NCBI GenBank assembly: GCA_944348085.1
Contig: CALVMU010000002.1
Span: 4,461-68,460, forward strand
Length of the DNA stretch: 64,000 nucleotides
Reading direction: 5' to 3'
DNA from: an uncultured Clostridia bacterium
GTDB taxonomy: Bacteria; Bacillota; Clostridia; Christensenellales; UBA1242
Shown: piece by piece, positions 1-64,000 of the stretch
How positions within the stretch are numbered: the stretch's first letter is position 1
Layout: each line of letters opens with the position of its first letter
Program-made: the position numbers and the translations under genes
Notes under the pieces: model-generated
The model's input: only the letters and a program-made list of their open reading frames with translations
The model's database searches: none
Told to the model about the DNA's origin: nothing

Positions 1-1
1 T

Positions 2-226
2 TATCATCACGATAAAGAGAAATACGAACTCCCTTCTTGTTACGATGGTTCTATCTTGCCCAACATTGAAACACTACATTACAAACAAAAGATAACCAAA
101 CGCAATGAATGGATTATTGACAACTGTGACATTTTAGTCTGTCACATAGAAGAAACTTACAAAAGTGGAGCTTACCACACCGTCAGATATGCCCAAAAGC
201 ATAATAAACCAATAATTTATATATAA
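2..226 (+). CDS. C-terminal fragment (gene runs off the left edge) of a SLOG-fold YpsA/DUF1273-like protein
   Basis: Frame 2 is open from the window edge to TAA at 224-226. It translates to ...ITKRNEWIIDNCDILVCHIEETYKSGAYHTVRYAQKHNKPIIYI. The pattern RN-W-hhD-s-D-hhh...(S/G)G...T..YA.K..KPI matches my memory of DUF1273/SLOG C-termini. Confidence 0.35.
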   Translation, partial: YHHDKEKYELPSCYDGSILPNIETLHYKQKITKRNEWIIDNCDILVCHIEETYKSGAYHTVRYAQKHNKPIIYI

Positions 227-268
227 AATATTTAATTCGCATTAACTTTAATAAATTATAAACTTTAT

Positions 269-439
269 TTATCTAATATACTCACTCATAAAATCTTCAT
301 AACTAATACATCTTATCCCAATATCATCACACACTGTAGGCGTCCTAGATGAATTTAGTTTTCGCTCTTCAATAGTTACAACTATTGCATTTTCACACTT
401 AGCCTTAGCTATCACAAAGGGATCTGCAGATGGAGCATA
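269..439 (-). pseudogene. Remnant (C-terminal ~56 codons only, no start codon) of a DUF4411 PIN-like protein
   Basis: The minus strand reads YAPSADPFVIAKAKCENAIVVTIEERKLNSSRTPTVCDDIGIRCISYEDFMSEYIR*. This resembles the ADPxxIA...VVTxE...IPxVC...I.C conserved C-terminus of DUF4411. An in-frame stop lies 7 codons upstream and there is no Met. Confidence 0.4.
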
Positions 440-590
440 GGAAATGATATTTTAAAAATGTATCATTTCTTGATATTTTTCATTTTTAAATAGTTCCTTT
501 ATAAAAATAAATTCGTTTATAAAACTTTTTCTTTAGACTATTATAACACATTGTTAAATTTATGTATTATAAAATTAAAATCAGAAAAAT

Positions 591-1493
591 TTACTTTTGC
601 ATTTCCAACTCATCAAGAATTTTAACTGCACGAATAATTTTATTTTTTATGTCTTTGCACTCATCTTGGGTATATTTATATTCTAAATCATTTATATCTT
701 GTATTATCATTTCTTTATTTTTAATAATAATTTTAGCATGTCCCAAATTATTTCTAATATTATTTAATGATTTCAACAAGTTTATATCCCGATCTGATAT
801 ATTAACTAACCTATATTTTTTAAAGAGTTTTAGCAAATTTATTTTTTTGCACATATCAAATAAATAATTTTTATTCAAAAACAAACTTCTAACATAATCT
901 TCACTAGATTTACACTCGTTGATCTTTTTAGTAAAATTATCATTACCCTCTTCAACCAGTTTATCTACTTCATTTGATATAACTTGTTTTAACTCTTGAG
1001 ATTGTCCCTCATATAATTCAAGTAGAAATTTCCTTAATCTAAATTCAATATCACTATAATTGTGCAATACTACACCTCGTAATGATAATGGGTTAAGTGT
1101 CCTTTTCTCTAATTTTTCTAATATCTTCTCGGTTTTTAAAATTAAATCATCTCGCTTGCATATATACACTCCATCAAGCTGAAATTTATCAATTTTTTGA
1201 AATAAATTTTCATTTGTCGTTGAATATAATATTATATCTGTCAAACTTCTATTGTTATCCCTGATTTCCCTGATAACCTCATGCCCACTAATATCATTAA
1301 CTAAGCTATAGTCTATCAGATATAAATCATAATCCTCAGATTTAACTACTTCCTTATAGTCTGAGCCATTAGACAATTTTATATCTGGAATCAAGCCCAT
1401 AGATTCAACCTTTTTCTTTATTTTTTGATATGTTGAATCTTCTTCATCAAGAATATTATCATCAACTATTAATAATTTAAATTTTATGTCCAT
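591..1493 (-). CDS. Response regulator: N-terminal CheY-like receiver fused to a C-terminal HEPN-like (predicted RNase) domain
   Basis: 300-aa ORF. Receiver hallmarks: LLIVDD (D11/D12), phospho-acceptor Asp in DLYLIDYSL (D61), ILYST (S91/T92) and ICKRD (K113). The C-terminal ~170 aa are helical and contain NIRNNLGHA, the RNxxxH (Rx4H) HEPN signature (R247/H252). The ATG overlaps the upstream gene by 17 nt. Confidence 0.75.
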   Translation of the reverse strand: MDIKFKLLIVDDNILDEEDSTYQKIKKKVESMGLIPDIKLSNGSDYKEVVKSEDYDLYLIDYSLVNDISGHEVIREIRDNNRSLTDIILYSTTNENLFQKIDKFQLDGVYICKRDDLILKTEKILEKLEKRTLNPLSLRGVVLHNYSDIEFRLRKFLLELYEGQSQELKQVISNEVDKLVEEGNDNFTKKINECKSSEDYVRSLFLNKNYLFDMCKKINLLKLFKKYRLVNISDRDINLLKSLNNIRNNLGHAKIIIKNKEMIIQDINDLEYKYTQDECKDIKNKIIRAVKILDELEMQK

Positions 1494-3732
1494 ATGCTAT
1501 TTTCATCCTTAGTCCAAAAGAAAAATTTGTATCTATTAATTCTATTGTTCCATTCATAGATTTTAATATTTTTGATATCGTATAAAGTCCAATTCCTGAT
1601 CCCTCTGTAGAAGTATAACCTAATTTAAATATCTCCTCTTTATTTCTTATAGATTTATTCAACCCGTCCCCATCATCTAAAGCATCTAAAATTAAATATT
1701 TTTCATCATTACTAAAATTTAAATATAAGTTTTTAGCATGAGCTTTATTAGAATTGCTAATTAAGTTTTCAATGACTGCAACTATTTCTGATGCTGAAAA
1801 CTTTAATTTAATTTCTTTGTCCAAATTGTTTGTTATTGTAACTTTCATTCCTAAATTTGGAGATCTATCATATATATTTCTTACATATTCATTGATAAAA
1901 GCTACTAAATCTGAATCTAATTGTATATCTGACTTTAATGAAAAATTTGCTTTTAAACCAAAATTACTTATCGAATATATTTTACTAGCCAAAAAGTCAA
2001 CCTGTGCAAGATTTTTTAAAATATTGTCTTCTTTTTTATTTTTTATATTGTCGAATATTATTTCAATATATTCTTTAATCTTATTTGCGAACAACATATT
2101 CAAATGTATTATTTCTTTAGCTTTTACAAAATCCTCATTTGTCGTATTTTCCAAAAAATAGTTTTGATTTGTTATTCTTTGTAGTTCCTGTTTTGTATCT
2201 TCATGTTGTTTTCTTTGCTCTTCATTTTTTGAAATAAGTTTTCGATTTACTTCTTGTAAATCTTCTACTCTCTTTCTTGTAGAATTAATTAATGATAATA
2301 GCTGTTCATTATTATTTTTTTCGGCTATCAAAGATATTTTATTAAGTGAATTTTGAATTGAAGAATCTGCTACCTTTTTTGAAACTTCTGCAATTATATT
2401 TTCATCATATCTAAGTTCTATCGGATTTGTTTTCTTTGTTATACCAGCAATTTGTTTTACTAGTTTTTCAAAATTTATATTTGCAACACTAAACATTTCA
2501 GAATCAGGATCTCCCCAATCTAAAACATCTACAACATATGTCTCAAGGATCTTCATTTTATCAACAAAAAATTTTTTTAACTCATCTACTTGTCTTGATT
2601 TTATAAATCCCTTGTCTCTACTAGATACTTCAACAAATCCTTTAGCTTCACCATTTATTTCTATTCTTCCTACTAAATCTCTTGTACCAAAATATCTTCT
2701 AGTTCCTTGTTGTTGTCTTAAATTAATGCCAAAGAAATCATCGTCGATTTCACCATATGGTAATATCCTAAATCCATTTTTAAACACGAATATATTCCCA
2801 TATGAAACTTGTGATATTCCCATTATTTTTGAAAACAACAACTTTGCCTTACGATTCATATAAAATAATTTTAAATGAATATCTTTAAGTGTTGTGTAAT
2901 CCTCATTCTTCTCTTTTATATAGAAAACTTCCTGTCCTTTATCATTTAAAGATGTAATTATTTCTTTCCCTATAGGGTCGATGTCCACAGTTAAAGCTAC
3001 TGTTTTAATATTTAATGATTCAAATAAAGTATTCTTTATAACACCATTAACAATATCTCTATCATTATTATACATTTTATCTCTTTCTAACTCTAATTCT
3101 GCATGTAATTCTATTGAAAATTCTGATGAGTTGTCTGTATTTGGAGAAATAAGTTTCATTAACATTCTTTTTAAAGACAATAATTCATTCCTATCCCATT
3201 TTTCCCTTAAATTAGAAATTTTAATTAAAGTTCCTTGCTTAGGAAATGTCTCAATAATAAGATCTTCATATTCAACAGGTATATCTAAAAAACTTTGTTC
3301 ATCAACATTTTCAAAGTTATCCCAATTAATTGAAACATGATGAACCACATCTTCATTATATTTTCGTGTATACAAATCAACAATAGAGCCAACTCTATCG
3401 CATGAAAACCTACCAACACCTTTTGCACCTAATTGTTCTCTTTCAAATTTTATGCCCTTTTTTCTGGCATTCTCAAGTTTTTTGTCAGAATATGCTACAT
3501 TTAACCAATTATTTATTATCTGATTAGAGTCCATCCCCTTCCCATAATCTTGTATTTCAATACTATCTATTTCATCTTTTTTATAATTAAAGGTTATATC
3601 CACCTTTTTTGAGTTCGCATCAAAAGAATTTTTAACTAATTCAAAAATAGCAACAAACTTATTTGTTATTAATTCTTTTCCAATAATATTTTTTAAACCA
3701 GCACTAACTTTAAAATTTAATTTTTTAATCAT
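1477..3732 (-). CDS. Cytoplasmic dual-GHKL protein: N-terminal MORC/Hsp90/MutL-type ATPase module + coiled coil + histidine-kinase core (DHp-like His + CA domain)
   Basis: The ORF-track start (3798) is trimmed to ATG 3732 (MIKKLNF...), which overlaps the methyltransferase stop within ATGATTAA. N-terminal Bergerat motifs: ELVKNSFDA (N-box), DYGKGMD (G1), GAKGVGRFS (G2). The middle is coiled-coil rich (EDLQEVNRKLISKNEEQRKQHEDTKQELQR). Candidate phospho-His lies in EIIHLNMLFANKI. A second, C-terminal GHKL module has NLISNSNKA, DDGDGL and GSGIGLY. I saw no TM segments. Confidence 0.75.
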   Translation of the reverse strand: MIKKLNFKVSAGLKNIIGKELITNKFVAIFELVKNSFDANSKKVDITFNYKKDEIDSIEIQDYGKGMDSNQIINNWLNVAYSDKKLENARKKGIKFEREQLGAKGVGRFSCDRVGSIVDLYTRKYNEDVVHHVSINWDNFENVDEQSFLDIPVEYEDLIIETFPKQGTLIKISNLREKWDRNELLSLKRMLMKLISPNTDNSSEFSIELHAELELERDKMYNNDRDIVNGVIKNTLFESLNIKTVALTVDIDPIGKEIITSLNDKGQEVFYIKEKNEDYTTLKDIHLKLFYMNRKAKLLFSKIMGISQVSYGNIFVFKNGFRILPYGEIDDDFFGINLRQQQGTRRYFGTRDLVGRIEINGEAKGFVEVSSRDKGFIKSRQVDELKKFFVDKMKILETYVVDVLDWGDPDSEMFSVANINFEKLVKQIAGITKKTNPIELRYDENIIAEVSKKVADSSIQNSLNKISLIAEKNNNEQLLSLINSTRKRVEDLQEVNRKLISKNEEQRKQHEDTKQELQRITNQNYFLENTTNEDFVKAKEIIHLNMLFANKIKEYIEIIFDNIKNKKEDNILKNLAQVDFLASKIYSISNFGLKANFSLKSDIQLDSDLVAFINEYVRNIYDRSPNLGMKVTITNNLDKEIKLKFSASEIVAVIENLISNSNKAHAKNLYLNFSNDEKYLILDALDDGDGLNKSIRNKEEIFKLGYTSTEGSGIGLYTISKILKSMNGTIELIDTNFSFGLRMKIAYGHKI

Positions 3733-4930
3733 TGTATAAAAACTCCTTAAATATTTCTGCCAATTGTTCTGCAAACAATGGCGGAACTGCATTACCAACT
3801 TGTGTAAATCTTGGTACGTCTTTTTTCCTTAATTCCCCACCTGTTGTATATTTCCCTTTAAACTGATACCAATCTGGAAAACTTTGAATTCTTGCCAATT
3901 CACGAACTGTTAAAATTCTAGGTTCACTATAATGTACAAAATCATCGGGATGAGTCGTAACTGTTGGAGCTGGGCTATTAGGATCCAACAAAACAACCCC
4001 TCTCCTTTTTAAATTTGGAACCAAATTGTCTGATGGTTTATATCTTTTTCCATGTTCTAAGTGTTCAATCATAAATTTCTGCATTTCTTGGATTTGTTTA
4101 CTATGATTCGCAAATCTATGGCTATCTGGATTTTCGTCACTTTTGATTTTTTTTCTCATAAACCTTTGATATGATGTATTAATATTACCATAATAACCAC
4201 TATAAAAAAACTGTTTACAATCTGGACATTTATAGATACCATTACTCTCTAACAAATCTGAAATAGCATCGCCTACTGTAGTTCTTATATTTAGCTGTTT
4301 TTTCTTGAGAAATTTTAACTTATACTTGTCAAGTTTTTCAAAAAAATCATCTATATTTTTTTTCAAACTTCCAACCAAAATAAATCTTTTTCTTCTTTGA
4401 GGAATACCGTACTCATCCATAAAAATCTCTTTAACTTTTATATTATATCCTAATTTTTTTAATCCTTCAATTACAACTTCCGAGTATTTTATTTTATCTC
4501 CATTATTTAATTTAAAATCTACAGAAATACCATGAACGTTTTCTAAAAGGATATATTTAGGCTTTACGCATTTCACAAACTCTATATAATTATTTACCAT
4601 AGTATTCCTAAAATCACTATGATCCCTTCTTCCAGCCATTGAAAATCCTTGGCAAGGTGGACCTCCTACAACAATATCAATTTCCCCCTTAAGTTTATAT
4701 AATTCTTTCTTATATGTTTTAAGGACTTCGACAATATCTAATTCAGTTCTTGGTAGCCATTGTGGCCAATTAAATTTATTTTTAGAAATTAAGTTAAAAT
4801 ATAAAGTACTAAAAGCATCCTTATTTTTTTCTATCGCAAAAATTCCAGTATATCCGGCATTGCAGAATCCTAAAGAAAGTCCTCCAGCACCTGCAAATAA
4901 ATCAATAAAAGTGTAATTATTGCTTTTCAT
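3725..4930 (-). CDS. DNA (cytosine-5)-methyltransferase
   Basis: All canonical C5-MTase motifs are present: DLFAGAGG (I), GGPPCQGFS (IV, catalytic Cys), LLENV (VI), QRRKR (VIII), RELARIQSFPD (IX), GNAVPP (X). The ORF-track start 4948 is a TTG. ATG 4930 (MKSNNYTFIDLF...) is more likely. Confidence 0.92.
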   Translation of the reverse strand: MKSNNYTFIDLFAGAGGLSLGFCNAGYTGIFAIEKNKDAFSTLYFNLISKNKFNWPQWLPRTELDIVEVLKTYKKELYKLKGEIDIVVGGPPCQGFSMAGRRDHSDFRNTMVNNYIEFVKCVKPKYILLENVHGISVDFKLNNGDKIKYSEVVIEGLKKLGYNIKVKEIFMDEYGIPQRRKRFILVGSLKKNIDDFFEKLDKYKLKFLKKKQLNIRTTVGDAISDLLESNGIYKCPDCKQFFYSGYYGNINTSYQRFMRKKIKSDENPDSHRFANHSKQIQEMQKFMIEHLEHGKRYKPSDNLVPNLKRRGVVLLDPNSPAPTVTTHPDDFVHYSEPRILTVRELARIQSFPDWYQFKGKYTTGGELRKKDVPRFTQVGNAVPPLFAEQLAEIFKEFLYND

Positions 4931-5078
4931 TTTTTCTCCCTTCTTCAACTTTTACAATTTTTTTTATAGCTTCCACAACATATTCATTAATACTTTTATC
5001 ATTTTTAACAGCAATAAGTTTTATTTGTTTATGAAGTTCAGGAGACATACGTATAATTAAAGATTTTGTATTTTTCAT
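4917..5078 (-). CDS. Small ribbon-helix-helix (CopG/Arc-like) protein, candidate controller of the methyltransferase operon
   Basis: 53-codon ORF absent from the track: MKNTKSLIIRMSPELHKQIKLIAVKNDKSINEYVVEAIKKIVKVEEGRKNEKQ*. The beta-strand (LIIRM), helix (PELHKQIKLIA) and helix (SINEYVVEAIKK) pattern is typical of RHH. AGGAG lies 7 nt upstream. The 3' end overlaps the MTase start by 14 nt. Confidence 0.6.
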   Translation of the reverse strand: MKNTKSLIIRMSPELHKQIKLIAVKNDKSINEYVVEAIKKIVKVEEGRKNEKQ

Positions 5079-5087
5079 ATAAACTCC

Positions 5088-5120
5088 TAATGATATCTAT
5101 ATATCTTGATATAATGATAT
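5088..5120 (-). promoter_or_regulatory. Two 9-bp direct repeats (plus strand TAATGATAT) in the operon leader; candidate RHH operator
   Basis: TAATGATAT occurs at 5088-5096 (overlapping the RBS of the RHH gene) and at 5112-5120, 24 bp start to start, in the only plausible promoter region of the operon. Confidence 0.25.
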
Positions 5121-5343
5121 TATATAAATAAGAAAAATGCAACTTATTATGTAATTTTAATTTTAAAATTTTATATTTTTCAACTATTTGTATTTATACA
5201 GAAAATAAAAAAGATATCTACAAAAGATTATAAATTTTATAAGATTAATATAAACACTATAATTTTTATATAGAGCCAGAATATATTTCCTATAATTAGT
5301 TTGTTATTTTTATTATTAAATTTCATATTTCATGTTATAATAT

Positions 5344-6333
5344 CTAAATCCTAAAATACTTTTGGTTCTTACTGGTTGGTTTATCTGGTTCGGTCATACC
5401 GATTAGTCCGGCATCTAGGGCTGGTTGCAAATAATTTTTTCTAAAACCAACGCGAGATTTTAGGTTTAGTTTTTGCATAAGTTCGGTTGCAGATTGCGGA
5501 TAACTTTCAATAACTTTCATAAGTTCTGTAATTTGGTTGTTTATATGGTTATAGTGATTTCTTGTGTCTGTTATTATATCTTTAATCGCCTTATTTATCA
5601 CATCCAACATAAACACAATAAAAATATTTGATTTCGCCTGACTTGTTGACAATGTTATTGCATTGTAATAATCTTTTTGGTTATCTTTAATAATACTTTC
5701 AATAGGTACCCAAGCAAAGATTGGCTTCCAACTTGCAAGAAACGCAGTTTGCCAAAGTCTTCCCATTCTTCCATTCCCATCACGAAATGGATGGATGAAC
5801 TCAAATTCATAATGAAAAACACTAGACTTAATAAGCATATTTGCCGGGCTAGTCTTTATCCAGTCAAAAAGTTGCCTTAGCTGCTCTGGAACAAACTCCG
5901 CTGGTGGAGCAAGATGAACAACTTTTCCATGCTCGTTATAAACTCCAACTTGTCCTGTCCTTATTTTCCCCGCTTCGTTTACAAGTCCATTCATCATTAT
6001 TCCGTGAATTCTCAATAAATCTTCAATGCTATAAGGATTTATATTTTCAAATTCCTTATAAGCCAAGTTTGCATTTTGAACAGCAACTATATCTTCCTTT
6101 GGTCCAAACACTCGCTTTCCATCAATAACATCTGTCACTTGTTCAATTGAAAGAGTGTTGTTTTCAATCGCAAGAGAAGAATGAATTGATTTAATCCTAT
6201 TTACCCTGCGAAGCCTTGGCAATTTCTCAAGTTTATTAACCCCAGAGAGTCTCCCCAAATTCTCCATAATCTCGGAAACCAACTCCAACATCTCATCAGT
6301 TATTTCATAAGGTGGAATATATTTTTCGTCCAT
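5344..6333 (-). CDS. Fic-family protein (AMPylase-type), class II with N-terminal inhibitory helix, C-terminal winged-helix-like tail
   Basis: Fic active-site motif HPFRDGNGRMGR (HxFx[D/E]GNGRxxR). Upstream SLAIEN fits the [S/T]xxxE[G/N] auto-inhibition motif. Confidence 0.9.
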   Translation of the reverse strand: MDEKYIPPYEITDEMLELVSEIMENLGRLSGVNKLEKLPRLRRVNRIKSIHSSLAIENNTLSIEQVTDVIDGKRVFGPKEDIVAVQNANLAYKEFENINPYSIEDLLRIHGIMMNGLVNEAGKIRTGQVGVYNEHGKVVHLAPPAEFVPEQLRQLFDWIKTSPANMLIKSSVFHYEFEFIHPFRDGNGRMGRLWQTAFLASWKPIFAWVPIESIIKDNQKDYYNAITLSTSQAKSNIFIVFMLDVINKAIKDIITDTRNHYNHINNQITELMKVIESYPQSATELMQKLNLKSRVGFRKNYLQPALDAGLIGMTEPDKPTSKNQKYFRI

Positions 6334-6381
6334 TATAACCCTCTTAACAAAAAATTTATTTTATACCGACAAAATTAAATT

Positions 6382-7197
6382 TTAATCTCTATAATATTTA
6401 TAATCTTTATTTACTAATGTGTAATCAGATATACCACAATTTGCTTTATTGCCATTATTTTTCATAAATGCTGCAAAACTCATTATCGTATGGTATTCAA
6501 TCTCCTTTATATATTGATGAAACTTAGGATGGATAATCGCATACATAAATTTATTCCACCCTGGTATTTCCTTTCTCCCAACCTTTACTCTATCTCCAAG
6601 TCTTGTTGCACTACCAATGTATAATTCCTTTTTAATTTCATCAATTAAATAATAAACAACATGATTTTGATCTTCATGCTTCTTTAACTCGGAGATATCC
6701 ATCCATCTTGTATATTTCGTAATCATCTGATCTTGTTTTTCTAAGCTTAACCAACCAAACACATTCGAATCAACAAGGTGCTTAAATAAATTATCATAAG
6801 GAGTTTCAACTTTTATAAATGTTGACAATTCAATTTCAGTTTCATTTAGTTTCTCAAAGACAATCACCTCTTGACTTCCGCCAATAAGTTCAGTATGAAA
6901 TTTCCTATTTTTGTTAAGCAATTTTTGGCTTTCTATTGCAATATAAGATTGAATAAATTCTTTTTTTAATACTTTAACAAGTTCAGTATCTAAAAATATT
7001 TGAAAAACTTTTCTTCCTGTTGATTGTAAAACAAAAGAAAATTTCCCGATATATTTTTTATTTTTAAATTTTATGCTAATTTTTCTATGTGTACCCCATG
7101 TCTCTTTATTAACATCTATAAAGTATATCCAATATTTTTTTGGAACAGTAATCCTGCCATCAAATGTGGATTTATCTATTTTTTTATAATATTCCAT
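6382..7197 (-). CDS. GIY-YIG nuclease-domain protein with an uncharacterised N-terminal domain
   Basis: The C-terminal third reads VVYYLIDEIKKELYIGSATRLGDRVKVGRKEIPGWNKFMYAIIH...IKEIEYHTI. This fits GIY...YIG...R...E spacing. The N-terminal ~170 aa (ITVPKKYW..., KISIKFKNKKYIGKFSF) are unassigned. Confidence 0.5.
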   Translation of the reverse strand: MEYYKKIDKSTFDGRITVPKKYWIYFIDVNKETWGTHRKISIKFKNKKYIGKFSFVLQSTGRKVFQIFLDTELVKVLKKEFIQSYIAIESQKLLNKNRKFHTELIGGSQEVIVFEKLNETEIELSTFIKVETPYDNLFKHLVDSNVFGWLSLEKQDQMITKYTRWMDISELKKHEDQNHVVYYLIDEIKKELYIGSATRLGDRVKVGRKEIPGWNKFMYAIIHPKFHQYIKEIEYHTIMSFAAFMKNNGNKANCGISDYTLVNKDYKYYRD

Positions 7198-7340
7198 AAA
7201 TCATTTCTCCTTTTACATTATAACCTATTCTCACATTAAAAGTCAATCATCTTATATATTTTCTTATACACTTTCTTATATATTATTTTTGATTAGGAAA
7301 AATCAAATATACAAAATTCAATTCGTAATATATTTAGTTT

Positions 7341-7411
7341 TAGATAGTCCTAGATAGTCTAAAATAGATAGCATTTTACTTGAAAAGTAGGCATAGGTGT
7401 CGGTAGGTGTC
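7341..7411 (+). repeat. Clusters of short tandem direct repeats next to the tRNA-fragment junction
   Basis: TAGATAGTC at 7341 and 7351, plus TAGATAGC at 7365. TAGGTGTC at 7394 and 7404. A small hairpin ACTAGC-GTTTTT-GCTAGT follows around 7446-7463. Confidence 0.5.
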
Positions 7412-7517
7412 AGCAAATTTTGGAATTGACAGCAAAAGAAAAAACACTAGCGTTTTTGCTAGTATTTATAAGGGTTTTATTAGCAAAGAGCAAAAGTTTT
7501 TGTTAAAATCTTTTTAA

Positions 7518-7562
7518 TTGGTAAGGCTGAGGTCATGGGTTCGAGTCCCATCATAAGCTCCA
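7518..7562 (+). other. 3' half of a tRNA-Thr(GGU)-like gene (anticodon loop to CCA) with no 5' half; att-type duplication
   Basis: The sequence TTGGTAA-GGCTG-AGGTC-ATGGG-TTCGAGT-CCCAT-CATAAGC-T-CCA parses as anticodon loop (U33, GGT, A37), 3' anticodon stem, 5-nt variable loop, T arm, 3' acceptor strand, discriminator and CCA. Neither the required 5' acceptor strand GCTTATG nor the 5' anticodon-stem strand CAGCC is present upstream. Confidence 0.7.
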
Positions 7563-7565
7563 TAA

Positions 7566-7595
7566 AAAAAGCACAAAAAGTTGTGCTTTTTTTTA
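7566..7595 (+). terminator. Rho-independent terminator immediately after the tRNA fragment
   Basis: AAAGCACAA-AAAG-TTGTGCTTT followed by a T-run. Confidence 0.7.
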
Positions 7596-7662
7596 ATTCT
7601 TATTTTTTGGATGGTGAAAATGCCTAGAAACCTTTTGCGTCTTTTAATTTTTATGATTAAAA

Positions 7663-8277
7663 TTATAACATTCTAGAATCATATTTTTTCATATCTTCAA
7701 TAGAGCAATATCCAATAAAACCAAATGTGCCTTCAAATTTGTCAGGTCTCATTGCATAAATTGTCGCTCTTGAATGTCCTTCAATGATTAAAAATTTTTT
7801 ATTATTGCAGGTAATTAGTATTATTGGAGGAAAAGAAATTGTATCGATTATTTTAGTTCCAGTTATAAAAGGCTCATTTGACACACCAAATATTTCCACT
7901 CCATCAGCGATAGTGCTTGCGGCAATTTTAGGTTTGGAAGTCCCTTTGGATAATTTATTCCAATAATCATAATCAATATAAAAAAGTTTCTCTAAGTCAT
8001 TGCGATTAAATTTGACAAATTCCCATTTATGAATATAAGGAAAATTACCAAATAATTCCTTATTGGGATACCCTCTGTATTCCTTGATAATTTTCTTTCT
8101 TAGATTGTTTTCTTCTTTGGAATCCAAATTACCATTAAAAATTATATTTGTATCTAATTTTAGTTGATACAAAATTTGACGCAATTTTTTATCAAATCTG
8201 ATTGAATTTAATTCGCCTTTCAAAAATGTCAATATCATCTCATCTTCACTTGAATCTCTTAATTTTTCCAAAATCAT
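7663..8277 (-). CDS. Hypothetical protein (204 aa), no recognisable motif
   Basis: Long ORF with coding-like composition. No family was recognised by eye. Confidence 0.5.
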   Translation of the reverse strand: MILEKLRDSSEDEMILTFLKGELNSIRFDKKLRQILYQLKLDTNIIFNGNLDSKEENNLRKKIIKEYRGYPNKELFGNFPYIHKWEFVKFNRNDLEKLFYIDYDYWNKLSKGTSKPKIAASTIADGVEIFGVSNEPFITGTKIIDTISFPPIILITCNNKKFLIIEGHSRATIYAMRPDKFEGTFGFIGYCSIEDMKKYDSRML

Positions 8278-8307
8278 CCCCCTTGACTGCTGTGATATAA
8301 CTTTTTT

Positions 8308-9495
8308 TCAACAAAGCAGCCATTTTGCTTCATTTTTACGCATTTTGATAAGATAAAGTGCCATCGCTATTTGCAAAGCTACAAATATCAGGCAAATGCC
8401 AAAAATGTATCTTAGTCCAAGTTCAAAAGTAAAACCGATTATAAGAGTTCCAAGTGCTTTCCCCATATAGCCAAAGATATAGCGCAAATTGCTGAAAGCA
8501 AACATATCAGCTTTATCACACCTATTGACATAAATGCCGTCCGTTTTGTTTTCGTAAGCCCGCGATATAAAAAGCGAGAAAAATACTCCAGCAAATAAAA
8601 CTTCTTTTATTGGGAAAATGACTATGGCAAGATAGAACAAAAACCTTAATGCAAACTTGGTTAAGATTGTCACATAATCATTTTTTGGAGTCAATTTTTT
8701 CAGAGCCAGCATTCCAAATATATCACCACAAATACATCCCACCACGATAAAGAGCGCCGCTGTGGAGGAAGTAAACTGACCATATCTGACAAGCATCAAA
8801 AGTTGCATGCCAAGTGCTGTGAAATAAGCAACTTGACCAATAAAGAAATAAACCAGGTAAAAACAAAGAATTTTGTCTTTGAATATTTTCTTTATGTTGT
8901 TCTTGCGCACAGCGAAGAAAACCTTTTCGTTTTTTATAAACATAACAGAAATGGTGGAACAAAGCGTGAAAAGCAATGCAAGCATTATCATAGTATTATA
9001 ATCTATAAGCCACGAACCAATCTGTCTTCCAATTAAAAAACTGGCAATTAAAAGCCCCAAGTCTGTTGCTGAATATTCAACAAGTTTGCGTTTGCTATAC
9101 ATTTTATCGCTTTTTAAGATATAAGAAATGATAGGATAAGTTACTGAGGCAACCAAGTTGTCAGTTATTGCATCAAAAATAAAGGTCAAAATGCAGAGCC
9201 ATTTAATAGAAAAATAAGCAGCTAAAATCATTAAGGTTAAAAACACCAGTTTAAGCGGAAAAATTAATTTCAAAATAAAAAGTTCATTGACTTTTTTTAT
9301 ATATTTCGTCAATAAAATAACAATTACGCCAGCCACAAAAGTTGCACATGCAATTATCATTCCTATATTGGAAATGGTTATTCCTTGTTCGTTTAGCCAA
9401 ACTTGTGCAAAATCTGACCATACACCATTTGATAGTCCATAAAAAGCAAGATACAAAAAAATAAGCCGAATATTTTTCTTTTGTCTTTGTCCCAT
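8308..9495 (-). CDS. Major-facilitator-type membrane transporter
   Basis: 395 aa with about 12 hydrophobic spans in a 6+6 arrangement and a basic central loop (AVRKNNIKKIFKDK). Confidence 0.6.
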   Translation of the reverse strand: MGQRQKKNIRLIFLYLAFYGLSNGVWSDFAQVWLNEQGITISNIGMIIACATFVAGVIVILLTKYIKKVNELFILKLIFPLKLVFLTLMILAAYFSIKWLCILTFIFDAITDNLVASVTYPIISYILKSDKMYSKRKLVEYSATDLGLLIASFLIGRQIGSWLIDYNTMIMLALLFTLCSTISVMFIKNEKVFFAVRKNNIKKIFKDKILCFYLVYFFIGQVAYFTALGMQLLMLVRYGQFTSSTAALFIVVGCICGDIFGMLALKKLTPKNDYVTILTKFALRFLFYLAIVIFPIKEVLFAGVFFSLFISRAYENKTDGIYVNRCDKADMFAFSNLRYIFGYMGKALGTLIIGFTFELGLRYIFGICLIFVALQIAMALYLIKMRKNEAKWLLC

Positions 9496-9622
9496 TGTTT
9501 TTATTATAACAAACTTTTTCGCAAAACAAAAACTTTTTTAAACCAAAAAAACGCTATCCTTTTCAAAAAATGCAATAACCTTGTTTGCCACTTTATATTT
9601 TTCCCATCCAAAATGATGCTGT

Positions 9623-11569
9623 TTAAGTCATAATTTCATCATAAGTAAAACCATCTTTGACAAGATAATAGTGCATTCCAAGTTTTTTCGCAGAACGAAG
9701 ATCGTGCTTGAAATTGTTGCCAACAACCAAGATTTGATTGGCTTTTAAATTGTTATCTTTCATGATTTTTTTGTATATTTTATACTTATCAAGATTTTCT
9801 TTTTTAGAAATATTGTTGCTGATAATGCCAGCAAACAAGTTGCGATCAAACTCGTTGTAATCTACCGCCCTTTGCAAGTCTTTTTCTTTCCAATTTGAAA
9901 CTATATAGATCTTGCCCAGTTTTTTGAATTTTTCAAGTTCTTTGTTGCTGATGTGTTTTCCGCGAATATAATTTTCGTTTGTTTCAGTAAATTCTCTAAA
10001 AATCAAATAAGAATTATTGTTCCCTTCTATATCAAAAAGAATTTCATTTATCTGACTAGACAATCCTTCTCCATTCGGTCCGCAACCATATTTTTTGAGC
10101 AATTTAGCTCTTTCTCTTTCTGACATATACGAAAAATGTTCATTAAACCATTGCAAATTCATCTCTCTATGGTTGTCTTTTTTCATATCCCAAACAAGCG
10201 TATCTCTAAAGTCAAAAATTGTCACTTTTACCTGATTTGAGATGAGGTTTGGATCTTCATTGATATTGCATAGCCACTTTTTTCTTTTAAAAATGATAAA
10301 ATATACAGGCAAGAACAGAAGCGTTGGTATTAAAATGATCAAATAAGCCAAAGGAACGCTGACTGGAAGAAATTGAACAATAAAGCACATAGATACAAGA
10401 ATTACGCTACAGAAAAATTCAATAATAACAAAAATGGTATTTTTGCCACCTAATCTGAGCATATAACTGCCCATATTCCATGCAATAAACCTGAAGAAAT
10501 GTATCGCTACATAACAAGGCATAACCATAAACATTAAACTAAAATATTCTCTGTTTACACCAAGAGCAATTGGATAAATCAAAGCCATGCTTGCTACGAA
10601 ATAGAAACACCAAATCAATATTGAAGCAACAATTGATTGTTTTGCATAAGTATAGGCCTTATCAAATTGATTTCTTCCAAGGCATCGAGTGATTCTGATT
10701 GCACTGACACTTGAAAAGGCAAATAGAAAGCCATTAAAAACATCTAAAACATTTTCAAGATAAGAATATGTGTTGAAAATTCCATCACTAAATCTAATCA
10801 AAATCATGCTTGTCGCATAATATCCAATTTGCCAAATAAATTCGACGGCAAGATTTGAAAGCAAAATCCACCACTGTCTTTTTGTCAAATTTATTGTTTG
10901 AAGTTTGAAAAAATTCACAGAAATTTCTTTGTTTTTCATAAGCAAAATTATTGAAAATGTCATTGAAAAAACCGTTCCCAAAATATACGCAATCGCAATA
11001 TAATTAAGATAATAAATTCCACAAAAATAAAGAATAAGAAACCCTAAAATCGTGATTATAAGTGGCGTTATTTCACAAACAAATTGTTGTTTGAAAAATT
11101 TTAAACACTTCATTGTTTCAACAAGATAAGAACTTGTGCAAGACAAAAAGAAATAGCCACACATGATGTAGTAAAAGGTATAGCTCTCAGGATTGTAGCC
11201 CATCAAAGTTTCCATAAAAAATCTAGGGAAAAGGACAAGCAGTGCTGTTACAATAAAACTAAAAATAATATTTATCTCGAAACCTATTTTAGCATATTTT
11301 CTTACTTTAAATTTTGAGGATATATTTTGATTCATAAAAACAGAAATTGCATTTCCAATACCAAAGGCAATAATGCTAGCAAAAGCATAAAGCGAAAGAA
11401 ATGCATTAAGATAGGTCAGCTCTTTAACATTCAAAAGATTTGCCAAAATCGATATAATGCTATATAAAAAAGCAACGGCAACATATTTTAAAAGTAAAAA
11501 TTTGCTTTCTTTAAAAGTTGACCAAAAATATTTGAAAAAGATTTTAGTTTTTGATTGTGTTTTGTTCAT
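9623..11569 (-). CDS. Fusion protein: polytopic MATE/MOP-flippase-like membrane domain + C-terminal HAD-like hydrolase domain
   Basis: About 430 aa with more than 12 TM spans are followed by a soluble ~210 aa domain. That domain has HAD-like motifs: TIFDFRDTLV (motif I-like), IYIVSN (II) and VVGNNFKHDL (IV-like). Motifs I and IV deviate from DxDxT and GDxxxD. Confidence 0.45.
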   Translation of the reverse strand: MNKTQSKTKIFFKYFWSTFKESKFLLLKYVAVAFLYSIISILANLLNVKELTYLNAFLSLYAFASIIAFGIGNAISVFMNQNISSKFKVRKYAKIGFEINIIFSFIVTALLVLFPRFFMETLMGYNPESYTFYYIMCGYFFLSCTSSYLVETMKCLKFFKQQFVCEITPLIITILGFLILYFCGIYYLNYIAIAYILGTVFSMTFSIILLMKNKEISVNFFKLQTINLTKRQWWILLSNLAVEFIWQIGYYATSMILIRFSDGIFNTYSYLENVLDVFNGFLFAFSSVSAIRITRCLGRNQFDKAYTYAKQSIVASILIWCFYFVASMALIYPIALGVNREYFSLMFMVMPCYVAIHFFRFIAWNMGSYMLRLGGKNTIFVIIEFFCSVILVSMCFIVQFLPVSVPLAYLIILIPTLLFLPVYFIIFKRKKWLCNINEDPNLISNQVKVTIFDFRDTLVWDMKKDNHREMNLQWFNEHFSYMSERERAKLLKKYGCGPNGEGLSSQINEILFDIEGNNNSYLIFREFTETNENYIRGKHISNKELEKFKKLGKIYIVSNWKEKDLQRAVDYNEFDRNLFAGIISNNISKKENLDKYKIYKKIMKDNNLKANQILVVGNNFKHDLRSAKKLGMHYYLVKDGFTYDEIMT

Positions 11570-11685
11570 TTTATTTATTATACAAAAAAAATCTTAAAAA
11601 TCAAATTGATTTATGAATAATAATGTTTTTTTATTATTGCGCATCAAGTTTTAATAACTTGTGGCAATTTTTTGTCTTTAAAATT

Positions 11686-12144
11686 TTATAACTCGCCCAA
11701 ATAATTAAATGCACATATGCAAATTGTAGCCATTGTTTTTGAAGTTATGTTTTTGTCGCTATAACACTCCTTTGCGCTCAGCCATTTATATTTGTCGTGT
11801 TCAGACAGCTTGATGTTATTGTTTGATTTGGTTTTAACCCAAAAATTGAATTGTCTAGATTTTTTACCGCTTCCAGAAATATAATCGAAAAAATCGATAT
11901 AGCCACAAATTTTATCTATGTCTAAATTTGTTTCTTCTTTTACCTCTCGAGCCAAGCCCTCAAAGATGCTTTCTCCAGCTTCCAATTTTCCACTAGGAAG
12001 CTCGTCAATTCCTCCTAAAAAATCATCGCTTTTTCGTCTAAGAATCAAAACCTTGTTGTTTTCGTCCGTTATAACTCCCCCGACCACGATCTTTTCAATT
12101 CCATCTTCCTTTGCTTTTGCTTCTAACAAATTTTCTATATTCAT
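11686..12144 (-). CDS. NUDIX hydrolase
   Basis: Nudix box GKLEAGESIFEGLAREVKEETNL (Gx5Ex7REUxEExGU). Confidence 0.9.
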   Translation of the reverse strand: MNIENLLEAKAKEDGIEKIVVGGVITDENNKVLILRRKSDDFLGGIDELPSGKLEAGESIFEGLAREVKEETNLDIDKICGYIDFFDYISGSGKKSRQFNFWVKTKSNNNIKLSEHDKYKWLSAKECYSDKNITSKTMATICICAFNYLGEL

Positions 12145-12318
12145 AATCCCCTCTTTTTCTCTATTTAACTTAAAATTTATCGAGTTTTCAGCATAAAGTT
12201 TAATTAATTATAACTTTTTACTTATTAAAAGTCAATAAAAAGAAAATGTTGTTCTTTTTGCAATAAAAAGTCATGAAAAGATTTTGGTTTATGATTTTTA
12301 TTTATTATAATATACCAT

Positions 12319-13992
12319 ATGGATAATAAAACACAACAAAGTAAAAGTGGCATTTTTCAGGCATTTAAACTTTTATGGAACTTTATGAATAAAAAAGAAA
12401 GATTCATATTTGTTTCGTTATCTTTTTTATCTATTGTGCCAGCTCTTATTTTAATCTATATCGCAATGATTCCTAGCATACTTATTGCAAAACTTGCTGG
12501 ACAGTCTTTTTTGATCTTTGGGTTTATTGACTTATCTCACCTTAACAACATCATCTTCTTTCTTGTGGCTATTGGTCTGCCTGCAATATTGTGGATCTTT
12601 GGAATGCTGATATACCGAGGAATAGATATGTTCGCTCGCAAATTGATGCGCACTCTCAACAAGCGCGTCGAAGAAATTTTGCTTCTCGAGCGGAAAAATT
12701 TGGACATCAATATGACTATAGGCGAAGCAAACTATATCGCCAAAAATGCTATAGACAATATTTATTATATTATTGAGCCTTTTTGTTGGACTCTTGTTAA
12801 GTCATTGTTTCTTATGATTTTTATATCAATTCAAATATTTTTGCTAAATGTCTATGTTGGCTTTGCTCTTTTTGGTTCTTTATGCATAATTGGTCTGATA
12901 ATATTTTTGCGAATATATTTTCAAAAAAACATTGTAAAAAATATAGAAAAATCAAATGCAAAAATCGGCAATCACTTTCTGATGACCTTGACAAACTTGC
13001 CAATGATAACAATGTTTAAGTCTAAAACAAAAGAGCTCAAAGAACTCGATAAATTGAATAGTAGTTATTTTAAGCACAATGTAAAACGCGACAATATCAG
13101 TTGCTGGTATTGGATTGTGATGCGCATAATCAAATTTATGAGTTTGGCGGGTATGCTATCGTTATATTATTTCGTCGGTTCACAAACAAATTTGGCAACT
13201 GACCTCGTGCTAATTTGCAGTTTGGTTATCGAAATTTATGCCTATATTGAAGATTGGGGTTTTCAAGTGAGTGATTTGCAGTCGGCAAGCATCAAACTAT
13301 GCAATCTAAAACTGCTCTACCCTGAACAACAAAATATTAAAAAACAATTGTCTATAGTCAATGAAAAAATCAAAAATTCAAAAGTCTGGTCTATCAAAGT
13401 GGACAAATATCATGTCCAACTTGGAGATTTTGAAAAAACTTACAACACTTCATTTCAAAGCGGAAAGGTCTATGTGTTAAGTGGACAAAGTGGCATTGGG
13501 AAAACAACTCTTATCAATGCCATCTGTGGCCTGCGCGAAATTGAAAGTGGTCAACTTATCATCAATAGAAAAGAGGTTGTGCCATCGCTATATGAATATC
13601 GAGACAAAATTTGCTATCTCTTTCAAGAGTCTATATTGTTTGACAGATCAATCGAAGACAACCTTGCCTATCCAGACGACCAAATTAATGACAAAGCAAA
13701 ACAACTTATTGATGAGTTTAACATCAAGAAACTGCTTCTTAGAGACAAAACAACAGCCTATTTTGCAAAATCTCTTTCTGGTGGAGAGAAAAAACGCATT
13801 GAACTGATAAGAACACTAAGCAAAGATAAAGATATATACTTTTTTGATGAACCTACAAATGAACTTGACCCAGCCAATGTTGAAAAAGTTTTGAAAGAGA
13901 TAAAACAACTTGCGCATGACAAAAAGATTGTGATTGTCATATCTCACGACAAACGAGTGCTAAACATTGCCGATAAAGTTATAACGCCTTAA
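12319..13992 (+). CDS. ABC exporter, fused permease + ATPase (half-transporter), paralog 1
   Basis: N-terminal 6-TM domain. Walker A GQSGIGKTT, signature LSGGEKKR, Walker B IYFFDEPT, H-loop SHD. Confidence 0.9.
   Translation: MDNKTQQSKSGIFQAFKLLWNFMNKKERFIFVSLSFLSIVPALILIYIAMIPSILIAKLAGQSFLIFGFIDLSHLNNIIFFLVAIGLPAILWIFGMLIYRGIDMFARKLMRTLNKRVEEILLLERKNLDINMTIGEANYIAKNAIDNIYYIIEPFCWTLVKSLFLMIFISIQIFLLNVYVGFALFGSLCIIGLIIFLRIYFQKNIVKNIEKSNAKIGNHFLMTLTNLPMITMFKSKTKELKELDKLNSSYFKHNVKRDNISCWYWIVMRIIKFMSLAGMLSLYYFVGSQTNLATDLVLICSLVIEIYAYIEDWGFQVSDLQSASIKLCNLKLLYPEQQNIKKQLSIVNEKIKNSKVWSIKVDKYHVQLGDFEKTYNTSFQSGKVYVLSGQSGIGKTTLINAICGLREIESGQLIINRKEVVPSLYEYRDKICYLFQESILFDRSIEDNLAYPDDQINDKAKQLIDEFNIKKLLLRDKTTAYFAKSLSGGEKKRIELIRTLSKDKDIYFFDEPTNELDPANVEKVLKEIKQLAHDKKIVIVISHDKRVLNIADKVITP
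13244..13990 (+). repeat. Near-identical ~750-bp direct repeat, copy 1 (3' part of ABC paralog 1)
   Basis: Aligns base for base with 14924-15670. Reading both copies, I saw only a handful of substitutions. Confidence 0.9.
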
Positions 13993-14001
13993 AAGGAAAA
14001 T

Positions 14002-15672
14002 ATGAAAACAAAGAAAGAGAAAAAAGCCGGTCTTTTCAGCGCGATAAAAATGCTATGGCAATTTATGACAACAAAAGAAAAAGTTGAATTTGTTGTTTTG
14101 ATTTTGTTGTCTTGTTTTCCTGCATTTATAAACATTTACATGTCGATGATCCCTTCTTTGTTGATCGCCAAATTTGCAAATCAAGAATTTTTGATTTTTG
14201 GATTTATTGATTTTTTAGGCTTAGGCTATGTTGAATTTTTCTTTACTATTTTTGGTGTGTTAATTGTTATGTATACAATCAGCATGATTGTTTTGCGCGC
14301 TGTTGATATTTTTACACATAGATTGATGTATAACACCAACAAGCGCATCGAAGAAATTTTGCTTCTCGAGCGGAAAAATTTGGACATTAATATGACTATA
14401 GGCGAAGCAAACTATATCGCCAAAAATGCAGTTGACAATATATATAATATCATTAAGCCTTTATGTTGGACATTTCTGCGTTCGTTTTATTTTTTAATTT
14501 TTGGTTTGATTCAAATATTTTTGTTAAATGTTTATATTGGACTTGTTGTAATTTTCGTGCTCTGCGTAATTGCTTCTATGATTTTTGTGCGAACAAAATT
14601 TCAAAAGATTGTGATCAAAGATATAGAAAAATCAAATGCAAAAATCGGTAACCATTTTCTGATGACCTTGACAAACTTGCCAATGATAACAATGTTTAAG
14701 TCTAAATCAAAAGAAATGGAAGAACTTGGCAAACTAAATAAAACTTTTTTTAAACACAACAAAAAACTTGTCAATATAACCTACTGGTATTGGATTTTGC
14801 TATGCGCAGTTGAATATTTGAGTATTGCTGGAATTATTGTGCTTTTCTATTTTATTGGCTCACAAGCAAATTTGGCTACAAATATTGTGCTTTTATTCAA
14901 CCTGATTTTAAAAGCATACAACAATATTGAAGATTGGGGTTTTCAAGTGAGTGATTTGCAGTCGGCAAGCATCAAACTATGCAATCTAAAACTGCTCTAC
15001 CCTGAACAACAAAATATTAAAAAACAATTGTCTATAGTCAATGAAAAAATCAAAAATTCAAAAGTCTGGTCTATCAAAGTGGACAAATATCATGTCCAAC
15101 TTGGAGATTTTGAAAAAACTTACAACACTTCATTTCAAAGCGGAAAGGTCTATGTGTTAAGTGGACAAAGTGGCATTGGGAAAACAACTCTTATCAATGC
15201 CATCTGTGGCCTGCGCGAAATTGAAAGTGGTCAACTTATCATCAATAGAAAAGAGGTTGTGCCATCGCTATATGAATATCGAGACAAAATTTGCTATCTC
15301 TTTCAAGAGTCTATATTGTTTGACAGATCAATCGAAGACAACCTTGCCTATCCAGACGACCAAATTAATGACAAAGCAAAACAGCTTATTGATGAGTTTA
15401 ACATCAAGAAACTGCTTCTTAGAGACAAAACAACCGCCTATTTTGCAAAATCTCTTTCTGGTGGAGAGAAAAAACGCATTGAACTGATAAGAACATTAAG
15501 CAAAGATAAAGATATATACTTTTTTGATGAACCCACAAATGAACTTGACCCAGCCAATGTTGAAAAAGTTTTGAAAGAGATAAAACAACTTGCAGATCAC
15601 AAAAAGATTGTGATTGTCATATCTCATGACAAACGAGTGTTAAACATTGCCGATAAAGTAGTGCGGTTATGA
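14002..15672 (+). CDS. ABC exporter, fused permease + ATPase (half-transporter), paralog 2
   Basis: Same architecture and motifs as paralog 1. It starts 9 nt after paralog 1 ends and is colinear with it at a constant 1680-nt offset. Confidence 0.9.
   Translation: MKTKKEKKAGLFSAIKMLWQFMTTKEKVEFVVLILLSCFPAFINIYMSMIPSLLIAKFANQEFLIFGFIDFLGLGYVEFFFTIFGVLIVMYTISMIVLRAVDIFTHRLMYNTNKRIEEILLLERKNLDINMTIGEANYIAKNAVDNIYNIIKPLCWTFLRSFYFLIFGLIQIFLLNVYIGLVVIFVLCVIASMIFVRTKFQKIVIKDIEKSNAKIGNHFLMTLTNLPMITMFKSKSKEMEELGKLNKTFFKHNKKLVNITYWYWILLCAVEYLSIAGIIVLFYFIGSQANLATNIVLLFNLILKAYNNIEDWGFQVSDLQSASIKLCNLKLLYPEQQNIKKQLSIVNEKIKNSKVWSIKVDKYHVQLGDFEKTYNTSFQSGKVYVLSGQSGIGKTTLINAICGLREIESGQLIINRKEVVPSLYEYRDKICYLFQESILFDRSIEDNLAYPDDQINDKAKQLIDEFNIKKLLLRDKTTAYFAKSLSGGEKKRIELIRTLSKDKDIYFFDEPTNELDPANVEKVLKEIKQLADHKKIVIVISHDKRVLNIADKVVRL
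14924..15670 (+). repeat. Near-identical ~750-bp direct repeat, copy 2 (3' part of ABC paralog 2)
   Basis: See copy 1. Shorter islands of near-identity also occur at 12655-12760 vs 14335-14440 and at 12941-13030 vs 14621-14710. Confidence 0.9.
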
Positions 15673-15789
15673 GACGATTTTTAAATTATAATTTTTAAAC
15701 AAAATGCAAAATTTGCAATCTTTTCAACCAAATAGCATACAAAAAACAAAAAACTCTACGGTTAATGGGAGTTTTTTTGTTTGGCTATG

Positions 15790-15798
15790 TGATATAAT
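15790..15798 (+). promoter_or_regulatory. Extended -10 element (TGATATAAT) upstream of the XRE regulator
   Basis: TGnTATAAT lies 22 nt upstream of the ATG at 15821. AAGGAGG at 15808-15814 serves as the RBS. Confidence 0.4.
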
Positions 15799-15820
15799 GA
15801 AAGTGTCAAAGGAGGCACTT

Positions 15821-16426
15821 ATGGATTTGCAAATTATTGGAAAATTTATCAAAGAGCAAAGAAAGGCAAAAGGTTTAACGCAAGTTCAGCTTGCAGAAAA
15901 GATACATGTAAGCGAAAAAACAATATCAAAATGGGAATGTGGCAATGGCTTTCCTGACACCACCCTGATGTTGCCACTTTGCAATGCGCTTGACATCAAT
16001 GCAAATGAACTTTTGTCTGGCAAAAGACTGACAAATGATGAATACAAAACACAAGCTGAAAGCAACTTGCTTGTTTTGAAGCGCGAGCAAGAACAGAGCA
16101 ATAAATTTTTGCTTATGCTTGAAAATGTGCTCGGATATATGTCTTCCATAACCTTTATCATCTTGATTTTTGTCGCTTCATTTGTAGAAATGCCTACATG
16201 GACGCGCATTCTTTTGATGGTGATCGGTTTTATCCATATCGTTATTGGCATTCATTTTTGTTTGGCAATTGAAAAAGATGCTGGATTTTATGAATGTCAA
16301 CACTGCCATCACAAATATGTTCCAACCTACAAGCAAGTGCTCTTTTCAATGCATTATGGCAGAACGCGATATATGAAATGCCCAAAATGCAACAAAAAAT
16401 CATGGCAAAAAAAGACGACAAAGTAA
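15821..16426 (+). CDS. XRE-family HTH regulator with two TM helices and a C-terminal zinc-ribbon
   Basis: Start trimmed to MDLQIIGKFIKEQRKAKGLTQVQLAEKIHVSEKTISKWECG (Cro/C1 HTH) with a strong RBS. Then two hydrophobic helices, then CQHC...(22 aa)...CPKC. Confidence 0.8.
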   Translation: MDLQIIGKFIKEQRKAKGLTQVQLAEKIHVSEKTISKWECGNGFPDTTLMLPLCNALDINANELLSGKRLTNDEYKTQAESNLLVLKREQEQSNKFLLMLENVLGYMSSITFIILIFVASFVEMPTWTRILLMVIGFIHIVIGIHFCLAIEKDAGFYECQHCHHKYVPTYKQVLFSMHYGRTRYMKCPKCNKKSWQKKTTK

Positions 16427-16460
16427 ATTGCCGCCTTTTTTATACAACTTTGACTATCAA

Positions 16461-17450
16461 TTATAACAACTCTATTTGCTGCTCTTCGCAACTCTTTAAA
16501 GTATCTTTGTCCCAATAACTTGCTTGAACTTCACCAATATGAGCTCTACCAAGAAGTAACATGCAAAGTCTGCTCTGTCCTATTCCTCCTCCAATTGTAA
16601 GAGGAAGCTTATCTTCCAAAATGGCTTTGTGGAATGGATAGCTAAGTCTCTCCTTTTTGTCAGCTTTTTCAATTTGACTGAGAAGGCTTGTTTTGTCAAC
16701 TCTGATTCCCATGCTGGAGATTTCAAGAGCCTTATCAAGAACATCATGATAGAAAAGCAGATCTCCATCCAGACTCCAATCATCATAGTCTGGTGCTCTG
16801 AGATCATGTGGCTTGCCATCGCTCAAATCATCACCAATTTGCATGATGAAAACAGTTCTGTATTTTTTAGTGATTTTGTCTTCTCTTTCTTTCGCTGTAA
16901 GAGTTGGATACATATCTAAAAGTTGCTGAGTTGTGATGAAGTAAACATCTTTTGAAATGTCAATCCCCTTGAAACCTTTTGATTTGATAAAATCACTTGT
17001 CTCTGCAATTGCTTTAACGATTTTTCTTACCGTCTTTTTTAAATAATCAAAAGTTCGATCTTCTTTTGATATAACCTTTTCCCAATCCCATTGGTCAACA
17101 TAAATAGAATGAGTTGCGTCAACTTTATCATCTCTTCTTATTGCAGTCATGTCTGTATACAGACCTTTATGAAGAGGAAATTCATACTTTTTCAGCGCCA
17201 TCCTTTTCCATTTTGCAAGAGACTGAACAATTTCAAGATCTTTTCCGTCTTTGGCAATATCAAATGTGACCGCGCGTTCAGTTCCGCTTAAGTCATCTTG
17301 AAGCCCGCTTTCTCGCGTAACAACAATTGGGGCTGAAACTCTGACAAGGTCAAGTTCTTTTGCCAAAGCTTTTTCAAATTTGTCTTTTATAAGTTTTATA
17401 TATTTTTGTTTTTCGAGCACGCTCATTTTTATATATTTTTCTTTTAACAT
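16461..17450 (-). CDS. asnA: Aspartate--ammonia ligase (asparagine synthetase A)
   Basis: 329 aa with class-II aaRS-like AsnA features along the whole length: VSAPIVV..GLQDDLSG.ERAV.F, YVDQWDWE, GGGIGQSRLCMLLL. RBS AAGGAG. Confidence 0.9.
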   Translation of the reverse strand: MLKEKYIKMSVLEKQKYIKLIKDKFEKALAKELDLVRVSAPIVVTRESGLQDDLSGTERAVTFDIAKDGKDLEIVQSLAKWKRMALKKYEFPLHKGLYTDMTAIRRDDKVDATHSIYVDQWDWEKVISKEDRTFDYLKKTVRKIVKAIAETSDFIKSKGFKGIDISKDVYFITTQQLLDMYPTLTAKEREDKITKKYRTVFIMQIGDDLSDGKPHDLRAPDYDDWSLDGDLLFYHDVLDKALEISSMGIRVDKTSLLSQIEKADKKERLSYPFHKAILEDKLPLTIGGGIGQSRLCMLLLGRAHIGEVQASYWDKDTLKSCEEQQIELL

Positions 17451-17529
17451 AATTTTTCTCCTTAAATTTATATTTTTTTTGCAATTTTTTTACAAAAAAC
17501 ATTTAAGGAATAAAAAATCTGCCAAAAAA

Positions 17530-17592
17530 TCACCTTAAATGCTTAAAATTATTACCATCCTTTTCGCCCGCTACGGCATTAGTCTTTTTCAT
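17530..17592 (-). CDS. Small ORF (20 codons) with a very strong RBS between the attenuator and asnA
   Basis: AAAGGAGGTAAAT-ATG, encoding MKKTNAVAGEKDGNNFKHLR*. Coding status is unproven. Confidence 0.3.
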   Translation of the reverse strand: MKKTNAVAGEKDGNNFKHLR

Positions 17593-17612
17593 ATTTACCT
17601 CCTTTTTTCATA

Positions 17613-17639
17613 GAAAAAGCACCCTATAGAGAGGGTGCC
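17613..17639 (-). terminator. Attenuator hairpin 2: intrinsic terminator in the asnA leader
   Basis: Minus-strand RNA GCACCCU-CUCUAU-AGGGUGC followed by UUUUU. Confidence 0.65.
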
Positions 17640-17659
17640 ACTTAACAACAATAAATAAA

Positions 17660-17688
17660 AACACCCTCTTGGATTTCAAGAGAGTGTT
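17660..17688 (-). promoter_or_regulatory. Attenuator hairpin 1 (11-bp stem followed by a U-run) in the asnA leader
   Basis: Minus-strand RNA ACACUCUCUUG-AAAUC-CAAGAGGGUGU followed by UUUUU. Its 3' arm (AGAGGGUG) is also complementary to the 5' arm of hairpin 2 (CACCCUCU). Confidence 0.6.
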
Positions 17689-17727
17689 AAAACAAATTTA
17701 TTTTTTCAACAACAAAATTGAAACCCA

Positions 17728-17781
17728 TTATTTTAATGCGTTTAAATTATTATTGTTGTTGTTATTCAAAATTTGTCTCAT
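17728..17781 (-). CDS. Asn-rich leader peptide of the asnA attenuator
   Basis: ATG AGA CAA ATT TTG AAT AAC AAC AAC AAT AAT AAT TTA AAC GCA TTA AAA TAA encodes MRQILNNNNNNNLNALK*. That is 7 consecutive Asn codons and 8 Asn among 17. A weak SD (AAGGAA) lies upstream. The ORF sits between a consensus promoter and the two hairpins. Confidence 0.7.
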   Translation of the reverse strand: MRQILNNNNNNNLNALK

Positions 17782-17811
17782 TTTTGTTTCCTTTTTCTAT
17801 GATATAGTTTT

Positions 17812-17839
17812 ATTATATCACAATTTATGCTATTGTCAA
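17812..17839 (-). promoter_or_regulatory. Sigma-A-type promoter of the asnA leader
   Basis: The minus strand has TTGACA, a 16-nt spacer and TGaTATAAT (consensus -35, extended consensus -10). Confidence 0.65.
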
Positions 17840-17928
17840 CTGTTTTGTTATAATTTTTTACAAATTATGTTAAAAATTTTTATGATTATTAAAATAGTTA
17901 TTTTTCCTGTTTTGCGCATACTAAAAAC

Positions 17929-18422
17929 ATGGAATATGTTAAAGGCAAGCCATACTTTTGTGACTGCAAAGAAAAAATCAAACAGTATAGATATTTGGAT
18001 AGAGATTTTCACTGCGATATTTTGATTGTTGGAGGCGGGATAGATGGTGCCATCGCAAACTTTTATCTTGCGCAAAATTTTGATGTGGCACTTGTTGATA
18101 AAGGTCACATAGGTTTTGCCTGCACCGCATGCGCAACTGCTCTTTTGGAATATCAACTCGATGACAATGCCGCCGATCTTAAAAAAAACGATGAGCATAA
18201 AAACTTGTTGTTGATTATAAATTTTGTGCCTGTTTTGGAACAACGCAAAACAATCTAGGTCTTATTGGCGCTAGCAAGATTGAGGAAGACATATTGCTGT
18301 TTATAAGCTGCGGCGCAAACGGAATCATCAATGCCATGAAAGGCATTGAAATCATCGAAGATTTGCTTCAAGGGAAAAATAACAAACTTTCGTCAATTTC
18401 TTCACCAAAAAGAGAAGTTTAA
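17929..18422 (+). pseudogene. FAD-dependent oxidoreductase remnant (N-terminal ~85 aa and C-terminal ~55 aa in different frames, middle missing)
   Basis: The N-terminal piece has the dinucleotide-binding motif DILIVGGGIDGAIANFYLAQNFDVALVDKG. It then degenerates and stops at 18258. A second frame reads GLIGASKIEEDILLFISCGANGIINAMKGIEIIEDLLQGKNNKL...* and ends at 18422. Intact family members are several hundred aa long. Confidence 0.55.
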
Positions 18423-18441
18423 ATTTTAACGGAGCAAATTT

Positions 18442-19017
18442 TCAATTTTTGTTGTCCTCTTCTCCCCCACCCGAATTGTCTGATATTTCTACTGTCGAGC
18501 GTTGTTTTTTGTTTGTAATGGCAAAACTTATGATTGCCACAACAATTGAGCAAGTTTCAAAAGCATCCAAGATTGCTGTTGTATAAACTTGATGAAGAAT
18601 GGCAAATAACACAAGCAAAATATTTGGCGGAATCATTAAAATTCTTACAAGTTGCATGTTTTTCATAAACATAGCTATAGTAAAAACAATAGGTGTAATC
18701 ATTGTGATAAAGTCATAAGCGTCTGTATAAAACACTGCCCCAATTGTCAAATATATGGCTGAAAAGACTACCAAAAGATATAATGGAGGCTGTTTTTCCA
18801 TTTTTTCATAGAAAAATAAAATTACAACACGAATGCAAGAGATAAAAGAATTGATGCCTGCTACCATTGCATCTGCAAAAACAAAGGAGAGAGCATAAAA
18901 AATATTTGCAATTGTTTGAAATAGAAAAAAATGTGTTTTGTTTTTCAAAAACACAGATATCACAACGAGAATTAAGGCTATACCGCCCATAACTTGAGAA
19001 ATAATAAATTCAGCCAT
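18442..19017 (-). CDS. Integral membrane protein (possibly YgjV family)
   Basis: 191 aa with about 6 hydrophobic helices. The YgjV resemblance comes from memory only. Confidence 0.5.
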   Translation of the reverse strand: MAEFIISQVMGGIALILVVISVFLKNKTHFFLFQTIANIFYALSFVFADAMVAGINSFISCIRVVILFFYEKMEKQPPLYLLVVFSAIYLTIGAVFYTDAYDFITMITPIVFTIAMFMKNMQLVRILMIPPNILLVLFAILHQVYTTAILDAFETCSIVVAIISFAITNKKQRSTVEISDNSGGGEEDNKN

Positions 19018-19024
19018 AAACTTT

Positions 19025-19501
19025 TTACACCTGCTGGTTTTCTTCTTGTTTTTCCAAGATTTTTCTTATTTCGTTCATACTTTTTTTACAATAGTCATAA
19101 ACACTTTTGTTGCAATGGTCTATCTTTCCGAAATCAGCGCCAAGCTGTTTCAAAACCCTTAGACTGTTTGGTGCTTTTGAAAACACCGCATACATGCTTG
19201 CCGTTCTTCCCAAACGATCAGTTTGGTCTAATTCAAGTTTGCCACTCTCCGCCAACAAATATATGATTTCAAAGGCATCATGCTCACACAAATACATCAA
19301 AATGCTTTCATCGTCAACATCATTTTCAATAGCGTTGACATTTGCACCATTTGCAATTGCCTTTACAATTCTTTTTGAAACAGCATCGTTGTTGTTTCCG
19401 TTTAATTTATTTTCAATATAATCATGAACAGCTTTAAGAAGCTCTTTATCAACCTTTTCTTGCCGAGCCTTTTCTATTTTATTTTTCAAATCGTCAAACA
19501 T
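19025..19501 (-). CDS. Ankyrin-repeat protein
   Basis: Ankyrin-like repeats are visible: AIANGANVNAIEND..., ESILMYLCEHDAFEIIYLLAESG, GRTASMYAVFSKAPNSLRVLKQLGADF. Confidence 0.6.
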   Translation of the reverse strand: MFDDLKNKIEKARQEKVDKELLKAVHDYIENKLNGNNNDAVSKRIVKAIANGANVNAIENDVDDESILMYLCEHDAFEIIYLLAESGKLELDQTDRLGRTASMYAVFSKAPNSLRVLKQLGADFGKIDHCNKSVYDYCKKSMNEIRKILEKQEENQQV

Positions 19502-19659
19502 TTTCCACCTCTTTAAATCATTATACTATATCTATAATAAAAGTCAATTTAAATTATAACAATAACAATTCCAATCAAAATAAAAGCAAGAAAAATCAGC
19601 TTAAATGACTCTTTTTATGACTATAAAAAACAAAAAATGTCACAATTTAGTTTTTTGTC

Positions 19660-19691
19660 AAAAAAAGCTTAACAAAATGTTAAGCTTTTTC
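19660..19691 (-). terminator. Rho-independent terminator downstream of the 250-aa gene
   Basis: AGCTTAACA-loop-TGTTAAGCT flanked by A- and T-runs, so it could work in both directions. Confidence 0.6.
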
Positions 19692-19692
19692 G

Positions 19693-20445
19693 TTATTTTT
19701 GAGATCCTTTAACAAAATCTAATGCCTCTTGAGGAATTTTTCCTTCCATTTGACCTGCAATTTCAAGTGCAAGTTTTTGGTCAGTTACAAGATTTTTCTC
19801 ATCATTGAAAGGTTTATAGAATTTTGAACCTTTCATAATTGCTTCTGCGATTTTGTCATTGTCTAAGCCGTTTTCATCTGCAAAACCATTTGCTTCAAGA
19901 AAATCAGCCACTCTTTCATAATATCTCTCTTGAAGTTTTGCTTTGTCAACCTTAACGCCTAAATAGTTTAAGATTGGTTCAACAAACATAAGGTCTGATG
20001 TTGCTTCTTCCCAGCCAATCATTTCGATAGGAAAATGTTGATATCTTCTTCCTTCTCTTCCTTCTTGATTAAATTTTTTTGCATTGTCAGCAACCCAGCC
20101 ATCATGAATGCTTGTGAGAATGTCAAAAATTGCATCTTCTTTATTCGCAATTTTGGCAAAATCATCCGCAACATTTACAAAAACTTCCAAATCTTCTTTT
20201 GTTGGTTCAACATTTTCTTTGCTAAATGTTGCATCCAAAAGAGCTTGAGTTTTTTTGTCAGAATAGTTGAGCATTTTTCCAATAGCTTTTACCGCTGTTG
20301 TCATAGAATCAGTGGCATAAACTTGACCTTCAAGCTTATCAAAACTGCTTTCTTTGACAGCTTTTAAAGCTTCTTCGTCTGCCAGTTCGTTCCATCTCAT
20401 CAATGCTGCTTTTGCGACTTTTCTGTAAGGTGTTAATTGTGTCAT
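19693..20445 (-). CDS. Hypothetical acidic cytoplasmic protein (250 aa)
   Basis: Long ORF with coding-like composition. No confident family assignment. Confidence 0.55.
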   Translation of the reverse strand: MTQLTPYRKVAKAALMRWNELADEEALKAVKESSFDKLEGQVYATDSMTTAVKAIGKMLNYSDKKTQALLDATFSKENVEPTKEDLEVFVNVADDFAKIANKEDAIFDILTSIHDGWVADNAKKFNQEGREGRRYQHFPIEMIGWEEATSDLMFVEPILNYLGVKVDKAKLQERYYERVADFLEANGFADENGLDNDKIAEAIMKGSKFYKPFNDEKNLVTDQKLALEIAGQMEGKIPQEALDFVKGSQK

Positions 20446-20554
20446 ATTTTTTCCTCCTTATTGCAGCCAATAACACTTCAACTGCTTTTACATAAATATT
20501 ATAACATAAATCACAAAAAAAATCAATATACACAAGAAAATTATTTAAATTTGC

Positions 20555-20585
20555 TTGACTTGGAGTTTACTCCAATTGATATAAT
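20555..20585 (+). promoter_or_regulatory. Promoter with MerR-type architecture: TTGACT, 19-bp spacer containing a perfect 7-2-7 palindrome, TATAAT
   Basis: TTGACT(20555-20560), then TTGGAGT-TT-ACTCCAA (20560-20575), then TGATATAAT (-10 at 20580-20585). A dyad centred in an over-long 19-bp spacer is the hallmark of MerR-family activated promoters. Confidence 0.45.
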
Positions 20586-20609
20586 AATTAAAAATTAAGG
20601 AGGTGTTTT

Positions 20610-20771
20610 ATGAGTAAACATATAACAGAACTTGACCAAAATGTAAAAAGAAAAAAGGTGAATTTTAAAAACAGATATGGCTTTAAAGTGGTTGGAGAGC
20701 TTTACCACTCAAAAGATTGCGATTTGACAACAACTCATCCTGCCCTTATTGTCAGAGCTCTCCTTTGGTGA
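20610..20771 (+). pseudogene. Truncated alpha/beta-hydrolase-like gene (N-terminal 53 codons only)
   Basis: A strong RBS (AAGGAGG) precedes MSKHITELDQNVKRKKVNFKNRYGFKVVGELYHSKDCDLTTTHPALIVRALLW*. This looks like the N-terminus of dienelactone-hydrolase/peptidase S9-like proteins, cut just before the core. Confidence 0.35.
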
Positions 20772-20833
20772 TTTTCTCACCAATGCATTTTATAGCAGAG
20801 AAAGAAAAAATGTTTCAAGTTTGCTTTAAAAAC

Positions 20834-20884
20834 GCAAAACAAAAGCAGATAACAGCAAAATATGTAAAATGAGGTTATCTGCTT
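20834..20884 (-). terminator. Possible terminator of the GLUG-protein gene (long loop)
   Basis: AGCAGATAAC ... GTTATCTGCT 10-bp stem with a 20-nt loop, followed on the minus strand by a T-rich run. Confidence 0.35.
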
Positions 20885-20921
20885 ATATTTTATTCAAAAT
20901 TTTTAAAAATTGTTAAATTTT

Positions 20922-23900
20922 TTATGCAACTGTCAGTTCGGTCCATCCATCGCTTGTAAGGTCATCAAGTGTAACCGTGCCTGTCCAATAGTCGCTCATA
21001 GTTGAAAGAGCTTTAGGAATCGGACAACTGCTTGAATTGATCCAAGCAAACTCACTGAAATCATCACCTTGATAATATTTTACATCGTTAAGTATATACA
21101 AGTTGTTTGTCATTGTTATGTCAGCAGAGCCAACCAAAGTCAAATCCGCAATCTGTGATATTGCATAGCTGTTTGTTAGAGTGACTGGGATTGTGCTTAA
21201 ACCGATAAGCACTCCATGATTTGTTCCACCATATGTGATAGCGCTTTCAATTCCACTGCCCTCAATTGTAAATGTCACAGGATATGATTCAGTCGAACCT
21301 GAAACATTCAAATGTCCAACAAATCCACCGACATAGTCACCAGAAGAAGTCACACTGCCAAGATTGATGCAACCTGATAATGTGATGCTTGGAAGAGTGC
21401 TTGAATTTGAAACAACAAATTGTCCAATAAGACCTCCTGCATAATTGCCTGTTGCAGAAACTGGTCCATAGTTTTTCAAAGTCAAGATTGTGGAAACTGA
21501 AGTTGAACTTGAAGAATAAGATTGATTCATATAGCCAGCAATTCCACCGACATATTGGGTGCCTGAAACTGCTCCGTAGTTTGCGCTGTTGTTAACTATA
21601 CCATCCCCTGCAATTCCACCAACATATTGGGTGCCTGAAATATCTCCATAGTTGACACAATTTTCAAAGTCACATCCCATAGAGATATATCCAGCAATTC
21701 CACCAGTATTGATTTGGTCACTTGTCACATTGCCATAATTTATACAATTTGTGATGCCTAGAGGAGAATCATAGCTATAAAACACATAATATCCAAAAAT
21801 TCCACCAACGCCAAACTGACTACCGCTTGCCATTAATATGTTTACATCTATGTCTCCGCTGTTATAAGAATTTGAAATACCTGAAGAGCCACCTAAATAT
21901 GCAACCACTCCGCCAACATAATGCGCTTTGCCAGAAATAGAGCCTGTGTTATAACAATTGTTCAAAGTGGTTTCATAGCTATCACCAATCAAACCTCCAA
22001 CATAACCATTTGAACTTATTCCAAAAATATTTCCTGTATTATGTGAATTTGTCAAAGTTGTGTCATCTGTATCACTTACAATTCCGCCAGCATAAGAACC
22101 AGTCACACTGCCCTCATTGTAAACATTGTCGATTGTCAATGGAGATGTTGAATGAGAAAATTGTCCAATAATTCCTCCAGCAAAAGAAAGCCCAAGAATG
22201 TTGCCAGTGTTGCTACAACCAACAATTGAACCACCAGCTGAATCTCCTCCAGCGATAATGCCTCCAGCTATTGAAGTGCCAATCACGACAGCCGAGTTAT
22301 GACAATTTTCGACATTGATTTGAACACTTGGACTTACCAACATCATCATGCCAACAACTCCAGCCGCCCCATCATTTTGTATATATGATTCAGCAATGTT
22401 TATATTTTTAAGAGTTATATTGTCATTTAGTCCAATAACAACACCAAAAAGTCCGCCTATATAGTCAGAACCGTCTGTAAACATTCCTGTGATCTCATAT
22501 CCACCGCCGTCATAGTTTCCAGAGAATATTAAATAAGTTTGATTGACCATGTCAATGTTGCCAATTGCATTCCAAACATGTGCCGAAAGGTCAATGTCTG
22601 CTGTTTGCTTGAAATAGACTCCTGAAAACTGCATTTTCATTATCATTCCGCCGCCCATATCCATCGAGTCACCTTCAGCAAGATTGTTGTTGACAAGATA
22701 GGAAAGATATGCAAGATGCTCAGGTGTTGAGATGATGTAAGGGTCTTCTTCTGTGCCAGTTCCTCCGCCAAAAGAGGTGCCACGATATTCTTCATCAATC
22801 CAATTGCCTTGAATGGTTGAAGTGAAAACAGGATAGCCATCATTTTCGCCTTCAACAAAGCCCCAAAGTGAATAGAAATTCCAGCCACCAGCCCAAGCAT
22901 CACTCAAGTACCATTCCTGTGTTTTTGCAAGCGTGGTGATGTTTGGTTCATACACACCACCCAAATCTTCACCACTGCTAATGTCTGGCAAATCTTGCGT
23001 TGCACCATCACCATAAATCACATTAACTATTGACAAAACACTTACACTGCTTGCTCCACCAATTATTGCACCAACCAAGTTTTCTGCGCCTGTGACAGAA
23101 CCAATATTGAAGCAATTTATTACTGTGAGAGATTTGTTTGAATAAGGAGTATAATAACCCACAAGTCCGCCAGCATAGCCAGTTGATAAAATGTTGCCGC
23201 GATTATAAACGAAAGCCACCACTATAGGGTCTGAACTACTTACATTATTTAGTCTTACAGCATTTCCGAAAACACCACCAACTGCAGAAGTGTTGCTGCC
23301 ATTGGTCAGCTCAACATTTCCTAGATTATAGCAATTTGTTATACTGATAGTGTAATCTATACCACCAGCAAGACCTCCTATATAGCCTTGACCTCCATTA
23401 ACGCTGACATTGCCAATGTTATATGAATTGCTTATTCCTCCTGTGTAACCAGCAAGACCGCCAATGTTTGAAGAATAGTTTGTGCCAACAACATTTGCCA
23501 CAATGTTGCCTTCATTTATGCAAGAAGATATGGTCCCATAACCATAGCCAGCAATGCCTCCCACAGCAAGACCAATATAGGAGATGCTTGAACCTACAGA
23601 TGTTTTTGAGGTTACCGTTATATCTCCATAATTGTTGGAGTTAGCGATATAAGTTGATGTCAATCCAGCAATTCCGCCAACATTTCCTCTAGCCGCATAA
23701 AAAGAACCATTATAAGCACCTTGTGAGTCAATAACGAAAGAAGCAGTGATCGAACCATAATTTTCACAGTTTATTATTTGTGACGAGTTTCTGTCATAAC
23801 CATATATTCCGCCAACTGCAGTTGCGTTAGAACCATAGATATTTCCATAATTCTTACAATTGCTGACTGTGGTTTGACTAACATATCCAGCAATGCCCCC

Positions 23901-26195
23901 TACATATCCACCAAAGCCATAAACATCTGCATAACTGATGCAATTGGTGATAGTGACTGGATACATAGTTGCACCCATGATATAGTCAACTTGCGCAACA
24001 ATGCCACCGACACAGTTTGAACCATAAATTGTCGAGTCTTTAAGAATTATGTTTTCAATTGTGACCGCATCAATAGATGTTGAAGCATATGAGGTGTCGA
24101 TAAGTCCAAATAAACCTTGATTTTGGCTATCACTATTTCCGCCCATCCAATCTTCTTCGTCAATGCTGCCTTCAACAAAAGCAGGAGTTGCAAGGTTTGT
24201 TATCTCAAAATTTTGACCGTCATAGTGCCCAAAGAAATTATCAATAGGATCCCACAGATGACCGCTAAGGTCAATGTTTTGTGTTTGGATGAAATAAGTG
24301 TTTTCATAATGCGTGCCACTGCCTGTCATATATGAAAGATAGGCAAGTTCTGCACCATTTGAAATTTGATATGGCTTGTCTTCTGTTCCGTCACCGCCAG
24401 CAAAAACTTTCGCCCGCACACCTTCATCAGTCCAATAGGTTGCCTCTTCTATGATAATTATAGGATAGCCACCATTTTGCTCAGGGTCAATTGTCCAAAC
24501 AGAAGTAAAATTCCAAGGCTCAGATGAATTCCAATTGCTTTCATTTGTGTACCAATCTTGTGTTTTTGCAAGGTCAGCAATTGTGTCAAGATGGCTTGCA
24601 TCAATGCTGGAAGAATCGGCATTGTCTGCCCCTACAGCTGCAAGTGAACTTGATGCATCACCACCCCAATAATTTTTTAAAATTTCAATATCGCCATAGC
24701 TTAAACTGCCAACAATTGCACCACTTGCACCACTTGTTCCAGAGTTTGTGACAGAGCCAAGGTTGAAATTGTTGATAAGTTTGAGAGGTGCTAAAGTTAA
24801 TGAATCTCCACTTGTGCTTCCACCATCGCCTTTCACAGCCCCCAAAATTCCACCTACATTTCCAGAATCAAAAAGGTTGGTGACTGTTGCCGCATTATAA
24901 TTATTTGTTATATTGATAACATCATCAGGGATTATTGTCTCTTCACTGCCAACACTAATCATTGTTGCACCTGCAGAAGTTGTAAAGCCTACAATTCCGC
25001 CTGCGACAGCATAAGAAAAAGCATCGGCACCCACAGTAACATTGCCTCTGTTATAACAATTTTTGACATCACCAGAAACATAATATATATAAATAGAAGA
25101 ATCTCCACCGGTAATATCAATATTTGCCATTAATATAACTACTGCACTATTTGTTCCAACAATTCCTCCTGCGACACAATCTCCAACTATTTCGCCATAA
25201 TTTGCACATTTTGAGATTGTTCCGCCAGTTCCGCTTATTCCGCCTACATAAATACCAGTAATTTGACCATTGTTGATGCAACCTGTAATTATTCCAACAG
25301 TAAAGCCTGAGATGCCACCTGTTCCTACTCCATTAGCGATATTTCCGCCACCAGAACCAATACAATCGGCAGTTAAAGGACTGTTATTTACTGAATTTTC
25401 AACTCTTCCACCATAAAGCGTTCCAATTATCCCTCCAAAATTTGAGCCTTTATTTTCCATATCAGTGATAGTGCTATTATTGACACAATTTTCTACAACA
25501 GTGGCATAACCAAGACCAACTATTCCGCCTGCGCTTCCACCAAACGCATAGATTTCTGCATAACTTATGCAATTTGAAATTGTCATATAAACTTGTGACC
25601 AGTCGAGGCCTGAATCATTCACGTCTAAAGTTCCACCTGCAATAATAGAACCAGTAACACCTTGTCCAAAGATAACTGAATCGCGTAAAACAATGTTTTT
25701 GATTATAATTCGATTTGTGCTGTAGCTTGCAATTTCCGCTTCATGCCCAAACAGTCCAGCAAACTCTACTGGTGAGCTTTCTGTGCCAACATAGATGCCT
25801 GAAATTTCAAATCCGCCACCATCGAAAGTTCCGTAAAATGAATCAGTATTTGATGTGCCTATTGGCGTCCAATAATAGGCAGACATGTCAAGATCAGTTG
25901 TGACAAGAAAGTTTCTCCCTATGTCACTACCACTATTTATTTGATAAGCAAAATAAGCAAATTGTTCAGGTGTTGAAATCAAATATGGATCATCTTCAGT
26001 TCCAGTTCCGCCAGCATAAGACGTGGCATAGTTTCCGCTGTCAGTCCAATTTCCGCTGTTTGTTGGTCCATCAACAGCGATTGTTTGTTTTTCTTCTTTT
26101 GGAAGCGACAAAAAGTATAATCCTACAGAGCAAAAAGCAACGAAGATTGAAAGCAAAACAATCAGCACGATTGATTTTTTGGAGACCTTTTCCAT
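20922..26195 (-). CDS. Giant surface protein (1757 aa): N-terminal signal-anchor plus three tandem GLUG-motif beta-helix super-repeats
   Basis: N-terminal TM helix (IVLIVLLSIFVAFCSVGLYFLSL). Dozens of GG[IL][IVA]G...N[CS]xN.G.[IV] units fit the GLUG motif. Each module opens with GG.GTE.DPY.IS....LAY(L/F)(S/A)Y and closes with LAKTQ[DE]WY...W...NGGYP. Confidence 0.85.
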   Translation of the reverse strand: MEKVSKKSIVLIVLLSIFVAFCSVGLYFLSLPKEEKQTIAVDGPTNSGNWTDSGNYATSYAGGTGTEDDPYLISTPEQFAYFAYQINSGSDIGRNFLVTTDLDMSAYYWTPIGTSNTDSFYGTFDGGGFEISGIYVGTESSPVEFAGLFGHEAEIASYSTNRIIIKNIVLRDSVIFGQGVTGSIIAGGTLDVNDSGLDWSQVYMTISNCISYAEIYAFGGSAGGIVGLGYATVVENCVNNSTITDMENKGSNFGGIIGTLYGGRVENSVNNSPLTADCIGSGGGNIANGVGTGGISGFTVGIITGCINNGQITGIYVGGISGTGGTISKCANYGEIVGDCVAGGIVGTNSAVVILMANIDITGGDSSIYIYYVSGDVKNCYNRGNVTVGADAFSYAVAGGIVGFTTSAGATMISVGSEETIIPDDVINITNNYNAATVTNLFDSGNVGGILGAVKGDGGSTSGDSLTLAPLKLINNFNLGSVTNSGTSGASGAIVGSLSYGDIEILKNYWGGDASSSLAAVGADNADSSSIDASHLDTIADLAKTQDWYTNESNWNSSEPWNFTSVWTIDPEQNGGYPIIIIEEATYWTDEGVRAKVFAGGDGTEDKPYQISNGAELAYLSYMTGSGTHYENTYFIQTQNIDLSGHLWDPIDNFFGHYDGQNFEITNLATPAFVEGSIDEEDWMGGNSDSQNQGLFGLIDTSYASTSIDAVTIENIILKDSTIYGSNCVGGIVAQVDYIMGATMYPVTITNCISYADVYGFGGYVGGIAGYVSQTTVSNCKNYGNIYGSNATAVGGIYGYDRNSSQIINCENYGSITASFVIDSQGAYNGSFYAARGNVGGIAGLTSTYIANSNNYGDITVTSKTSVGSSISYIGLAVGGIAGYGYGTISSCINEGNIVANVVGTNYSSNIGGLAGYTGGISNSYNIGNVSVNGGQGYIGGLAGGIDYTISITNCYNLGNVELTNGSNTSAVGGVFGNAVRLNNVSSSDPIVVAFVYNRGNILSTGYAGGLVGYYTPYSNKSLTVINCFNIGSVTGAENLVGAIIGGASSVSVLSIVNVIYGDGATQDLPDISSGEDLGGVYEPNITTLAKTQEWYLSDAWAGGWNFYSLWGFVEGENDGYPVFTSTIQGNWIDEEYRGTSFGGGTGTEEDPYIISTPEHLAYLSYLVNNNLAEGDSMDMGGGMIMKMQFSGVYFKQTADIDLSAHVWNAIGNIDMVNQTYLIFSGNYDGGGYEITGMFTDGSDYIGGLFGVVIGLNDNITLKNINIAESYIQNDGAAGVVGMMMLVSPSVQINVENCHNSAVVIGTSIAGGIIAGGDSAGGSIVGCSNTGNILGLSFAGGIIGQFSHSTSPLTIDNVYNEGSVTGSYAGGIVSDTDDTTLTNSHNTGNIFGISSNGYVGGLIGDSYETTLNNCYNTGSISGKAHYVGGVVAYLGGSSGISNSYNSGDIDVNILMASGSQFGVGGIFGYYVFYSYDSPLGITNCINYGNVTSDQINTGGIAGYISMGCDFENCVNYGDISGTQYVGGIAGDGIVNNSANYGAVSGTQYVGGIAGYMNQSYSSSSTSVSTILTLKNYGPVSATGNYAGGLIGQFVVSNSSTLPSITLSGCINLGSVTSSGDYVGGFVGHLNVSGSTESYPVTFTIEGSGIESAITYGGTNHGVLIGLSTIPVTLTNSYAISQIADLTLVGSADITMTNNLYILNDVKYYQGDDFSEFAWINSSSCPIPKALSTMSDYWTGTVTLDDLTSDGWTELTVA

Positions 26196-26241
26196 ACCCC
26201 CTCCTTAAAAAGAAAAATAAGAAAACTTATAATCTATTTTT

Positions 26242-26270
26242 AGTATACCAAATTTCGACAAATTCTACAA
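26242..26270 (-). promoter_or_regulatory. Candidate promoter of the GLUG-protein gene
   Basis: The minus strand has TTGTAG, a 17-nt spacer and TGgTATACT. The RBS AAGGAGG lies before the ATG at 26195. Confidence 0.45.
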
Positions 26271-26340
26271 ATATATTTAAAAATTTTTCAATATTTTTTA
26301 CAAATAAAAATCGCTTGAAAAATATAGACAAAAAAATGAA

Positions 26341-26373
26341 AAATAAAAAAATAAGCCAAAAAATTTGACTTAT
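26341..26373 (-). terminator. Candidate terminator after ndk
   Basis: Minus-strand AUAAGUC-loop-GGCUUAU (7 bp including one G-U pair) followed by a long U-run. Confidence 0.45.
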
Positions 26374-26384
26374 TTTCTTAAGTT

Positions 26385-26831
26385 TTAATCTTTATCAGCT
26401 TCAATCTCCAAAAGTTCTTTAAAAATTTTGATTTCTCTTTTCGCTGACTCAGTGCTGTCAGAAGCGTGAACAACATTTTCGCGAGTCTGAACTTCTCTGC
26501 CCATCATCTTTGGAATGTCAGCTCTGATTGTGCCTTTTGCTGGGTTTGAGGTTGAGCCCACCATTTGCCTTATTAAAGCAATCGCATTCCTTCCGCTCAC
26601 AATCATGCCATAAGCTTTGCCAGATGTGATATATTTTTCAAGTGGTGGATAGAAATCTTTGCCAACATGCTCAGCGTAATGCTCACGCGCATGTTTTTTG
26701 TCGTAGGAAATATAGCCTTCATCTTCAATTTTCAAACCAGCGTCTGTAAGTCTTCTTTTGATTTCGTCAATCACCCATTCTTCATTTGCGAAAATTGGTT
26801 TTATCATAACATAAGATTTTTCAATAAACAT
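26385..26831 (-). CDS. ndk: Nucleoside-diphosphate kinase
   Basis: EKSYVMIKP..., HYAEHVGKDFYPPL, GTIRADI, NVVHASDS (catalytic His). Start trimmed to the ATG preceded by GGAGGGG. Confidence 0.9.
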   Translation of the reverse strand: MFIEKSYVMIKPIFANEEWVIDEIKRRLTDAGLKIEDEGYISYDKKHAREHYAEHVGKDFYPPLEKYITSGKAYGMIVSGRNAIALIRQMVGSTSNPAKGTIRADIPKMMGREVQTRENVVHASDSTESAKREIKIFKELLEIEADKD

Positions 26832-26894
26832 TTTCCCCTCCATATTTTCATTTTAGCATAAATTTACAGAATTTTGACATTTTTTTTGCATTTT

Positions 26895-29800
26895 TTATTG
26901 TTTTTTTGATGTTTTTGCCAAAATTTTCTTCTGTTTTTCAATTTCTTTGACAATTTCGCTTGTCACACCTTTATAGTTATGCCACCAATCTCTGCTCCAC
27001 ACTCTGAGCACTCTCCAGCCTCGCGATTTCAAAAATTCGTTGCGATAGACATCGCGCTCCAAAATCGATGGTGAGCTGTTGATGGCTGTTTGATCGGTTT
27101 CTATGCCAAGCAAATATCTGTCAGATGCCTTGTCATAAACAGCAACCGAAATCTTGCTGTCAGAGTTGCCAAGGTTGACCTCTGCGCTGTAGCCAAGTTT
27201 GCCAAGTTTTTTCTGAATTTGCTCTTCGAGTGGCAACAGACCAATTGTTTTGTTAACTTTTAAAATGCGCTGGTTGAAGCTGTCAAGAATCGCTTTGACC
27301 TCTTCAGTTTTGCCTTTTGAAACTGCTCTAGCATAGGCAAGATAGCTTCTGAGAAGTTTTGGGCCTGCAAATTTTGCGCCGTCAACTTTAAGCTCTTCAG
27401 GCTCAATGCTTGTGACAACATAAATCTTTTGTTTTGCTCTTGTCACGGCAACATTAAGTCTGTTTTCACCACCCTCGTTTGAAAGAGAGCCAAATGATGC
27501 GTTGACTTTTCCAAATTCATTTCGCGCATAGCCGATTGAGAAGATGATGATGTCTCGCTCGTCACCTTGCACATTTTCAAGGTTTTTGACAAACAAACTT
27601 ACATCTTCGTCATTTTCAATTCGACTGCTCTCGCGAATAAATCTGCTTCTGAAATCTTCATCTTTAAAGCATTCTTTGTCAAACAAATCTTCAATGCATG
27701 CCTCTTGCTCTGAGTTGAAAGTGATAATGCCAATCGTCTCGCCATGTTTTCTGGTCTTTAAAATCTGTTTTGTCAGCTCTACAACCTTTTTTGCCTCTGC
27801 AAGATTTTTGCGGTCAGACCATTTTCCGTCAACCAAAATTCGTTCAATAGGTTTTTGTTTTAAATTTTTTGAAACATTTGGTGCAATTTGAAGATTGCCT
27901 GAATAAAACGCCTTGTTTGAAAAATCAATAAGCTCTTGGTTTTTGCTTCGATAATGATATGTGATGTTTGCGCTGTTGAAACGAGAAACTGCAAGATCCA
28001 AAAGACTTTCAACTTCAAGCGCCGCCTGTGTTGAAAGGTCAACCTCGTCATCAAGGTTTGCACCCATATATCTTTTCATGAAAGTTGTGGTTGGTCTAAG
28101 CTGTTTTGCGTCACCTGCAACAACGATGCATTTGCCTCTGAAAATTGAAGGAATTGTGTTTTCAATAAACACTTGAGATGCCTCATCAAAAAGCACAATG
28201 TCAAACATGTCTTTTTCAAGTGGAAGGATTGATGAAACATTTTCTGGCGACAAAAGCCAGCAAGGGAACAACTTGAAAAGATAGTCGCCATACACTTCCA
28301 TCATCTTTCTGACGCTCCAGTAATTTTGCTTTTTAGAAATTTGATAGAGATAGTCGTTGCTTTCTATGCTTCCATCAATCATGTTTTGATAGTCGCTTGC
28401 AAAGCTTTGAATGGCAATTTGTTTTGACAAATTGTTTTGTTCTTTTTTAAGGTCAACAATTTTTGCTCTGATGTTTTCAAAATCAGCAGTCATTGCAAGC
28501 TTGTCTTTCATCTTCTCTTCATAAATCAAAATTTCATGATAGATGCGAAGAGGCATGATTTTATTTAAAATTTCCAGATATTTTGAATAGGAATTTGCAT
28601 GTTTATATGCAAAATTAAGCACAAATTTTTGATTTTCGGTCAAATTTTCAAGAATTTTGCTTATATCTTGGTTTGCAATAAAGTTTTCAACTGCATTTAA
28701 AATAAGTTTCAAAATGCCACTGTTGCCATTAAGAAGGCCATCAACTGCCATCAAATAGCCCTCTTCTGTCAAGATGTCTTTCAAAAACTCATATTCTTCA
28801 AGGTATTCTTGAAGAGCTGAAATTGTTTTTTCAAACTCGGCAGAAACAAGCCTTTCTTTTTTGTTCATTTGATGTTTTGCGAATGGATAAAGTGGGAAAA
28901 GAACGGTCGATGTCTTCAAAAATTTTGCAGTCTTTGGATATTCCAGTTTTGCAACCATTTTTTGCAAAGTTTTTTGGTCACCTTTATCTTGAAGGCGAGA
29001 AAAGTATGTCAAAATCTGTCTGCTGTATTTGTATTCGGCTCCATCAAACAAAGCTTGCCGTTTTTGACAAAGCGCGCTGAGCTTTGATTGTGACTGCGCA
29101 ATCACATGAAGCCCTGCATCAAGCTTTAAGTGGTCAATAAATGGATTTTTCTTTTTGTTTTCAATAAAGTTATAGTAAAGCTGAGTTTTGTTTGGTTCAT
29201 TCAAAACAGAAAGCGCATCTCGAAGCTCTTCATAACTTAAAGCTAGCAATTTTTTTGAGCTTAAAATTTGTTGATAAATTGAATATTCAACAGAATGCTT
29301 TCCGATTTTGAAAGAGTTGTAATACATTGCCTGCAAACTCAATCCAAAAGGTGTTGGCTCGTTAAGGCACTTGTTGATTTCTGCAAGTTTTTCTTCCTCT
29401 TCTTTGATTTGCGCTGAAATGCCATCAAATTTTTTGAAGACCTCGTCATCCGTCTTTAATTTAAGAAGGCTGTTATGTGCACTTAAGCATCTTTCATAAA
29501 ATCCGCGCTTTTCCTTTTCAGACTCCACCACAAACATTGCCCTGTTATTGAGCGCGCCAAGTCTGTTGTAAACCACATCAAGTGCAGCTTTCTTTTGCGA
29601 AACAACCAAAACTTTTTTGCCTTTTGCAATGGCGTCTGAAATAACATTGACAATGGTCTGGCTTTTGCCTGTGCCTGGAGGGCCATAAATCACCATGTTT
29701 CCACTGTCATTGACTTTGCGCACAACCTGCTCTTGTGCATAGTCGACATTGTTTATTAAATAAAGATTTTGCTCTTTGCCTTGTTTATGTTTTTTGACCT

Positions 29801-30668
29801 TTCTGTTTAAAAGCTGGTTGATTGACTCGTTTGTAAGATGCTTTTTCTCAAGTTTTGCATAGTCGTTGTATATTGAATTTGCAAGCGAGCAACGAGCAAG
29901 AAGGCAAAGGTTTTTGATTTCTGGAGCTTGCGAGTGCTTTGGCTCAGAATATCTGTCAAAAGGAAAGATGTTTTTTCTTGGAGCTGGAGCAATCCTTATG
30001 CCAAACGAAGCAAGATAGTCGAGCAATTTTTGAAGGTTTGCAAACCTTGCCTTCATGCAGTCAAATTCAGTTTCAAGTTCCTCCAAATTCAGTCTTTTTG
30101 CATCAGCAAAGGCATACATAAGCGCTTTGTTGAGCTGAACAGGCTCACCGCTTTTCAGGCTTATGCTGGCTGACGAATCGTTTTCAATTTCAATCTCAAC
30201 CGGAAACATGAGAAGTGGCGCGCGGAAAGTATAGTTTTTCACATTTCCGTAAACAAATGGATAGCACAAATACAGCTCGCTTCTGCCAGTTTCTCTTTCA
30301 ATTTCTTCAATCTCACGCTTTAAAGTGATAAGGCTTTTCACTTCGCCTTCAAGCGTTTTCTTTAAAGCCTCTTTCTTTTGCTTTTCAAGTTTTTTCTTGG
30401 CCTCTGCATCATTTGGATCAATCAAGCTTTCATCAATCTTGATGTTTTTCTCAAAAACCTGTTTGCGCTCTTTGCTGATAAGCTCAAAAGAAGAAGACCT
30501 TCCATTCCAAAGGTTGTCGACAAGCTCATTTGCAAGGTCTTGGTTTTGATACAAAAGCTTTCCAACATCATAACCATTTTTCTTGCTGAAATTTTTTAGA
30601 TATAAGCTTCGATTTTTTCCGCTGATTTCAATCAAGCGCTCTTTATAATATGTATAAATGCTTTTCAT
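26895..30668 (-). CDS. Superfamily-1 (Upf1/DNA2-like, AAA_11/AAA_12) helicase with N-terminal DUF4011-like region and C-terminal DUF559/Vsr-like endonuclease-fold domain
   Basis: Walker A GPPGTGKSQT, Walker B VLFDEASQ, then GDAKQLRPT, YHYRS and NVAVTRAK. The C-terminus LLGIETDQ...ERDVYRNEFLKSRGWRVLRVWSRDWW matches the DUF559-type motif. Confidence 0.85.
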   Translation of the reverse strand: MKSIYTYYKERLIEISGKNRSLYLKNFSKKNGYDVGKLLYQNQDLANELVDNLWNGRSSSFELISKERKQVFEKNIKIDESLIDPNDAEAKKKLEKQKKEALKKTLEGEVKSLITLKREIEEIERETGRSELYLCYPFVYGNVKNYTFRAPLLMFPVEIEIENDSSASISLKSGEPVQLNKALMYAFADAKRLNLEELETEFDCMKARFANLQKLLDYLASFGIRIAPAPRKNIFPFDRYSEPKHSQAPEIKNLCLLARCSLANSIYNDYAKLEKKHLTNESINQLLNRKVKKHKQGKEQNLYLINNVDYAQEQVVRKVNDSGNMVIYGPPGTGKSQTIVNVISDAIAKGKKVLVVSQKKAALDVVYNRLGALNNRAMFVVESEKEKRGFYERCLSAHNSLLKLKTDDEVFKKFDGISAQIKEEEEKLAEINKCLNEPTPFGLSLQAMYYNSFKIGKHSVEYSIYQQILSSKKLLALSYEELRDALSVLNEPNKTQLYYNFIENKKKNPFIDHLKLDAGLHVIAQSQSKLSALCQKRQALFDGAEYKYSRQILTYFSRLQDKGDQKTLQKMVAKLEYPKTAKFLKTSTVLFPLYPFAKHQMNKKERLVSAEFEKTISALQEYLEEYEFLKDILTEEGYLMAVDGLLNGNSGILKLILNAVENFIANQDISKILENLTENQKFVLNFAYKHANSYSKYLEILNKIMPLRIYHEILIYEEKMKDKLAMTADFENIRAKIVDLKKEQNNLSKQIAIQSFASDYQNMIDGSIESNDYLYQISKKQNYWSVRKMMEVYGDYLFKLFPCWLLSPENVSSILPLEKDMFDIVLFDEASQVFIENTIPSIFRGKCIVVAGDAKQLRPTTTFMKRYMGANLDDEVDLSTQAALEVESLLDLAVSRFNSANITYHYRSKNQELIDFSNKAFYSGNLQIAPNVSKNLKQKPIERILVDGKWSDRKNLAEAKKVVELTKQILKTRKHGETIGIITFNSEQEACIEDLFDKECFKDEDFRSRFIRESSRIENDEDVSLFVKNLENVQGDERDIIIFSIGYARNEFGKVNASFGSLSNEGGENRLNVAVTRAKQKIYVVTSIEPEELKVDGAKFAGPKLLRSYLAYARAVSKGKTEEVKAILDSFNQRILKVNKTIGLLPLEEQIQKKLGKLGYSAEVNLGNSDSKISVAVYDKASDRYLLGIETDQTAINSSPSILERDVYRNEFLKSRGWRVLRVWSRDWWHNYKGVTSEIVKEIEKQKKILAKTSKKQ

Positions 30669-30718
30669 AAGTTTGCCCTTTTATATTATTATTCTACACC
30701 AAAACCCTTCAAAAAACA

Positions 30719-30750
30719 ACAAAAAACTCTCAAAAACTGAGAGTTTTTTT
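30719..30750 (-). terminator. Rho-independent terminator after eno
   Basis: AACTCTC-loop-GAGAGTT flanked by A- and T-runs. Confidence 0.65.
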
Positions 30751-30752
30751 AT

Positions 30753-32051
30753 TTATCTTTTCAAAGCGTCAAAACCTTTGTAAATTGCTTTTTTGCCAAG
30801 CTCTTCTTCAATGCGCAAAAGTTGATTGTATTTTGCAACTCGCTCGCTTCGACATGGCGCACCAGTCTTTATCTGTCCGCAGTCAAGAGCAACCACAAGG
30901 TCTGCAATAAAGCTGTCTTCAGTTTCACCACTTCGGTGTGACACAACAGCGGTCATGCCATTTTTGTGAGCAAGCTTGATTGCTTCGATTGCTTCAGAAA
31001 GTGAGCCAATTTGGTTTACTTTGACAAGAATTGAGTTTGCGCATTTAAGATCAATGCCTTTCTGAAGTCTTGCTGGATTTGTAACAAAAAGGTCGTCGCC
31101 AACAAGTTGAATTTTGCCGCCAAGCGCCTTTGTAAGTTTTTGCCAACCTTCCCAGTCCTCTTCAGCAAGTCCGTCTTCAATTGAAACGATAGGATATTTT
31201 TTAATCCAGCTTTGATAAAGTTTTATCATTTGCTCTGCTGAGTAAATTTCGCCAGTTTTCCAGAAATAATATTTGCCTTTTTGTCCAATTTTTTCAGCCT
31301 CGTCATACATTTCAGTTGAAGCAACATCCATTGCTATTGCAATGTCTTTGCCTTTCTTAAAGCCTGACTTTTCAATCGCCATAACCAAAAGTTTTAAAGC
31401 CTCTTCATCATTTGAAAGGTTTGGAGCAAAACCGCCCTCATCACCAACGCCAGTTGAAAGTTTTTGTTCTTTCAAGATTTTTTTAAGGTTTTGATAAACT
31501 CTCGCTGACCACTCAAGCGCCTCTGAAAAGCTTTTTGCGCCAAGTGGCATAATCATAAATTCTTGACAATTCAAATTGTTGTCCGCGTGTTTTCCACCAT
31601 TTAAAATGTTCAGCATTGGAACAGGAAGAGTTGTGCCCTTGCCAAGACTTTTAAACAAACTTTTTCCCTCTGCTTTGGCAGCAGCTGAGGCCACTGCAAG
31701 CGAAACGCCTAAAATTGCGTTTGCGCCAAGTTTTGACTTGTTGGCTGTTCCATCAAGTTCAATCATCTTTTTATCGATTGCTTTTTGGTCAAAAACATTC
31801 ATGCCCACAACTGCTTTTGCAATTGTTTTGTTGACATTTTCAACCGCCTTCAAAACTGACTTGCCACTATAATAATTTTTGTCGCCGTCACGAAGTTCAC
31901 ACGCTTCAAACGCACCTGTTGACGCACCAGAAGGAACTGCTGCCCTGCCCATGATGCCATTTTCTAAGAGGACATCGACTTCAACCGTTGGATTTGAGCG
32001 TGAGTCCAAAATTTGTCTTGCATGAATTTTTTTGATTTTAATTTCTTTCAT
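30753..32051 (-). CDS. eno: Enolase (phosphopyruvate hydratase)
   Basis: [27 protein letters not shown]..., SHRSGETED, and a C-terminal [12 protein letters not shown]. The ORF-track N-terminal extension (to 32249) is rejected because ATG 32051 has the RBS GAGGAG. Confidence 0.95.
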
Positions 32052-32220
32052 ATTTTTTCTCCTCTGCAATATTTTAGCAATTTTATTAAAAAAATAAAAA
32101 CATTTTGATATAATTGCAGAAAAAACAGCAAAAAAATCTTTTATTTTTAAAAAATCACTTGATTTGTTTTTAATTTTTTTTGTAAATATGTTATATTTAA
32201 AGTAATTAATGGAGGTTGAT

Positions 32221-34275
32221 ATGGATAAAAAACTTGAGCCACTTTTCACGCCATGGAAAATTGGTAATGTGGAAATTAAAAACAGAATTGTGCTTTGTCC
32301 TATGGGTGGAACTTCGCTCTTTGGTTGGATGGAACCACATCATCTTGACAAAGATGCTTGCGATTTTTTTATGGATGTTGCAAAAAACAATGTCGGACTT
32401 ATCATTCCAGGCATTGCACCACTTAAAAATATAATCGGTGGACAATGGCTGTATAAGTCAAAGCGAACTTTCAAAAAACTTAAAAAATATATGGAAGAAA
32501 TCCACAAAACAGGAGCTAAACTTTTTGTTCAGCTTACTGCTGGTTTTGGAAGAAGTTTTTCAATTCCAAACTCTATGAAATCAATCATCAAATCCAAATT
32601 TTTGTCTAAACTTGTAAAGCCAATTATTGACCTGCCATATCTTTGCGCAAGTCCTTCAAAGCTTCCTTCACGCTGGCTGGAAGGCTACACTTGCCGACCC
32701 CTTACAAAAAAAGAAATTGAAAAGATGATATATGCTTTTGCAAAAACCGCAGCCCTTTGCAAAGAGGCTGGAGTTGATGGCGTTGAAGTGCATGCTGTGC
32801 ATGAAGGCTATTTGCTTGACCAATTCACGCTTGACTACACCAATAAACGAACTGACGAGTATGGCGGAAGCTGGGAAAACAAATATCGCTTCCCAGTTGA
32901 AGTTGTAAAGGCAATCAAAAAAGAGTGCGGAGAAGACTACCCTGTCAGTGTGCGTTTCTCAGCCGTGTCAAAAACAAAAGATTTTTGCGAGGGAATTTTG
33001 CCTGGCGAAAACTTTAAAGACATTGGAAGAGACATCGAAGAAGGCAAAAAAGCTGCCAAATATCTGCAAGATGCTGGTTATGACATGCTTAACACAGACA
33101 ATGGCACTTATGACGCTTGGTATTGGTCTCACCCACCTCTTTATATGCCAAAAAATTGCAACCTTGAAGATGTAAGCAAAATAGCAAAAGAAGTTTCCAT
33201 CCCTGTTGTTTGCGCTGGAAAAATGGAAGCTGTTGATGGCGCAAAAGCTATAAAAGATGGCAAAATTGATGCAATGGGAATTGCAAGACAATTTTTGACC
33301 GATCCTCATTGGATTACAAAACTCATTGAAGACCGTCCACAAGACATTTTGCCTTGCATCTATTGTCACAATGGTTGCTTCAACTTCGCTCATTACAAAG
33401 GTGTTGCAAACGATCAGTCAATGGAAGACTCAAAACACATGTCAAGATGCGCACTTAATCCTATGACTATGGATGGTGGAAAATATGACTATCGCCCTGC
33501 CAAGAAACAAAAAACAATTGCTGTTATCGGCGGTGGTGTTGGCGGAATGGAAGTTGCACGCATTGCAACAAAACGCGGACACAAAGTGACAATCTATGAA
33601 AAATCAGACAAACTTGGTGGAGTGTTTATTCCAGCTGGAAAGATGTCGTTTAAAGAGCGTGACAGAATGTTTCTTGACTGGGAGCGCAGACAAATTGAAA
33701 AGCTTGGAATTGAAGTCAAACTTAACAGCGAAATCACCGACCTTAAACAAATCAAAGCTGATGAAATTGTTATTGCAACAGGTTCAACACCAAAACAACT
33801 TAAACTTAAGGGCATTGAAAAGGCAATTGAAGCCATTGACTATTTGAATAGTCCAGAACAAGTCAAAGAAAATGTGGTAATAATTGGCGGAGGTCTCACT
33901 GGTTGCGAAATTGCTTATCAACTTGCTCTTGATGGCAAAAAGCCTGTGATTGTGGAGGCAAAAAATGACCTTATGGCTGTCAAAGGACTTTGCCTTGCAA
34001 ATTCATCATACTTAAGAGACTATTTCAAACACAACGACATTCCTGTTTATCTTGAAAGCTTTGTGAGCGAAATTGGCAAAAACTATTGTCTTATAATGGA
34101 CAAAAATGGCAAACAAACAAAAGTCAAAGCTGACAATGTGATTGTTTCTGTTGGCTATAGTCCTGCCCCACTTGCAAAACAATCACGCCATGTTCATGTT
34201 GTCGGTGACGCACTCAAGGTTGGCAATCTTAGAACAGTTATTTGGCGCGCTTGGGATGTTGCAACAAAAATTTAA
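32221..34275 (+). CDS. Old-yellow-enzyme-family Fe-S flavoprotein (2,4-dienoyl-CoA reductase / NADH:flavin oxidoreductase-like) with C-terminal FAD/NAD(P) domain
   Basis: OYE TIM-barrel motifs: [12 protein letters not shown] and [16 protein letters not shown]. Cys cluster CIYCHNGC...C. Rossmann motifs [11 protein letters not shown] and [19 protein letters not shown]. Confidence 0.85.
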
Positions 34276-34311
34276 ATAAAAAATATTTCTCACAAAAATT
34301 TCAATAAAACA

Positions 34312-34338
34312 AAAGCCTAAATTTTAGGCTTTTTTTTA
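34312..34338 (+). terminator. Rho-independent terminator
   Basis: AAAGCCTAAAA-TTTTAGGCTTT followed by a T-run. Confidence 0.7.
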
Positions 34339-34390
34339 TTGTATTTTCGCATTTTAATCTTGATTTTAACATGGTTATATGCTATAATTT

Positions 34391-35554
34391 TTGCGTATGA
34401 GTATGAAAGAAAAATTTGGAGAATTTGGCAAAAATGTCAAAAGTGACATCAAAAATATAGAGAAGATTATTTATATGCCTCTATATAGACCTTTTTCGTC
34501 TTTCGAACTGAAAAAATTGAAAAAACTAGAAAAGAAAAATAAAAAACCCAAAGAAATTAAACCAAAAGAATACAAACCACCAAAGAAAAAAGTAAAAGGA
34601 ATGGGCGTTTTAAAGTCATTTACAAAAGTGTTGTTAGTTTTCGCTGTTTACACAGCATGTGTTGAGTTTTATATCAATCAAGCAAACAAAGAGCAAACTG
34701 TAACTAACGATTTTGACACGGAAAACAGCATTAAAGATGAAAATGGAAACAACATTGAAACAGATGAAAATGGACAAATCAATCCCTTCCCAGTGACCGA
34801 TGAAGAAAAGCAAGCTGTTATTGAAAAAATCACAAATTCAATAGCTCAAGATGCACAAAATTATGGTGTCAAAGACAAAATTGTAAGCATTGATGCTGTC
34901 AGCGTTGTTCAAATAAACCAAGTTGCAACTTCTGGAACTTTTTCAAACTATCTCTACTCAATCAGATTTAGCACAACCTCAAATACCTATGATATGCAAT
35001 TTTGGGCAGACAACCTTTTTGCAATGTCTGAAGAAGAAAAGTCTGACATTGACAAGCTTAATGAATTTTATAACTTCATCCTTTCCCCTGACAACTGCGC
35101 CTTGTTTAACATTGCACCAATGAGTGAAAGTTCAATTCAAATCAAGAATGTTTTAAATGAGCGAGGAAATAATGTCGCTTTTGTTGGTGAAACCATTTGG
35201 GCAACGGCAAACTCTGGCGATATAATTTATAAAATCCCTGTTTACAATCAAGACGGCACAACTGTTGTATGGGCAAGCACAATTCAAAGCACTCCACAAA
35301 TTGATGCGCTTGGATTGACAGCTGAAGAAGCTCTTTTGAAACAATTTTCTGATGGAACGGAATATTTTTCACCCATAAACCAATCTCAGCAAAATGTTGC
35401 AGAAATTCAAGAAATTTTGACTGAATTTCAAACTGATCTTTCTAATGCAAAAATAATAAACAATAAAACAAATCAACAGGCTTCAGCCTTAACTCTTACA
35501 ACAGGCGATGGCAAAAATTATGTCGATATAAATGCGCATTTTTTGGAGGAATAA
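34391..35554 (+). CDS. Hypothetical single-pass membrane protein with Lys-rich cytoplasmic N-terminus
   Basis: KKLKKLEKKNKKPKEIKPKEYKPPKKKVKG is followed by a TM helix (VLLVFAVYTACVEFYI) and a ~290-aa extracytoplasmic domain. The true start may be ATG 34397 or 34403. Confidence 0.55.
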   Translation: MRMSMKEKFGEFGKNVKSDIKNIEKIIYMPLYRPFSSFELKKLKKLEKKNKKPKEIKPKEYKPPKKKVKGMGVLKSFTKVLLVFAVYTACVEFYINQANKEQTVTNDFDTENSIKDENGNNIETDENGQINPFPVTDEEKQAVIEKITNSIAQDAQNYGVKDKIVSIDAVSVVQINQVATSGTFSNYLYSIRFSTTSNTYDMQFWADNLFAMSEEEKSDIDKLNEFYNFILSPDNCALFNIAPMSESSIQIKNVLNERGNNVAFVGETIWATANSGDIIYKIPVYNQDGTTVVWASTIQSTPQIDALGLTAEEALLKQFSDGTEYFSPINQSQQNVAEIQEILTEFQTDLSNAKIINNKTNQQASALTLTTGDGKNYVDINAHFLEE

Positions 35555-35587
35555 AAAACTTCTCGTTAACTTAAGAGAAGTTTTTTT
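35553..35587. terminator. Bidirectional terminator between convergent genes
   Basis: A-run, CTTCTC-loop-GAGAAG, T-run. Confidence 0.6.
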
Positions 35588-35597
35588 GATATATTTT

Positions 35598-38500
35598 TTA
35601 GCTATCTTCATATTTTTTCGTCTTCTTTTTGTTTCTTACAAGATAAATTGAATAGCCAATCACGAACAAACCAAGCACGCCAAGACAAACATAAGAAACA
35701 ATATCAATCCAAGCATCATTGTCAGTCAAAAGCACAAACTCGCCAAGCTCGTCAATGCTTATTGTGATGACGCCGTTATTGTTTTGACTGTTGACAAGCA
35801 CATAATCTCCGTTTGCAGTTTTGTGATAAACATAAATATTGTTTCTGTCTGCAAAATCTGGGTCAACCTTAATTGTTAAGGTTATTGTGCTTTGAAGCGA
35901 AACCTCTTCACCATCGTTTTCAAGCCAAATTTCAAATCCTGAAATAACTTGATATTTGTTAAGTCCCATTTCTTCGCGCGCAATTGAGAAATTGTTGAAA
36001 TTGAGGCTTGTGCCTTGATAGAAAACTGCAGTGTCAAGCGCTTCAACAATCACAATTTCTTCTTCATCGCTGACTGAACGATAAGTTATTGAGCCTGTCA
36101 CATCTTCTGGCAAAATCAAATTGTAATTGTTTGCCTTATCACCCACTAAAATGATATCGTGGAAGGTTACTTTCCAGTTGTTTCCAACTTCAGTGCTTTC
36201 AAACCTAGCACAATTGTTTCGATCATAAGAAAGAGTTACATTTTTATCGACAAGACCTGAAACAACTGGCGTTTTGATGACTGCGGTGTCTGTTCCGTCA
36301 TAAATTTTGTCATAAACAGAAGCGAGCATATACACATCTTTTCGTTCAATCAGAAGATATGCCTCTTCAATTGTGATTGAATAGTTGATGTTTGAAAGGT
36401 TTGACAGAATTTTATAAACTCCAGCGTCTTCACCACTTTCACGAGTGATTGAGCCATAAAGAATGTCATTGTTGATAAGTTCTCCTTCAACAATTTTATA
36501 GCTAAACACTGGATCCATTTGTCCGTAAGTTTTTGTGTAATTTTCAGTTTCAATAACAAGCTCTATAGGTTTGATTGTAAAAGTGCCACGCGTGAAGACG
36601 ATTGTATAGTTTCTGCCAAGCGTCAAACTGCTTCTGATGTCATAGTTGCCAGCATTTTCGCCTGAAACTCGATAGATTTCTCCAGTCAAAGAGTCACCTT
36701 CCAAAATTTCTCCGCTGACAATAGAATAAGAAAGTTCAGGGTCTTCTTCGCCATAAGTTTTGCTTGCATCCTCCGCCCTTATTTCGATCACCCTTGGCAT
36801 AACTTCAAAATAATAAGTGGCAAAAATGATTTGATAGTTTTCATTGCTCAGCGTGCTATAAATGCGATAAGAGCCAACATCTTCATAAAGATAAGGATCG
36901 TTGTCTGTGGTTGGCTTTTCGCGATATATCTCACCATCAAGTTTATCACCTTCAACGAGAGAGCCCACAACAAGATAACTCAGCTCTGGCTCTTCTTCAC
37001 CATAATATTTTGACAAAACTTGTGGAACAATTTCAATCACGCGTTTTTCGATTGTAAAGGTGTTTGAAACAAAAGTAAGCCTATAGTTGTCGTTTATTGC
37101 AAGAGTGCCTTGCAAAATTTGATATTGCCCAAGCTCCTCGCCTTCTTCACGAGTGAGCGAGCCGACAAAGGAATCGTTGAATTTAAGCTCGCCTGAAGTG
37201 ATTGTAAATGCAAATGCAGGGTCAGCATTTCCATATTGTTTTGAAGAAGTGTTGGCTGTCACTTCAATATCTTGAATGGCGATCTCTAAAGTGCCTGGAA
37301 TAAATGTGACGATATAGTTTGAGCCAAGGCTATAAGAGCCTTGTGTGATTTGATAACTTCCAACATTTTCGCCACTTTCACGAGTCATCTCCCCTTCGAT
37401 AATGTTTGATAAAACATCGTTGTTTTTGAGAAGCCCTTCAGTTATAACAGCGTCAAAATATGGGTCTTCATCACCGTAAATTTTAACTTTTGACTCTGCT
37501 CTGAGTGTTATTTTGCTTGGCGTGATGTTAAGCACACCTGGAACGAAAGTGATTTCATATCTTGGGTCGTTTGAAGATTCAAGCACCATTTCATATTCGC
37601 CAACATTTTCACCATATTGTCTTCTGATCGAAATGTTGACTGGCTCGCCTTCCACCGTGTTGGTTGCCGAATAGGTAAAGTTTGGATCTTCATCGCCATA
37701 CACTTTTGTGGCATCATCTGCAATGACTGTGACAGGTCTTTTTGAGATGATAAAGTTTGGATTTGCAAAAGTGATGGCATAGTTTTCATTTCCGCCTTCA
37801 ACCGAGAAGGAATAAATCCCCACATTTTCACCGCTTTGCCTTACAATTTGGTCTAGCAAATCTTCCTTTGTATCTTCAAATTGAAGAGCTGAGTTGTCAG
37901 TCAAAGTGAATGTAAAGAGAGGATCCTCATCACCATAAATTTTTGAAACTGCGTCAACTGAAATTTCTATTGTTCGTGGCAATATTGTGAAAAGTGTTCC
38001 ACTTGCCAAAGTGATGTTATAGTTTGGATTGTTTTCGTTGTTTAAATCGTCAAGATAATATGTATATGTTCCTGCAATTTCTCCTACATTTCGTTTTGGA
38101 GAGCCAATCAGCACTTCGCCGTCAACAAGCCCATTTGTTATGTATGTTATAGCTGGGTCTTCGTCACCATACGCTTTGCTTAATGGGTCAACTGTGACCG
38201 TTAAAGGTCTTCTTGAAATGGTGATTGACATGTTGTTGTAGGAATAACTAAAATTGTAATTGTCAAGCCCTTCGCCATCGACTGAAAAATTTGACACTTC
38301 AATGTCAGTCTGACCTGCAGAGCTTGATTTTGCATGCGCTTCAATATTCAGCAAAAATTGACCTTCAAACAGTGCATTTGAAAAGACCACATTGTGAGAA
38401 ACCGCGTTTGTGCCGTCATAAACTTTGTCAGCAAAGGAAATTTGCACTGAAATATTTCTCTTAACAATTGAAAAAGTGCCTTGCTGGAAAATAATGTTGT

Positions 38501-40799
38501 AATTTATATTGTTAAGTGTTCCTTGCAAAATTTGATATGAACCAATTTCTTCACCTGTCTCACGCGACAAACTTCCGTTTAAAGAGTCGCCTTCAACCAA
38601 GCCCTCTGTTTGATAAGTGAGAGAAGGGTCTCGGTCGCCATATTCCTTTTCTTGCTCGTCTGCAAACACAAACAACTCTTTTGGAGTGATTTCACATCTA
38701 CCGCTTACAAAAGTGATTGAATAGTTTGGATTGTTTAGTGAGCCAAGCGAGATAGTATAAGTTCCTACATCTTTTCCATCAATTTCAAGAGAACCACTTA
38801 ATTTGTCGCCTGGCAAAAGTGGCTCGCTTAAAGAATAGGTAAGGTTTAGCTGGCTTCCATAAACAATGCTGACATTGTTTGCTGTCACTGTGATAGGTCT
38901 TGGCGTAATTCTGCCCTGCAAAGTTTTTTCATATTCTGGCAAAACATAGTTGTCTTTGTCATTTCCTTGCAAAGTGATTGACTCAATTGTGACTGTTTTT
39001 GCCGAACCTGCATTTGCATCATCATAACTTGCCTGAATCGCTACCGAAACATCTTCGTTGTTATATATGTTTGTCAGCAAGGCAACAATTGTTGCATCTG
39101 CGGTTTGGTCATAAACCTTGTCTTCCACATAAAATTGCGAAAAGGCAAGCTGACGAGCTGTGATTGTAAAATTAAAGTCGCCGTCTGCTAATGTGATTGT
39201 ATAGTTTGAGTTTGCAAGAGTGCCAAGATTGATTGCATAAAGCCCAACCTCTTCACCCTGTTCTCTTGCAAGAGAACCTGTCAAACTGTCACCTGCAATA
39301 AGTCCACTTGCCGAGTAAGTCAGTCTTGGGTCGCTGTCACCATACTGCTTTGAAAGCTGGTTTGGAGTGATGACAACATCTCTTGGCAATATGTCAGCAT
39401 AGCTTTGAGGAACAAGCTGGCTTGTAAGCCTGTAGAACTCGACATCTCTTCCAGCAAGCACAATTTGTTCCATATTGTCAACGGCAATTGCTCTGTTTGT
39501 TCCAGCAGAAGCCACTGAAAAATAGATGTCGGCACCTGTAAAGTAAACTTCATGCCCTTCTTCCACGCCGTCAAAATTGTAGATTATGTCTTCTTGATTT
39601 ATATCGGTCGTTCCATCATATACTTTATTGTTTACACCAATTGAAAGAATGCTGATTTCTTTTATAAACTTGGCATAAATGTCGTCGCCTGCAGTGACAA
39701 CATAACTGAAATTTGCGCTTTGCGATTTAAGCTCGCCATTGACAAACCAACCTTCAAAGACAAAGTTTTCTTGTGCGATATATCTCAAGAAAATTCGTCG
39801 CCCTTCAGTGAAAACGCCTTCACCAATAATAGTTGGCGGATTTTCAAAGTCAGTGCGAACTTTGACTTCAACTTGGCTGTCACTTACAGTAAAGGTCACA
39901 CTTTGACTTTCAATATAGTTGTTGCTGAATGAATTTGCTCTCGTTTTTGCTTTTATCACAATTTGAGTGCCGTCTGGAGCATCAGAATTTATATAAAGAT
40001 AGTTGCCGATAACCTCTGCATAGGAAGCGCCAGAAGTGATTTCATAAACAATTGCGTGATTGACCTTTGAATAATTTAGGAAATTTCCACTGACATTGTT
40101 GGTTTGCAAAATTGCGTTTGTTGCATTGAGTTTTACAGAATTTCCAGCAGAAACCAAACTGTCTGTGTTTGAGAACTCAATCTCGCTGATTTGAGTGTAA
40201 AGTTTTATAGTCGGCTCGTATAAAACAAAGTCACTATAAGAACCAATTGAAGTGGCTGAAAGGGTTGCAAAATCAAACCTGATTTCATTTGAAGTTGAAT
40301 TAAGCTTTATAAGTTCAGTTTTGTATTCTGTAAGTTCATCATCACTGTTTGTTGTCACCGACACAGAACTACCGCCTTGCGAAAGTGTCACTTTCAAGTT
40401 TGAAGAAGAGTTATCGTTGCCTGCTTTAAAGCTGAAAGTTGCGCGTGCATAAACCACACCTTTTTCGATAAGAGCATTGATATCGTTTGTTGTTCTCACA
40501 ACAGCATAGCCAGAGCTTGTCTTGTTTGCTGAAAGTCCAGTATTTGAAACAATAGAATAATATGACCCGCCCTCATCTGAAATTTTGCTTCCAACAAGTG
40601 TGGAATTGTTGCCGTTATCTTTGAAATAATGTCCAAGCGAATTGCCAATGCTTGCTGTCAAAACATAGGTGTTTCCTGAAACCGCTTCAATTGTTGCATC
40701 TGATGCTGGAGTCAATGCAAAAATGCCGGCGAAAAAGAATATGCTGACAAGCATAAGCAAAATTGTCAAAGATTTAAGTGAAAAATGCTTAATTTTCAT
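35598..40799 (-). CDS. Giant surface protein (1733 aa) with ~15 MBG (YGX-type) repeats, N-terminal signal peptide and C-terminal TM anchor
   Basis: Recurrent ~80-aa unit K.YG[DE].DP.[LF][TS]Y...GL..GD.L.G.L.R..GE.VG.Y.I..G.L....NY.I.F..G.F.I. The C-terminus is a TM helix plus a basic tail (VCLGVLGLFVIGYSIYLVRNKKKTKK). RBS AAGGAG. Confidence 0.85.
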   Translation of the reverse strand: MKIKHFSLKSLTILLMLVSIFFFAGIFALTPASDATIEAVSGNTYVLTASIGNSLGHYFKDNGNNSTLVGSKISDEGGSYYSIVSNTGLSANKTSSGYAVVRTTNDINALIEKGVVYARATFSFKAGNDNSSSNLKVTLSQGGSSVSVTTNSDDELTEYKTELIKLNSTSNEIRFDFATLSATSIGSYSDFVLYEPTIKLYTQISEIEFSNTDSLVSAGNSVKLNATNAILQTNNVSGNFLNYSKVNHAIVYEITSGASYAEVIGNYLYINSDAPDGTQIVIKAKTRANSFSNNYIESQSVTFTVSDSQVEVKVRTDFENPPTIIGEGVFTEGRRIFLRYIAQENFVFEGWFVNGELKSQSANFSYVVTAGDDIYAKFIKEISILSIGVNNKVYDGTTDINQEDIIYNFDGVEEGHEVYFTGADIYFSVASAGTNRAIAVDNMEQIVLAGRDVEFYRLTSQLVPQSYADILPRDVVITPNQLSKQYGDSDPRLTYSASGLIAGDSLTGSLAREQGEEVGLYAINLGTLANSNYTITLADGDFNFTITARQLAFSQFYVEDKVYDQTADATIVALLTNIYNNEDVSVAIQASYDDANAGSAKTVTIESITLQGNDKDNYVLPEYEKTLQGRITPRPITVTANNVSIVYGSQLNLTYSLSEPLLPGDKLSGSLEIDGKDVGTYTISLGSLNNPNYSITFVSGRCEITPKELFVFADEQEKEYGDRDPSLTYQTEGLVEGDSLNGSLSRETGEEIGSYQILQGTLNNINYNIIFQQGTFSIVKRNISVQISFADKVYDGTNAVSHNVVFSNALFEGQFLLNIEAHAKSSSAGQTDIEVSNFSVDGEGLDNYNFSYSYNNMSITISRRPLTVTVDPLSKAYGDEDPAITYITNGLVDGEVLIGSPKRNVGEIAGTYTYYLDDLNNENNPNYNITLASGTLFTILPRTIEISVDAVSKIYGDEDPLFTFTLTDNSALQFEDTKEDLLDQIVRQSGENVGIYSFSVEGGNENYAITFANPNFIISKRPVTVIADDATKVYGDEDPNFTYSATNTVEGEPVNISIRRQYGENVGEYEMVLESSNDPRYEITFVPGVLNITPSKITLRAESKVKIYGDEDPYFDAVITEGLLKNNDVLSNIIEGEMTRESGENVGSYQITQGSYSLGSNYIVTFIPGTLEIAIQDIEVTANTSSKQYGNADPAFAFTITSGELKFNDSFVGSLTREEGEELGQYQILQGTLAINDNYRLTFVSNTFTIEKRVIEIVPQVLSKYYGEEEPELSYLVVGSLVEGDKLDGEIYREKPTTDNDPYLYEDVGSYRIYSTLSNENYQIIFATYYFEVMPRVIEIRAEDASKTYGEEDPELSYSIVSGEILEGDSLTGEIYRVSGENAGNYDIRSSLTLGRNYTIVFTRGTFTIKPIELVIETENYTKTYGQMDPVFSYKIVEGELINNDILYGSITRESGEDAGVYKILSNLSNINYSITIEEAYLLIERKDVYMLASVYDKIYDGTDTAVIKTPVVSGLVDKNVTLSYDRNNCARFESTEVGNNWKVTFHDIILVGDKANNYNLILPEDVTGSITYRSVSDEEEIVIVEALDTAVFYQGTSLNFNNFSIAREEMGLNKYQVISGFEIWLENDGEEVSLQSTITLTIKVDPDFADRNNIYVYHKTANGDYVLVNSQNNNGVITISIDELGEFVLLTDNDAWIDIVSYVCLGVLGLFVIGYSIYLVRNKKKTKKYEDS

Positions 40800-40822
40800 A
40801 TTCTTTTTCTCCTTTTATAAAT

Positions 40823-43800
40823 TTAAAACCCAAAAAAGTCATCTCTTCGAGGTTGTATGATTTCAGCCATGATAACTTGGTCTCCTTCATAAGTAGTGCC
40901 TGGTTTGATATATGGATTGCTGCCATAGAAGGTAAGAATTGAAAAATCATAATCCGCTGTTATTGTCAATTCAGATAAACGTCCTGTGATATTTGCATTA
41001 ACATAGCCGAATTTTGTGTTCATTTGACTGCTATCAATAATGCCATTGCTTTGGAAAGTAAACAAACCTGAAACATTGGCATAAATATCCAGAATTCCAA
41101 ACATGTAATAATCTTTGCCGTTGTATGTATACTTGTAATCTGGATATCCTTCAATAATCCTCTGTTTGATTTTGTTGATAATACTTTGTCCGACTTGAGC
41201 AAGCCCATAGTCAGCAAAGAAATCAAGAATTGTTCCACCTTGAAACTCATCCAGCGTCAACCAGTTGTAGATGTAAAGATTGCCTTTTATTATCAGCCTG
41301 CTTTCATAGCCAACAAGTGTTGATGAGGTGTCAGGTGCAAACTGAATGCAAGCAAAAAGTGAGCGAGCAAAGATGCAATCTTCAACCGTCACAACTGACG
41401 CAGTAGAATCATCTTCTATTCTTGATATAACAAGACCACCAGAATAAGAATTTCTGATCGTGCAACCTTTGAAAGTCGCCTCAGCACTTTTGACTTCAGC
41501 CAAAATAAAGGCATTTTCAATAGTTGTGTTGTAAATCAAAACATTTTTTGCATGATTTGTTATGTAAAGAATTTTTCCTGTTCCTTCAAGCTCTGAAAGA
41601 GCTGCTTCTCCACTGAAAGATGTGCCACGAAGAGTCACATTGTCAATCACAATATTGCTCTTTTCAATCCACATTTTATTGTAGCCGCTATAGTTTGAAA
41701 AATCAATCATATAGCCATTTCCATAAATGTTGAAGCCAATAAGATTTGAATCATGAGTGCTTGGAACGGTGATGTTGCTTTGAAGAACAAGCGCGGTATA
41801 ATTATCCGTTCTGTCTTTATTTATCGATGACAACAAGTTTACAACCGAAGTATAGTCGCTTGAATTATAAACATTGATTCCGTCTACAACATAGAAAGTG
41901 TAAGAATCAGAAACTACATTTGCACCAACAAATGGAGCAATTTGCCTTGCTGTGATTGTCACAACACCTGTTCCTTTAAAAGTCACGACTCCATTTTGAT
42001 TGACTGTTGCCACGCTGTCATTGCTTGAAGTCCATTCAATAAGATCTGCATAGTCTCCGCTTGGAGTTGTAGTGTAAACCATGTTGATATATTGAGTATA
42101 ATTTCCATTTATATAGAATTTGTTTCCAAAAACTCTATAATCTGCAAAACCATTGGCATCATTTTCATTATCAAGTTCAAAGCTGATGTCTCCCAATTTC
42201 GTATAGAAAGAAAGTGTTATACTGTCTGAAAAATCAGTTCCGTCAACAGAAATTGTGACTGTCACCTGACCTGCCGCTATTCCTATAATCTTATAATAAT
42301 CTTTTTCTTTTATGCAAGTCGCAACTGAATCATTGTCCAATTTAACGCTTAAAGTATAGCCTTCTGCGTCAAGTGGCAAAATGTTGAGATAGAGATTGAT
42401 GCTATATCCAACATATTGTTCCGTTCTTGATGGAGTTTTAATCGAAAATTCTTTTATTTCTTTTGTATATTCAATTGTGATTTCTTTGTAAATCGAAGGA
42501 TTTGACTTGAGTGAAACTGTGATGACAACTGTGCCAAATCCAGAAAATTCGACTGCGCCATATTGATCAACTGTGGCAAGAGAAGGATTGTTTGATTTGT
42601 ATTCAAGTTCTTTGTCGGTAGCATCTGTTGGAAGAACAGTTGCTGAAATTTGATAGCCTGGGCTGGAAACATAAACTGTTTCTCTTTCAACTGAAACCTC
42701 TTCTGCATCTCTTGTCACATTGACAGTAAATGAGCCAAGGCTTATGTTGTTTGCCATCAATGTGAAGGTTGCTGAGCCACCATTTAACGCCTTAAGAATG
42801 CCATTTTCAAAAGAAATGACCGCTTTTGAAGTGTCAACTCGCTCTTCAACGATGTTTGAAATGGTGATTTTTACATTTTGGTTGTCTTTTGGCACTTGAT
42901 TTGAAAGCACAAGCTCTTTTTCACTGCCTGCCAAGAAGTTTAAAACCCTGTTTTCAAATCCGTCAAGGTTAAGTGATGCCTCCAGCAGAGTGTCGCCAGC
43001 ATAATAGAATATGTATGAAACCGATTTCTCACCATTTGTTCTGTCTGCGCTTGTGAATGTGATAGTCACAATGCCAATTTGATGGAATGTGATCACACCA
43101 TCTTCAACGGTTGCACGATTTGGGTCTGAAATGGTGTAAGTAAAATCTCTGATTGTTGCATCAAGCGGATAGACAATCTCGTTAAACGAGAGTTGATTTT
43201 TGCTTGTTACATAATAATTTTGATAAAATTCAAGTTCGTCAGTAAATTCAATATCAATGCTTTCAACTGGGCTGTTTACAGTTATTGTGCAGTCTTGATA
43301 TACAAGCTCGCCAGCCGAATTTTGGCTGTAGGCCCTGACAACTGCTGTCCCGCCATAAAGCCCTTCAATAAGATAGCTGTTTCCGCTCTGAATGAGAGAA
43401 ATAACATTTTGCCCGCTTCCATCTGAGGCTGTTTGAGAAAGAATGGTAAAGGTCACATCTTTGTGCGTTGCATCAAGTGGAAGATAGCCTGTCATATAAA
43501 GTGAGAAGGCTGCACCTTTGTTTATGCTTCGCTCGGTTGAGCTTAAACTGATGCTGTAAAGATAGCCCATGGTGCTTGTCACCGAAACTTCCTCGCTTAT
43601 GTTGCTGCCATCAGTTGTCGAAACCACAACTGTCACTGTTCCAGCGCAAGTAAACACAATTTCGTTGCCACTGAGCTTTGCCCAGTCAACATCTTCTTTT
43701 AAGCTGTAAGCAAGCGTTTTGTTTGTCGCTGTGCTTGGAAGAACTGTAGCATTTATGCTTGCTCTGTCTGAAGCTGTGATAATATTGTCATTTGCAATTG

Positions 43801-46800
43801 AAATTGAAGAAGCTTTTTTGATAACATTTATCAATATATTTTTTGTGATTCCATTTGAAAGCTCAACAACAATTTGGCTATAGCCACCATTTAAAGCAGT
43901 GATCGTATAACTTGAATTGTCAATGCTTACAACATTTACGCCTGAGGTATGGCTAAGCTCGCCTATAAGAATAAGTTTGTTTACTGTATCGCTTGGAATC
44001 CAAGAGGTAACCTCAATCTTTATGCTTTCACCAACATTGAGAGAAATTTCTTCGTCAACATTGATGTTTGCGCTTAGTGCATCGCCACCAGTATAGCGCA
44101 AGTTGAAAGTTCTGCTGCTGTTGCCGTCTGCAGACGAAACTTTAAGAGAAAGTGTGCCTGATTTTGTCCAATAGAGCGTGCCGCTGTTTATATAGGCAAT
44201 GCTCTCTGCCTCACCATTTGAGTTGTAGGATCTTACAATTTCATAGACAAGTGAGGTGTTTGTTGCAGTCTCTGGAAGTGCCAAAAAGTCAAGCAAGATT
44301 GTGTCTTTTGCTGTGGTGAGATAGCCGTTGTATTCTTCAATCGAGCCGTTGTAGACAATGTTTTCAACAAGCTCTTTAACTGTGATGTCAATTTCATAAC
44401 TTGCCACAACCATAGAATCCTCACCATACAAATTGAGAACAACCTTTGTTTGTCCACTTGCAAGAGCTGTTATCGTTCCATTTAAAATGTCAAGAATACC
44501 GTCCGAAGCCTCTTCAGAAAGCACAATGTCGTAAGAGCTGTAAGCAATGCCAAGGCTATTTAGGTCAAAACGAACTTTATCACCAACCATCATTTCGAAG
44601 CTTTTTTCTGTTGGGTCAACAACGCTCACTCCTCTTTCAATCTTTTCAATGGTAAATGAGAAAGTTATGTCACTGTTTTCTTCACTTCGAGCAATTATCT
44701 CTGCGACTCCGTCAGTGATGAAGTAGAGAACTCCGTCTTGAATGTATGCAATCTCTGGCGTTAAAACTTCAAATATAACATTTTTGTTTGTCGCATCGAT
44801 TGGAAGAACTGTTGTTTCAAGCTGCACTGAAGAATTTGTTGTTTGAATAAATGCAGGGCTGACTGAAATGCTTTCAACATCTTGTGTCACCGTGATTTGA
44901 TATGTCAAAACAACTGTTGTTGAAACATAAATGGTCAGTGTTGCCTCACCACCTGCAACCGCTGTCACTGTTGTGCCAGAAACATCTAACACTCTGCCTA
45001 GATGGCTTGCAGTTGATTGGTTTGAAACTGACAAGGTTATATTTTTGTTAAGCGTGTTGGTTGGGAAGATGCTTTTTAATGCAACGGTGAAACTTTCGCC
45101 AACTGCAATCTGCTCTGGAATGTCTTTGATTGACTCGCCGTCAAGAGCGCCGATTTCAGCTGAAATTGGATAAGAACCTGTATATCTTATCTGCACTTGC
45201 TGACTGTGGCCTGAGGTTGTTGTGCCTATAAGTGTGACCGTTCCAGTTTGGTTAAACCTCAGCGATTGACCCAAAATAACAGCCATGCTTTTGTCGTCAA
45301 CCGACCAAGAAACACTCTTGTTTGTTGCGTCAAGTGGCAAAACTTGATAGTCAAATGAAACAGTGTTTTCTGCAGTCACATAAGCTCCATCTTGCATGTC
45401 AAGGTCAACTGAAATTGTGATTTCTTCTGCCTCTCTTAAAACTTCAACATCAATTGTGTGAACTTGTCTTTCTCCGCCAAGAAGAGTGAGCGCAACTTCA
45501 ATTTGCGCTTTTCCGCCACCAATTCCGCGAATTGTTCCGTCAGAGAGAATTTCAATCACATCTCCACTGCCAGAGTTGTTTGTCTGCGACAATACGCTTA
45601 CTTGAATTTCTCTTGTGCTTGCATTGGTTGGGAAAATTTCATATTCAATCGAAGCAGTTTCGCCATAGTCAATTGTGATGCTGTCTTGAACAGGCGCAAA
45701 ACTCTTCGCTTTTCCTGCCGTGTATTCAATTGAAATTGTTGTTGAAATGTCGCTGTAGTCGCTGTTTGCAAAGATTGTGATTTCAACGGTTGTTGGGTTG
45801 TCTGTAAGGAACGTTACAAGTCCACTTTGGTCAACTGAAGCCAAAGATGAATTTGAATGATAGAAAAATCTGTTGTTGGTTGAGTTGCTTGGGAAAGAAG
45901 TTGGAGAAAGTTGAACTGATTTTTCTGCAGTCACAATGTCATTTATCAAAATTCCAGTTGCTGGGCTTTCAACATAAACGACAATGGTCTGTGTGATAAA
46001 GTCATTTTCTGCTCTCTCAACTTTTGCAGTGATTGTTGCATTTCCGCCACCAACAAAATAGAGATATCCGTTGCTGACATAAGCCACTTCGCTGTTGGAA
46101 GAAGAGAACGTCACTTCGGTTTTAGTCAAATAGCTTGGTGTTGTAGTGTATTCAATCACCTGTGCAGCGTCGCCAATTTTTGCATTGATTGAATAGCGCT
46201 CAAGACTCAAACTTTGAGCATAACCTGCAGTATAGACGATGGTCATCGTTTTGCTATAGCCGCCGTCAACTGTGGTTAAGGTCACATTGACCTGCCCAGC
46301 TTTTAAGAAAGTCACCTGTCCCAAACTGTTGACTGAAGCAACGGTTGGGTCATCCACTGTGAAAGTGACATTTGTGTTGGTTGCATTTGATGGATAGATT
46401 TGATAGCCTATTGAATAGGTCTCTTCTGCCGTAATTGCATAGTCAGTGCTTAAGATAATATCGCTGACTGGGTTTATAACTGCCAAGTTGACAAAATCTG
46501 TATAACCCCCGTCATCTGAAATTGCAGTAATTGTCACATAGCCCACTTTCAAGCCTGTCACAAGACCATTTTGGTCAACTTTGGCGATTTTGTCATCAGA
46601 AGAAACAAAGGTCACATTTTTGTTTTCAGCCTCGTTTGGCAAAACTTGAACTGAAAGCTGAACCTCAGTGCCTACATGAATTTCAGACTTCGGTGTGGAT
46701 AGCACCACTTGGTGAACAACAGTGTCTGTAACATAGAAATAGCAACTTGCCATTTTGTTTCCGTCAGCAGTTGTAGCTGTGATATAGCCATTGCCAAAAC

Positions 46801-47071
46801 CAACAAAGCTTACATTTCCGTCAAGGTCAACACGAGCAACCTCTTCATTTGTGCTTGCCCACATCACCTCTTGATTGGTTGCATTGCTTGGATAAATGGT
46901 TGCGTTTAGCGAAATTTTTTCATCAATATTTGCTGTGATAGAAGATTTGTCAAGCTCAATCCTGTCAACAGCAATAGAAACATTGCCGATGACAACATCG
47001 ACTGTGAAGTTGACCAAAATAATGATTACAAGTGGGATTGCCACCATTAAAAATATCATCAGTTTCTTCAT
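40823..47071 (-). CDS. Giant surface protein (2082 aa): N-terminal signal-anchor, ~20 Big_2 (bacterial Ig-like group 2) domains, C-terminal right-handed beta-helix-like domain
   Basis: Repeated P.(N/D)ATN(K/Q).V.(W/F).S.....A.V...G.V....G...I.A...DG signature. The C-terminal ~450 aa have pectin-lyase-fold-like repeats (NVTLRGTSF..., IYNTTIENAF..., FKGCTIRNSY..., VEDCIFARS). The ATG overlaps the permease stop (ATGA). Confidence 0.85.
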   Translation of the reverse strand: MKKLMIFLMVAIPLVIIILVNFTVDVVIGNVSIAVDRIELDKSSITANIDEKISLNATIYPSNATNQEVMWASTNEEVARVDLDGNVSFVGFGNGYITATTADGNKMASCYFYVTDTVVHQVVLSTPKSEIHVGTEVQLSVQVLPNEAENKNVTFVSSDDKIAKVDQNGLVTGLKVGYVTITAISDDGGYTDFVNLAVINPVSDIILSTDYAITAEETYSIGYQIYPSNATNTNVTFTVDDPTVASVNSLGQVTFLKAGQVNVTLTTVDGGYSKTMTIVYTAGYAQSLSLERYSINAKIGDAAQVIEYTTTPSYLTKTEVTFSSSNSEVAYVSNGYLYFVGGGNATITAKVERAENDFITQTIVVYVESPATGILINDIVTAEKSVQLSPTSFPSNSTNNRFFYHSNSSLASVDQSGLVTFLTDNPTTVEITIFANSDYSDISTTISIEYTAGKAKSFAPVQDSITIDYGETASIEYEIFPTNASTREIQVSVLSQTNNSGSGDVIEILSDGTIRGIGGGKAQIEVALTLLGGERQVHTIDVEVLREAEEITISVDLDMQDGAYVTAENTVSFDYQVLPLDATNKSVSWSVDDKSMAVILGQSLRFNQTGTVTLIGTTTSGHSQQVQIRYTGSYPISAEIGALDGESIKDIPEQIAVGESFTVALKSIFPTNTLNKNITLSVSNQSTASHLGRVLDVSGTTVTAVAGGEATLTIYVSTTVVLTYQITVTQDVESISVSPAFIQTTNSSVQLETTVLPIDATNKNVIFEVLTPEIAYIQDGVLYFITDGVAEIIARSEENSDITFSFTIEKIERGVSVVDPTEKSFEMMVGDKVRFDLNSLGIAYSSYDIVLSEEASDGILDILNGTITALASGQTKVVLNLYGEDSMVVASYEIDITVKELVENIVYNGSIEEYNGYLTTAKDTILLDFLALPETATNTSLVYEIVRSYNSNGEAESIAYINSGTLYWTKSGTLSLKVSSADGNSSRTFNLRYTGGDALSANINVDEEISLNVGESIKIEVTSWIPSDTVNKLILIGELSHTSGVNVVSIDNSSYTITALNGGYSQIVVELSNGITKNILINVIKKASSISIANDNIITASDRASINATVLPSTATNKTLAYSLKEDVDWAKLSGNEIVFTCAGTVTVVVSTTDGSNISEEVSVTSTMGYLYSISLSSTERSINKGAAFSLYMTGYLPLDATHKDVTFTILSQTASDGSGQNVISLIQSGNSYLIEGLYGGTAVVRAYSQNSAGELVYQDCTITVNSPVESIDIEFTDELEFYQNYYVTSKNQLSFNEIVYPLDATIRDFTYTISDPNRATVEDGVITFHQIGIVTITFTSADRTNGEKSVSYIFYYAGDTLLEASLNLDGFENRVLNFLAGSEKELVLSNQVPKDNQNVKITISNIVEERVDTSKAVISFENGILKALNGGSATFTLMANNISLGSFTVNVTRDAEEVSVERETVYVSSPGYQISATVLPTDATDKELEYKSNNPSLATVDQYGAVEFSGFGTVVITVSLKSNPSIYKEITIEYTKEIKEFSIKTPSRTEQYVGYSINLYLNILPLDAEGYTLSVKLDNDSVATCIKEKDYYKIIGIAAGQVTVTISVDGTDFSDSITLSFYTKLGDISFELDNENDANGFADYRVFGNKFYINGNYTQYINMVYTTTPSGDYADLIEWTSSNDSVATVNQNGVVTFKGTGVVTITARQIAPFVGANVVSDSYTFYVVDGINVYNSSDYTSVVNLLSSINKDRTDNYTALVLQSNITVPSTHDSNLIGFNIYGNGYMIDFSNYSGYNKMWIEKSNIVIDNVTLRGTSFSGEAALSELEGTGKILYITNHAKNVLIYNTTIENAFILAEVKSAEATFKGCTIRNSYSGGLVISRIEDDSTASVVTVEDCIFARSLFACIQFAPDTSSTLVGYESRLIIKGNLYIYNWLTLDEFQGGTILDFFADYGLAQVGQSIINKIKQRIIEGYPDYKYTYNGKDYYMFGILDIYANVSGLFTFQSNGIIDSSQMNTKFGYVNANITGRLSELTITADYDFSILTFYGSNPYIKPGTTYEGDQVIMAEIIQPRRDDFFGF

Positions 47072-48681
47072 GCTTCTATACTCCTATATCTTTTTTCAAG
47101 TCTAAAGAACAGCCTGAAAACTTCAACCGCCATATATGGCAGACCAAAGCCAAACAGCACAATATAAATGGCTGGAACTGACACAAACATAGACACAACA
47201 ATCGAGCCAATGCCCATAAGCACAGCGATGATAAAGCCAAGAGTTATGCTTGCATTGACATTTGAGTTTGTTGTGGTTATCTCTTTGCCATCTAAAAACA
47301 TAAACTGCGGTTTTTTGATATCAAGCAAAATTGAACTTGCAATTGAGCCAGTAACAATCATGCATACAGCAAGAGCAATCATCATCGCGTTGAAATAAGA
47401 CAAAAATCCTGCAAAAGCAAGCACGAGCGCCGAGATGATGACAGATGGAATTGACACAATCAAATACATCAAAAACTTGACCGTCACCTGTTTGCGATAT
47501 GTGACTGGAATGATTTTTGTATGGAAGAAGTTGCCACCCTCTCTTGTGATTGAAGTTGCAGCAAAACTTGTCCCCATGCTTAAAAACATCAAAAGCACAA
47601 GCACAACAATGCCTGGCAAAATGCCCTCACCCACTTGATCTACACCTATGCTTGAAGCGATTTGGCTTGAGAAGAAAACCATAAGCGGTGTTGTGATGAC
47701 AATTGTCAAATATTGAAAAGCATAGTTGGTTGAGCGGAAAATTGAAAGAAATTCGCGGAAGAAAAGGGCTTTATTTACGCTTCTTTCTTTGATTTGAGCT
47801 TTATTGTGGAAAACTTTTCCGCCATTTTCTGCGTTTGAAAGCAAAATTTTGAGATATGATTTGTTTGCAAAGAAAACCACAATCAAAAACAGAGCTATTG
47901 CAATTGTCAAATTGACAATGGCGCTCGGCCAAAAACGATATAGCAGAAGACTGTTTTTAAACAGCAGCGGCGTATATAAAATGTTTGCCACAAACTTGAT
48001 GTCAAGCACAACCTGCGTTTGCAAAATTGACGAAATGTCGGAGGTGCTGAGAATTTCCATAATAAATCTCAGACCATAGGTGTAGATTGTAAAGCCAAGA
48101 GCTACACAAAGCGTGTAGAGAACAAGCATAACGATAAACTTGTTTTTCAAATAGCCCACAACATACATGGCAGGAATTGAAAGCAAAACGCCAAGCAAGA
48201 AAGGAATCACTGGAAAGAAAATTATGTTTGGCAACAGCATAACATAGAAAATTGCGCTTTGCATTGTTTGAATGCCATACAAAATAAACACTGGCAAAGT
48301 GAGAAAGGTTGTAAAAATAAATTCATAGATGAAAAGATATGTAAGTTTTGCAAGAAAAATCATCTTTCCATTGACTGGAAGTTTGAGAAGGTCTGAGTCT
48401 GAGTTGTAAAAAAGGGTTTTGGTTGTAAGGCTAAGTCCAAAAAATAGTTGGACAAGTTGAACAAGTGCGGTGTAGTAGACAATAAACTCTTGTTCAAGCT
48501 CTGCTTGAAGGCAGATTGAAATAAGGCTGTTGAAAACATACAAAAGTCCGCCACCAACGGCAACAATTGCAAGGATGATTATGAGATATTTGATGATTTT
48601 GGAAAAATAATGCCCCTTCACCCTGTTTTTAGGCGCACGATTCATAAATTCCAGTTTAAGCAGTGTAAGAAATTGTCTCAT
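47068..48681 (-). CDS. Polytopic ABC-2-type exporter permease
   Basis: 537 aa with at least 12 hydrophobic spans. It lies directly downstream of the ABC ATPase. Confidence 0.7.
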   Translation of the reverse strand: MRQFLTLLKLEFMNRAPKNRVKGHYFSKIIKYLIIILAIVAVGGGLLYVFNSLISICLQAELEQEFIVYYTALVQLVQLFFGLSLTTKTLFYNSDSDLLKLPVNGKMIFLAKLTYLFIYEFIFTTFLTLPVFILYGIQTMQSAIFYVMLLPNIIFFPVIPFLLGVLLSIPAMYVVGYLKNKFIVMLVLYTLCVALGFTIYTYGLRFIMEILSTSDISSILQTQVVLDIKFVANILYTPLLFKNSLLLYRFWPSAIVNLTIAIALFLIVVFFANKSYLKILLSNAENGGKVFHNKAQIKERSVNKALFFREFLSIFRSTNYAFQYLTIVITTPLMVFFSSQIASSIGVDQVGEGILPGIVVLVLLMFLSMGTSFAATSITREGGNFFHTKIIPVTYRKQVTVKFLMYLIVSIPSVIISALVLAFAGFLSYFNAMMIALAVCMIVTGSIASSILLDIKKPQFMFLDGKEITTTNSNVNASITLGFIIAVLMGIGSIVVSMFVSVPAIYIVLFGFGLPYMAVEVFRLFFRLEKRYRSIEA

Positions 48682-48711
48682 CTTTCCCCTTTTTCGACTT
48701 TTGTGATTTTT

Positions 48712-49800
48712 TTAATTACTATCGTCTTCACTTTCTTTTGCTTTTTGAGCGCTGTCATTTTCGACAAGCGTTGAATTCATTTTGCTTTTTAAAATGTTGA
48801 GTTGCTCTTGCACTCTTTTTGAGTATTCTTCGTCAAGCGCTTGAGATTTGCTTTTGCTTGCAGTTTTCAAAGTTTTTATCTCTGCAAGTGTTTGTTTTTT
48901 GATTTGATTTTTTTGTTCTTTTATCTTTCGCTCTTCTTCTTTTTTAATTTTGTTTGCAATCTCTTTCTGAGTTTTCTCTTCTTTCGCCTTTTCAGCCTTT
49001 TGCTGTTTCACTTTTGCTTTTTCAGCTTTAAGGCGCTCTCTCTTCTCTTTTTTATCTTCAAATTTGATGACCTTTGCTTTGCTTTCTTTGGTCATGTTCA
49101 AGAAATATGTTTCAAGTGGCACATCGCTTTCTTTCATAAACTTTTTGACATCAATGATTTCCATAAGCTGTCCGCGGTTCATGATTGCAACGCGGTCGCA
49201 AAGTTTTTCAACCATATCAATGTTGTGTGATGAGAAGAAAACACAATTGCCCTGTTTTTTATGCTCTTTCATATATTCTCTGATTTCAAAAGTGCTTTGA
49301 GGGTCAAGTCCCATCAGAGGTTCGTCAAGCACCCAAAATTTTGGATTATGTATCAGCGCTGCAATAATGCAGATTTTTTGTTTCATTCCGTGAGAATAAG
49401 AGCGGATTTGATTGTCGATTGCATGGCTCATACTGAAAAGGTTTGCAAATTTTTCAATTCTCTCTTCAATAAGTTCTTTTGGCACGCGATAGATGTTGCC
49501 CATATAATTTACATATTCTCGTCCGGTCAAGTTTTCGTAAACTGCGTGGTTGTCAGGAACATAGCCAATGTTGAGCTTTGCCTCTATAGGATTTTTTTGT
49601 ATGTCATAACCACAAACCTTTATCGTGCCTTCGTCGAAAGGCAAAATCCCTGTAAGACATTTTATGGTTGTGCTTTTGCCTGCGCCATTTTTGCCCAAAA
49701 AGCCAAAAATCTCACCCTCTTTGAGAGTAAGATTTAAATCTTTGACAGAATAAAAGTTTGAATTTTTGTATCTTTTGGTAAGCCCAACAATCTCTAACAT
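48712..49800 (-). CDS. ABC transporter ATP-binding protein (ABC-2/DrrA-like) with ~125-aa Lys/Glu-rich C-terminal tail
   Basis: Walker A GKNGAGKSTT, signature SHGMKQK, Walker B WVLDEPLMGLD, H-loop SSHN. Start trimmed to MLEIVGL (ATG 49800) because the predicted promoter overlaps the longer ORF. Confidence 0.88.
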   Translation of the reverse strand: MLEIVGLTKRYKNSNFYSVKDLNLTLKEGEIFGFLGKNGAGKSTTIKCLTGILPFDEGTIKVCGYDIQKNPIEAKLNIGYVPDNHAVYENLTGREYVNYMGNIYRVPKELIEERIEKFANLFSMSHAIDNQIRSYSHGMKQKICIIAALIHNPKFWVLDEPLMGLDPQSTFEIREYMKEHKKQGNCVFFSSHNIDMVEKLCDRVAIMNRGQLMEIIDVKKFMKESDVPLETYFLNMTKESKAKVIKFEDKKEKRERLKAEKAKVKQQKAEKAKEEKTQKEIANKIKKEEERKIKEQKNQIKKQTLAEIKTLKTASKSKSQALDEEYSKRVQEQLNILKSKMNSTLVENDSAQKAKESEDDSN

Positions 49801-49825
49801 TTCGCCCTCGCATTTTTCCAAACAA

Positions 49826-49854
49826 ATTTTAGCATAGAAGCGCAAAAATGTCAA
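49826..49854 (-). promoter_or_regulatory. Promoter of the ABC / giant-adhesin operon
   Basis: The minus strand has TTGACA, a 17-nt spacer and TGcTAAAAT. Confidence 0.55.
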
Positions 49855-49944
49855 TAGATAATATTTTTTATTAACATATTATATATTTTTTAAGTTACTT
49901 TTAAGTCTCATGAAAATTTAATTACAAATTATTAAAATACCCTA

Positions 49945-49972
49945 TTGACTATATCAAAAAAGTGGTTATAAT
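49945..49972 (+). promoter_or_regulatory. Candidate promoter of the 591-aa gene
   Basis: TTGACT, a 16-nt spacer and TATAAT, 22 nt upstream of the ATG at 49995. Confidence 0.5.
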
Positions 49973-49994
49973 AAAATTAAAAGAGGGAATACAA

Positions 49995-51770
49995 ATGAAA
50001 AAACCAAAGCACACACAATTTAAAGATTTCAATAATTTTAACTATGGACTGAAAAATTTTACTTATTACAGAAATTTGTCACAAGAAGAAAAAAGAGCTT
50101 TTGTAAATGATTGGCATAATATAGCACTGCACCCTATTTTAGATTGCGATAACTCATGGCTTATATTTTTTGAGAACATGACAGAGCGTGAGTTTTTTGA
50201 CAACATTTCAAACCAACCAATTCTTTGCGCAATTCAATTTCAAAATGATGAAATTAAAAAGAAAATAAAAAGGGTTGAAAATAGAATATTGAAATATCGA
50301 CCTGTTACCGAAAATAACGCAAAAAAAGTTGAAAAACTTGAAAAAAAGCTTAAAAAACTTCAAAATGACCTGAAAATATCAGAAATTAACTATCAAAAAG
50401 TGGAAAATAACAAAAGGCTTTGTATCGCTATTGATGCAAACAGCATGAGCGAGAAATATGTTGATAAGGTTATAAAACTTTTCAACAAACTTTATCAAAG
50501 CGGAGTAAAAGAGTTAAAAATTTTAGTGGCTTCTTCTGATAAATCAAAAGACTCCAAGATAGAATATTACTATAATAACGAACAACTTAGCGCTCTAGAA
50601 AGGCTTAATGATCAACTTGATTTTTACAACAAAACAAGCAAAATAAAAAATGGTTGCCAACTTAAATTTTCAGAGCTTTTCAACAATCCTTGTGATATTT
50701 TGGAGTATCAAGAACTTTGGAATTTTGAGCATGTGAAAAATGTAAATAATTTTATTGAAGAGATGCGCATCACAATCAAAAACAAAAAACTCTCACCGCT
50801 TGAAGCTGTTCTTTTTATTTATCAATCAATTTCTAATTCTTTTTACTATAATGATCTTGACAACTTAACAGATGCTGATCATACCATTATCGGAGCTCTA
50901 TCTGAAAAGCAACTTATCACTTGTGGCGGCTTTGCATCATTTTTTAAAATTGCAGTAGATGTGCTTGAAGAGCCAAATTTGAAAGCAAAATTTATTTCCA
51001 CACTTGATTGCATCAGTCAAGATGAACATTCATTCAACACTTTATCAATCCATGATAAAAAATATTTGAATAAGGGCGGCACTTATATTATTGATCTTAC
51101 TTGTGACACAGGCGGACTAGATGATGAAGTATTTGGATTTTCAGGTTTTCTGGCAAAGATGAAAGATCTGATTAATGAGCCCAATAGATTGTCATTGATA
51201 ACAAACAACAAATCAAGAATTGATGAAATATTCTATGATTTTGACGTAAATATGCGTGAAATGCATGGGCAGATGCGAAACAAAGATTCTGAAAAACTTT
51301 TAATTGATATATACAAAAAATTTGAAAAGCAAACCAAACAAATTGAAAAAATCGATAGCGAAAGCGAAAACATAGGTTATTTTACAATCATAAAAGCATA
51401 TTTAAATATGCTTGAAAAACTAGGCATTCCTTACACTGCAAGCGAACTTGAATGCATTATTCAACAAACTTGCCTTAATATTCTTTTCACTTATCCAAAA
51501 GGCACAACAACATCATGGCTAAACCTTTTAAATCTTGAAAAATTTAAAAGCAAATTCGGTGAAGGCTGTTTTATTGAGACAAACAGCTCGCTGAAAAATT
51601 TTGCTAAAGACAAAATTTCAAGAACAATATTAAATCAAAGAAATTGTGATGAAATTGCAGATTATGCAATTATAGGACACGGCAAAGAGTGTTTCACAAA
51701 AGAGTATTTTGACCTTTTAAAATATGTTTCAGAAAGAGCGAAAAATCAATATAAACATTCTGAAAAATAA
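49995..51770 (+). CDS. Hypothetical protein with a possible transglutaminase-like (papain-fold) core
   Basis: Start trimmed to MKKPKHTQF. The central segment is LITCGGFASFF...(about 40 aa)...DEHSFNTLSI...GGTYIIDLTCD. Its Cys/His/Asp spacing and context resemble the transglutaminase-like superfamily (GxCxxFA ... H ... D.T). Confidence 0.4.
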   Translation: MKKPKHTQFKDFNNFNYGLKNFTYYRNLSQEEKRAFVNDWHNIALHPILDCDNSWLIFFENMTEREFFDNISNQPILCAIQFQNDEIKKKIKRVENRILKYRPVTENNAKKVEKLEKKLKKLQNDLKISEINYQKVENNKRLCIAIDANSMSEKYVDKVIKLFNKLYQSGVKELKILVASSDKSKDSKIEYYYNNEQLSALERLNDQLDFYNKTSKIKNGCQLKFSELFNNPCDILEYQELWNFEHVKNVNNFIEEMRITIKNKKLSPLEAVLFIYQSISNSFYYNDLDNLTDADHTIIGALSEKQLITCGGFASFFKIAVDVLEEPNLKAKFISTLDCISQDEHSFNTLSIHDKKYLNKGGTYIIDLTCDTGGLDDEVFGFSGFLAKMKDLINEPNRLSLITNNKSRIDEIFYDFDVNMREMHGQMRNKDSEKLLIDIYKKFEKQTKQIEKIDSESENIGYFTIIKAYLNMLEKLGIPYTASELECIIQQTCLNILFTYPKGTTTSWLNLLNLEKFKSKFGEGCFIETNSSLKNFAKDKISRTILNQRNCDEIADYAIIGHGKECFTKEYFDLLKYVSERAKNQYKHSEK

Positions 51771-51810
51771 CAAAATAAAAAAATTGATAAAATTATGACG
51801 CGAATATAAC

Positions 51811-51842
51811 AAAAAAACGATGATTATTCATCGTTTTTTTTA
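51811..51842. terminator. Bidirectional terminator shared by convergent genes; overlaps the murC stop codon
   Basis: A-run, AACGATGA-TTAT-TCATCGTT, T-run. Confidence 0.6.
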
Positions 51843-53185
51843 AATCTATAAGCAAGAGAGACAATATCTCCTGCCCCCATGATCAGAAAAACCTTATCTT
51901 TGTCAGCAGTCTTATTGATAAAAGAATAGCATTTATCAAAATTTGAGAAATAACGCACGACACCGTTGTATTTTGCAATCCCTTTTGCCAAAAACTTTGA
52001 GGTTATCTTTGGAATTGGTTTTTCTCGCGCTGGATAAACTGGAAGAAGCCAAACTTCGTCGCTTTCAATAAAGGCGCGACAAAACTCATAATACAAATCT
52101 CGCGTTCGAGTGAAGGTGTGAGGTTGAAAGATTGAAATGATGTGCTTGTTTTCGCTTTCTTTGACCGCTTTGATTGTCGCGATTATTTCATCTGGATGAT
52201 GAGCGTAATCATGAATAATCTCCGCCCCTTTAACCTTTCCAACAAGCTCAAGCCTGCGCTCAACGCCTTCAAAACTTTCAAGTGCGTCTTTGATTATTTG
52301 CAAAGAAATTCCAGAGGCAATGCCAACTGCAATGGTTGCAAGCGCGTTATAGACATTGTGCGCGCCAAGAGCTCTTAATCTGACCTTACCAAAATTGAGC
52401 CCTAAAAACAAAAGCTCAAAAGTCTCAAATCCATCTTCCCGTTTGATATTTATTGCTTGAAGGTCAGCCCTGCTTTTGATAGCATAAGAAAAGCGGTTGA
52501 TAAATTTGAGTCTTCGCGCAAACAAATCATCATAATTTACAATCAAAACACCGTCTTTTTTGATGTTTTTTGCAAATTTTTCAAAAGATTTATAATAATT
52601 TTCATTGTTTTTAAAATAATCGAGATGGTCTGGGTCTTCATTTAAAACAACAGCAATGTCGCTCGAAAGGTGCAAAAAGCTGTCTTTATACTCACATGCC
52701 TCGGTGATGAAATATTTGCTTTTGCCAAGCCTTACATTGCCGTCAAGCTCTTTCATAATGCCACCAACATGAATTGTTGGGTCTTTGCCAGAGACTACAA
52801 AAAGATGCCCTATCATTGACGAGACCGTCGTCTTGCCATGACTGCCAGCAACTGAAATTGTGTAATACTGTCTTGAAAAATAGCCCAAAAGTTCGGCACG
52901 CGAGCACACCCTTTTCTTCAGCGTGCGTGCATAAAGCATTTCTGTGTCATCCTTTGCAATTGCACTTGTGTAAACAACAAGATCTGCCTTTTCAATCAGC
53001 GTTTTGTCCATCTCTTGCACAACCCGAACGCCCTTCTCTTCCAGTTTTTGTGTCAACGATGAGGGCACTTTGTCCGAACCTGTGACAAGCTTGCCCTTTG
53101 CCTGCAAAATAACAGCAAGAGCGGAAAGTGAAATTCCGCCAATGCCGATGATATGTATGCGTTTTACTTCTTCCAAAAAGTCCAT
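51824..53185 (-). CDS. murC: UDP-N-acetylmuramate--L-alanine ligase
   Basis: IHIIGIGGISLSALA..., the Mur ligase P-loop VAGSHGKTT, and overall MurC length and order. Confidence 0.92.
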   Translation of the reverse strand: MDFLEEVKRIHIIGIGGISLSALAVILQAKGKLVTGSDKVPSSLTQKLEEKGVRVVQEMDKTLIEKADLVVYTSAIAKDDTEMLYARTLKKRVCSRAELLGYFSRQYYTISVAGSHGKTTVSSMIGHLFVVSGKDPTIHVGGIMKELDGNVRLGKSKYFITEACEYKDSFLHLSSDIAVVLNEDPDHLDYFKNNENYYKSFEKFAKNIKKDGVLIVNYDDLFARRLKFINRFSYAIKSRADLQAINIKREDGFETFELLFLGLNFGKVRLRALGAHNVYNALATIAVGIASGISLQIIKDALESFEGVERRLELVGKVKGAEIIHDYAHHPDEIIATIKAVKESENKHIISIFQPHTFTRTRDLYYEFCRAFIESDEVWLLPVYPAREKPIPKITSKFLAKGIAKYNGVVRYFSNFDKCYSFINKTADKDKVFLIMGAGDIVSLAYRFKKNDE

Positions 53186-53261
53186 ATAACACTATATGTC
53201 GAGCAAACGACAAAAGTTTCAATTAAGTGTCATCAAAAAAAAATTTTTCATATATTTGACT

Positions 53262-54125
53262 ATGATTATTTTAGATGAGCCTCTTGCAAGCATAACAAGT
53301 GTTGGTATAGGCGGAAAATGCAACAAAATTTATATGCCTGAGAGTGAGGAAGAACTTGTCAGTCTTTTAAGCTCACTCGAGGCAAATGGCGAAGAGTTTA
53401 AGGTTATAGGCAATGGCACAAATTTGCTGTTTAGCGATAACTTTCATCCGTTTTCTGTGATTTCAACACGAAAAATTGCAAAAAAAATGTCAAAAAGAGG
53501 CAATTTTGTCACCTTTTCAGCATCGGCAAGCCTGTTTGAATGTTACAATTTTGCTCTCAAACATTCTTTAAGCGGTTTTGAAAAACTTGCTCATATTCCT
53601 GGAAATATTGGCGGCGCTATTGCCACAGGTGCCAGCTGTTATGGCGCCAGCATTTTTGATAAACTTGAAAAAGTCACCGTCTATCACAATGGAAAAGTGA
53701 AATCGCTAAGCAAAAACAATATCGAAAAAGGTTATCACTCTTCCTTCTTTTTGCAAAATGACTTGAAACATCCTTATGTGATTTTATCTGCAAAATTTTT
53801 GCTTGACAACTGTTTTCAATGCAAAATCAGCCAAGCCTATTTCGACATTGCAAGCAAGCGAAGTTTAAGTCAAGGCCAAGGCAAAAGTTATGGTTGCACT
53901 TTTAAAAACGCCAACGGTCAAAGCGCTGGCATGTTGATTGACAAATGCGGACTTAAAGGTTTAAAACACGGCAATGCACAGATTTCAGAAAAACATGGCA
54001 ATTTTATTATCAACAACGGCAATGCCACTTTTGATGATTTTGAATTTTTGATAGAGAAAATCCAAAAAAGCGTCAAAGACAACTTCAACCTTGACCTTGT
54101 TTTTGATGTCGAAATTGTAAAATAA
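53262..54125 (+). CDS. murB: UDP-N-acetylenolpyruvoylglucosamine reductase
   Basis: EPLASITSVGIGGK..., GNGTNLL, SAGMLIDKCGLKGLKHGNAQISEKHGNFIINNGNAT. The start is uncertain: the ORF is open from ATG 53196, and neither start has a good RBS. Confidence 0.85.
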   Translation: MIILDEPLASITSVGIGGKCNKIYMPESEEELVSLLSSLEANGEEFKVIGNGTNLLFSDNFHPFSVISTRKIAKKMSKRGNFVTFSASASLFECYNFALKHSLSGFEKLAHIPGNIGGAIATGASCYGASIFDKLEKVTVYHNGKVKSLSKNNIEKGYHSSFFLQNDLKHPYVILSAKFLLDNCFQCKISQAYFDIASKRSLSQGQGKSYGCTFKNANGQSAGMLIDKCGLKGLKHGNAQISEKHGNFIINNGNATFDDFEFLIEKIQKSVKDNFNLDLVFDVEIVK

Positions 54126-54139
54126 CTGGAAAATGTCAG

Positions 54140-54268
54140 CAAAAATTTGAAAAAAATTATAAAAAACAAAAAACAAAAAACTCAAACAAAAAAACAAAAA
54201 ATTAATAAAAAAATAAATAGAAATAAAAAATAAAAACAAAAATAAAAATAAAAAATAAAAACAAAAAA
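54140..54268. repeat. About 130 bp of extreme A-rich low-complexity sequence (AAAAAC / AAAAAT-type units) between the convergent murB and era genes
   Basis: Read directly. It consists almost entirely of A-runs interrupted by single C, T or G. Confidence 0.8.
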
Positions 54269-54286
54269 GCAAGCAAACAAGCCTGC
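54262..54286 (-). terminator. Candidate era terminator
   Basis: Minus-strand GCAGGC-UUGUUU-GCUUGC (6 bp including one G-U pair) followed by a long U-rich tract. Confidence 0.4.
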
Positions 54287-54290
54287 ATTT

Positions 54291-55133
54291 TTAATAGCCA
54301 AATTTCTTTAAGCTGTTGTCGCTGTTTCGCCAATCTTTGTCAACCTTGACAAAAATTTTTAAAAGCACCTTGTTGCCAAGCAACTCTTCGGCAAACTCAC
54401 GAGCCTTCTGTCCAATGATTTTAAGAGTCTTGCCTCCCTTGCCAATCACAATGCCTTTGTGGCGCTCCTCTTCCACCACAAGCACAGCCTCAATGATTGT
54501 GAGGTTTTCTTTTTCTTCAAACCTTTCAATTTCAACCGCAATGCCGTGAGGAATTTCATCTTCCAAAATATTCAGTGCATTTTGCCTTATCTCTTCAGCA
54601 ACAATAAACCTCAAGCTTTTATCAGTATAGTCATCCTCTTCAAAAGGAAAGTTTTTTGTTTCGCTCTTTGGCATTTTGTCAATTATGTAGTTTTTCAAGT
54701 CTTCAAGTCCAGTCCCATTTAGCGAAGAAATTTCAAAATCGGCATCAAAATTTTTCAAGCCCTTTTTGTCGATTTTGGTTTTTACAAGAACTTTTGGCTG
54801 TGGAAGATGAGCATAATATTCTTCCTCTTCTTCGTCAAGAGGTTTTGTGCCGTCCGCCAAATACAAGATAAGGTCAACGCCAGAAATTGCACTGCGAACA
54901 TTTTTCATCATTTTTTTGTCAAGTTTGTTTTTGCTTCTGTGAACGCCTGGCGTGTCCACTAGCACAACTTGATAATTTTCGCCATTTAGAACTCCCAAAA
55001 TGTTATCGCGCGTGGTCTGCGGTCTGTTTGTCACAATTGCAACCTTTTGCCCAACAAGAGCATTGACGAGACTGCTTTTTCCCGCATTTGTCTTTCCGAT
55101 AATACCAACATAACCAAAGCTATACATTTTCAC
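54291..55133 (-). CDS. era: GTPase Era
   Basis: G1 GKTNAGKSS, G2 TT, G3 DTPG, G4 KTKID. C-terminal KH domain (GKGGKTLKIIG). Confidence 0.92.
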   Translation of the reverse strand: MKMYSFGYVGIIGKTNAGKSSLVNALVGQKVAIVTNRPQTTRDNILGVLNGENYQVVLVDTPGVHRSKNKLDKKMMKNVRSAISGVDLILYLADGTKPLDEEEEEYYAHLPQPKVLVKTKIDKKGLKNFDADFEISSLNGTGLEDLKNYIIDKMPKSETKNFPFEEDDYTDKSLRFIVAEEIRQNALNILEDEIPHGIAVEIERFEEKENLTIIEAVLVVEEERHKGIVIGKGGKTLKIIGQKAREFAEELLGNKVLLKIFVKVDKDWRNSDNSLKKFGY

Positions 55134-55602
55134 CTCGCTTGATATTCAGGCTTGCCAAAATTTTTTCAGAAACTTCATTCATCACCTTTTCATCTTCCTT
55201 TTCGATATGGTCAAACCCAAGAAGATGCAAAAGCCCATGAAGAGACAAAAAAGCAATTTCGCGTTTTATGCTGTGGCCAAATTGTTTGGCTTGTTCTTTC
55301 GCTCGTTCTTTGCAAATGACGATATCTCCAAGTCTCAACACGCCGTCTGGAGAGACTTCTTCTTCAAATTCGCTGAGTTTTTGCGGATACTTTATGTCAA
55401 GCAAAGGAAAAGAAAGCACGTCGGTCACCTTGTCAACACCTCTAAACTGCTTGTTTAATTCTCTTATTTTTTCGCCTTTTACAAAAGACACATTGACCTC
55501 ACACTCAACGCTAAAATTATCGGTTGAAAAAAGGGCAACTGAAAAAATCTTTTTTATCAATCGTCTTGTAAAAAAATCAATTTTGTGAAACTGTATAACC
55601 AT
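55120..55602 (-). CDS. ybeY: rRNA maturation endoribonuclease YbeY
   Basis: Zinc motif HGLLHLLGFDH. Overlaps era by 14 nt. Confidence 0.92.
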   Translation of the reverse strand: MVIQFHKIDFFTRRLIKKIFSVALFSTDNFSVECEVNVSFVKGEKIRELNKQFRGVDKVTDVLSFPLLDIKYPQKLSEFEEEVSPDGVLRLGDIVICKERAKEQAKQFGHSIKREIAFLSLHGLLHLLGFDHIEKEDEKVMNEVSEKILASLNIKRGENV

Positions 55603-56728
55603 AGCCTTCCCCTATATCGAGCGAGGTTGTGATGATATAGCTTAGATAGAAAACCCCCGCCATTTCTTTTACTGAGCTTTTTTCATCTTTTATTATGGCA
55701 TTTTCTGGCAAATAAATCAAGGTTTTTTGACGAAGATTTTCAAACAAATCATCTTTTTCTTGCTCAAAATTTCTGATTATTTCTGTTGTTTTGGTCTCAT
55801 AAAATGTGTATTTGGTGTAAATCAATGGCAAAATATTGTTTTCAGCAATGTAAGAGCTTGTTTTTTCGCTTTCAAAACTTTCAAAAGTGTTTTCGTTTGT
55901 GTTTGAATAAATTACAAGCCCAAAAAGAGTGACTTCAGAACATTCAATTTTTTGGCCTGTGCGCTCTTCAACAATTTGATATTCATAAAAAACATCTTCT
56001 TTTTCAACCCAAACATCGGCAAAAATTTCAGCTTTTGGTTGCACTGGGCGCTGTTCTCCGTCACCGTCAATGATGTATGGATAAACCAAAATGTCGCCTT
56101 TTTGCACAATATCGCCTTGTTTGACATTCAGCGTGCCTTGAACAAGATTGATTTCGGTCACAAGCCCATCATACTGACTGACAATAGGCTCAAACTCGCC
56201 ATTTAACTCCTCTGGCAAGATCGCCTCGTTTATGTTGACAATCAAGCTTTGTCCAACAATGGCAACACTGACCGAGCTGACAAGTTCAAAATTGTCGCGA
56301 ATTGAAATTTCAAGCCTCTGCGTGTCAATGTTGCCCTTAAAGCGAGAGGTCATGTTTTCTTTCACAAAATTTGCAACTTCGCTTTCGTTAAGTTCATCAC
56401 AACCCCAAACCTCAATTTTGAAAACAAAAAAATATTGAAGGCTGTAAAGCGCAATGCCAATAGCAAGTCCTGCCACCACACCCCACATTTTTAAGATGTT
56501 TAAAATCTTTCGCCTTAAACCTTTGTGAACGGCCGAATAAATCTTGACATTTTGCTGATTTAAAAATTTTTCGACATCTTCTCCATCACTCTCGTCGACT
56601 TCAAATTCAATAAAGCCATCACGCTGTTTAACATCATAGATAACAAACTGCTGGGAAATTTTGTTGAAGATTTTTTCTCTGTTTAACGATTTGATTTTAA
56701 AATGGGAGCGCGCTTTTTTTCTTATCAA
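55577..56728 (-). CDS. yqfD: YqfD-like (stage IV sporulation) membrane protein
   Basis: Its size, single central TM helix (VVAGLAIGIALYSLQYFFVF) and position between yqfC and ybeY match the Bacillus/Clostridia yqfC-yqfD...ybeY...era cluster. The TTG start overlaps the yqfC stop (TTGA). Confidence 0.65.
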   Translation of the reverse strand: MIRKKARSHFKIKSLNREKIFNKISQQFVIYDVKQRDGFIEFEVDESDGEDVEKFLNQQNVKIYSAVHKGLRRKILNILKMWGVVAGLAIGIALYSLQYFFVFKIEVWGCDELNESEVANFVKENMTSRFKGNIDTQRLEISIRDNFELVSSVSVAIVGQSLIVNINEAILPEELNGEFEPIVSQYDGLVTEINLVQGTLNVKQGDIVQKGDILVYPYIIDGDGEQRPVQPKAEIFADVWVEKEDVFYEYQIVEERTGQKIECSEVTLFGLVIYSNTNENTFESFESEKTSSYIAENNILPLIYTKYTFYETKTTEIIRNFEQEKDDLFENLRQKTLIYLPENAIIKDEKSSVKEMAGVFYLSYIITTSLDIGEGYGYTVSQN

Positions 56729-56988
56729 AACTCTTCCACCTTTTTGATGTTGCCTTCAATCTTCATAGTGTTTTGGCTAAGCTCGCTTAAAACGAGGTCG
56801 CTTCCGCTAACTTCAACTCTGCCCTTTTTGACTTTAAAGGCAATAAGGCTGTCCGTCAAAATAGTAAGACCCAAATGCCCTTCAACATACAAAATCTTGC
56901 CAGAAAGATTGATAAGGTTATAGCTGTTTAAGATGTTTTGGTCTATTTTTTTTAAATTGCCCTTTATCTCGTCAAAAAAGTTAAACAT
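56725..56988 (-). CDS. yqfC: YqfC-like sporulation protein
   Basis: 87 aa. LSGKILYVEGHLGLTILTDSLIAFKVKKGRVEVSGSDLVLSELSQNTMKIEGNIKKVEF fits the YqfC pattern (...IENH.G.L......I.....G.L.I.G..L.I.......I.G.I). Confidence 0.65.
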   Translation of the reverse strand: MFNFFDEIKGNLKKIDQNILNSYNLINLSGKILYVEGHLGLTILTDSLIAFKVKKGRVEVSGSDLVLSELSQNTMKIEGNIKKVEEF

Positions 56989-57089
56989 ATCGCTCCCATT
57001 TTATACAAAGTAAATATATGTTGAAAAATGGTCAATCATGCTTTGTCAAATCAATCTTTTACACAAAAAAAGGCGCTTTTTCTTTGCGC

Positions 57090-57665
57090 CTAATCTTCAA
57101 ATTTATTGAAAACATTTCCAAGCAGAAGAGCCTTGACTTTGTTTGGAAGTTTGCTCATCTGTTTGACTAAATTTTTGTTTGCAACCACTCTAGAATAAGA
57201 ATGCTCATTCATAAAATCATCAAATTCTTTGTCGCGGTCATGTTGATTTGCTGTCTCTTGCGAAAATTTTCGTGTAAACCTTTCGTTTTCTGCAATATAT
57301 GGAGAGGAATGTTCTTCAACCAAATCTTGAAAAGTTGTTTCAGTTTTAGTTTCTTGATTTTCCTCTGAATTTTCACTTAGTTTTTCAATTTCCACCGTTT
57401 TATTCAGCTTTTTTTGCAGTTTTTCTGTTTTTATGGTGGCTTTTTGCTGATTTTTTTGTTTCTTAAGTTGTTTTTTGGTTGTTTTGTCAGTTGTGGTGTT
57501 TGCAGAAACTGCCTCACCTGCTCCCATTTTTCGATATTTTTCAATCTGGTCGTCAAGGTTGTGCTTAGAATTTCGACTTCCAATCACTTTAAAAGCAATA
57601 AGAAGCGCAATGATAAGCACGCCACAAATCGAACAAACAACAATGATTGCTGTCATATTTCCCAT
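57090..57665 (-). CDS. Hypothetical N-terminally anchored, Lys/Gln-rich protein (at the position of B. subtilis yqfB)
   Basis: TM helix AIIVVCSICGVLIIALLIAF followed by a low-complexity charged region. The start abuts the floA stop. Confidence 0.5.
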   Translation of the reverse strand: MGNMTAIIVVCSICGVLIIALLIAFKVIGSRNSKHNLDDQIEKYRKMGAGEAVSANTTTDKTTKKQLKKQKNQQKATIKTEKLQKKLNKTVEIEKLSENSEENQETKTETTFQDLVEEHSSPYIAENERFTRKFSQETANQHDRDKEFDDFMNEHSYSRVVANKNLVKQMSKLPNKVKALLLGNVFNKFED

Positions 57666-58711
57666 TATTCATCATCTCCAAAAATGTCGTCATCGTCAGA
57701 GTCAGAATCATCAGTGTCATCATCACTGTTTGAAATAATGCTTCGGCGAAGCGCTGTGTCAGCCTGCAAATTCATAAGTTTGTAATAGTCCATAACTGAG
57801 AAGCGTCCCTCTTTTATGGCCTGAGAAATTGCATTTGGAATTTGAGCCTCAGCTTCCAGCAAGCTGGCCTTTGTTTCCTCAGTTTGAGTTCGAGCGCGAA
57901 GTTCTTTCATCTCTTCTGCGTTTTTCATGCGGTCTGCCTGCATTTGAGCATAAACGCGCTCTTTCTCTGCTTTCTTAACTTCCATTTCAAGATTGATGTC
58001 GCGCACAATAGAAACATTTGCAACTCTTGCATCTTGAATTATATAAGCGCTGTCGTGGCTTGCTTCGGCAAAATTTATATCTCTGACTAAAATTTGAGGA
58101 TCATTGAAAATTTGATTTTTTTCAAATTGAGGAATTTTTTTGATAACATTTTCAATGACAAACGACTTGATTTTATCAGTTGAAAGACCAAAAAGATATT
58201 TGTGAATTTGAAGCTTCAAAATCAAATTGACTTCAACTGTAAGTTCATAATTGTCCTTTGTGATTCCTTTGATGTTTTCAACATTTTGACTTGCAAGCTC
58301 GACTGCAGATTTAACGATTTCAAGCGAATCTTTTGTGCGAATTTCAAGCGCAGAAGCAAGCGAGAAAGGCAAAGTGATTTGAGCTTCTTTTGCAAGTTTC
58401 ATGGCAGAGACAACATTTTTTGCGTTTCCACCAGCCAAAATAACCGACTCAATTTCGTCAACTTTGATTGCAACACCAGATTTTTTTGCTAAAATATACG
58501 CTTCAACAAGTGTCATTGGGTCAATTTTACAATTTTTCAGTGATGTAAGTTTTGCCATCGAAATGTGTGCTTTTGAAATTAAAGAAGTAAAATATGCTTT
58601 GACAGGAACGATAACTAAAAGCAAAATGATAGCAATCAAAAGGATTGCGCCAATAACTGTAAATGTGATCTCAACTGCACCAAAAGCGCCAAGCATTGAA
58701 AAAGCGTTCAT
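57665..58711 (-). CDS. floA: Flotillin-like protein FloA (YqfA/UPF0365) with an acidic C-terminal tail
   Basis: N-terminal TM hairpin, then ...LVEAYILAKKSGV...ILAGGNAKNVVSAMKLAKEAQI.L.F..A.A..., colinear with B. subtilis FloA. RBS AGGAGG. The tail is SNSDDDTDDSDSDDDDIFGDDE. Confidence 0.8.
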   Translation of the reverse strand: MNAFSMLGAFGAVEITFTVIGAILLIAIILLLVIVPVKAYFTSLISKAHISMAKLTSLKNCKIDPMTLVEAYILAKKSGVAIKVDEIESVILAGGNAKNVVSAMKLAKEAQITLPFSLASALEIRTKDSLEIVKSAVELASQNVENIKGITKDNYELTVEVNLILKLQIHKYLFGLSTDKIKSFVIENVIKKIPQFEKNQIFNDPQILVRDINFAEASHDSAYIIQDARVANVSIVRDINLEMEVKKAEKERVYAQMQADRMKNAEEMKELRARTQTEETKASLLEAEAQIPNAISQAIKEGRFSVMDYYKLMNLQADTALRRSIISNSDDDTDDSDSDDDDIFGDDE

Positions 58712-58791
58712 AATTCCTCCTATGTTTTACATACACATTATATCACAACATTTTCAACTTGTAAATAGGCAATTTGGACAAAAATGAGATT

Positions 58792-59619
58792 TTATTTTTT
58801 AATAAACGAACGCTGATAATAAAATAAATATTGCTGTGCATAGCCTGAAAGAACGCCAAACTGATTGATCAAATTGTTTCTTATCTGCTCACGGTTTTCA
58901 AGAGGCTGATAAAACTGGTTATACATTTGTTTAATCCAAGTGTCGACAGGAAAAACATCGCCTCGACCAAAGCCAAAAAGCAAAACACAGTCGGCAACTT
59001 TTGGGCCAACACCGGCAAGCTCGATAAGTTTTTCACGCAACGATTTTGTGTCAAGACTCTGATAATTTTCAAGAGTTTGCTCGTCGATTTGTCTTAAAAC
59101 CTTGTAAAGATAGCTCGCTCGATAGCCACAACCTGCCTGTTTGAAAAATTCTTCATCTTTGCTTAAAAGTTGAGCGCGCGTCGGAAAACTTTTTCTCTTG
59201 TTTTCATTTTCAAAAGCCTTGCGCAAATTGTTTAAAATAAGTTTGATGCGCTTTATGTTGTTGTTTGCCGAGATGATAAAAGAAATAAGAGTTTCAAACA
59301 AATTTTGTTTCAAAATTCTGATGCCATAGCCAAATTCTAGCGGTTTTTTCAAAATTTCAATCGAAGAAAGAGAGTTTTTGATTTTGCTGTAATCGGTCTT
59401 TAAGTCAAAATAATTTTCAAAATAATCTGGCGTTTCAGTCAAAATTTGATAGCAATTTTCTTTTTCAACAATCTTTGCAAACTTGTCTTCTGGAAACACG
59501 ACATAGTTCTCTTCCTGTTTGTCAAAGCAAAAAACTTGTCCGCACTCCAAAATATGCTCTGGATTGAACTGACTTTTATCGTAAACCTCTATTTTGTCAT
59601 CAAACTTTTTGTATAACAT
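58792..59619 (-). CDS. ogg: 8-oxoguanine DNA glycosylase/AP lyase (Ogg, HhH-GPD family)
   Basis: HhH-GPD motif LIELAGVGPKVADCVLLFGFGRGDVFPVDTWI with the catalytic Lys and Asp. Confidence 0.85.
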   Translation of the reverse strand: MLYKKFDDKIEVYDKSQFNPEHILECGQVFCFDKQEENYVVFPEDKFAKIVEKENCYQILTETPDYFENYFDLKTDYSKIKNSLSSIEILKKPLEFGYGIRILKQNLFETLISFIISANNNIKRIKLILNNLRKAFENENKRKSFPTRAQLLSKDEEFFKQAGCGYRASYLYKVLRQIDEQTLENYQSLDTKSLREKLIELAGVGPKVADCVLLFGFGRGDVFPVDTWIKQMYNQFYQPLENREQIRNNLINQFGVLSGYAQQYLFYYQRSFIKK

Positions 59620-59682
59620 ATCTTCTCCTTTTGATAGTTACAAATCAAATCGCATTATAATAGCGTATTTGAAAAACATATT

Positions 59683-59710
59683 AAAAAAGCAGGCTTTTAT
59701 AGCCCGCCTT
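59683..59710 (-). terminator. Terminator of the rplU-prp-rpmA operon
   Basis: Minus-strand GCGGGC-UAUAAAA-GCCUGC followed by UUUUUU. Confidence 0.55.
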
Positions 59711-59713
59711 GAA

Positions 59714-59989
59714 TTATTCTGCTACGACAGCAACAACTTTTTTTCCGTTGCTTACGCCAAATTTAACAACGCCATCGCAAAGGGCAAACAAAGTGTAATC
59801 TTTTCCAAGACCAACATTGGCACCTGGATAAACCTTTGTTCCTTTTTGTCTAACTATGATACTGCCTGCAGTAACTTTTTGTCCACCATAAGCTTTAACA
59901 CCAAGGCGTTTGCTTTGAGAGTCACGACCGTTTTTAGTGCTTCCACCACCCTTTTTGTGAGCAAAAAGTTGAGCGTTAAACTTAAACAT
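59714..59989 (-). CDS. rpmA: 50S ribosomal protein L27 (with Prp-cleavable N-terminal extension)
   Basis: [32 protein letters not shown]... Confidence 0.97.
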
Positions 59990-60305
59990 TTTTTACCTCC
60001 AATTTTGCAAATTTTTCTTCACCTTCGATGATTGATTTAAAGCTATAGAAGCAGGTTTTGAAAAGATATTGAATTTTCTCTTCTTTTGCCTTTTGCTCTG
60101 AGACCATGATTTTTAAAAAACCGTCAGAAATCTCTCTAAAAGATGCGTTTTTTTCAATTTCGTCAATGCCAACAACTGCAAGTTGCGCAACTGTTGAAAT
60201 TTGAGCGCACAAGAGATCTTTGCCATAGTCATCTTTGCCAGTATGCCCTGAAACTTCAAATCCAAGATAAAGGTTGTTTTGTTTAAAAAAAGTAATTCTT
60301 GTCAT
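59982..60305 (-). CDS. prp: Ribosomal-processing cysteine protease Prp
   Basis: SGHTG...[12 protein letters not shown] (His/Cys dyad). It sits between rplU and rpmA. Confidence 0.9.
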
Positions 60306-60313
60306 ATTATGCC

Positions 60314-60622
60314 TTACTTTTTGATTGATACAATTTTAATTTGAGTGAATGGTTGTCTGTGACCTTGTTTCTTTCTTTCGTTCTTCTTAGGCTTATATTT
60401 GAAAACTACGATTTTATCGCCTTTGCCATGAGAGACAATTTCAGCTTCACAAACAGCATCTTTCACAGATGGATTGCCAGCAACAACTTTGCCGTTGTCA
60501 GAAATCAAAAGAACATCAAGTTGAACTTTATCGCCAACAGGTCTGTCAAGTTTTTCAACAGAGATGATGTCGCCTTCGCTGACTTTGTATTGCTTTCCAC
60601 CAGTTTGAACAATAGCAAACAT
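60314..60622 (-). CDS. rplU: 50S ribosomal protein L21
   Basis: MFAIVQTGGKQYKVSEGD... RBS GAGGAGG. The ORF-track extension to 60667 is rejected. Confidence 0.95.
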   Translation of the reverse strand: MFAIVQTGGKQYKVSEGDIISVEKLDRPVGDKVQLDVLLISDNGKVVAGNPSVKDAVCEAEIVSHGKGDKIVVFKYKPKKNERKKQGHRQPFTQIKIVSIKK

Positions 60623-60716
60623 ATTTTTTACCTCCTCTAACCAAACTCGCTGTTTAACAGGTGTCAAATTGTTTTGATTTGAACTTCAAAAACCCTACAC
60701 ATGCGGATACTGTTTG

Positions 60717-60745
60717 AGTATACCATAGCAAAAACTTTTTGTCAA
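60717..60745 (-). promoter_or_regulatory. Promoter of the rplU operon
   Basis: The minus strand has TTGACA, a 17-nt spacer and TGgTATACT, leaving a ~90-nt leader before rplU. Confidence 0.6.
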
Positions 60746-60892
60746 GAAAAATATGGTTTTTCTTTAAAATAAAAGCAAAATTTTAAATTGCAACAAGTTT
60801 TATTTTTATCTTTTTTAAAATATCTTATTTAAAACAAATTCAATTTTCACCTTTCAAACTTTGACCTAAAACAATTTTTCTGCCTTTGCAAA

Positions 60893-60924
60893 ACAAAAAA
60901 ACTCACTTAAAGTGAGCTTTTTTG
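60893..60924 (-). terminator. Terminator after the Ig-like surface protein gene
   Basis: A-run, CTCACT-TAA-AGTGAG, T-run. It could work in both directions. Confidence 0.55.
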
Positions 60925-60925
60925 A

Positions 60926-63900
60926 TTATTTTTTCTTAGATTTGTTTTCTCTTACTTTAGAAACAACGAAGTAGATTACAACACCAGCCAAGATTGCAAC
61001 TGAAACTCCAATCAAAACTTGTCCAACAATTTCTTGAACATTTACTGGAGTTGAAGTTCCGTCATCACCAACTGTGAATGAGAACTCTCTTGTTGTGCTT
61101 GTGTTTCCAGCTGCATCTCGAACATAGATTGAAACGGTATAGCTTCCTTCCTCTTTAATCTCGTAAGAGTATGCATAATCTCCAGGAACATCAGAAGTGT
61201 TTGAAAGAGTTGTGGTTGTGTTTGTGCTTGTGTTTCTCACCTGAATGACAAGTCTGTCAAGAAGAGTGTTTCTGTCAGTTGTTGTTTCGTCTTCAACTGT
61301 GATTTTGTCAACTTGAATGTCAATAACATCACCTACATTGTAAGTTGATTTAATGAATGCATTGTTTGTGTTGTCAATTTCAATAGTTGGAGCAATAACA
61401 TCACCTACAGAAAGCTCGTAAGAAATTGTCTTGGTTGAGCCAACAGGTTGCCCCATGCTGTTTTTAGCGGCAACGGTGTAAGTGAGAGTATATCTTCCAT
61501 TTGTGTTGAGAAGAAGAACAAGGTTGCCATTGTCATCATAAGTAAGGTCACTGTTTGTCATATTGTTCCAGTTGTTTAAACTTACTGTTGCAATAGTTCT
61601 TGTAGTGCTTCCTGTTGCAACTGAAATTGAAACATTTGTTCTATCCTCGTCGGTCTCTCCACTTCCTGAAACTTCAAAGTCTGGTCTCTTGATAATGATA
61701 GATTGGTTTGTGTCTGCAAATTTTGTTGTTTCATAGTCAGATTCATCCATATTAAGATTTACAGCAACTTCGCCAGCAGTGTATGTTATGATTGGGCTTG
61801 TCATGTGGTGAAGAGTCACAATGCGAGACTCGCCGTCATCACCATAAGTTGGAAGCTTGTCGATTGCCATTTCCTTGCCAATTCCAAGTAGGCTTGTGTT
61901 TATTCTAAGTTCATATCCTGTCTCAGTTTTTTCAGCATAGATATAGTAAACATCACCTGCAGTGGCAGTTCCGCCTGTAACAGTCTCAGTTCCTTCAGCT
62001 TTGTAAGCAAGCACCTGTGCACCAGTTACTGAGTTTGTAGACATGAAAAGTTTGCCATTTGCTGCGCCTGTGCTGTCAAAATACTCCTCATCAGTTGAAT
62101 AGCTGATAACAAACACATCATAACGAAGTTGATATGTTCCTCTTGAGTTTGCTGTGAAGCTTGTTTGAGAAAGCTCATAATCATTGTTGTCTGCAGAGAT
62201 TACTGAAACTGTGTAGTAACTTGATGTGTTTTCACTGTCAAGGTCAGAAATTCCGATATAGCCAATTCCTTCGCTGTCAGAAACTGAAAGTCTAGGAGCT
62301 GGAAGGTTTTGTGCTTCTCCAATCACGATTTCTCTGTTTGTAGAGCTGATATTTGTGATTTCTGGCGCTTCAACAACAGGAACTTCTGTCACATGATATG
62401 AGAAATAGGTTGTGATTGAATGTCTGCCTGCATCACTTACAGTTACCGCAACGATATAGTCTCCACCTGTTGCAGCGTTGAATGAACCTGCTTCAAGCAC
62501 GAAACTTCCGGTAATAGAATCATAGTAAGTTGACATGTTTGAGCTGTGAACAATTGTTTGAGATGTAGGGTCGTCTGCATCAACTTTATAAACTACAACG
62601 CCAGCGTTCATATATTGTGGCAAGTTGTCTTGATAGTAAAGTGTTGGAAGAACGATTGTTTCGTTGTTTACATAACCTGTTTCGTCAGATTTAACAACTT
62701 GATAAAGTGAAGGAGCAACAGTGTCTTCAATGTTTGAAACATAGCATTGTTTGTCATAGAAGCCCACATTGCCTTGGTCATCAATTGCGTATGAGAAAAA
62801 TTCAATATACGCAGCATCTTTAGGCTTGTTTGCAAGTCTGATTTCATATTCGTCTTCGCCTTCAAGAATTGTCCAGCCAGAAGAGGTCACAACATTGTTT
62901 CCATCCGCTTGAATATACCATTTATTTGATGCGATGCCAACTTTTGAAGCTTCATTGATAACATATTTAATTTCGCTTCCAACAGTTGTGATTGGATTTC
63001 TACTTGAGTCAAGATATCTGTAAGCTGTGTGAATTTCAACTCTGCTGTCACCACCCTTGTCTGAAGCGGTTGGCGCAGTCAGAGTTATGGTGTCATCATC
63101 AAGATAAGATGATTGAAGGTCTGTTGAATAAAGAATAGATGGAACAGCTGAATCGTCAGCATTTTCAACAACTTCCACTTCAAAGAGGATTTCTTTTGCA
63201 CTGTTTGTTGAAACATTGTCGCTTGCAACATAATAGAATCTGTATGTCTGCTCTGAGAAATCTGCATTTGTTGTGTTTGGAGTGATATATGCATATCCTC
63301 TTTCAAGAAGCTGCTCGTCAGTTTGCTCTGAGCCATATTCTGATCCAGTCACGGGGTCAACAGTTCTGCTTCTTGTCACGATACGATAGTTGTTGGTCAT
63401 CAACCACTCTTTGATTGTTGTTTCGTTTGCTTCAGTGTCGCCAGTAAGAGTGATGCCTTCCAAAGTCATTTGGCGTCTGATTTGATAGTTATCGTCATAG
63501 ATTGACCTATAAACACCTTTTGAGCCATCTTTTTCGGCTTTAAAGATAAGGTTATAGTTGTTGTAAGATGTGATTTCATAGAGAAGTGAACCTGTTGCAG
63601 TTCTAATTCTTCTAGTTAAAGTTAACTCTCCCTCGTCAACATAGTTGTCGCTTCCACCAATTGCATACATAATGATGTTGCGGTTGACAGTTTGAGATTT
63701 CAAAAGGTTTTCTGCGCTCTTGTATGAGCCGTCTTCATTTTTAGCGTTTTCGTCGCCTGCATCATAAACATAAGGTGTGGCTTCAAGTGTGTCAGCAACA
63801 TCAACGATTGTAAATTCTGTTGTCGCAGTGTGTCCATAGAAATCGGTTGCAGTATAGACAAATCTATAGTCACCAGGTTCAGGCGCTTTGAAGTTGTTAT

Positions 63901-64000
63901 CTTCGTCAAATGCGTTTTCAACATCAGTCCAAACGCCATTTACTCTTCTTTGAACTTTTATTGAATAAGAAATTGAAACAGCTTCGCTTGAAGGAGTGTC
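60926..64000 (-). CDS. Large surface protein with repeated Ig-like (DUF5011/HYR-like) domains and C-terminal TM anchor; 5' end lies beyond the right edge of the window
   Basis: I translated 63704-64000 by hand. The reading frame stays open with no stop (...PEPGDYRFVYTATDFYGHTATTEFTIVDV...), so the TTG at 63703 in the ORF track is not the start. Recurrent G.Y.(L/V).Y.V.D..GN......F.(F/V) units are present. The C-terminus is VLIGVSVAILAGVVIYFVVSKVRENKSKKK. Confidence 0.8.
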   Translation of the reverse strand, partial: DTPSSEAVSISYSIKVQRRVNGVWTDVENAFDEDNNFKAPEPGDYRFVYTATDFYGHTATTEFTIVDVADTLEATPYVYDAGDENAKNEDGSYKSAENLLKSQTVNRNIIMYAIGGSDNYVDEGELTLTRRIRTATGSLLYEITSYNNYNLIFKAEKDGSKGVYRSIYDDNYQIRRQMTLEGITLTGDTEANETTIKEWLMTNNYRIVTRSRTVDPVTGSEYGSEQTDEQLLERGYAYITPNTTNADFSEQTYRFYYVASDNVSTNSAKEILFEVEVVENADDSAVPSILYSTDLQSSYLDDDTITLTAPTASDKGGDSRVEIHTAYRYLDSSRNPITTVGSEIKYVINEASKVGIASNKWYIQADGNNVVTSSGWTILEGEDEYEIRLANKPKDAAYIEFFSYAIDDQGNVGFYDKQCYVSNIEDTVAPSLYQVVKSDETGYVNNETIVLPTLYYQDNLPQYMNAGVVVYKVDADDPTSQTIVHSSNMSTYYDSITGSFVLEAGSFNAATGGDYIVAVTVSDAGRHSITTYFSYHVTEVPVVEAPEITNISSTNREIVIGEAQNLPAPRLSVSDSEGIGYIGISDLDSENTSSYYTVSVISADNNDYELSQTSFTANSRGTYQLRYDVFVISYSTDEEYFDSTGAANGKLFMSTNSVTGAQVLAYKAEGTETVTGGTATAGDVYYIYAEKTETGYELRINTSLLGIGKEMAIDKLPTYGDDGESRIVTLHHMTSPIITYTAGEVAVNLNMDESDYETTKFADTNQSIIIKRPDFEVSGSGETDEDRTNVSISVATGSTTRTIATVSLNNWNNMTNSDLTYDDNGNLVLLLNTNGRYTLTYTVAAKNSMGQPVGSTKTISYELSVGDVIAPTIEIDNTNNAFIKSTYNVGDVIDIQVDKITVEDETTTDRNTLLDRLVIQVRNTSTNTTTTLSNTSDVPGDYAYSYEIKEEGSYTVSIYVRDAAGNTSTTREFSFTVGDDGTSTPVNVQEIVGQVLIGVSVAILAGVVIYFVVSKVRENKSKKK

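Follow-up and report, generated by a model that had tools for sequence, protein, structure and literature searches.

What is a DNA methylase doing in one operon with a sensor kinase and a receiver-domain protein, and does this combination serve defence, gene regulation or the persistence of the element that carries it? The question is raised by four overlapping minus-strand genes in the window, the whole 64-kb stretch of DNA from an uncultured Clostridia bacterium that was analysed here (Table 1). The locus carries, in intact form, a mobile and widespread cassette of three genes encoding a C5 methylase, a GHKL-histidine kinase and a REC::HEPN protein, and we regard the make-up of this cassette and the identities of its domains as practically settled. 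Tight coupling of the operon can be seen directly in the sequence, since the overlaps given in a first-pass annotation, made from the letters of the DNA, proved exact when the junctions were read: 14 nt for RHH/methylase (ATGAAAAGCAATAA), 8 nt for methylase/kinase (ATGATTAA) and 17 nt for kinase/REC (ATGGACATAAAATTTAA). The peptide motifs quoted there were all found in the translations. AGGAG-like ribosome-binding sites precede the RHH, methylase and kinase starts, and a weaker one (TAAGGA) precedes that of the REC gene. Further upstream, in a very A+T-rich region where promoter-like sites are no commoner than in shuffled sequence, TTGAAA-18-TAAAAT (5183-5154) is a candidate promoter, and an imperfect inverted repeat at 5090-5123, just 5' of the RHH ribosome-binding site, may be an operator.

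Table 1. Features of the operon and of the proteins it encodes (positions in the window).
Feature	Position	Strand	Basis
RHH protein, 53 aa	4917..5078	(-)	ORF list; Pfam HicB 1.8e-9
C5 DNA cytosine methyltransferase, 401 aa from ATG	3725..4930	(-)	ORF list, Pfam
GHKL-kinase, 751 aa from ATG	1477..3732	(-)	ORF list, Pfam
N-terminal Bergerat ATP-binding domain, HATPase_c_3, aa 26-151	3280..3657	(-)	Pfam 79 bits
Middle module, about aa 200-410	2503..3135	(-)	Conservation, 81 sequences
His543 codon, candidate phospho-acceptor	2104..2106	(-)	Invariant 81/81 sequences
Histidine-kinase catalytic ATP-binding domain, HATPase_c, aa 649-733	1534..1788	(-)	Pfam 54 bits
REC protein, 300 aa	591..1493	(-)	ORF list, Pfam
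Receiver domain, aa 1-120	1134..1493	(-)	Pfam Response_reg, AlphaFold model, Foldseek
C-terminal helical domain, aa 126-300, probable HEPN	594..1118	(-)	Model, Pfam of relatives, motif
Candidate promoter and inverted repeat	5090..5183	(-)	Sequence inspection, weak

The 751-aa protein is a soluble sensor kinase with an N-terminal MutL/MORC-type GHKL ATPase, a middle module, a helical linker, a helix carrying His543 and a C-terminal catalytic domain. More than 2,600 relatives are present in the database, and species-representative genomes hold 567 loci. The presence of two separate Bergerat ATPase modules, first proposed from motifs, is upheld by Pfam and by 81 homologues: E31, N35, D38, D62, G64, G66, G102, G105 and G107 of the N-terminal module are invariant, as are N660, G711, G713 and G715 of the catalytic domain, while D686, G688, G690 and F702 are kept in at least 79 of the 81; the N, G1, F and G2 boxes are all there. 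Conservation within the kinase is highest in the middle module and poor in the helical linker; the middle module contains the motifs KNGFRIxPYG and RxxQGxxRxxGTRxxxGRI and many invariant basic residues, among them K318, R322, R339, R346, R351 and R372, which possibly form a nucleic-acid-contacting surface. By way of the 'NGR' motif of MutL, we tentatively equate this module with the S5-like transducer of MutL/MORC ATPases. The C-terminal half also has a candidate phosphorylatable histidine, the absence of which had been named as grounds for abandoning the kinase assignment: H543 never varies and lines up with the histidine in HE..P-type H-boxes from plasmid-borne relatives, in an H-box that lacks the usual acidic residue after the His and that is matched by none of the Pfam DHp models. 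Models of MutL, MzaB and sacsin match the kinase weakly. The methylase is likewise complete, with a Pfam DNA_methylase match of 195 bits over the whole model length, TIGR00675 at 169 bits and PADLOC MTase_II at 1.9e-86, and every C5-methylase motif claimed for it was read in the translation (FAGAGG, PPCQGFS, ENV, QRR, RELARIQSFPD, GNAVPP). Its orthologues are 50-61% identical (best 30 of 80 loci), the median identity among relatives is about 52%, and the target-recognition region is moderately conserved too.

The regulator begins with a receiver domain that is barely over the Response_reg cut-off (aa 14-100, 31.5 bits); its AlphaFold model has the (beta-alpha)5 fold and its Foldseek matches are receiver domains. 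The earlier description of an intact receiver holds for the acidic pair D11-D12, for the acceptor D61, which is nearly invariant in 40 relatives, and for S91/T92, but not for the conserved Lys: in the K113-R114 pair K113 is variable, and the basic residue that the family conserves after strand beta5 is R114. The C-terminal domain is modelled at pLDDT 90, with R139-G140 in the first long helix; R247, N248 and H252 (codons 738-755) close the penultimate helix, after which come a beta-hairpin and the last helix. These five residues are invariant in the 40 relatives, which are only 20-30% identical, and the position of the motif agrees with that described for HEPN domains (PMC3710099). Weak Pfam matches of 76 family members point the same way, with the four most-matched families all HEPN (7, 7, 5 and 4 members) and a fifth HEPN family, Abi_2, in two, compared with at most two members for any unrelated family; PF18735 and PF00072 are annotated together on relatives. 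For the window regulator itself no Pfam HEPN model gave a match, the sequence being too divergent for any of their thresholds, and the domain found no significant Foldseek match in PDB and BFVD and nothing in a sequence-profile search of PDB. The C-terminus is thus best read, from motif, fold position and relatives, as HEPN, with RNase activity probable, in agreement with the first-pass annotation, which had preferred HEPN to a DNA-binding output. At one locus (L047) a PNKP-type phosphatase gene lies directly 3' of the HEPN gene, in a cluster common to four loci; phosphatases of this type are used in RNA-end healing.

The three genes travel together. In all 80 genomes fetched, which represent about ten phyla, the methylase gene immediately precedes that of the kinase, and the REC protein follows the kinase in 78 of 79 loci, mostly with a 4-nt overlap; beyond these three, related loci share no conserved gene. 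Viral contigs keep the methylase in 18 of 19 cases, on several of them convergent and downstream rather than upstream, a layout also found on Campylobacter plasmids; because the methylase is retained despite the change in gene order, its link to the kinase is functional and goes beyond position. Related kinases pair with an N6-type methylase instead of C5, or with other outputs (an MBL hydrolase, an unknown domain), a modularity typical of defence systems. Conservation of the operon as four neighbours, as first envisaged, therefore applies to methylase, kinase and regulator but not to the RHH gene, for which tblastn gave no match in the 80 related loci. In two relatives with kinases about 78% identical to that of the window its place is taken by an HTH_19/31 protein (L085) or empty (L084), while contigs with an identical kinase keep it; the 53-aa protein is probably an exchangeable, controller-type operon regulator outside the conserved core.

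The surroundings of the cassette fit the defence-island context proposed at the outset. Neighbouring genes include type I, type III and type IV restriction genes, GmrSD, EVE-HNH, AspBHI-Mrr, AbiH, HipA, JetD and integrases; the carriers are Tn7-like elements, with one copy found as Tn7 cargo, plasmids, prophage-like contigs and integrase-flanked islands, and the flanks differ even among contigs with an identical kinase protein. The suggested tRNA-linked island is not confirmed, since neither a tRNA nor any other Rfam family was found in the window, nor a tRNA less than 10 kb from the kinase gene in three contigs with the same kinase protein. Of the two neighbours named along with it, Fic is confirmed (SoFic model, 1e-42), but the GIY-YIG assignment of a 271-aa protein falls below the Pfam threshold (E = 0.056).

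The first-pass annotation recognised no named defence system here. PADLOC models gave nothing beyond a weak MzaB match for the kinase and regulator, but the view that nothing similar is known goes too far: the cassette class is already known, and it is the HEPN effector clade that appears unrecognised. Proteins with HATPase_c_3, DHp and HATPase_c domains ('HK-like'), paired with 'RR-like' proteins and encoded downstream of C5 methylases, have been described as paraMORC-derived, with no known domain in the regulator C-terminus (Bellieny-Rabelo, Pretorius and Moleleki, 2021, Genome Biol Evol, PMC8011034). These pairs (HEF_HK PF19191 and Response_reg_2 PF19192) share with the window a soluble kinase with N-terminal HATPase_c_3, central His helix and C-terminal HATPase_c, a receiver-like protein after it, a C5 methylase upstream and restriction-modification-rich surroundings. 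However, neither the window proteins nor 16 and 40 relatives match PF19191/PF19192 at E <= 1, the window receiver fits ordinary PF00072, the H-box lacks the acidic residue and the regulator C-terminus is assigned to HEPN. Ambrosia, an experimentally validated anti-phage system, consists of the XRE regulator AbrR, the N6 methylase AbrA, the kinase/HSP90-like ATPase AbrB, the REC-wHTH protein AbrC and the type IV HNH nuclease AbrD, and requires all five genes as well as the receiver Asp (bioRxiv 10.1101/2025.09.30.679545). Compared by description, it has the same order of small regulator, methylase, GHKL-type kinase and receiver protein, but the methylase of the window is C5 instead of N6, the small regulator RHH instead of XRE and the end of the receiver protein HEPN instead of wHTH; an HNH gene is absent, and the window clade occurs in many phyla where Ambrosia is reported in Gammaproteobacteria. 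In Detocs, composed of the kinase DtcA, the buffer receiver DtcB and the receiver-PNP effector DtcC, a His-Asp phosphorelay likewise acts as a direct defence switch with a swappable effector domain fused to the receiver, although its sensor consists of TPR repeats without a GHKL/MORC module, it has no methylase and it acts mainly through an ATP nucleosidase effector.

The individual modules have known counterparts as well. HEPN RNases such as Abi2/AbiD/F, RiboL-PSP, Swt1-like, ApeA and MAE_28990 have an Rx4H motif in which Asn follows the Arg, located where the third core helix of their helical bundle ends, and are often linked to restriction-modification operons, but neither receiver fusion nor a dedicated controlling kinase is listed in the 2013 superfamily survey. 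MORC/paraMORC and MutL GHKL ATPases share the N-terminal Bergerat ATPase, the catalytic Glu and the association with DNA methylases (Iyer, Abhiman and Aravind, 2008), and sacsin likewise joins HEPN to Hsp90-like ATPase modules; the GHKL domain of the window kinase is instead fused to a histidine-kinase core and does not partner helicases or nucleases.

Taken together, a role in defence or conflict is likely, with the locus acting as an anti-phage or anti-plasmid cassette under a local RHH regulator. The mechanism that we propose starts from methylase, kinase and regulator genes that are co-transcribed, coupled and co-inherited across phyla. The C5 methylase would mark the host's own DNA, and the MutL/MORC-like GHKL module would sense foreign DNA or another infection cue, in the simplest form DNA without the cassette's methyl mark, upon which ATP-driven dimerisation would be relayed through the helical linker. 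The invariant residues suggest that the kinase domain then phosphorylates His543 and that the phosphate passes to Asp61 of the regulator; from the general behaviour of receivers and HEPN domains, phosphorylation would dimerise or release the HEPN domain and so bring R247, N248 and H252 together as an RNase site. RNA cleavage would stop translation and lead to dormancy or abortive infection. The cassette contains no DtcB-like buffer receiver to account for how leaky activation is avoided. We consider His-to-Asp activation of a HEPN RNase somewhat probable and give an even chance to the whole chain through kinase-gated RNase defence, the nature of the signal left aside; methylation state is less likely than not to be the discriminating signal.

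That last step is weakened because phage methylated by the Ambrosia methylase stayed sensitive, and methylation may thus not be a self-mark. The cue for the GHKL module might instead be a protein of the phage, a nucleotide or some DNA structure, and the methylase might modify invader DNA, protect from a co-resident enzyme or belong structurally to the sensor complex. This is a rather unlikely variant of the same defence, which nonetheless gains from the methylase being more conserved than a usual diversifying self-mark and from the type IV enzymes against modified DNA that often adjoin the cassette (GmrSD, EVE-HNH, AspBHI-Mrr, McrB-like). It has to contend with a C5 or N6 methylase that stays beside the kinase through changes of order, which is the pattern of a self/non-self mark, and with a GHKL domain homologous to that of the BbrUII/HgiDII restriction enzymes. 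The same homology (NCBIfam, aa 15-208, 1.1e-22), in a gene directly after a C5 methylase, could make the 751-aa protein the subunit for ATP-dependent restriction in a type II-like system, with the apparent kinase and receiver features being vestigial. That reading is already disfavoured and most improbable: the match reaches 80 bits against a family cut-off of 550 and aligns only the GHKL domain, the C-terminal half has every box of a histidine-kinase catalytic domain in conserved form together with an invariant His, and neither a nuclease motif nor a nuclease domain was detected.

The relay could also be regulatory, as the Ambrosia regulator is read as a transcription factor, AbrC having been assigned a winged helix in a cluster where inserted reporter genes are induced by infection (10.1101/2025.09.30.679545). 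The regulator would then alter how nearby genes, of restriction-modification or other kinds, are expressed without being an effector itself, as was proposed for the class (PMC8011034), and the beta-hairpin between helices in a domain that Foldseek places nowhere would be compatible with this. We think it improbable: no DNA-binding Pfam family occurs among the weak matches of the relatives, an R-N-x3-H triad that stays invariant where overall identity is about 25% suggests catalysis rather than DNA reading, and the conserved cassette brings along no nuclease or other target gene, its flanking genes varying by genome. A selfish addiction module, in which loss of the cassette lets methylation fade until kinase and RNase kill or arrest the cell, thereby stabilising a mobile element, is quite improbable in our view. 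Carriage on mobile elements agrees with it, as do the leading position of the methylase in the operon and the frequent controller-type regulator, both as in restriction-modification systems; the clustering with many bona fide defence genes speaks against it, and its molecular steps are the same as those of the defence model, so that genomics cannot tell the two apart.

Judged from sequence and context, the most likely function of the three-gene cassette is therefore a two-component anti-phage system akin to Ambrosia. A defence role of this kind has precedents in Ambrosia, where all genes and the receiver Asp are needed, and in Detocs, where a phosphorelay can gate a receiver-fused effector.

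The C5 methylase, the GHKL-histidine kinase and the REC::HEPN regulator constitute a genuine, ancient and mobile three-gene core. Relatives of the kinase make up more than 2,600 protein clusters in the database, and a scan of one genome per species yielded at least 567 kinase loci, the best 80 of which were fetched for neighborhood analysis. These 80 loci span Bacillota, Bacteroidota, Spirochaetota, Planctomycetota, Patescibacteria, Nitrospirota, Acidobacteriota, Fibrobacterota, Cloacimonadota, and Proteobacteria. A relative of the methylase lies directly upstream of the kinase and ends at the kinase start in all 80 (identity 50-61% among the 30 best), and the kinase is followed by a homologue of the 300-aa regulator in 78 of 79, in most cases with the two genes overlapping by 4 nt. 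For these three genes, conservation as neighbors, which the first-pass annotation had proposed to check for its candidate methylation-linked, phosphorelay-gated defence operon, is found. Clustering of every neighboring ORF in the 80 loci revealed no fourth conserved gene; besides the core there are only scattered McrB-like, integrase, and PNKP-phosphatase genes and, shortly before the methylase, a family of ORFs of roughly 110 aa (19 of the 80 loci, on either strand), which may encode controller proteins and whose one scanned member, from locus L002, has no Pfam match. RHH, Fic, and GIY-YIG genes were considered as conserved partners and rejected, with 0, 3, and 0 matches in the 80 loci, respectively. 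More distant copies occur on 19 IMG/VR viral contigs, accompanied by the methylase in 18 and by the regulator in 17. On several of these contigs, as well as on Campylobacter conjugative plasmids, the methylase is convergent with and downstream of the kinase instead of upstream, and this survival of the methylase-kinase link through rearrangement argues for a functional tie.

In the window, the ORF listing and direct reading of the junctions bear out the four overlapping minus-strand genes, with overlaps of 14, 8, and 17 nt between successive genes. Ribosome-binding sites resembling AGGAG stand before the starts of RHH, methylase, and kinase, and the regulator start has a weaker TAAGGA before it. 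When the window proteins were scanned with Pfam, NCBIfam, and PADLOC models, the methylase gave a full-length Pfam DNA_methylase match (195 bits) and the small 53-aa protein a HicB/RHH match; Pfam finds no nuclease domain within the operon, in line with the earlier remark that it holds no classical restriction nuclease. The G+C content is 24-29% over the cassette (window 1-5000) versus about 30-37% in chromosomal genes further along (AsnA, ABC transporters), which is consistent with horizontal acquisition; the host DNA is low-GC, about 25-35%. The RHH gene had been counted as a fixed fourth member of the operon, a view that has to be given up: it has no homologue in the 80 related loci, and among the Christensenellales MAGs with kinases about 78% identical, an HTH_19/31 protein overlapping the methylase occupies its position in locus L085, while the position is empty in L084. 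Because an HTH protein or nothing stands there in close relatives, the RHH protein is a controller-like accessory that can be exchanged, comparable to AbrR of Ambrosia. Just upstream of the RHH ribosome-binding site, two 16-nt arms, 2 nt apart and 81% complementary, form an imperfect inverted repeat, a candidate operator that is likely to have arisen by chance because the region is so A+T-rich.

Coordinates of the cassette genes and of other features in the window and in fetched related loci (locus coordinates are relative to each locus).
Sequence	Feature	Position	Strand	Basis
Window	RHH gene	4917-5078	minus	ORF listing, junctions read directly
Window	C5 methylase	3725-4930	minus	ORF listing, junctions read directly
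Window	GHKL protein, 751 aa	1477-3732	minus	ORF listing, junctions read directly
Window	Receiver protein, 300 aa	591-1493	minus	ORF listing, junctions read directly
Window	Imperfect inverted repeat, candidate operator	5090-5123
Window	Tail of 147-aa YpsA/SLOG-like gene	56-226	plus
Window	271-aa neighbor	6382-7197	minus
Window	204-aa neighbor	7663-8277	minus
Window	1757-aa ORF	20922-26195	minus
Window	1257-aa DUF4011/helicase protein	26895-30668	minus
Window	1733-aa ORF	35598-40799	minus
Window	2082-aa ORF	40823-47071	minus
L002	ORF of the roughly 110-aa upstream family	6366-6698
L047	PNKP-type HAD phosphatase, 150 aa	11188-11640
L064	PNKP-type phosphatase gene cluster	11217-11681
L066	PNKP-type phosphatase gene cluster	11264-11707
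L081	Hymenobacter plasmid cassette	4646-9780
L083	Campylobacter regulator with different C-terminal domain	8180-9202
L088	Enterobacter regulator with different C-terminal domain	7096-8169
L095	Full YpsA/SLOG-like gene	13507-13950

The N-terminal fold of the regulator is a receiver. The Pfam Response_reg match (aa 14-100, 31.5 bits) is borderline, and a Foldseek search with the AlphaFold model of the full protein, built with 13 homologues (pLDDT 86.6, pTM 0.83), returned receiver domains only. In an exhaustive profile search the C-terminal domain had 51 relatives; the majority are proteins of about 300 aa in which it is likewise C-terminal. Across 40 relatives at 20-30% identity, G70, R139, G140, R247, N248, and H252 are invariant and D12, D56, D61, S91, and R114 nearly so. 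With the D11-D12 pair, the acceptor D61, and S91/T92 conserved, the receiver appears intact as had been described, save for the lysine: K113 is not conserved, and the family-wide basic residue is R114.

The C-terminal 175 residues of the window protein have no Pfam, NCBIfam, or PADLOC match. Their identification as a HEPN domain, as opposed to a DNA-binding output, is well supported, and RNase activity is predicted. The Rx4-6H motif, R247-N248-N-L-G-H252 with a polar residue after the arginine, is invariant in the 40 relatives, and a strict RNxxxH-type pattern is present in 75 of 79 downstream proteins. Modeled alone (AlphaFold, pLDDT 90), the domain has a long first helix with R139-G140, further helices, a helix at domain residues 109-126 that is closed by RNNLGH, a beta-hairpin, and a last helix. 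According to a survey of HEPN proteins from 2013, helix 3 ends in Rx4-6H, the arginine is followed by a polar residue, and Csx1 has a beta-hairpin just past the motif (PMC3710099); the modeled position of the motif agrees with this description when compared by secondary-structure order, not by coordinates. Both this position and the weak matches among relatives, which HEPN families dominate, favor HEPN: of 76 family members scanned singly, 7 match HEPN_MAE_28990, 7 HEPN_Swt1, 5 HEPN_Apea, and 4 HEPN_RiboL-PSP, all with scores below threshold, 2 match Abi_2 (also a HEPN family), and no unrelated family is matched by more than 2. Five relatives in a large protein collection carry precomputed PF18735 and PF00072 annotations. 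The window regulator itself matches no HEPN model, and for this protein the assignment is not proven because neither the structure-based nor the PDB sequence searches gave a significant result: Foldseek with the C-terminal domain alone found nothing significant in the PDB and BFVD, where the HEPN structure 2hsb ranked 42nd (E = 2.2), and PDB profile searches with two alignments of the domain gave chance-level matches only. The gene directly after REC::HEPN in L047 encodes a PNKP-type HAD phosphatase (Pfam 4.6e-35), and the same gene cluster is represented in four loci, among them L064 and L066. PNKP-type phosphatase domains are used in RNA-end healing. This arrangement fits an RNA-cleaving effector, and the L047 protein may be an RNA-end healer or an antidote.

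Both ATPase modules that had been read in the 751-aa protein are matched by Pfam, HATPase_c_3 at aa 26-151 (79 bits) and HATPase_c at aa 649-733 (54 bits), as they are in 16 of 16 scanned relatives. In an alignment of 81 sequences the N-terminal ATP site (E31, N35, D38, D62, G64, G66, G102, G105, and G107) is invariant or nearly so, and 79-81 of the sequences retain the residues of the C-terminal kinase boxes (N660, D686/G688/G690, F702, and G711/G713/G715). A candidate for the phosphorylatable histidine expected in the kinase half is His543, which is invariant in this alignment. The residue after it is H, S, L, or I, never an acidic one. In plasmid-borne relatives the aligned histidine is that of the H-boxes 'LHEGRRP' and 'AHETSRP'; the Pfam DHp models give no match to this region in the window protein or the 16 relatives. 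The histidine kinase core, with H-box histidine and N, G1, F, and G2 boxes, appears complete, and kinase activity is predicted. Residues 1-400 are by far the most conserved, with many invariant Arg and Lys, and they are joined to the kinase core by a linker of low conservation, whose weak matches to Rootletin and YabA models hint at a coiled coil. The middle module carries KNGFRIxPYG, which we take to be a MutL/MORC motif, and is a putative S5-fold transducer of the MutL/MORC type. The GHKL domain gives weak matches to MutL, MzaB, and sacsin models. An identity of the kinase as a BbrUII/HgiDII restriction enzyme was rejected because that model aligns to the GHKL part only and scores 80 bits where the cut-off is 550.

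The first-pass annotation recognized no named defence system here. This stands insofar as PADLOC, apart from a weak MzaB match to the kinase, has no model for kinase or regulator, but the class to which the window clade belongs is already described and partly validated. HATPase_c_3+HEF_HK+HATPase_c proteins, derived from paraMORCs, were found to be linked in 91.6% to 'Response_reg_2' proteins, with C5 methylases upstream; no domain was seen in the regulator C-terminus, and the pair was suggested to regulate restriction-modification (Bellieny-Rabelo et al., 2021; PMC8011034). The cassette resembles these HK-like/RR-like pairs in its soluble HATPase_c_3 + HATPase_c kinase, the C5 methylase directly upstream, and the tight HK-RR linkage. 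It differs in that the acidic residue after the histidine is absent from the H-box of the window clade, that the window kinase and 16 relatives do not match PF19191 at E <= 1, and that none of 40 regulator relatives matches PF19192, whereas 31 of the 40 match PF00072; neither family was matched in any other scan (the presence of PF19191 and PF19192 in the library copy is unconfirmed). A full-text literature search for later work on the 2021 families found none. Ambrosia consists of an XRE regulator, an N6 methylase, a kinase/HSP90-like ATPase, a REC-wHTH protein, and a type IV HNH nuclease, and is anti-phage in Pseudomonas aeruginosa, where every gene and the receiver Asp are needed and phage pre-methylated by AbrA is not protected (bioRxiv 10.1101/2025.09.30.679545). 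Compared by description, not by sequence, it has only the kinase architecture and gene logic in common with the window, where RHH stands in place of XRE, a C5 in place of an N6 methylase, and REC-HEPN in place of REC-wHTH, and where there is no HNH gene. Detocs established that effectors fused to receivers can be gated by a phosphorelay, and the likeness is limited to this receiver-plus-effector principle, embodied there in DtcC: the window has neither the TPR repeats of the DtcA kinase nor a second receiver gene corresponding to the stand-alone buffer receiver DtcB, nor a PADLOC match. Type II restriction-modification systems have the cognate endonuclease beside the methylase, unlike the window operon with its lack of a nuclease domain. 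Neither the 2013 HEPN survey (PMC3710099) nor a 2008 MORC survey mentions a receiver-HEPN fusion or such a cassette. Judged from sequence, the window clade is set apart by its H-box, ordinary receiver, HEPN output, and missing nuclease gene.

The wider superfamily is modular. A Hymenobacter plasmid (L081) combines an N6 methylase and a GHKL-kinase with a 227-aa protein without family and an MBL-fold hydrolase, and in a Stenotrophomonas plasmid relative the C5 methylase is accompanied by a short receiver and a 226-aa protein. In Campylobacter (L083) and Enterobacter (L088) plasmid relatives, the receiver is fused to a different conserved C-terminal domain (…PGEMYIYP…TPSCD…PFLKDIIAKFSRYYARQG…), a possible effector with no Pfam match. 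Swappable outputs on a constant sensor-kinase are the pattern known from defence systems.

The surroundings are rich in mobile and defence genes in several copies. Contigs with the identical kinase extend further to the left than the window, and there they carry two integrases and a type III restriction-modification pair as well as a YpsA-like gene; on one further such contig this left flank is replaced by Eco57I/MmeI-type genes, with a KAP NTPase gene on the opposite flank. The YpsA/SLOG-like gene, of which the window holds the tail, adjoins the cassette in every contig with the identical kinase protein. Neighbors elsewhere include HsdR and GmrSD in one relative copy, EVE-HNH and GmrSD in a Bacillus cereus-group copy, and ResIII, AspBHI-Mrr, AbiH, HipA, and JetD in others, and one copy lies inside a Tn7-like element. 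The proposed tRNA-linked island is rejected, as there is no tRNA or Rfam family within the 64-kb window and no tRNA within 10 kb of the kinase gene on three contigs with the same kinase protein. The 271-aa neighbor, with a sub-threshold GIY-YIG match (E = 0.056) and a visible VYY…YIG motif, and the 204-aa neighbor, which matches nothing, are missing from some same-kinase contigs, so the island content varies. A candidate second, unrelated defence gene lies about 22 kb away from the cassette; its 1257-aa product has DUF4011, an AAA_11/AAA_12 helicase, and, at the C-terminus, an MTES_1575 restriction-endonuclease-like domain. There are also three very large ORFs, of which the 1733-aa one has ten MBG_2 repeats and YDG domains and an adhesin-like look, and the 1757-aa one no Pfam match.

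The cassette is most likely a two-component defence or addiction system, with a MORC-like ATPase as sensor and a phosphorylation-controlled HEPN RNase as predicted output. Public annotation of its proteins gives only 'ATP-binding protein', 'sensor histidine kinase', and 'hypothetical protein', and the REC::HEPN reading makes of this gene pair, so far only vaguely 'regulatory', an effector system that can be tested and that would extend the principle of Detocs and Ambrosia, the phosphorelay as immune switch, to an RNase output. Beyond its abundance in species-representative genomes, the cassette occurs in the Bacillus cereus group, a tractable host (locus L089, with methylase at 7725-8975, kinase at 9001-11313, and regulator at 11315-12241), and relatives in the regulator family are annotated from human-gut Bacteroides uniformis and Alistipes finegoldii. 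We know of no signal for bacterial MORC-like ATPases, and phosphotransfer offers an easily assayed readout for one. Of all the steps, the one by which DNA methylation state would activate the kinase is of greatest interest and has the least support. It is conceivable, if rather doubtful, that the cassette is a 'restriction-modification system without restriction', in which the GHKL module would read the 5-methylcytosine mark of its partner and unmarked, foreign DNA would trigger the RNase through the His-Asp relay, with no DNA cutting. If true, a prokaryotic MORC-family ATPase would be coupled to DNA-methylation state, an echo of the eukaryotic MORC link to methylation-dependent silencing.

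Follow-up and report, generated by a model that had tools for sequence, protein, structure and literature searches.

A double-GHKL histidine kinase encoded between a C5 DNA methylase and a REC-HEPN-like response regulator

The three-gene cassette and its surroundings

The window analyzed here, a stretch of 64,000 nucleotides, carries three overlapping genes and a small additional ORF on its minus strand:

591..1493, minus strand: response regulator, with a REC domain (aa 4-113; Response_reg, 2.1e-07) and an all-helical HEPN-like domain (aa ~135-299)
1477..3732 (stop codon included), minus strand: whole kinase gene, encoding a GHKL-transducer-coiled coil-DHp-CA protein of 751 aa (ORF, both Pfam GHKL domains and full-length homologues)
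3725..4948, minus strand: C5 DNA cytosine methyltransferase, 401 aa from ATG 4930 (DNA_methylase, 2.8e-57; dcm, TIGR00675)
4917..5078, minus strand: ribbon-helix-helix ORF, 53 aa, overlapping the methylase start (HicB, 1.8e-9; Antitox_RHH; ParD)

The kinase gene starts at ATG 3732, with an AAGGAG Shine-Dalgarno sequence 9 nt upstream, and its homologues align from the same Met. A longer ORF would also be possible from TTG 3798. The kinase gene shares 8 nt with the methylase gene and 17 nt with the regulator gene. This arrangement was conserved: a C5 methylase was located directly upstream of the kinase and on the same strand in 82 of 85 loci, and a gene for a homologous REC protein lay directly downstream in 83 of 84. 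In a few loci (L045, L074, L081; pTet) the methylase was found elsewhere or on the opposite strand. The pairwise divergences of kinase and regulator were correlated with r = 0.88, and those of methylase and kinase moderately, with r = 0.56; the mean pairwise identity of the methylases was 51%. The kinase gene is the middle gene of a mobile three-gene cassette that encodes a C5 methylase, a GHKL-clamp kinase and a REC-HEPN-like regulator. This conserved operon, with the methylase upstream and the REC-HEPN-like gene downstream, had been missed in the first-pass annotation of this DNA. It is the operon context that points to a function. The ribbon-helix-helix ORF was confined to the closest relatives (L003-L005) and lies outside the conserved cassette; it is possibly a local controller.

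The neighbourhoods of the cassette were defence islands or mobile elements, with GmrSD, EVE-HNH, NB-ARC, Mrr/AspBHI, AbiH, HipA and Fic genes and, further, type I and type III restriction-modification genes and Tn7-like cargo. The C5 methylase was the sole constant restriction-modification gene, and the flanking restriction-modification genes varied between loci. Searches with Pfam, NCBIfam and PADLOC detected no nuclease domain in any of the three cassette proteins. The cassette lacks a DNA nuclease and is therefore not a classical restriction-modification system, and PADLOC 2.0 contains no model for it.

Two GHKL modules in one soluble kinase

Two sets of GHKL motifs lie about 620 residues apart in the kinase polypeptide, which is divided as follows:

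3133..3732, minus strand: N-terminal GHKL (Bergerat) ATPase, aa 1-200 (HATPase_c_3, NCBIfam match at aa 15-208, motif conservation)
2413..3132, minus strand: transducer-like middle domain, aa 201-440 (AF2 strand/helix pattern, Foldseek alignments, invariant residues)
2608-2802, minus strand: near-invariant block inside the middle domain, aa 311-375 (YG..F.KNGFR..PYG...D......R..QG..R..GTR...GR.......E..SR..G)
2143..2412, minus strand: helical linker and coiled coil (signalling helix), aa 441-530 (AF2 helices 444-456 and 459-472 and the start of 476-564)
1945..2142, minus strand: DHp two-helix hairpin, aa 531-596 (invariant His, profile alignment, AF2 helices 476-564 and 569-596)
1480..1908, minus strand: histidine-kinase catalytic (CA) GHKL domain, aa 609-751 (HATPase_c, PDB matches, motif conservation)

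Both motif sets were at least 97% conserved among 108 homologues from many phyla and are therefore neither chance matches nor degenerate. A frameshift was excluded by over 120 homologues, 740-780 aa long, in which one ORF encodes both GHKL domains. No transmembrane segment was found in the kinase (Kyte-Doolittle maximum of 1.14 in a 19-residue window), and a Pfam search gave no match to PAS, GAF or HAMP domains. These results confirmed that a single soluble protein bears two intact GHKL ATPase modules, a MORC/Hsp90-like clamp followed by a complete histidine kinase, as the first-pass annotation had read from the motifs. Its two reservations, that the N-terminal fold might be degenerate and that the gene might really be two frameshifted ORFs, were settled by the same homologues.

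In the N-terminal module, HATPase_c_3 was matched at aa 26-151 (Pfam; E 3.6e-22; score 79 bits, cut-off 25). Motif classes I (ExxxNxxD), II (DxGxG) and III (GxxGxG) are all present and conserved, as E31-x3-N35-x2-D38, D62-x-G64-x-G66 and G102-x-K104-G105-x-G107, respectively. The NCBIfam model of the BbrUII/HgiDII restriction enzyme (NF050001) matched aa 15-208 with 1.1e-22, a match that spans profile positions 11-197 of 659, covers the GHKL domain only and reaches 80 bits where the cut-off is 550, and PADLOC matched REase_II in 13 of 30 family members. Because the best named matches of the module are the BbrUII/HgiDII restriction enzyme, MutL and MzaB, "paraMORC-like" is a safer label than MORC proper; judged by these profiles, the N-terminal GHKL is nearest to BbrUII/HgiDII-type restriction enzymes, a paraMORC-like group.

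Foldseek aligned the AF2 model of the kinase, which is of moderate confidence (pLDDT 72.8, pTM 0.50), with Hsp90 NTD+MD, SMCHD1 (6mw7), MORC3 (6o1e), MORC2 (9cdh) and MutL LN40 (1nhh) over 415-508 columns (E 5e-12 to 6e-10), a comparison that took the ATPase and about 230 further residues together. An alignment of this span corresponds to GHKL plus transducer. The model supports a transducer (ribosomal-S5-domain-2-like, as in MutL, GyrB, Hsp90 and MORC) after the N-terminal ATPase. The proposal that the middle region is a transducer was supported by these alignments. The earlier assignment of the module to the MORC/Hsp90 type held for the fold, which matched Hsp90, SMCHD1, MORC and MutL, but not for the nearest sequence group, which is BbrUII/HgiDII.

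The sequence of the linker and coiled coil (aa 441-530) was poorly conserved among homologues. In the AF2 model, one 89-residue helix (aa 476-564) leads into the DHp, in agreement with the long coiled coil that had been anticipated before the kinase. HisKA, HisKA_2, HisKA_3, HWE_HK, His_kinase and HEF_HK were not matched at E<=1 (Pfam, 30 members), and the DHp was recognizable solely through profile alignment to solved kinases. The family profile placed H543 (codon 2104-2106) on the His of "ISHELRTPL" in HK853 (2c2a/3dge; E 3e-14). This putative phospho-acceptor, on AF2 helix 476-564, was invariant in 108 of 108 sequences, with variable neighbours, and the acidic residue after it is missing, in contrast to HisKA kinases. 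HATPase_c was matched at aa 649-733 (Pfam; E 2.4e-14; score 54 bits, cut-off 26.4), with the motifs N656/N660 (N box), D686-x-G688-x-G690 (G1), F702 (F) and G711-x-G713-x-G715 (G2), and the CA region had PDB sequence matches to PhoQ, HK853, ZraS and VicK with E values down to 8e-15. By these alignments, the DHp-CA kinase core is canonical, with its His in the HK853 register.

The protein could also be viewed as part of an atypical type II restriction enzyme, serving as its ATP-dependent motor or recognition subunit, in which case the kinase-like C-terminus would only dimerize or bind ATP and no phosphorelay would take place. In NCBIfam and PADLOC, the N-terminus indeed matches restriction enzymes best, the REBASE-style annotation of relatives implies such a role, and R.EcoUTORF4938P, of the same design, has been entered among the putative restriction enzymes (PMC2441816). 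We nevertheless consider such a role highly improbable, since the three cassette proteins have no detectable nuclease domain, the BbrUII/HgiDII match (80 bits vs 550) covers the GHKL part only, and the invariant H543 and D61 of the regulator are hard to explain without phosphotransfer.

Regulator output domain and proposed function

Two features of the regulator gene were invariant among its homologues:

1311-1313, minus strand: codon of the phospho-Asp, D61
738-755, minus strand: R247-N248-x3-H252 (RNxxxH)

Residues D61, R78, Y90, R139, R247, N248 and H252 were invariant in alignments of 35 and 59 sequences, and Response_reg (PF00072) was matched in 29 of 35 regulators. RNxxxH was invariant although the regulators share just 18-27% overall identity, and the output domain diverges fast (mean identity, 26%). 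RNxxxH fits the HEPN motif Rx4-6H with a polar residue after R. In the AF2 model of the regulator (pLDDT 90.8), the C-terminal part comprises helices 135-162 and 166-195, an insert (200-226) and a helix (234-251) that ends in RNxxxH, beyond which come a hairpin and the last helix (276-299). In HEPN domains as described (PMC3710099), the second and third of four core helices are separated by an insert, and the third helix terminates in the motif; the helix order and the RNxxxH position in the model agree with this description. Foldseek with the regulator model returned REC matches only. With the family consensus, HEPN_Swt1 was the top match (7.9e-4) but stayed below threshold, with 20.1 of the required 27.5 bits; HEPN_MAE_28990 was matched at 0.022. 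Weak matches to HEPN_Swt1, Abi_2 or HEPN_Apea were obtained for 8 of 35 regulators, and Csx1 and CARF_HEPN were among the sub-threshold matches in PADLOC. Taken from motif and profile, the C-terminal domain is a probable RNase of the HEPN type. The partners of four distant relatives with the same architecture have another output motif, PxCD[LIY], and two of these also have FLKDIxARFSxYYARQGxP. The effector domain is swapped between distant subfamilies, a modular pattern known from defence systems.

Both the kinase and the REC domain are intact, and restriction-modification genes are frequent nearby, as would be expected of an ordinary regulatory two-component system that controls those neighbours, with the N-terminal GHKL sensing the ATP level; such a role was the speculation of a 2021 paper for the sister family (PMC8011034). 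The output domain argues otherwise. No HTH or other DNA-binding domain was found in 35 regulators, which carry the invariant RNxxxH instead, and this fast-evolving domain is replaced in other subfamilies; moreover, just the C5 methylase is constant while the flanking restriction-modification genes vary. We regard control of neighbouring genes as quite unlikely.

The cassette may instead act in defence, as a two-component system linked to methylation, with the clamp as sensor, the kinase as relay and the HEPN RNase as executor, a proposal that we hold to be evenly balanced. The methylase would mark the host's own DNA. The N-terminal ATPase/transducer dimer would close in an ATP-dependent manner when invading DNA gives a cue. 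The simplest cue would be target sites that lack methylation, and an alternative one would be the loss or inhibition of the methylase. Closure would be passed along the coiled coil to the DHp, the CA domain would phosphorylate H543, and the phosphate would then be transferred to D61 of the regulator. The phosphorylated REC domain would dimerize the regulator and so assemble a composite HEPN RNase site, and RNA cleavage would stop either the infected cell or the invader from growing. We infer a drive of the kinase by the clamp, as we infer the other functions given here to the cassette. Counted in favour of defence were the conserved motifs and H543, the canonical kinase core, the clamp-like N-terminal half with its restriction-enzyme relatives, the near-universal cassette, the co-divergence of kinase and regulator, the RNxxxH output in place of a DNA-binding one, the swapped effector domains, the defence-island neighbourhoods, and the precedent of Detocs, which shows that a relay from a kinase to a REC effector can act as phage defence. 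Counted against it were the HEPN assignment below the Pfam cut-off, the restriction of Foldseek matches to REC, the moderate confidence of the kinase model, the missing acidic residue after H543, the lack of a DNA nuclease and the lack of a PADLOC 2.0 model.

In a variant of this scheme, the clamp-kinase would guard the methylase through a physical complex and would not monitor DNA, so that the RNase would be freed once a phage anti-restriction factor inhibited or depleted the methylase or SAM. The 8-nt overlap and the adjacency of the two genes in 82 of 85 loci would suit such a complex, as would their moderate co-divergence (r = 0.56). However, GHKL-plus-transducer modules, such as those of MutL, MORC, GyrB and SMCHD1, usually act on DNA, and the methylase is displaced or on the opposite strand in L045, L074, L081 and pTet. 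A parallel exists in the PrrC anticodon nuclease, which is kept latent by EcoprrI, and restriction-modification loci are known to harbour HEPN nucleases (PMC3710099). On this evidence we think the guard arrangement unlikely.

Returning to the sensing of DNA by the clamp, we propose tentatively, and with some doubt, that the cassette represents an unnamed but widespread immune system in which an ATP-driven DNA clamp of the MORC/MutL type would tell self from invader by cytosine methylation and, rather than cutting DNA, would signal through a His-Asp phosphorelay to a HEPN RNase and abortive infection, with other effectors in other clades. In such a restriction-modification system, two-component signalling would take the place of the "restriction" arm. 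If true, this would be the first histidine kinase to have a GHKL clamp as its input domain, and one three-gene module would unite epigenetic self-marking by a methylase, MORC/MutL-type clamps and two-component phosphorelay. The module is compact and is found in hundreds of species from more than 10 phyla, and the role of two-component-like elements beside methylases, a question from the 2021 paper, is directly testable in it. It may also bear on the way in which eukaryotic MORC and SMCHD1 clamps couple DNA state to downstream signalling.

Distribution and comparison with known systems

A survey of the distribution of the fusion, as the first-pass annotation had suggested, found relatives in at least 571 species genomes and in at least 2,459 clusters at 50% identity; the clade of this kinase is mainly from Bacillota and Bacteroidota. 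The double-GHKL design is neither rare nor new, and the protein architecture is already in the literature, so that the design cannot be called unusual if this is taken to mean rare or undescribed. In 2008, a second GHKL of the histidine-kinase type with N, D, F and G motifs was noted in R.EcoUTORF4938P (PMC2441816), and in 2021 two-component-like elements termed HEF_HK/Response_reg_2 were linked to C5 methylases (PMC8011034).

The elements described by Bellieny-Rabelo, Pretorius and Moleleki (2021, PMC8011034) likewise consist of a soluble HATPase_c_3 + DHp + HATPase_c protein with an adjacent REC-like gene and a linked C5 methylase, and a paraMORC origin was proposed for them. In hhalign, an A. 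baumannii HEF_HK-type protein and the present family aligned over 646 columns, with a probability of 99.8% and E = 3e-30. PF19191 (HEF_HK) matched none of 30 kinase members at E<=1, and PF19192 (Response_reg_2) was matched in just 1 of 35 regulators, at 0.026. On these profile comparisons, this clade is a full-length homologue of the HEF_HK family that falls outside its defining Pfam models. The two differ in that no acidic residue follows the His here, in that the regulator here has an RNxxxH HEPN-like output, whereas the partners of the four distant relatives, one of them a weak HEF_HK match, share PxCD[LIY], and in that the published set is mostly from Proteobacteria (PMC8011034), unlike the clade studied here.

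R.EcoUTORF4938P, R.HgiDII/BbrUII and R.NmeAIP (Orlowski and Bujnicki 2008, PMC2441816) share an N-terminal GHKL beside a C5 methylase. The likeness to BbrUII/HgiDII ends after the GHKL domain, with a score far under the family cut-off, and no nuclease domain is present here. In R.NmeAIP, the GHKL protein itself carries a fused HEPN (Ymh) domain, with no phosphorelay between the two. MORC and paraMORC ATPases of restriction-modification systems (Iyer, Abhiman and Aravind 2008, PMC2292703) have in common with the cassette a GHKL plus S5-like transducer, methylase neighbours, defence loci and sporadic lateral spread. A MORC-specific sequence motif unites MORCs and is absent from paraMORCs (PMC2292703). 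At the C-terminus, however, the paraMORC1-5 families as described carry nuclease, TIR or other domains and no DHp-CA kinase; paraMORC3 is GHKL-Shedu VcSduA (PMC12137116).

The logic of the proposed relay resembles that of Detocs (Rousset et al. 2023, bioRxiv 10.1101/2023.01.24.525353), in which a cytoplasmic sensor kinase phosphorylates a REC effector, with death or arrest of the cell as the outcome, and the effector domains can be exchanged. Detocs differs in its TPR sensing, its buffer REC protein DtcB and its effector DtcC, mostly a PNP ATP-nucleosidase, and it has neither a methylase nor a GHKL clamp; conversely, TPR repeats, a second REC gene, PNP and a PADLOC match to Detocs were not found in the cassette. 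PrrC-EcoprrI and RloC (Anantharaman et al. 2013, PMC3710099) are anticodon nucleases in which an ABC/Rad50-type ATPase is fused to HEPN and no phosphorelay intervenes, but they share with the cassette the coupling of a latent HEPN RNase to DNA modification and an ATPase sensor.

A single soluble protein with two GHKL modules

The kinase gene (1477..3732, minus strand) is an uninterrupted ORF of 751 aa that begins with ATG. The ATG at 3732 has an AAGGAG Shine-Dalgarno sequence 9 nt ahead of it, and homologue alignments begin at the Met it encodes; an alternative TTG start 22 codons 5' of this ATG is possible. Pfam searches detected HATPase_c_3 at aa 26-151 (3.6e-22) and HATPase_c at aa 649-733 (2.4e-14), both well over the curated cut-offs. 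The N-terminal motif set consisted of E31-x3-N35-x2-D38, D62xGxG66 and G102xKGxG107, and the C-terminal set, about 620 residues away, of N656/N660, D686xGxG690, F702 and G711xGxG715. Every residue of both sets was at least 97% conserved in an alignment of 108 homologues, and more than 120 homologues were encoded by one ORF of matching length. Therefore, neither module is degenerate and an origin from two ORFs by frameshift is excluded; the conservation indicates that both predicted ATP-binding GHKL modules are intact, as the first-pass annotation had proposed from the two motif sets. Its view that the protein lacks transmembrane and obvious ligand-binding sensor domains was borne out as well: no hydrophobic segment was detected (maximum Kyte-Doolittle value 1.14 in a 19-residue window), and PAS, GAF and HAMP gave no Pfam match. 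A promoter and terminator scan was uninformative, with 39 promoter-like sites against 41 expected in this AT-rich DNA.

An AlphaFold2 model of the kinase built with 30 diverse homologues (mean pLDDT 72.8, pTM 0.50) showed the following order of parts.

Predicted parts of the kinase
aa 1 to about 200: GHKL domain
aa about 201-440: mixed strand-and-helix domain
aa 476-564: continuous 89-residue helix, preceded by short helices
aa 569-596: return helix
aa 609-748: alpha/beta CA domain

When the model was compared with the PDB by Foldseek, the matches were Hsp90 (NTD+MD), the SMCHD1 ATPase module, MORC3, MORC2 and MutL LN40. These alignments spanned 415-508 columns (E 5e-12 to 6e-10), and the match therefore takes in both the ATPase and a transducer-type second domain. 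The N-terminal half is thus an Hsp90/MutL/MORC-like ATPase-transducer, and the suggestion that residues 150-450 form a transducer agreed with Foldseek, as far as a medium-confidence model can resolve it. Conservation along the kinase was highest at aa 311-375 (YG..F.KNGFR..PYG...D......R..QG..R..GTR...GR.......E..SR..G), within this middle domain, where K297, K318, R322 and S371-R372 are candidate gamma-phosphate sensors or DNA contacts.

Within the otherwise variable helical region, H543 was the sole invariant residue (108/108). The family profile aligned over DHp and CA with solved kinases such as HK853, ZraS and VicK (E about 1e-14), placing H543 on the His of HK853 'ISHELRTPL', the known phospho-acceptor H260. 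Because of these alignments, the C-terminal half reads as a complete class I kinase core, with a canonical DHp-CA arrangement and an invariant His; no curated DHp Pfam family matched, and the acidic residue after H543 is absent. Together, the AlphaFold2 model, Foldseek and the profile alignment support the proposed layout of clamp, transducer, coiled coil and kinase.

The three-gene cassette and its surroundings

The kinase gene is the middle gene of a tightly packed operon.

Partners of the kinase gene
3725..4948, minus strand: C5 DNA cytosine methyltransferase, upstream of the kinase gene with an 8-nt overlap (DNA_methylase, 2.8e-57)
591..1493, minus strand: REC protein of 300 aa, downstream of the kinase gene with a 17-nt overlap (Response_reg, 2.1e-07; C-terminal half unannotated)

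In 82 of the 85 loci examined, the gene directly upstream encodes a methylase homologue in the same orientation; of the 84 loci having sequence downstream, 83 have a REC protein homologue as the next gene. The three-gene cassette is near-invariant, and this observation is added by the present analysis. Across 74 loci, mean identity was higher for the methylase (51%) than for the kinase (43%) and lowest for the REC protein (26%); divergence of the kinase and the REC protein was correlated (r=0.88), as would be expected of a cognate pair. In a scan with one genome per species, kinase relatives were found in at least 571 species, with hosts including Bacillota, Bacteroidota, Spirochaetota, Patescibacteria, Planctomycetota, Nitrospirota, Acidobacteriota, Pseudomonadota, Fibrobacterota and Cloacimonadota, and an exhaustive profile search (E<=1e-30) yielded 2,459 clusters at 50% identity. 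The earlier description of the architecture as an unusual signalling logic was therefore overstated, since it is common and has already been published twice.

The cassette was flanked by variable defence islands or mobile elements, with genes for GmrSD, EVE-HNH, NB-ARC NTPase, Fic, type I/III-like restriction-modification, Mrr/AspBHI, AbiH, HipA, RhuM and integrases. In one 4.4-Mb genome (locus L090, 1-6498), it lies directly behind Tn7-like tnsB, tniB, tniQ/tnsD and tnsE as transposon cargo. Phage matches were essentially nil, and a phage-borne origin was rejected.

Neighbouring genes in the window
about 270..440, minus strand: short reading frame directly after the regulator gene, ending '...AKAKCENAIVVTIEERKLNSSRTPTVCDDIGIRCISYEDFMSEYIR*'
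4917..5078, minus strand: 53-aa ribbon-helix-helix ORF, HicB/ParD-like (1.8e-9), overlapping the methylase start codon
5344..6333, minus strand: Fic + Fic-like_C protein (PADLOC SoFic, 1.2e-42), just upstream of the cassette
6382..7197, minus strand: 271 aa, weak GIY-YIG (0.056) and PDC-S14 (0.0057) matches, no significant family match
7663..8277, minus strand: 204 aa, no family match
12319..15672, plus strand: tandem paralogous, ordinary-looking ABC exporter genes (557 and 556 aa, each ABC_membrane + ABC_tran)
20922..26195, minus strand: 1757-aa ORF after the 1257-aa protein, no Pfam match at E<=0.001
26895..30668, minus strand: 1257 aa, DUF4011, Upf1-like AAA_11/AAA_12 helicase and C-terminal MTES_1575 restriction-endonuclease domain

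The Fic protein is found in the closest relatives too (loci L003 and L004), and the 271-aa gene is again beside Fic in L004. The ribbon-helix-helix ORF looks like a controller protein; it was found only in the nearest relatives and was absent from 80 loci of other species, and for this reason it was rejected as a cassette member. The pair at 20922..30668 (minus strand) may form a further defence module, so far uncharacterised. The short frame after the regulator gene resembles the C-terminal end left over from a truncated gene, which may be PIN-like or DUF4411.

The REC partner and a possible relay

Partner sequences were compared in alignments of 35 and 59 sequences that shared only 18-27% identity with the window copy. 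In both, D61, at the phospho-acceptor position where beta3 ends, was invariant, as were R78, Y90, R139 and R247-N248-x3-H252, and G140 was nearly so. At the level of sequence, the cassette shows a cognate REC protein with an invariant Asp and a fixed C5 methylase partner. The AF2 model of the partner was confident (pLDDT 90.8, pTM 0.85) and was divided as follows.

Predicted parts of the REC partner
aa 4-113: REC domain
aa 135-162, 166-195, 200-226 (insert) and 234-251: helices and insert of an all-helical domain, with RNxxxH at the end of helix 234-251
aa 254-265, then 276-299: beta-hairpin and final helix of the same domain

For HEPN RNases, Anantharaman et al. 2013 (PMC3710099) describe an insert separating helices 2 and 3 and, for Csx1, a hairpin that follows the motif directly; the predicted layout of the partner's helical domain fits this description. 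Sub-threshold matches to HEPN_Swt1, Abi_2 and HEPN_Apea were obtained for 8 of 35 partners, and PADLOC gave sub-threshold Csx1 and CARF_HEPN matches. The top Pfam match of the family consensus was HEPN_Swt1 (7.9e-4; 20.1 bits, where the cut-off is 27.5); HEPN_MAE_28990 was also below threshold (0.022). In Foldseek searches of PDB and BFVD with the full-length model, the REC domain dominated all matches. The isolated C-terminal domain profile gave spurious S15 matches alone among PDB sequences, and hhalign against an AbiJ-NTD4 protein gave nothing. A DNA-binding output domain was found in no member. On account of the RNxxxH layout, the sub-threshold HEPN profiles and the lack of a DNA-binding output, the partner is likely but not proven to be a REC-HEPN RNase. 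That the cassette output is probably a HEPN RNase is a further addition of this analysis, and it provides a concrete, testable defence hypothesis.

The methylase would mark host DNA, and the GHKL/transducer dimer would close, ATP-dependently, on unmodified invading DNA. The closure movement would be transmitted through the long coiled coil to DHp, where the CA domain would phosphorylate H543, and the phosphate would pass to D61. REC-driven dimerisation would then complete the HEPN active site, and RNA cleavage would abort the infection. We give this chain, taken whole, an even chance, and put a clamp that reads methylation and reports to an RNase through a phosphorelay slightly below that. The main rival, a guard model, keeps the relay but has the kinase monitor the methylase and fire upon its inhibition, as in PrrC/EcoprrI; we regard it as unlikely. 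An atypical restriction enzyme working without phosphotransfer is the least probable reading, since the His and Asp are invariant and a nuclease domain is absent.

Relation to known systems

The double-GHKL design is already known and not new. R.EcoUTORF4938P, a putative restriction enzyme of REBASE, combines an N-terminal GHKL with a C-terminal histidine-kinase GHKL carrying N, D, F and G motifs (Orlowski & Bujnicki 2008, PMC2441816). Bellieny-Rabelo et al. 2021 (PMC8011034) defined HEF_HK (PF19191) and Response_reg_2 (PF19192); they reported proteins with HATPase_c_3, HEF_HK and HATPase_c whose linkage to REC-like genes was 91.6% and which had C5 methylases close by. They proposed the N-terminal GHKL as the sensor and suggested that the proteins have a paraMORC origin. 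The kinase clade is a full-length homologue of this family: hhalign aligned it over 646 columns (probability 99.8%, E 3e-30) with a protein of A. baumannii that matches HEF_HK weakly, and the conserved 'GFRI...G...D' block falls inside that alignment. However, the HEF_HK Pfam model matched none of 30 clade members, and Response_reg_2 matched 1 of 35 partners, whereas canonical Response_reg matched 29. Thus, judged by profile matches, this analysis adds a large kinase clade outside the published Pfam definitions.

Unlike the clade partner, the downstream protein lacks RNxxxH in distant subfamilies of the kinase, seen in A. baumannii, in B. glumae and on plasmids of Campylobacter (pTet) and Enterobacter. 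These downstream proteins (L086 6096-7166, L087 6183-7175, L088 5961-7898, L089 6295-7485) share PxCD[LIY], and may carry an alternative effector domain; FLKDIxARFSxYYARQGxP was seen near the C-terminus of the Enterobacter and Campylobacter partners. The absence of RNxxxH and the presence of another motif indicate that one sensor-kinase chassis carries interchangeable effectors. A purely transcriptional or regulatory role of the cassette is improbable, given this effector swapping and the lack of any partner with a DNA-binding output.

PADLOC 2.0 had no model for the kinase or regulator; GHKL-level matches came from MzaB, REase_II and TmtA alone. The literature searched named no defence system in which GHKL, histidine kinase, REC/HEPN and a cytosine methylase occur together; a figure legend of the DefensePredictor paper includes HATPase and REC, and its text contained no match to the cassette. 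The N-terminal GHKL is closest to BbrUII/HgiDII-type restriction enzymes, with the likeness confined to the GHKL part. As C-terminal domains, the MORC/paraMORC survey of 2008 listed nuclease or TIR domains, with a kinase not among them (PMC2292703), and paraMORC-Ymh (HEPN) fusions occur in restriction-modification loci (PMC3710099). The cassette looks like this paraMORC-HEPN pairing with its two halves on separate proteins that a phosphorelay connects, and in Detocs a kinase-to-REC-effector relay has been shown experimentally to act in phage defence (bioRxiv 10.1101/2023.01.24.525353).

Follow-up and report, generated by a model that had tools for sequence, protein, structure and literature searches.

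What does a receiver domain control when the region behind it is not a DNA-binding domain? This question is raised by the last of four overlapping minus-strand genes in the window, by which we mean the whole stretch of 64,000 nucleotides that was analysed. An earlier note on this DNA had interpreted the encoded protein as a receiver fused to a HEPN-like RNase. The architecture that it described, a receiver joined to a helical, non-DNA-binding output region with an Rx4H motif, proved to be correct, and our analysis partly supports the interpretation. In place of a DNA-binding domain, the regulator probably carries a phosphorylation-gated HEPN RNase as its output, where we infer both the RNase activity and its control by phosphorylation. 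The regulator gene and its parts are located as follows.

591..1493, minus strand: REC-HEPN-like response regulator gene, 300 amino acids plus stop (ATG-started open reading frame, translation, family alignments, AF2 model with pLDDT 86)
1140..1493, minus strand: receiver (REC) domain, residues 1–118 (Pfam PF00072, AF2 fold, Foldseek, conservation)
1311–1313, minus strand: codon of the phospho-acceptor D61 (translation)
1092..1139, minus strand: linker from the receiver to the output domain, a continuation of α5 (helix 114–132; DSSP on the AF2 model)
594..1091, minus strand: HEPN-like helical output domain, residues 135–300 (AF2 secondary structure, sub-threshold HEPN profile matches)
738..755, minus strand: RNNLGH, that is R247-x4-H252, candidate for the catalytic motif of a HEPN domain, at the C-terminus of helix H3 (translation, conservation)
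1074..1079, minus strand: R139-G140, second invariant pair, at the N-terminus of helix H1 (translation, conservation)

A scan for promoters and terminators returned nothing informative; the DNA is AT-rich. The public names of the regulator are 'response regulator' or 'hypothetical protein'.

The receiver domain and its conserved residues

The AF2 model of the regulator, calculated from an alignment of 13 sequences, contains two domains and reaches a mean pLDDT of 86 and a pTM of 0.83. According to DSSP, the first domain is a (βα)5 fold in which strands (residues 4–10, 35–41, 57–61, 86–91 and 109–113) alternate with helices (20–31, 46–52, 70–80, 97–102 and 114–132). The last of these, α5, runs on as one long helix into the second domain. 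A Foldseek search with the full model matched only receiver domains or receiver-containing regulators such as PorX, NarL and EutV; stand-alone CheY-like receivers were matched with a probability of 1.0 and a TM of ~0.6. Pfam recognises Response_reg at residues 14–100 of the window protein, with 31.5 bits against a gathering score of 30.2, and those relatives for which scores were listed fall below the gathering score.

The receiver of the window protein contains the acidic pair D11-D12, the phospho-acceptor D61, S91, and K113-R114. Most of these functional positions are nearly invariant among 122 full-length relatives: D12 is found in 117, and D56, D61 and a serine or threonine at position 91 are each found in 121. 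The position of the conserved lysine on β5, by contrast, is occupied by arginine in 112 of the 122 sequences and by lysine in 7. The description of this receiver as canonical, as given in the earlier note, is thus nearly accurate: it holds for the (βα)5 fold and for D12, D56, D61 and S91, with the change from Lys to Arg on β5 as a consistent exception in the family. Since arginine replaces the usual lysine of receivers, the phosphotransfer chemistry of the family may be atypical.

The output domain and its relation to HEPN proteins

The region behind the receiver was said to lack any helix-turn-helix (HTH) or winged-helix pattern and to be helical. Both statements hold. A DNA-binding output of the HTH type was rejected, since no HTH or winged-helix family matched at E ≤ 1, and in the AF2 models the region is all-helical except for one β-hairpin. 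An output of the ANTAR type or another RNA-binding type was also considered and rejected for want of a match.

We collected relatives of this domain at increasing distance. The close family of the regulator has 16 members. An exhaustive search of 1.8 billion representative proteins with a profile of residues 121–300 yielded 51 sequences with E ≤ 1e-3. These proteins are 290–330 residues long and contain the domain at approximately residues 125–300, behind a receiver-sized N-terminus, except for about a dozen shorter and probably partial sequences. A wider, word-seeded profile search yielded 92 more or less full-length relatives; all its matches were members of the family, and none carried a Pfam HEPN annotation. 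A related-locus search with the close alignment added one true relative and two receiver-only proteins, and a tblastn search of plasmids with two family members gave no match.

Five positions are invariant in all 134 relatives that contain the whole domain: R139, G140, R247, N248 and H252. The last three are also invariant in each of the 122 full-length relatives. The conservation of R247 and H252 in homologues, on which the original HEPN interpretation depended, is therefore complete, in a set of sequences with identities to the window protein down to about 15–20%. A bare Rx4H string is trivial, and its invariance across relatives as diverged as these is more than chance. The second invariant site, R139-G140, is a candidate for either an additional active-site residue or the interface between receiver and output domain.

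The predicted secondary structure places these residues in a suggestive order. As read from two AF2 models, namely the full-length model and one of the isolated output domain (pLDDT 85), the domain consists of helix H1 (135–162), H2 (166–180), a helical insert (185–226), H3 (234–252), a β-hairpin (254–265) and H4 (276–298). H3 ends exactly in RNNLGH. HEPN domains have been described as four-helix up-down bundles with an insert between helices 2 and 3 and an Rx4-6H motif that ends helix 3 (Anantharaman et al. 2013, PMC3710099). The layout predicted by AF2 fits this description, with the motif closing core helix 3. Structure comparison did not add to this agreement. Foldseek searches of PDB and BFVD with the isolated output-domain model returned nothing at E < 0.05 (best E 0.06–0.12, TM 0.24), and no HEPN entry appeared among the top 50 matches. 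[quoted passage not shown] Hence, of the claim that the region contains a four-helix HEPN core, the helix order and the motif position stand, and a match to a HEPN structure in PDB or BFVD does not. The modelled fold is consistent with HEPN; structure matches give no confirmation.

Further indications of a relationship come from profile searches, with the limitation that no HEPN match of any member scanned reaches the curated threshold. For the window protein, Pfam gives no HEPN match at E ≤ 1. Across its relatives, the only families that the output domain matches repeatedly are HEPN families. The strongest case is the Pseudomonas aeruginosa member, which belongs to the family at E 6e-17 and has RiboL-PSP-HEPN as its best Pfam match (E 4.8e-5; 23.8 bits, where the cut-off is 28.4). 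This alignment covers residues 141–292 of the protein and positions 27–189 of the 191 in the model, and is therefore nearly full length. The same protein also matches Swt1 and Apea. RiboL-PSP-HEPN was found in another member at E 6e-5, and MAE_28990 was matched twice, at E 3.5e-4 by member P0026 (residues 163–277 against model positions 53–178 of 211) and at E 2e-3. Further sub-threshold Pfam matches among the relatives are to Swt1, Apea and AbiU2. In PADLOC, 6 of the 11 families matched are HEPN-bearing; the models involved are CARF_HEPN (in three members), Csx1/Csm6 (E 7.7e-4), Cas13-ApeA, a Csm6-like CARF model and Cas13a. NCBIfam likewise gave a match to Cas13a (E 1.6e-3).

As a control, 40 family sequences were reversed and scanned against PADLOC and Pfam. 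The reversed sequences also matched 11 PADLOC families, none of which is HEPN-bearing. The enrichment of HEPN families among the real PADLOC matches is significant by Fisher's test, with p 0.006 when families are counted and p 0.002 when member hits are counted. In Pfam, the decoys matched 49 families, with no HEPN-bearing family among the 25 listed. Pfam scans with the consensus sequences of nine sub-families were less clear, as they returned weak HEPN matches mixed with spurious helical families. One idealised consensus of Lys/Glu-rich helices scored E 6e-5 against PEP-utilisers_N, an unrelated helical family. Because this match is about as strong as the best individual HEPN matches, single matches at E ~6e-5 are no proof. 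Taking profile matches, motif and layout together, we are fairly confident that the output domain is a member of the HEPN superfamily. The assignment is probable, not proven.

An invariant histidine in a helical domain could also serve a different chemistry. H252 might be the phospho-acceptor of an Hpt-like phosphotransfer domain, or of some other new enzymatic domain, in a His-Asp-His relay to an as yet unnamed final target. As is generally known of Hpt modules, an invariant, solvent-exposed histidine in a helical bundle directly behind a receiver would look much like the present domain, and Foldseek did not confirm the HEPN fold. On the other hand, Hpt (PF01627) is not among the listed Pfam matches of members scanned at E ≤ 0.5–1, and the HxxKG signature is absent; the motif here reads RNxLxHxK. 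The invariant Arg-Asn four residues before the histidine is the hallmark of HEPN, and none of the 11 loci described below has a conserved second receiver that could take part in a relay. We consider an Hpt-like function very improbable.

The HEPN reading places the domain next to the RNases of defence systems, including Abi2/Swt1, RiboL-PSP-HEPN, MAE_28990/18760, Csm6/Csx1 and Cas13. These proteins share with it the Rx4H motif with an asparagine after the arginine, located at the end of core helix 3 (PMC3710099), as well as an insert between helices 2 and 3 and an association with restriction–modification (R-M) systems or mobile islands. Unlike these proteins, the output domain studied here passes no curated threshold and has no structural match. 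Its receiver could control dimerisation in the same manner as the CARF domain in Csm6 or the kinase domain in Ire1 and RNase L. The PMC3710099 survey contains no receiver–HEPN fusion. The term 'receiver' occurs in it once, in connection with a transmembrane domain that has either HEPN or a receiver as its fusion partner.

The partner kinase, the methylase and their neighbourhood

The three genes that precede the regulator on the minus strand suggest what the receiver may respond to. They are listed here with the codon of the candidate phospho-donor.

1477..3732, minus strand: cognate kinase gene, 751 amino acids from the ATG at 3732 (Pfam HATPase_c_3 and HATPase_c, NCBIfam, orthologues)
2104–2106, minus strand: codon of kinase residue H543
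3725..4948, minus strand: C5 cytosine DNA methyltransferase (Pfam DNA_methylase E 3e-57, PADLOC MTase_II E 2e-86)
4917..5078, minus strand: 53-residue ribbon-helix-helix (RHH) gene, HicB/ParD-like (Pfam HicB E 1.8e-9 and other RHH families)

The kinase starts with a MORC/paraMORC-like GHKL ATPase, followed by a long and strongly conserved middle domain, a coiled coil, a DHp-like helix and the CA domain of a histidine kinase. In NCBIfam, the first ~190 residues have a match to the N-terminal region of the BbrUII/HgiDII restriction-enzyme family (E 1e-22). At the level of sequence, this match ties the sensor end of the kinase to real R-M enzymes. Invariant residues were identified from 11 orthologues with 31–79% identity. 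In the N-terminal GHKL domain, the motifs of the Bergerat fold are invariant (E31/N35/D38, D62xGxG66 and G102..G107). The CA domain has invariant N, G1, F and G2 boxes (N656/N660, D686xGxG690, F702 and G711xGxG715). A single histidine is invariant, H543 in the sequence IIHLN, and it lies in the helix that follows the coiled coil. The H-box of the family reads IIH-L or HH-Q. The kinases are soluble proteins of 750–830 residues at all 11 loci, and their family comprises no fewer than 2,603 clusters (E ≤ 1e-5), to which Pseudomonas, Acinetobacter and Proteus contribute many.

We compared the gene order at 11 loci, comprising the window, three Clostridia-type relatives, Agrobacterium, several metagenomic lineages, P. 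aeruginosa and Acinetobacter baumannii. The kinase stop overlaps the regulator start at every one of them, by 17, 4 or 1 nt (17 nt in the window). A C5 DNA methylase is adjacent to the kinase–regulator pair at all 11 loci as well. In the window, the probable true start of the methylase is the ATG at 4930, and the methylase gene shares the 8 nt at its stop with the start of the kinase gene. The RHH gene overlaps the methylase start, and an RHH gene is also found upstream of the methylase at loci L001 and L002; it is likely to be the controller of the operon. A Vsr gene lies beside the module at L007 and L008/L009, and at L003 in a neighbouring second methylase cluster. Around the module lie integrases, further R-M systems, conjugation genes, a TIR-TPR gene or a prophage. 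No recognisable DNA endonuclease domain was found in the window operon by Pfam or NCBIfam, and a second or stand-alone receiver is not conserved at any of the 11 loci. Distances between kinases and between regulators are correlated (Pearson r 0.91), and the regulator evolves faster, with identities of 17–58% against 31–79% for the kinase. Methylase, MORC-like kinase and REC-HEPN-like protein form a widespread, mobile and uncharacterised three-gene module that looks like a phage-defence system. It is the strictly conserved partnership with the kinase and the C5 methylase, a context that the earlier note had missed, that gives the idea of an RNase output most of its weight.

A system of this kind was described by Bellieny-Rabelo et al. 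in 2021 (PMC8011034), who linked a pair of 'RR-like' and 'HK-like' genes of the same architecture and neighbourhood to paraMORCs. Their kinase and the one described here are both soluble, with an N-terminal HATPase_c_3 domain, a DHp-like helix with a histidine and a C-terminal HATPase_c domain. Both systems contain an adjacent receiver-like protein of ~300 residues, a C5 methylase and often Vsr, and they occur in the same host groups, Pseudomonas, Acinetobacter, Agrobacterium and Bacteroidia. All 11 of our loci have the regulator next to a HATPase_c_3-DHp-HATPase_c kinase in a C5-methylase neighbourhood such as the one reported in PMC8011034. The two descriptions differ in the H-box, where the published histidine is followed by an acidic residue (Glu or Asp) and the histidine here by Leu or Gln. 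Searches for PF19192 and PF19191 gave no match with the window proteins at E ≤ 1 or with ~15 members tested up to E ≤ 10, in a Pfam copy that may lack both entries. The module is therefore either the Response_reg_2/HEF_HK family of PMC8011034 or a sister family. PMC8011034 does not mention HEPN or RNase, and it leaves the C-terminal half of the regulator without an assigned function.

In PMC8011034 the two genes are regarded as a putative signalling system linked to R-M genes. The reading that this leaves open is a non-catalytic regulatory output domain, whether HEPN-like or not, with RNA, DNA or protein as its binding partner. In that case the two proteins would act as an ordinary two-component system and adjust the methylase or nearby R-M genes. 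Non-catalytic HEPN domains do exist, MtlR being an example given in the PMC3710099 survey, and no structure match from PDB or BFVD confirms a nuclease fold. The pattern of conservation argues otherwise: an invariant Arg, Asn and His with Rx4H spacing, in 134 sequences that elsewhere diverge down to 15–20% identity, is what marks a catalytic site rather than a surface for binding. Matches to HTH or other nucleic-acid-binding families were absent, the operon already encodes an RHH protein as the likely transcriptional controller, and the regulator diverges faster than its kinase, as do effectors in conflict systems. We regard a purely regulatory output as unlikely.

The association of an N-terminal GHKL domain with a C5 methylase is also known from BbrUII/HgiDII (NCBIfam NF050001) and from paraMORC R-M systems (Iyer, Abhiman & Aravind 2008, PMC2292703). 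In the present module, the remainder of the BbrUII/HgiDII restriction enzyme is replaced by the DHp and CA core of a histidine kinase. A figure legend in a 2026 machine-learning survey refers to a system, predicted and not validated, that contains HATPase and REC genes and may or may not be the present module.

A proposed model for signalling from DNA to RNA

The closest validated analogue is Detocs (DtcABC; Rousset et al. 2023, bioRxiv 10.1101/2023.01.24.525353), in which a histidine kinase and a REC-effector protein mediate abortive infection in a manner that requires phospho-His and phospho-Asp. As in Detocs, where the effector kills the cell, the DNA-binding output of the response regulator is replaced by an effector here, in our case a predicted one. 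Only this two-component principle is common to both systems. The Detocs sensor is TPR-based, whereas the kinase described here has a MORC-like GHKL domain. The Detocs effector is a PNP ATP nucleosidase, or one of several minority effectors, and not HEPN. Detocs contains the buffer receiver DtcB and no methylase, whereas the present module contains a methylase and, at the 11 loci, no stand-alone receiver. Membership of Detocs was rejected, as no PADLOC model matched the regulator and the parts differ. The kinase gave a weak PADLOC match to MzaB only.

Domain composition, invariant residues and gene linkage were computed; the steps of the following mechanism we infer. The GHKL module of the kinase would sense the state of DNA, most simply the presence of sites that are unmodified by the partner methylase, as would be found when phage or plasmid DNA enters the cell. 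We guess this input signal from the genes around it. Sensing would induce autophosphorylation at H543, from where the phosphoryl group would be transferred to D61. Phosphorylated receivers could then dimerise through their α4-β5-α5 faces and the continuous α5-linker helix. This dimerisation would pair two HEPN-like domains and thereby create a composite Rx4H active site of the kind that HEPN RNases require. The resulting metal-independent RNase would cut cellular RNA, invader RNA or both (tRNA, rRNA or mRNA), with growth arrest or abortive infection as the outcome. On self DNA, the methylase would keep the system silent. Overall, such a module would follow the logic of R-M systems, with the DNA endonuclease replaced by His-Asp signalling to an RNase.

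The same parts could be wired with the opposite sign. The regulator may be a latent HEPN-like RNase toxin that phosphorylation, or contact with the kinase, keeps inactive; the RNase would be freed once the element is lost or the kinase ceases to act. The module would then be an addiction or post-segregational killing device for the methylase-bearing island. As is generally known, HEPN toxins are often kept in check by a partner protein or a covalent modification. PMC3710099 includes a discussion of HEPN-MNT systems. Overlapping genes imply a fixed stoichiometry, the module resides on mobile islands with integrases, and the buffer receiver that Detocs needs against autoimmunity is absent, so that the resting state could be controlled differently. 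Phosphorylation, however, activates the output in Detocs and in nearly all characterised response regulators, and the large sensor-like GHKL domain of the kinase, with its intact ATP-binding motifs, exceeds the needs of a simple antitoxin. We consider the off-switched toxin quite improbable.

Our preferred reading remains that the regulator is the effector of a three-gene, methylase-linked two-component module. Taken as a whole, that is with a phosphorylation-gated HEPN RNase and an abortive-infection mechanism included, we hold this reading to be somewhat more probable than its contrary. In its most specific form it would amount to 'restriction by signalling', in which the GHKL clamp reads cytosine methylation, phosphotransfer assembles a dimeric HEPN RNase, and infection is aborted without a DNA cut. 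We put this form forward only tentatively, as a possibility that we would not yet bet on. If it is true, the module would be a so far unnamed defence system and the first example of a receiver-gated HEPN nuclease. The system would be widespread, given the size of the kinase family (2,600 clusters or more, including those from P. aeruginosa and A. baumannii).

If the proposal is correct, the missing effector of the 2021 'two-component-like system near R-M genes' would be found, and an RNase would be added to the catalogue of response-regulator outputs. A phosphorylation-switchable RNase could also be used as a tool. The module would be a second two-component defence system beside Detocs, and a mechanistically different one. 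Finally, it would provide a concrete and testable proposal for the link between DNA sensing and output in the MORC-like ATPases of prokaryotes, a question that also bears on the eukaryotic MORCs.

Genes flanking the module in the window

The methylase, kinase and REC-HEPN-like regulator genes are flanked in the window by three features:

4917-5078, minus strand: RHH protein of 53 aa (Pfam HicB, E 1.8e-9; also ParD- and Omega-repressor-like)
5344-6333, minus strand: Fic-domain protein (Fic, E 9e-22, with a Fic-like C-terminal wHTH)
2-226, plus strand: 3' end of a gene truncated at the beginning of the window and converging with the REC-HEPN gene

The RHH gene overlaps the start of the methylase gene, and two of the related loci (L001 and L002) likewise have this small gene ahead of the methylase. 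The 53-aa protein is probably the controller protein of the operon. The Fic-domain gene shares the module's strand and is its direct neighbour on the upstream side.

Pfam models and the middle domain of the kinase

The Pfam models from the 2021 paper on such modules (PMC8011034), PF19191 (HEF_HK) and PF19192 (Response_reg_2), found no match in Pfam scans of all members scanned, and were absent even for the Pseudomonas, Acinetobacter and Proteus proteins at E<=10. The two models are either very narrow in scope or not included in the copy of Pfam that was searched.

The kinase (window 1477-3732, minus strand) contains a strongly conserved domain at residues ~230-450, flanked by the MORC-like ATPase on one side and a coiled coil on the other, for which no Pfam match was found. 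Its invariant residues include N319-G-F-R322, P325, G327, D332, R339, Q342-G343, R346, R351, E368, S371-R372 and G375. This domain may act as the sensor's transducer or as its DNA-reading part.

Genomic settings of related loci

In Acinetobacter baumannii (locus L017, 4600-10900), the kinase, regulator and methylase trio resides within a prophage-like region that carries CI/Cro-type repressors and a Dam-type methylase; the gene immediately preceding the kinase there encodes an Mrr_cat nuclease. The surroundings of locus L003 are a typical defence-island setting. This island also encodes a TIR-TPR protein of 1139 aa (15522-18941), and two further C5 methylase genes form a second cluster there together with Vsr (1543-4870).

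In several proteobacterial-type loci the gene next to the kinase on its upstream side codes for Vsr (very-short-patch repair):

L007, 5311-5565: Vsr gene
L008, 5173-5592: Vsr gene
L009, 3789-4208: Vsr gene

A neighbouring Vsr gene speaks for m5C methylase activity of the partner enzyme.
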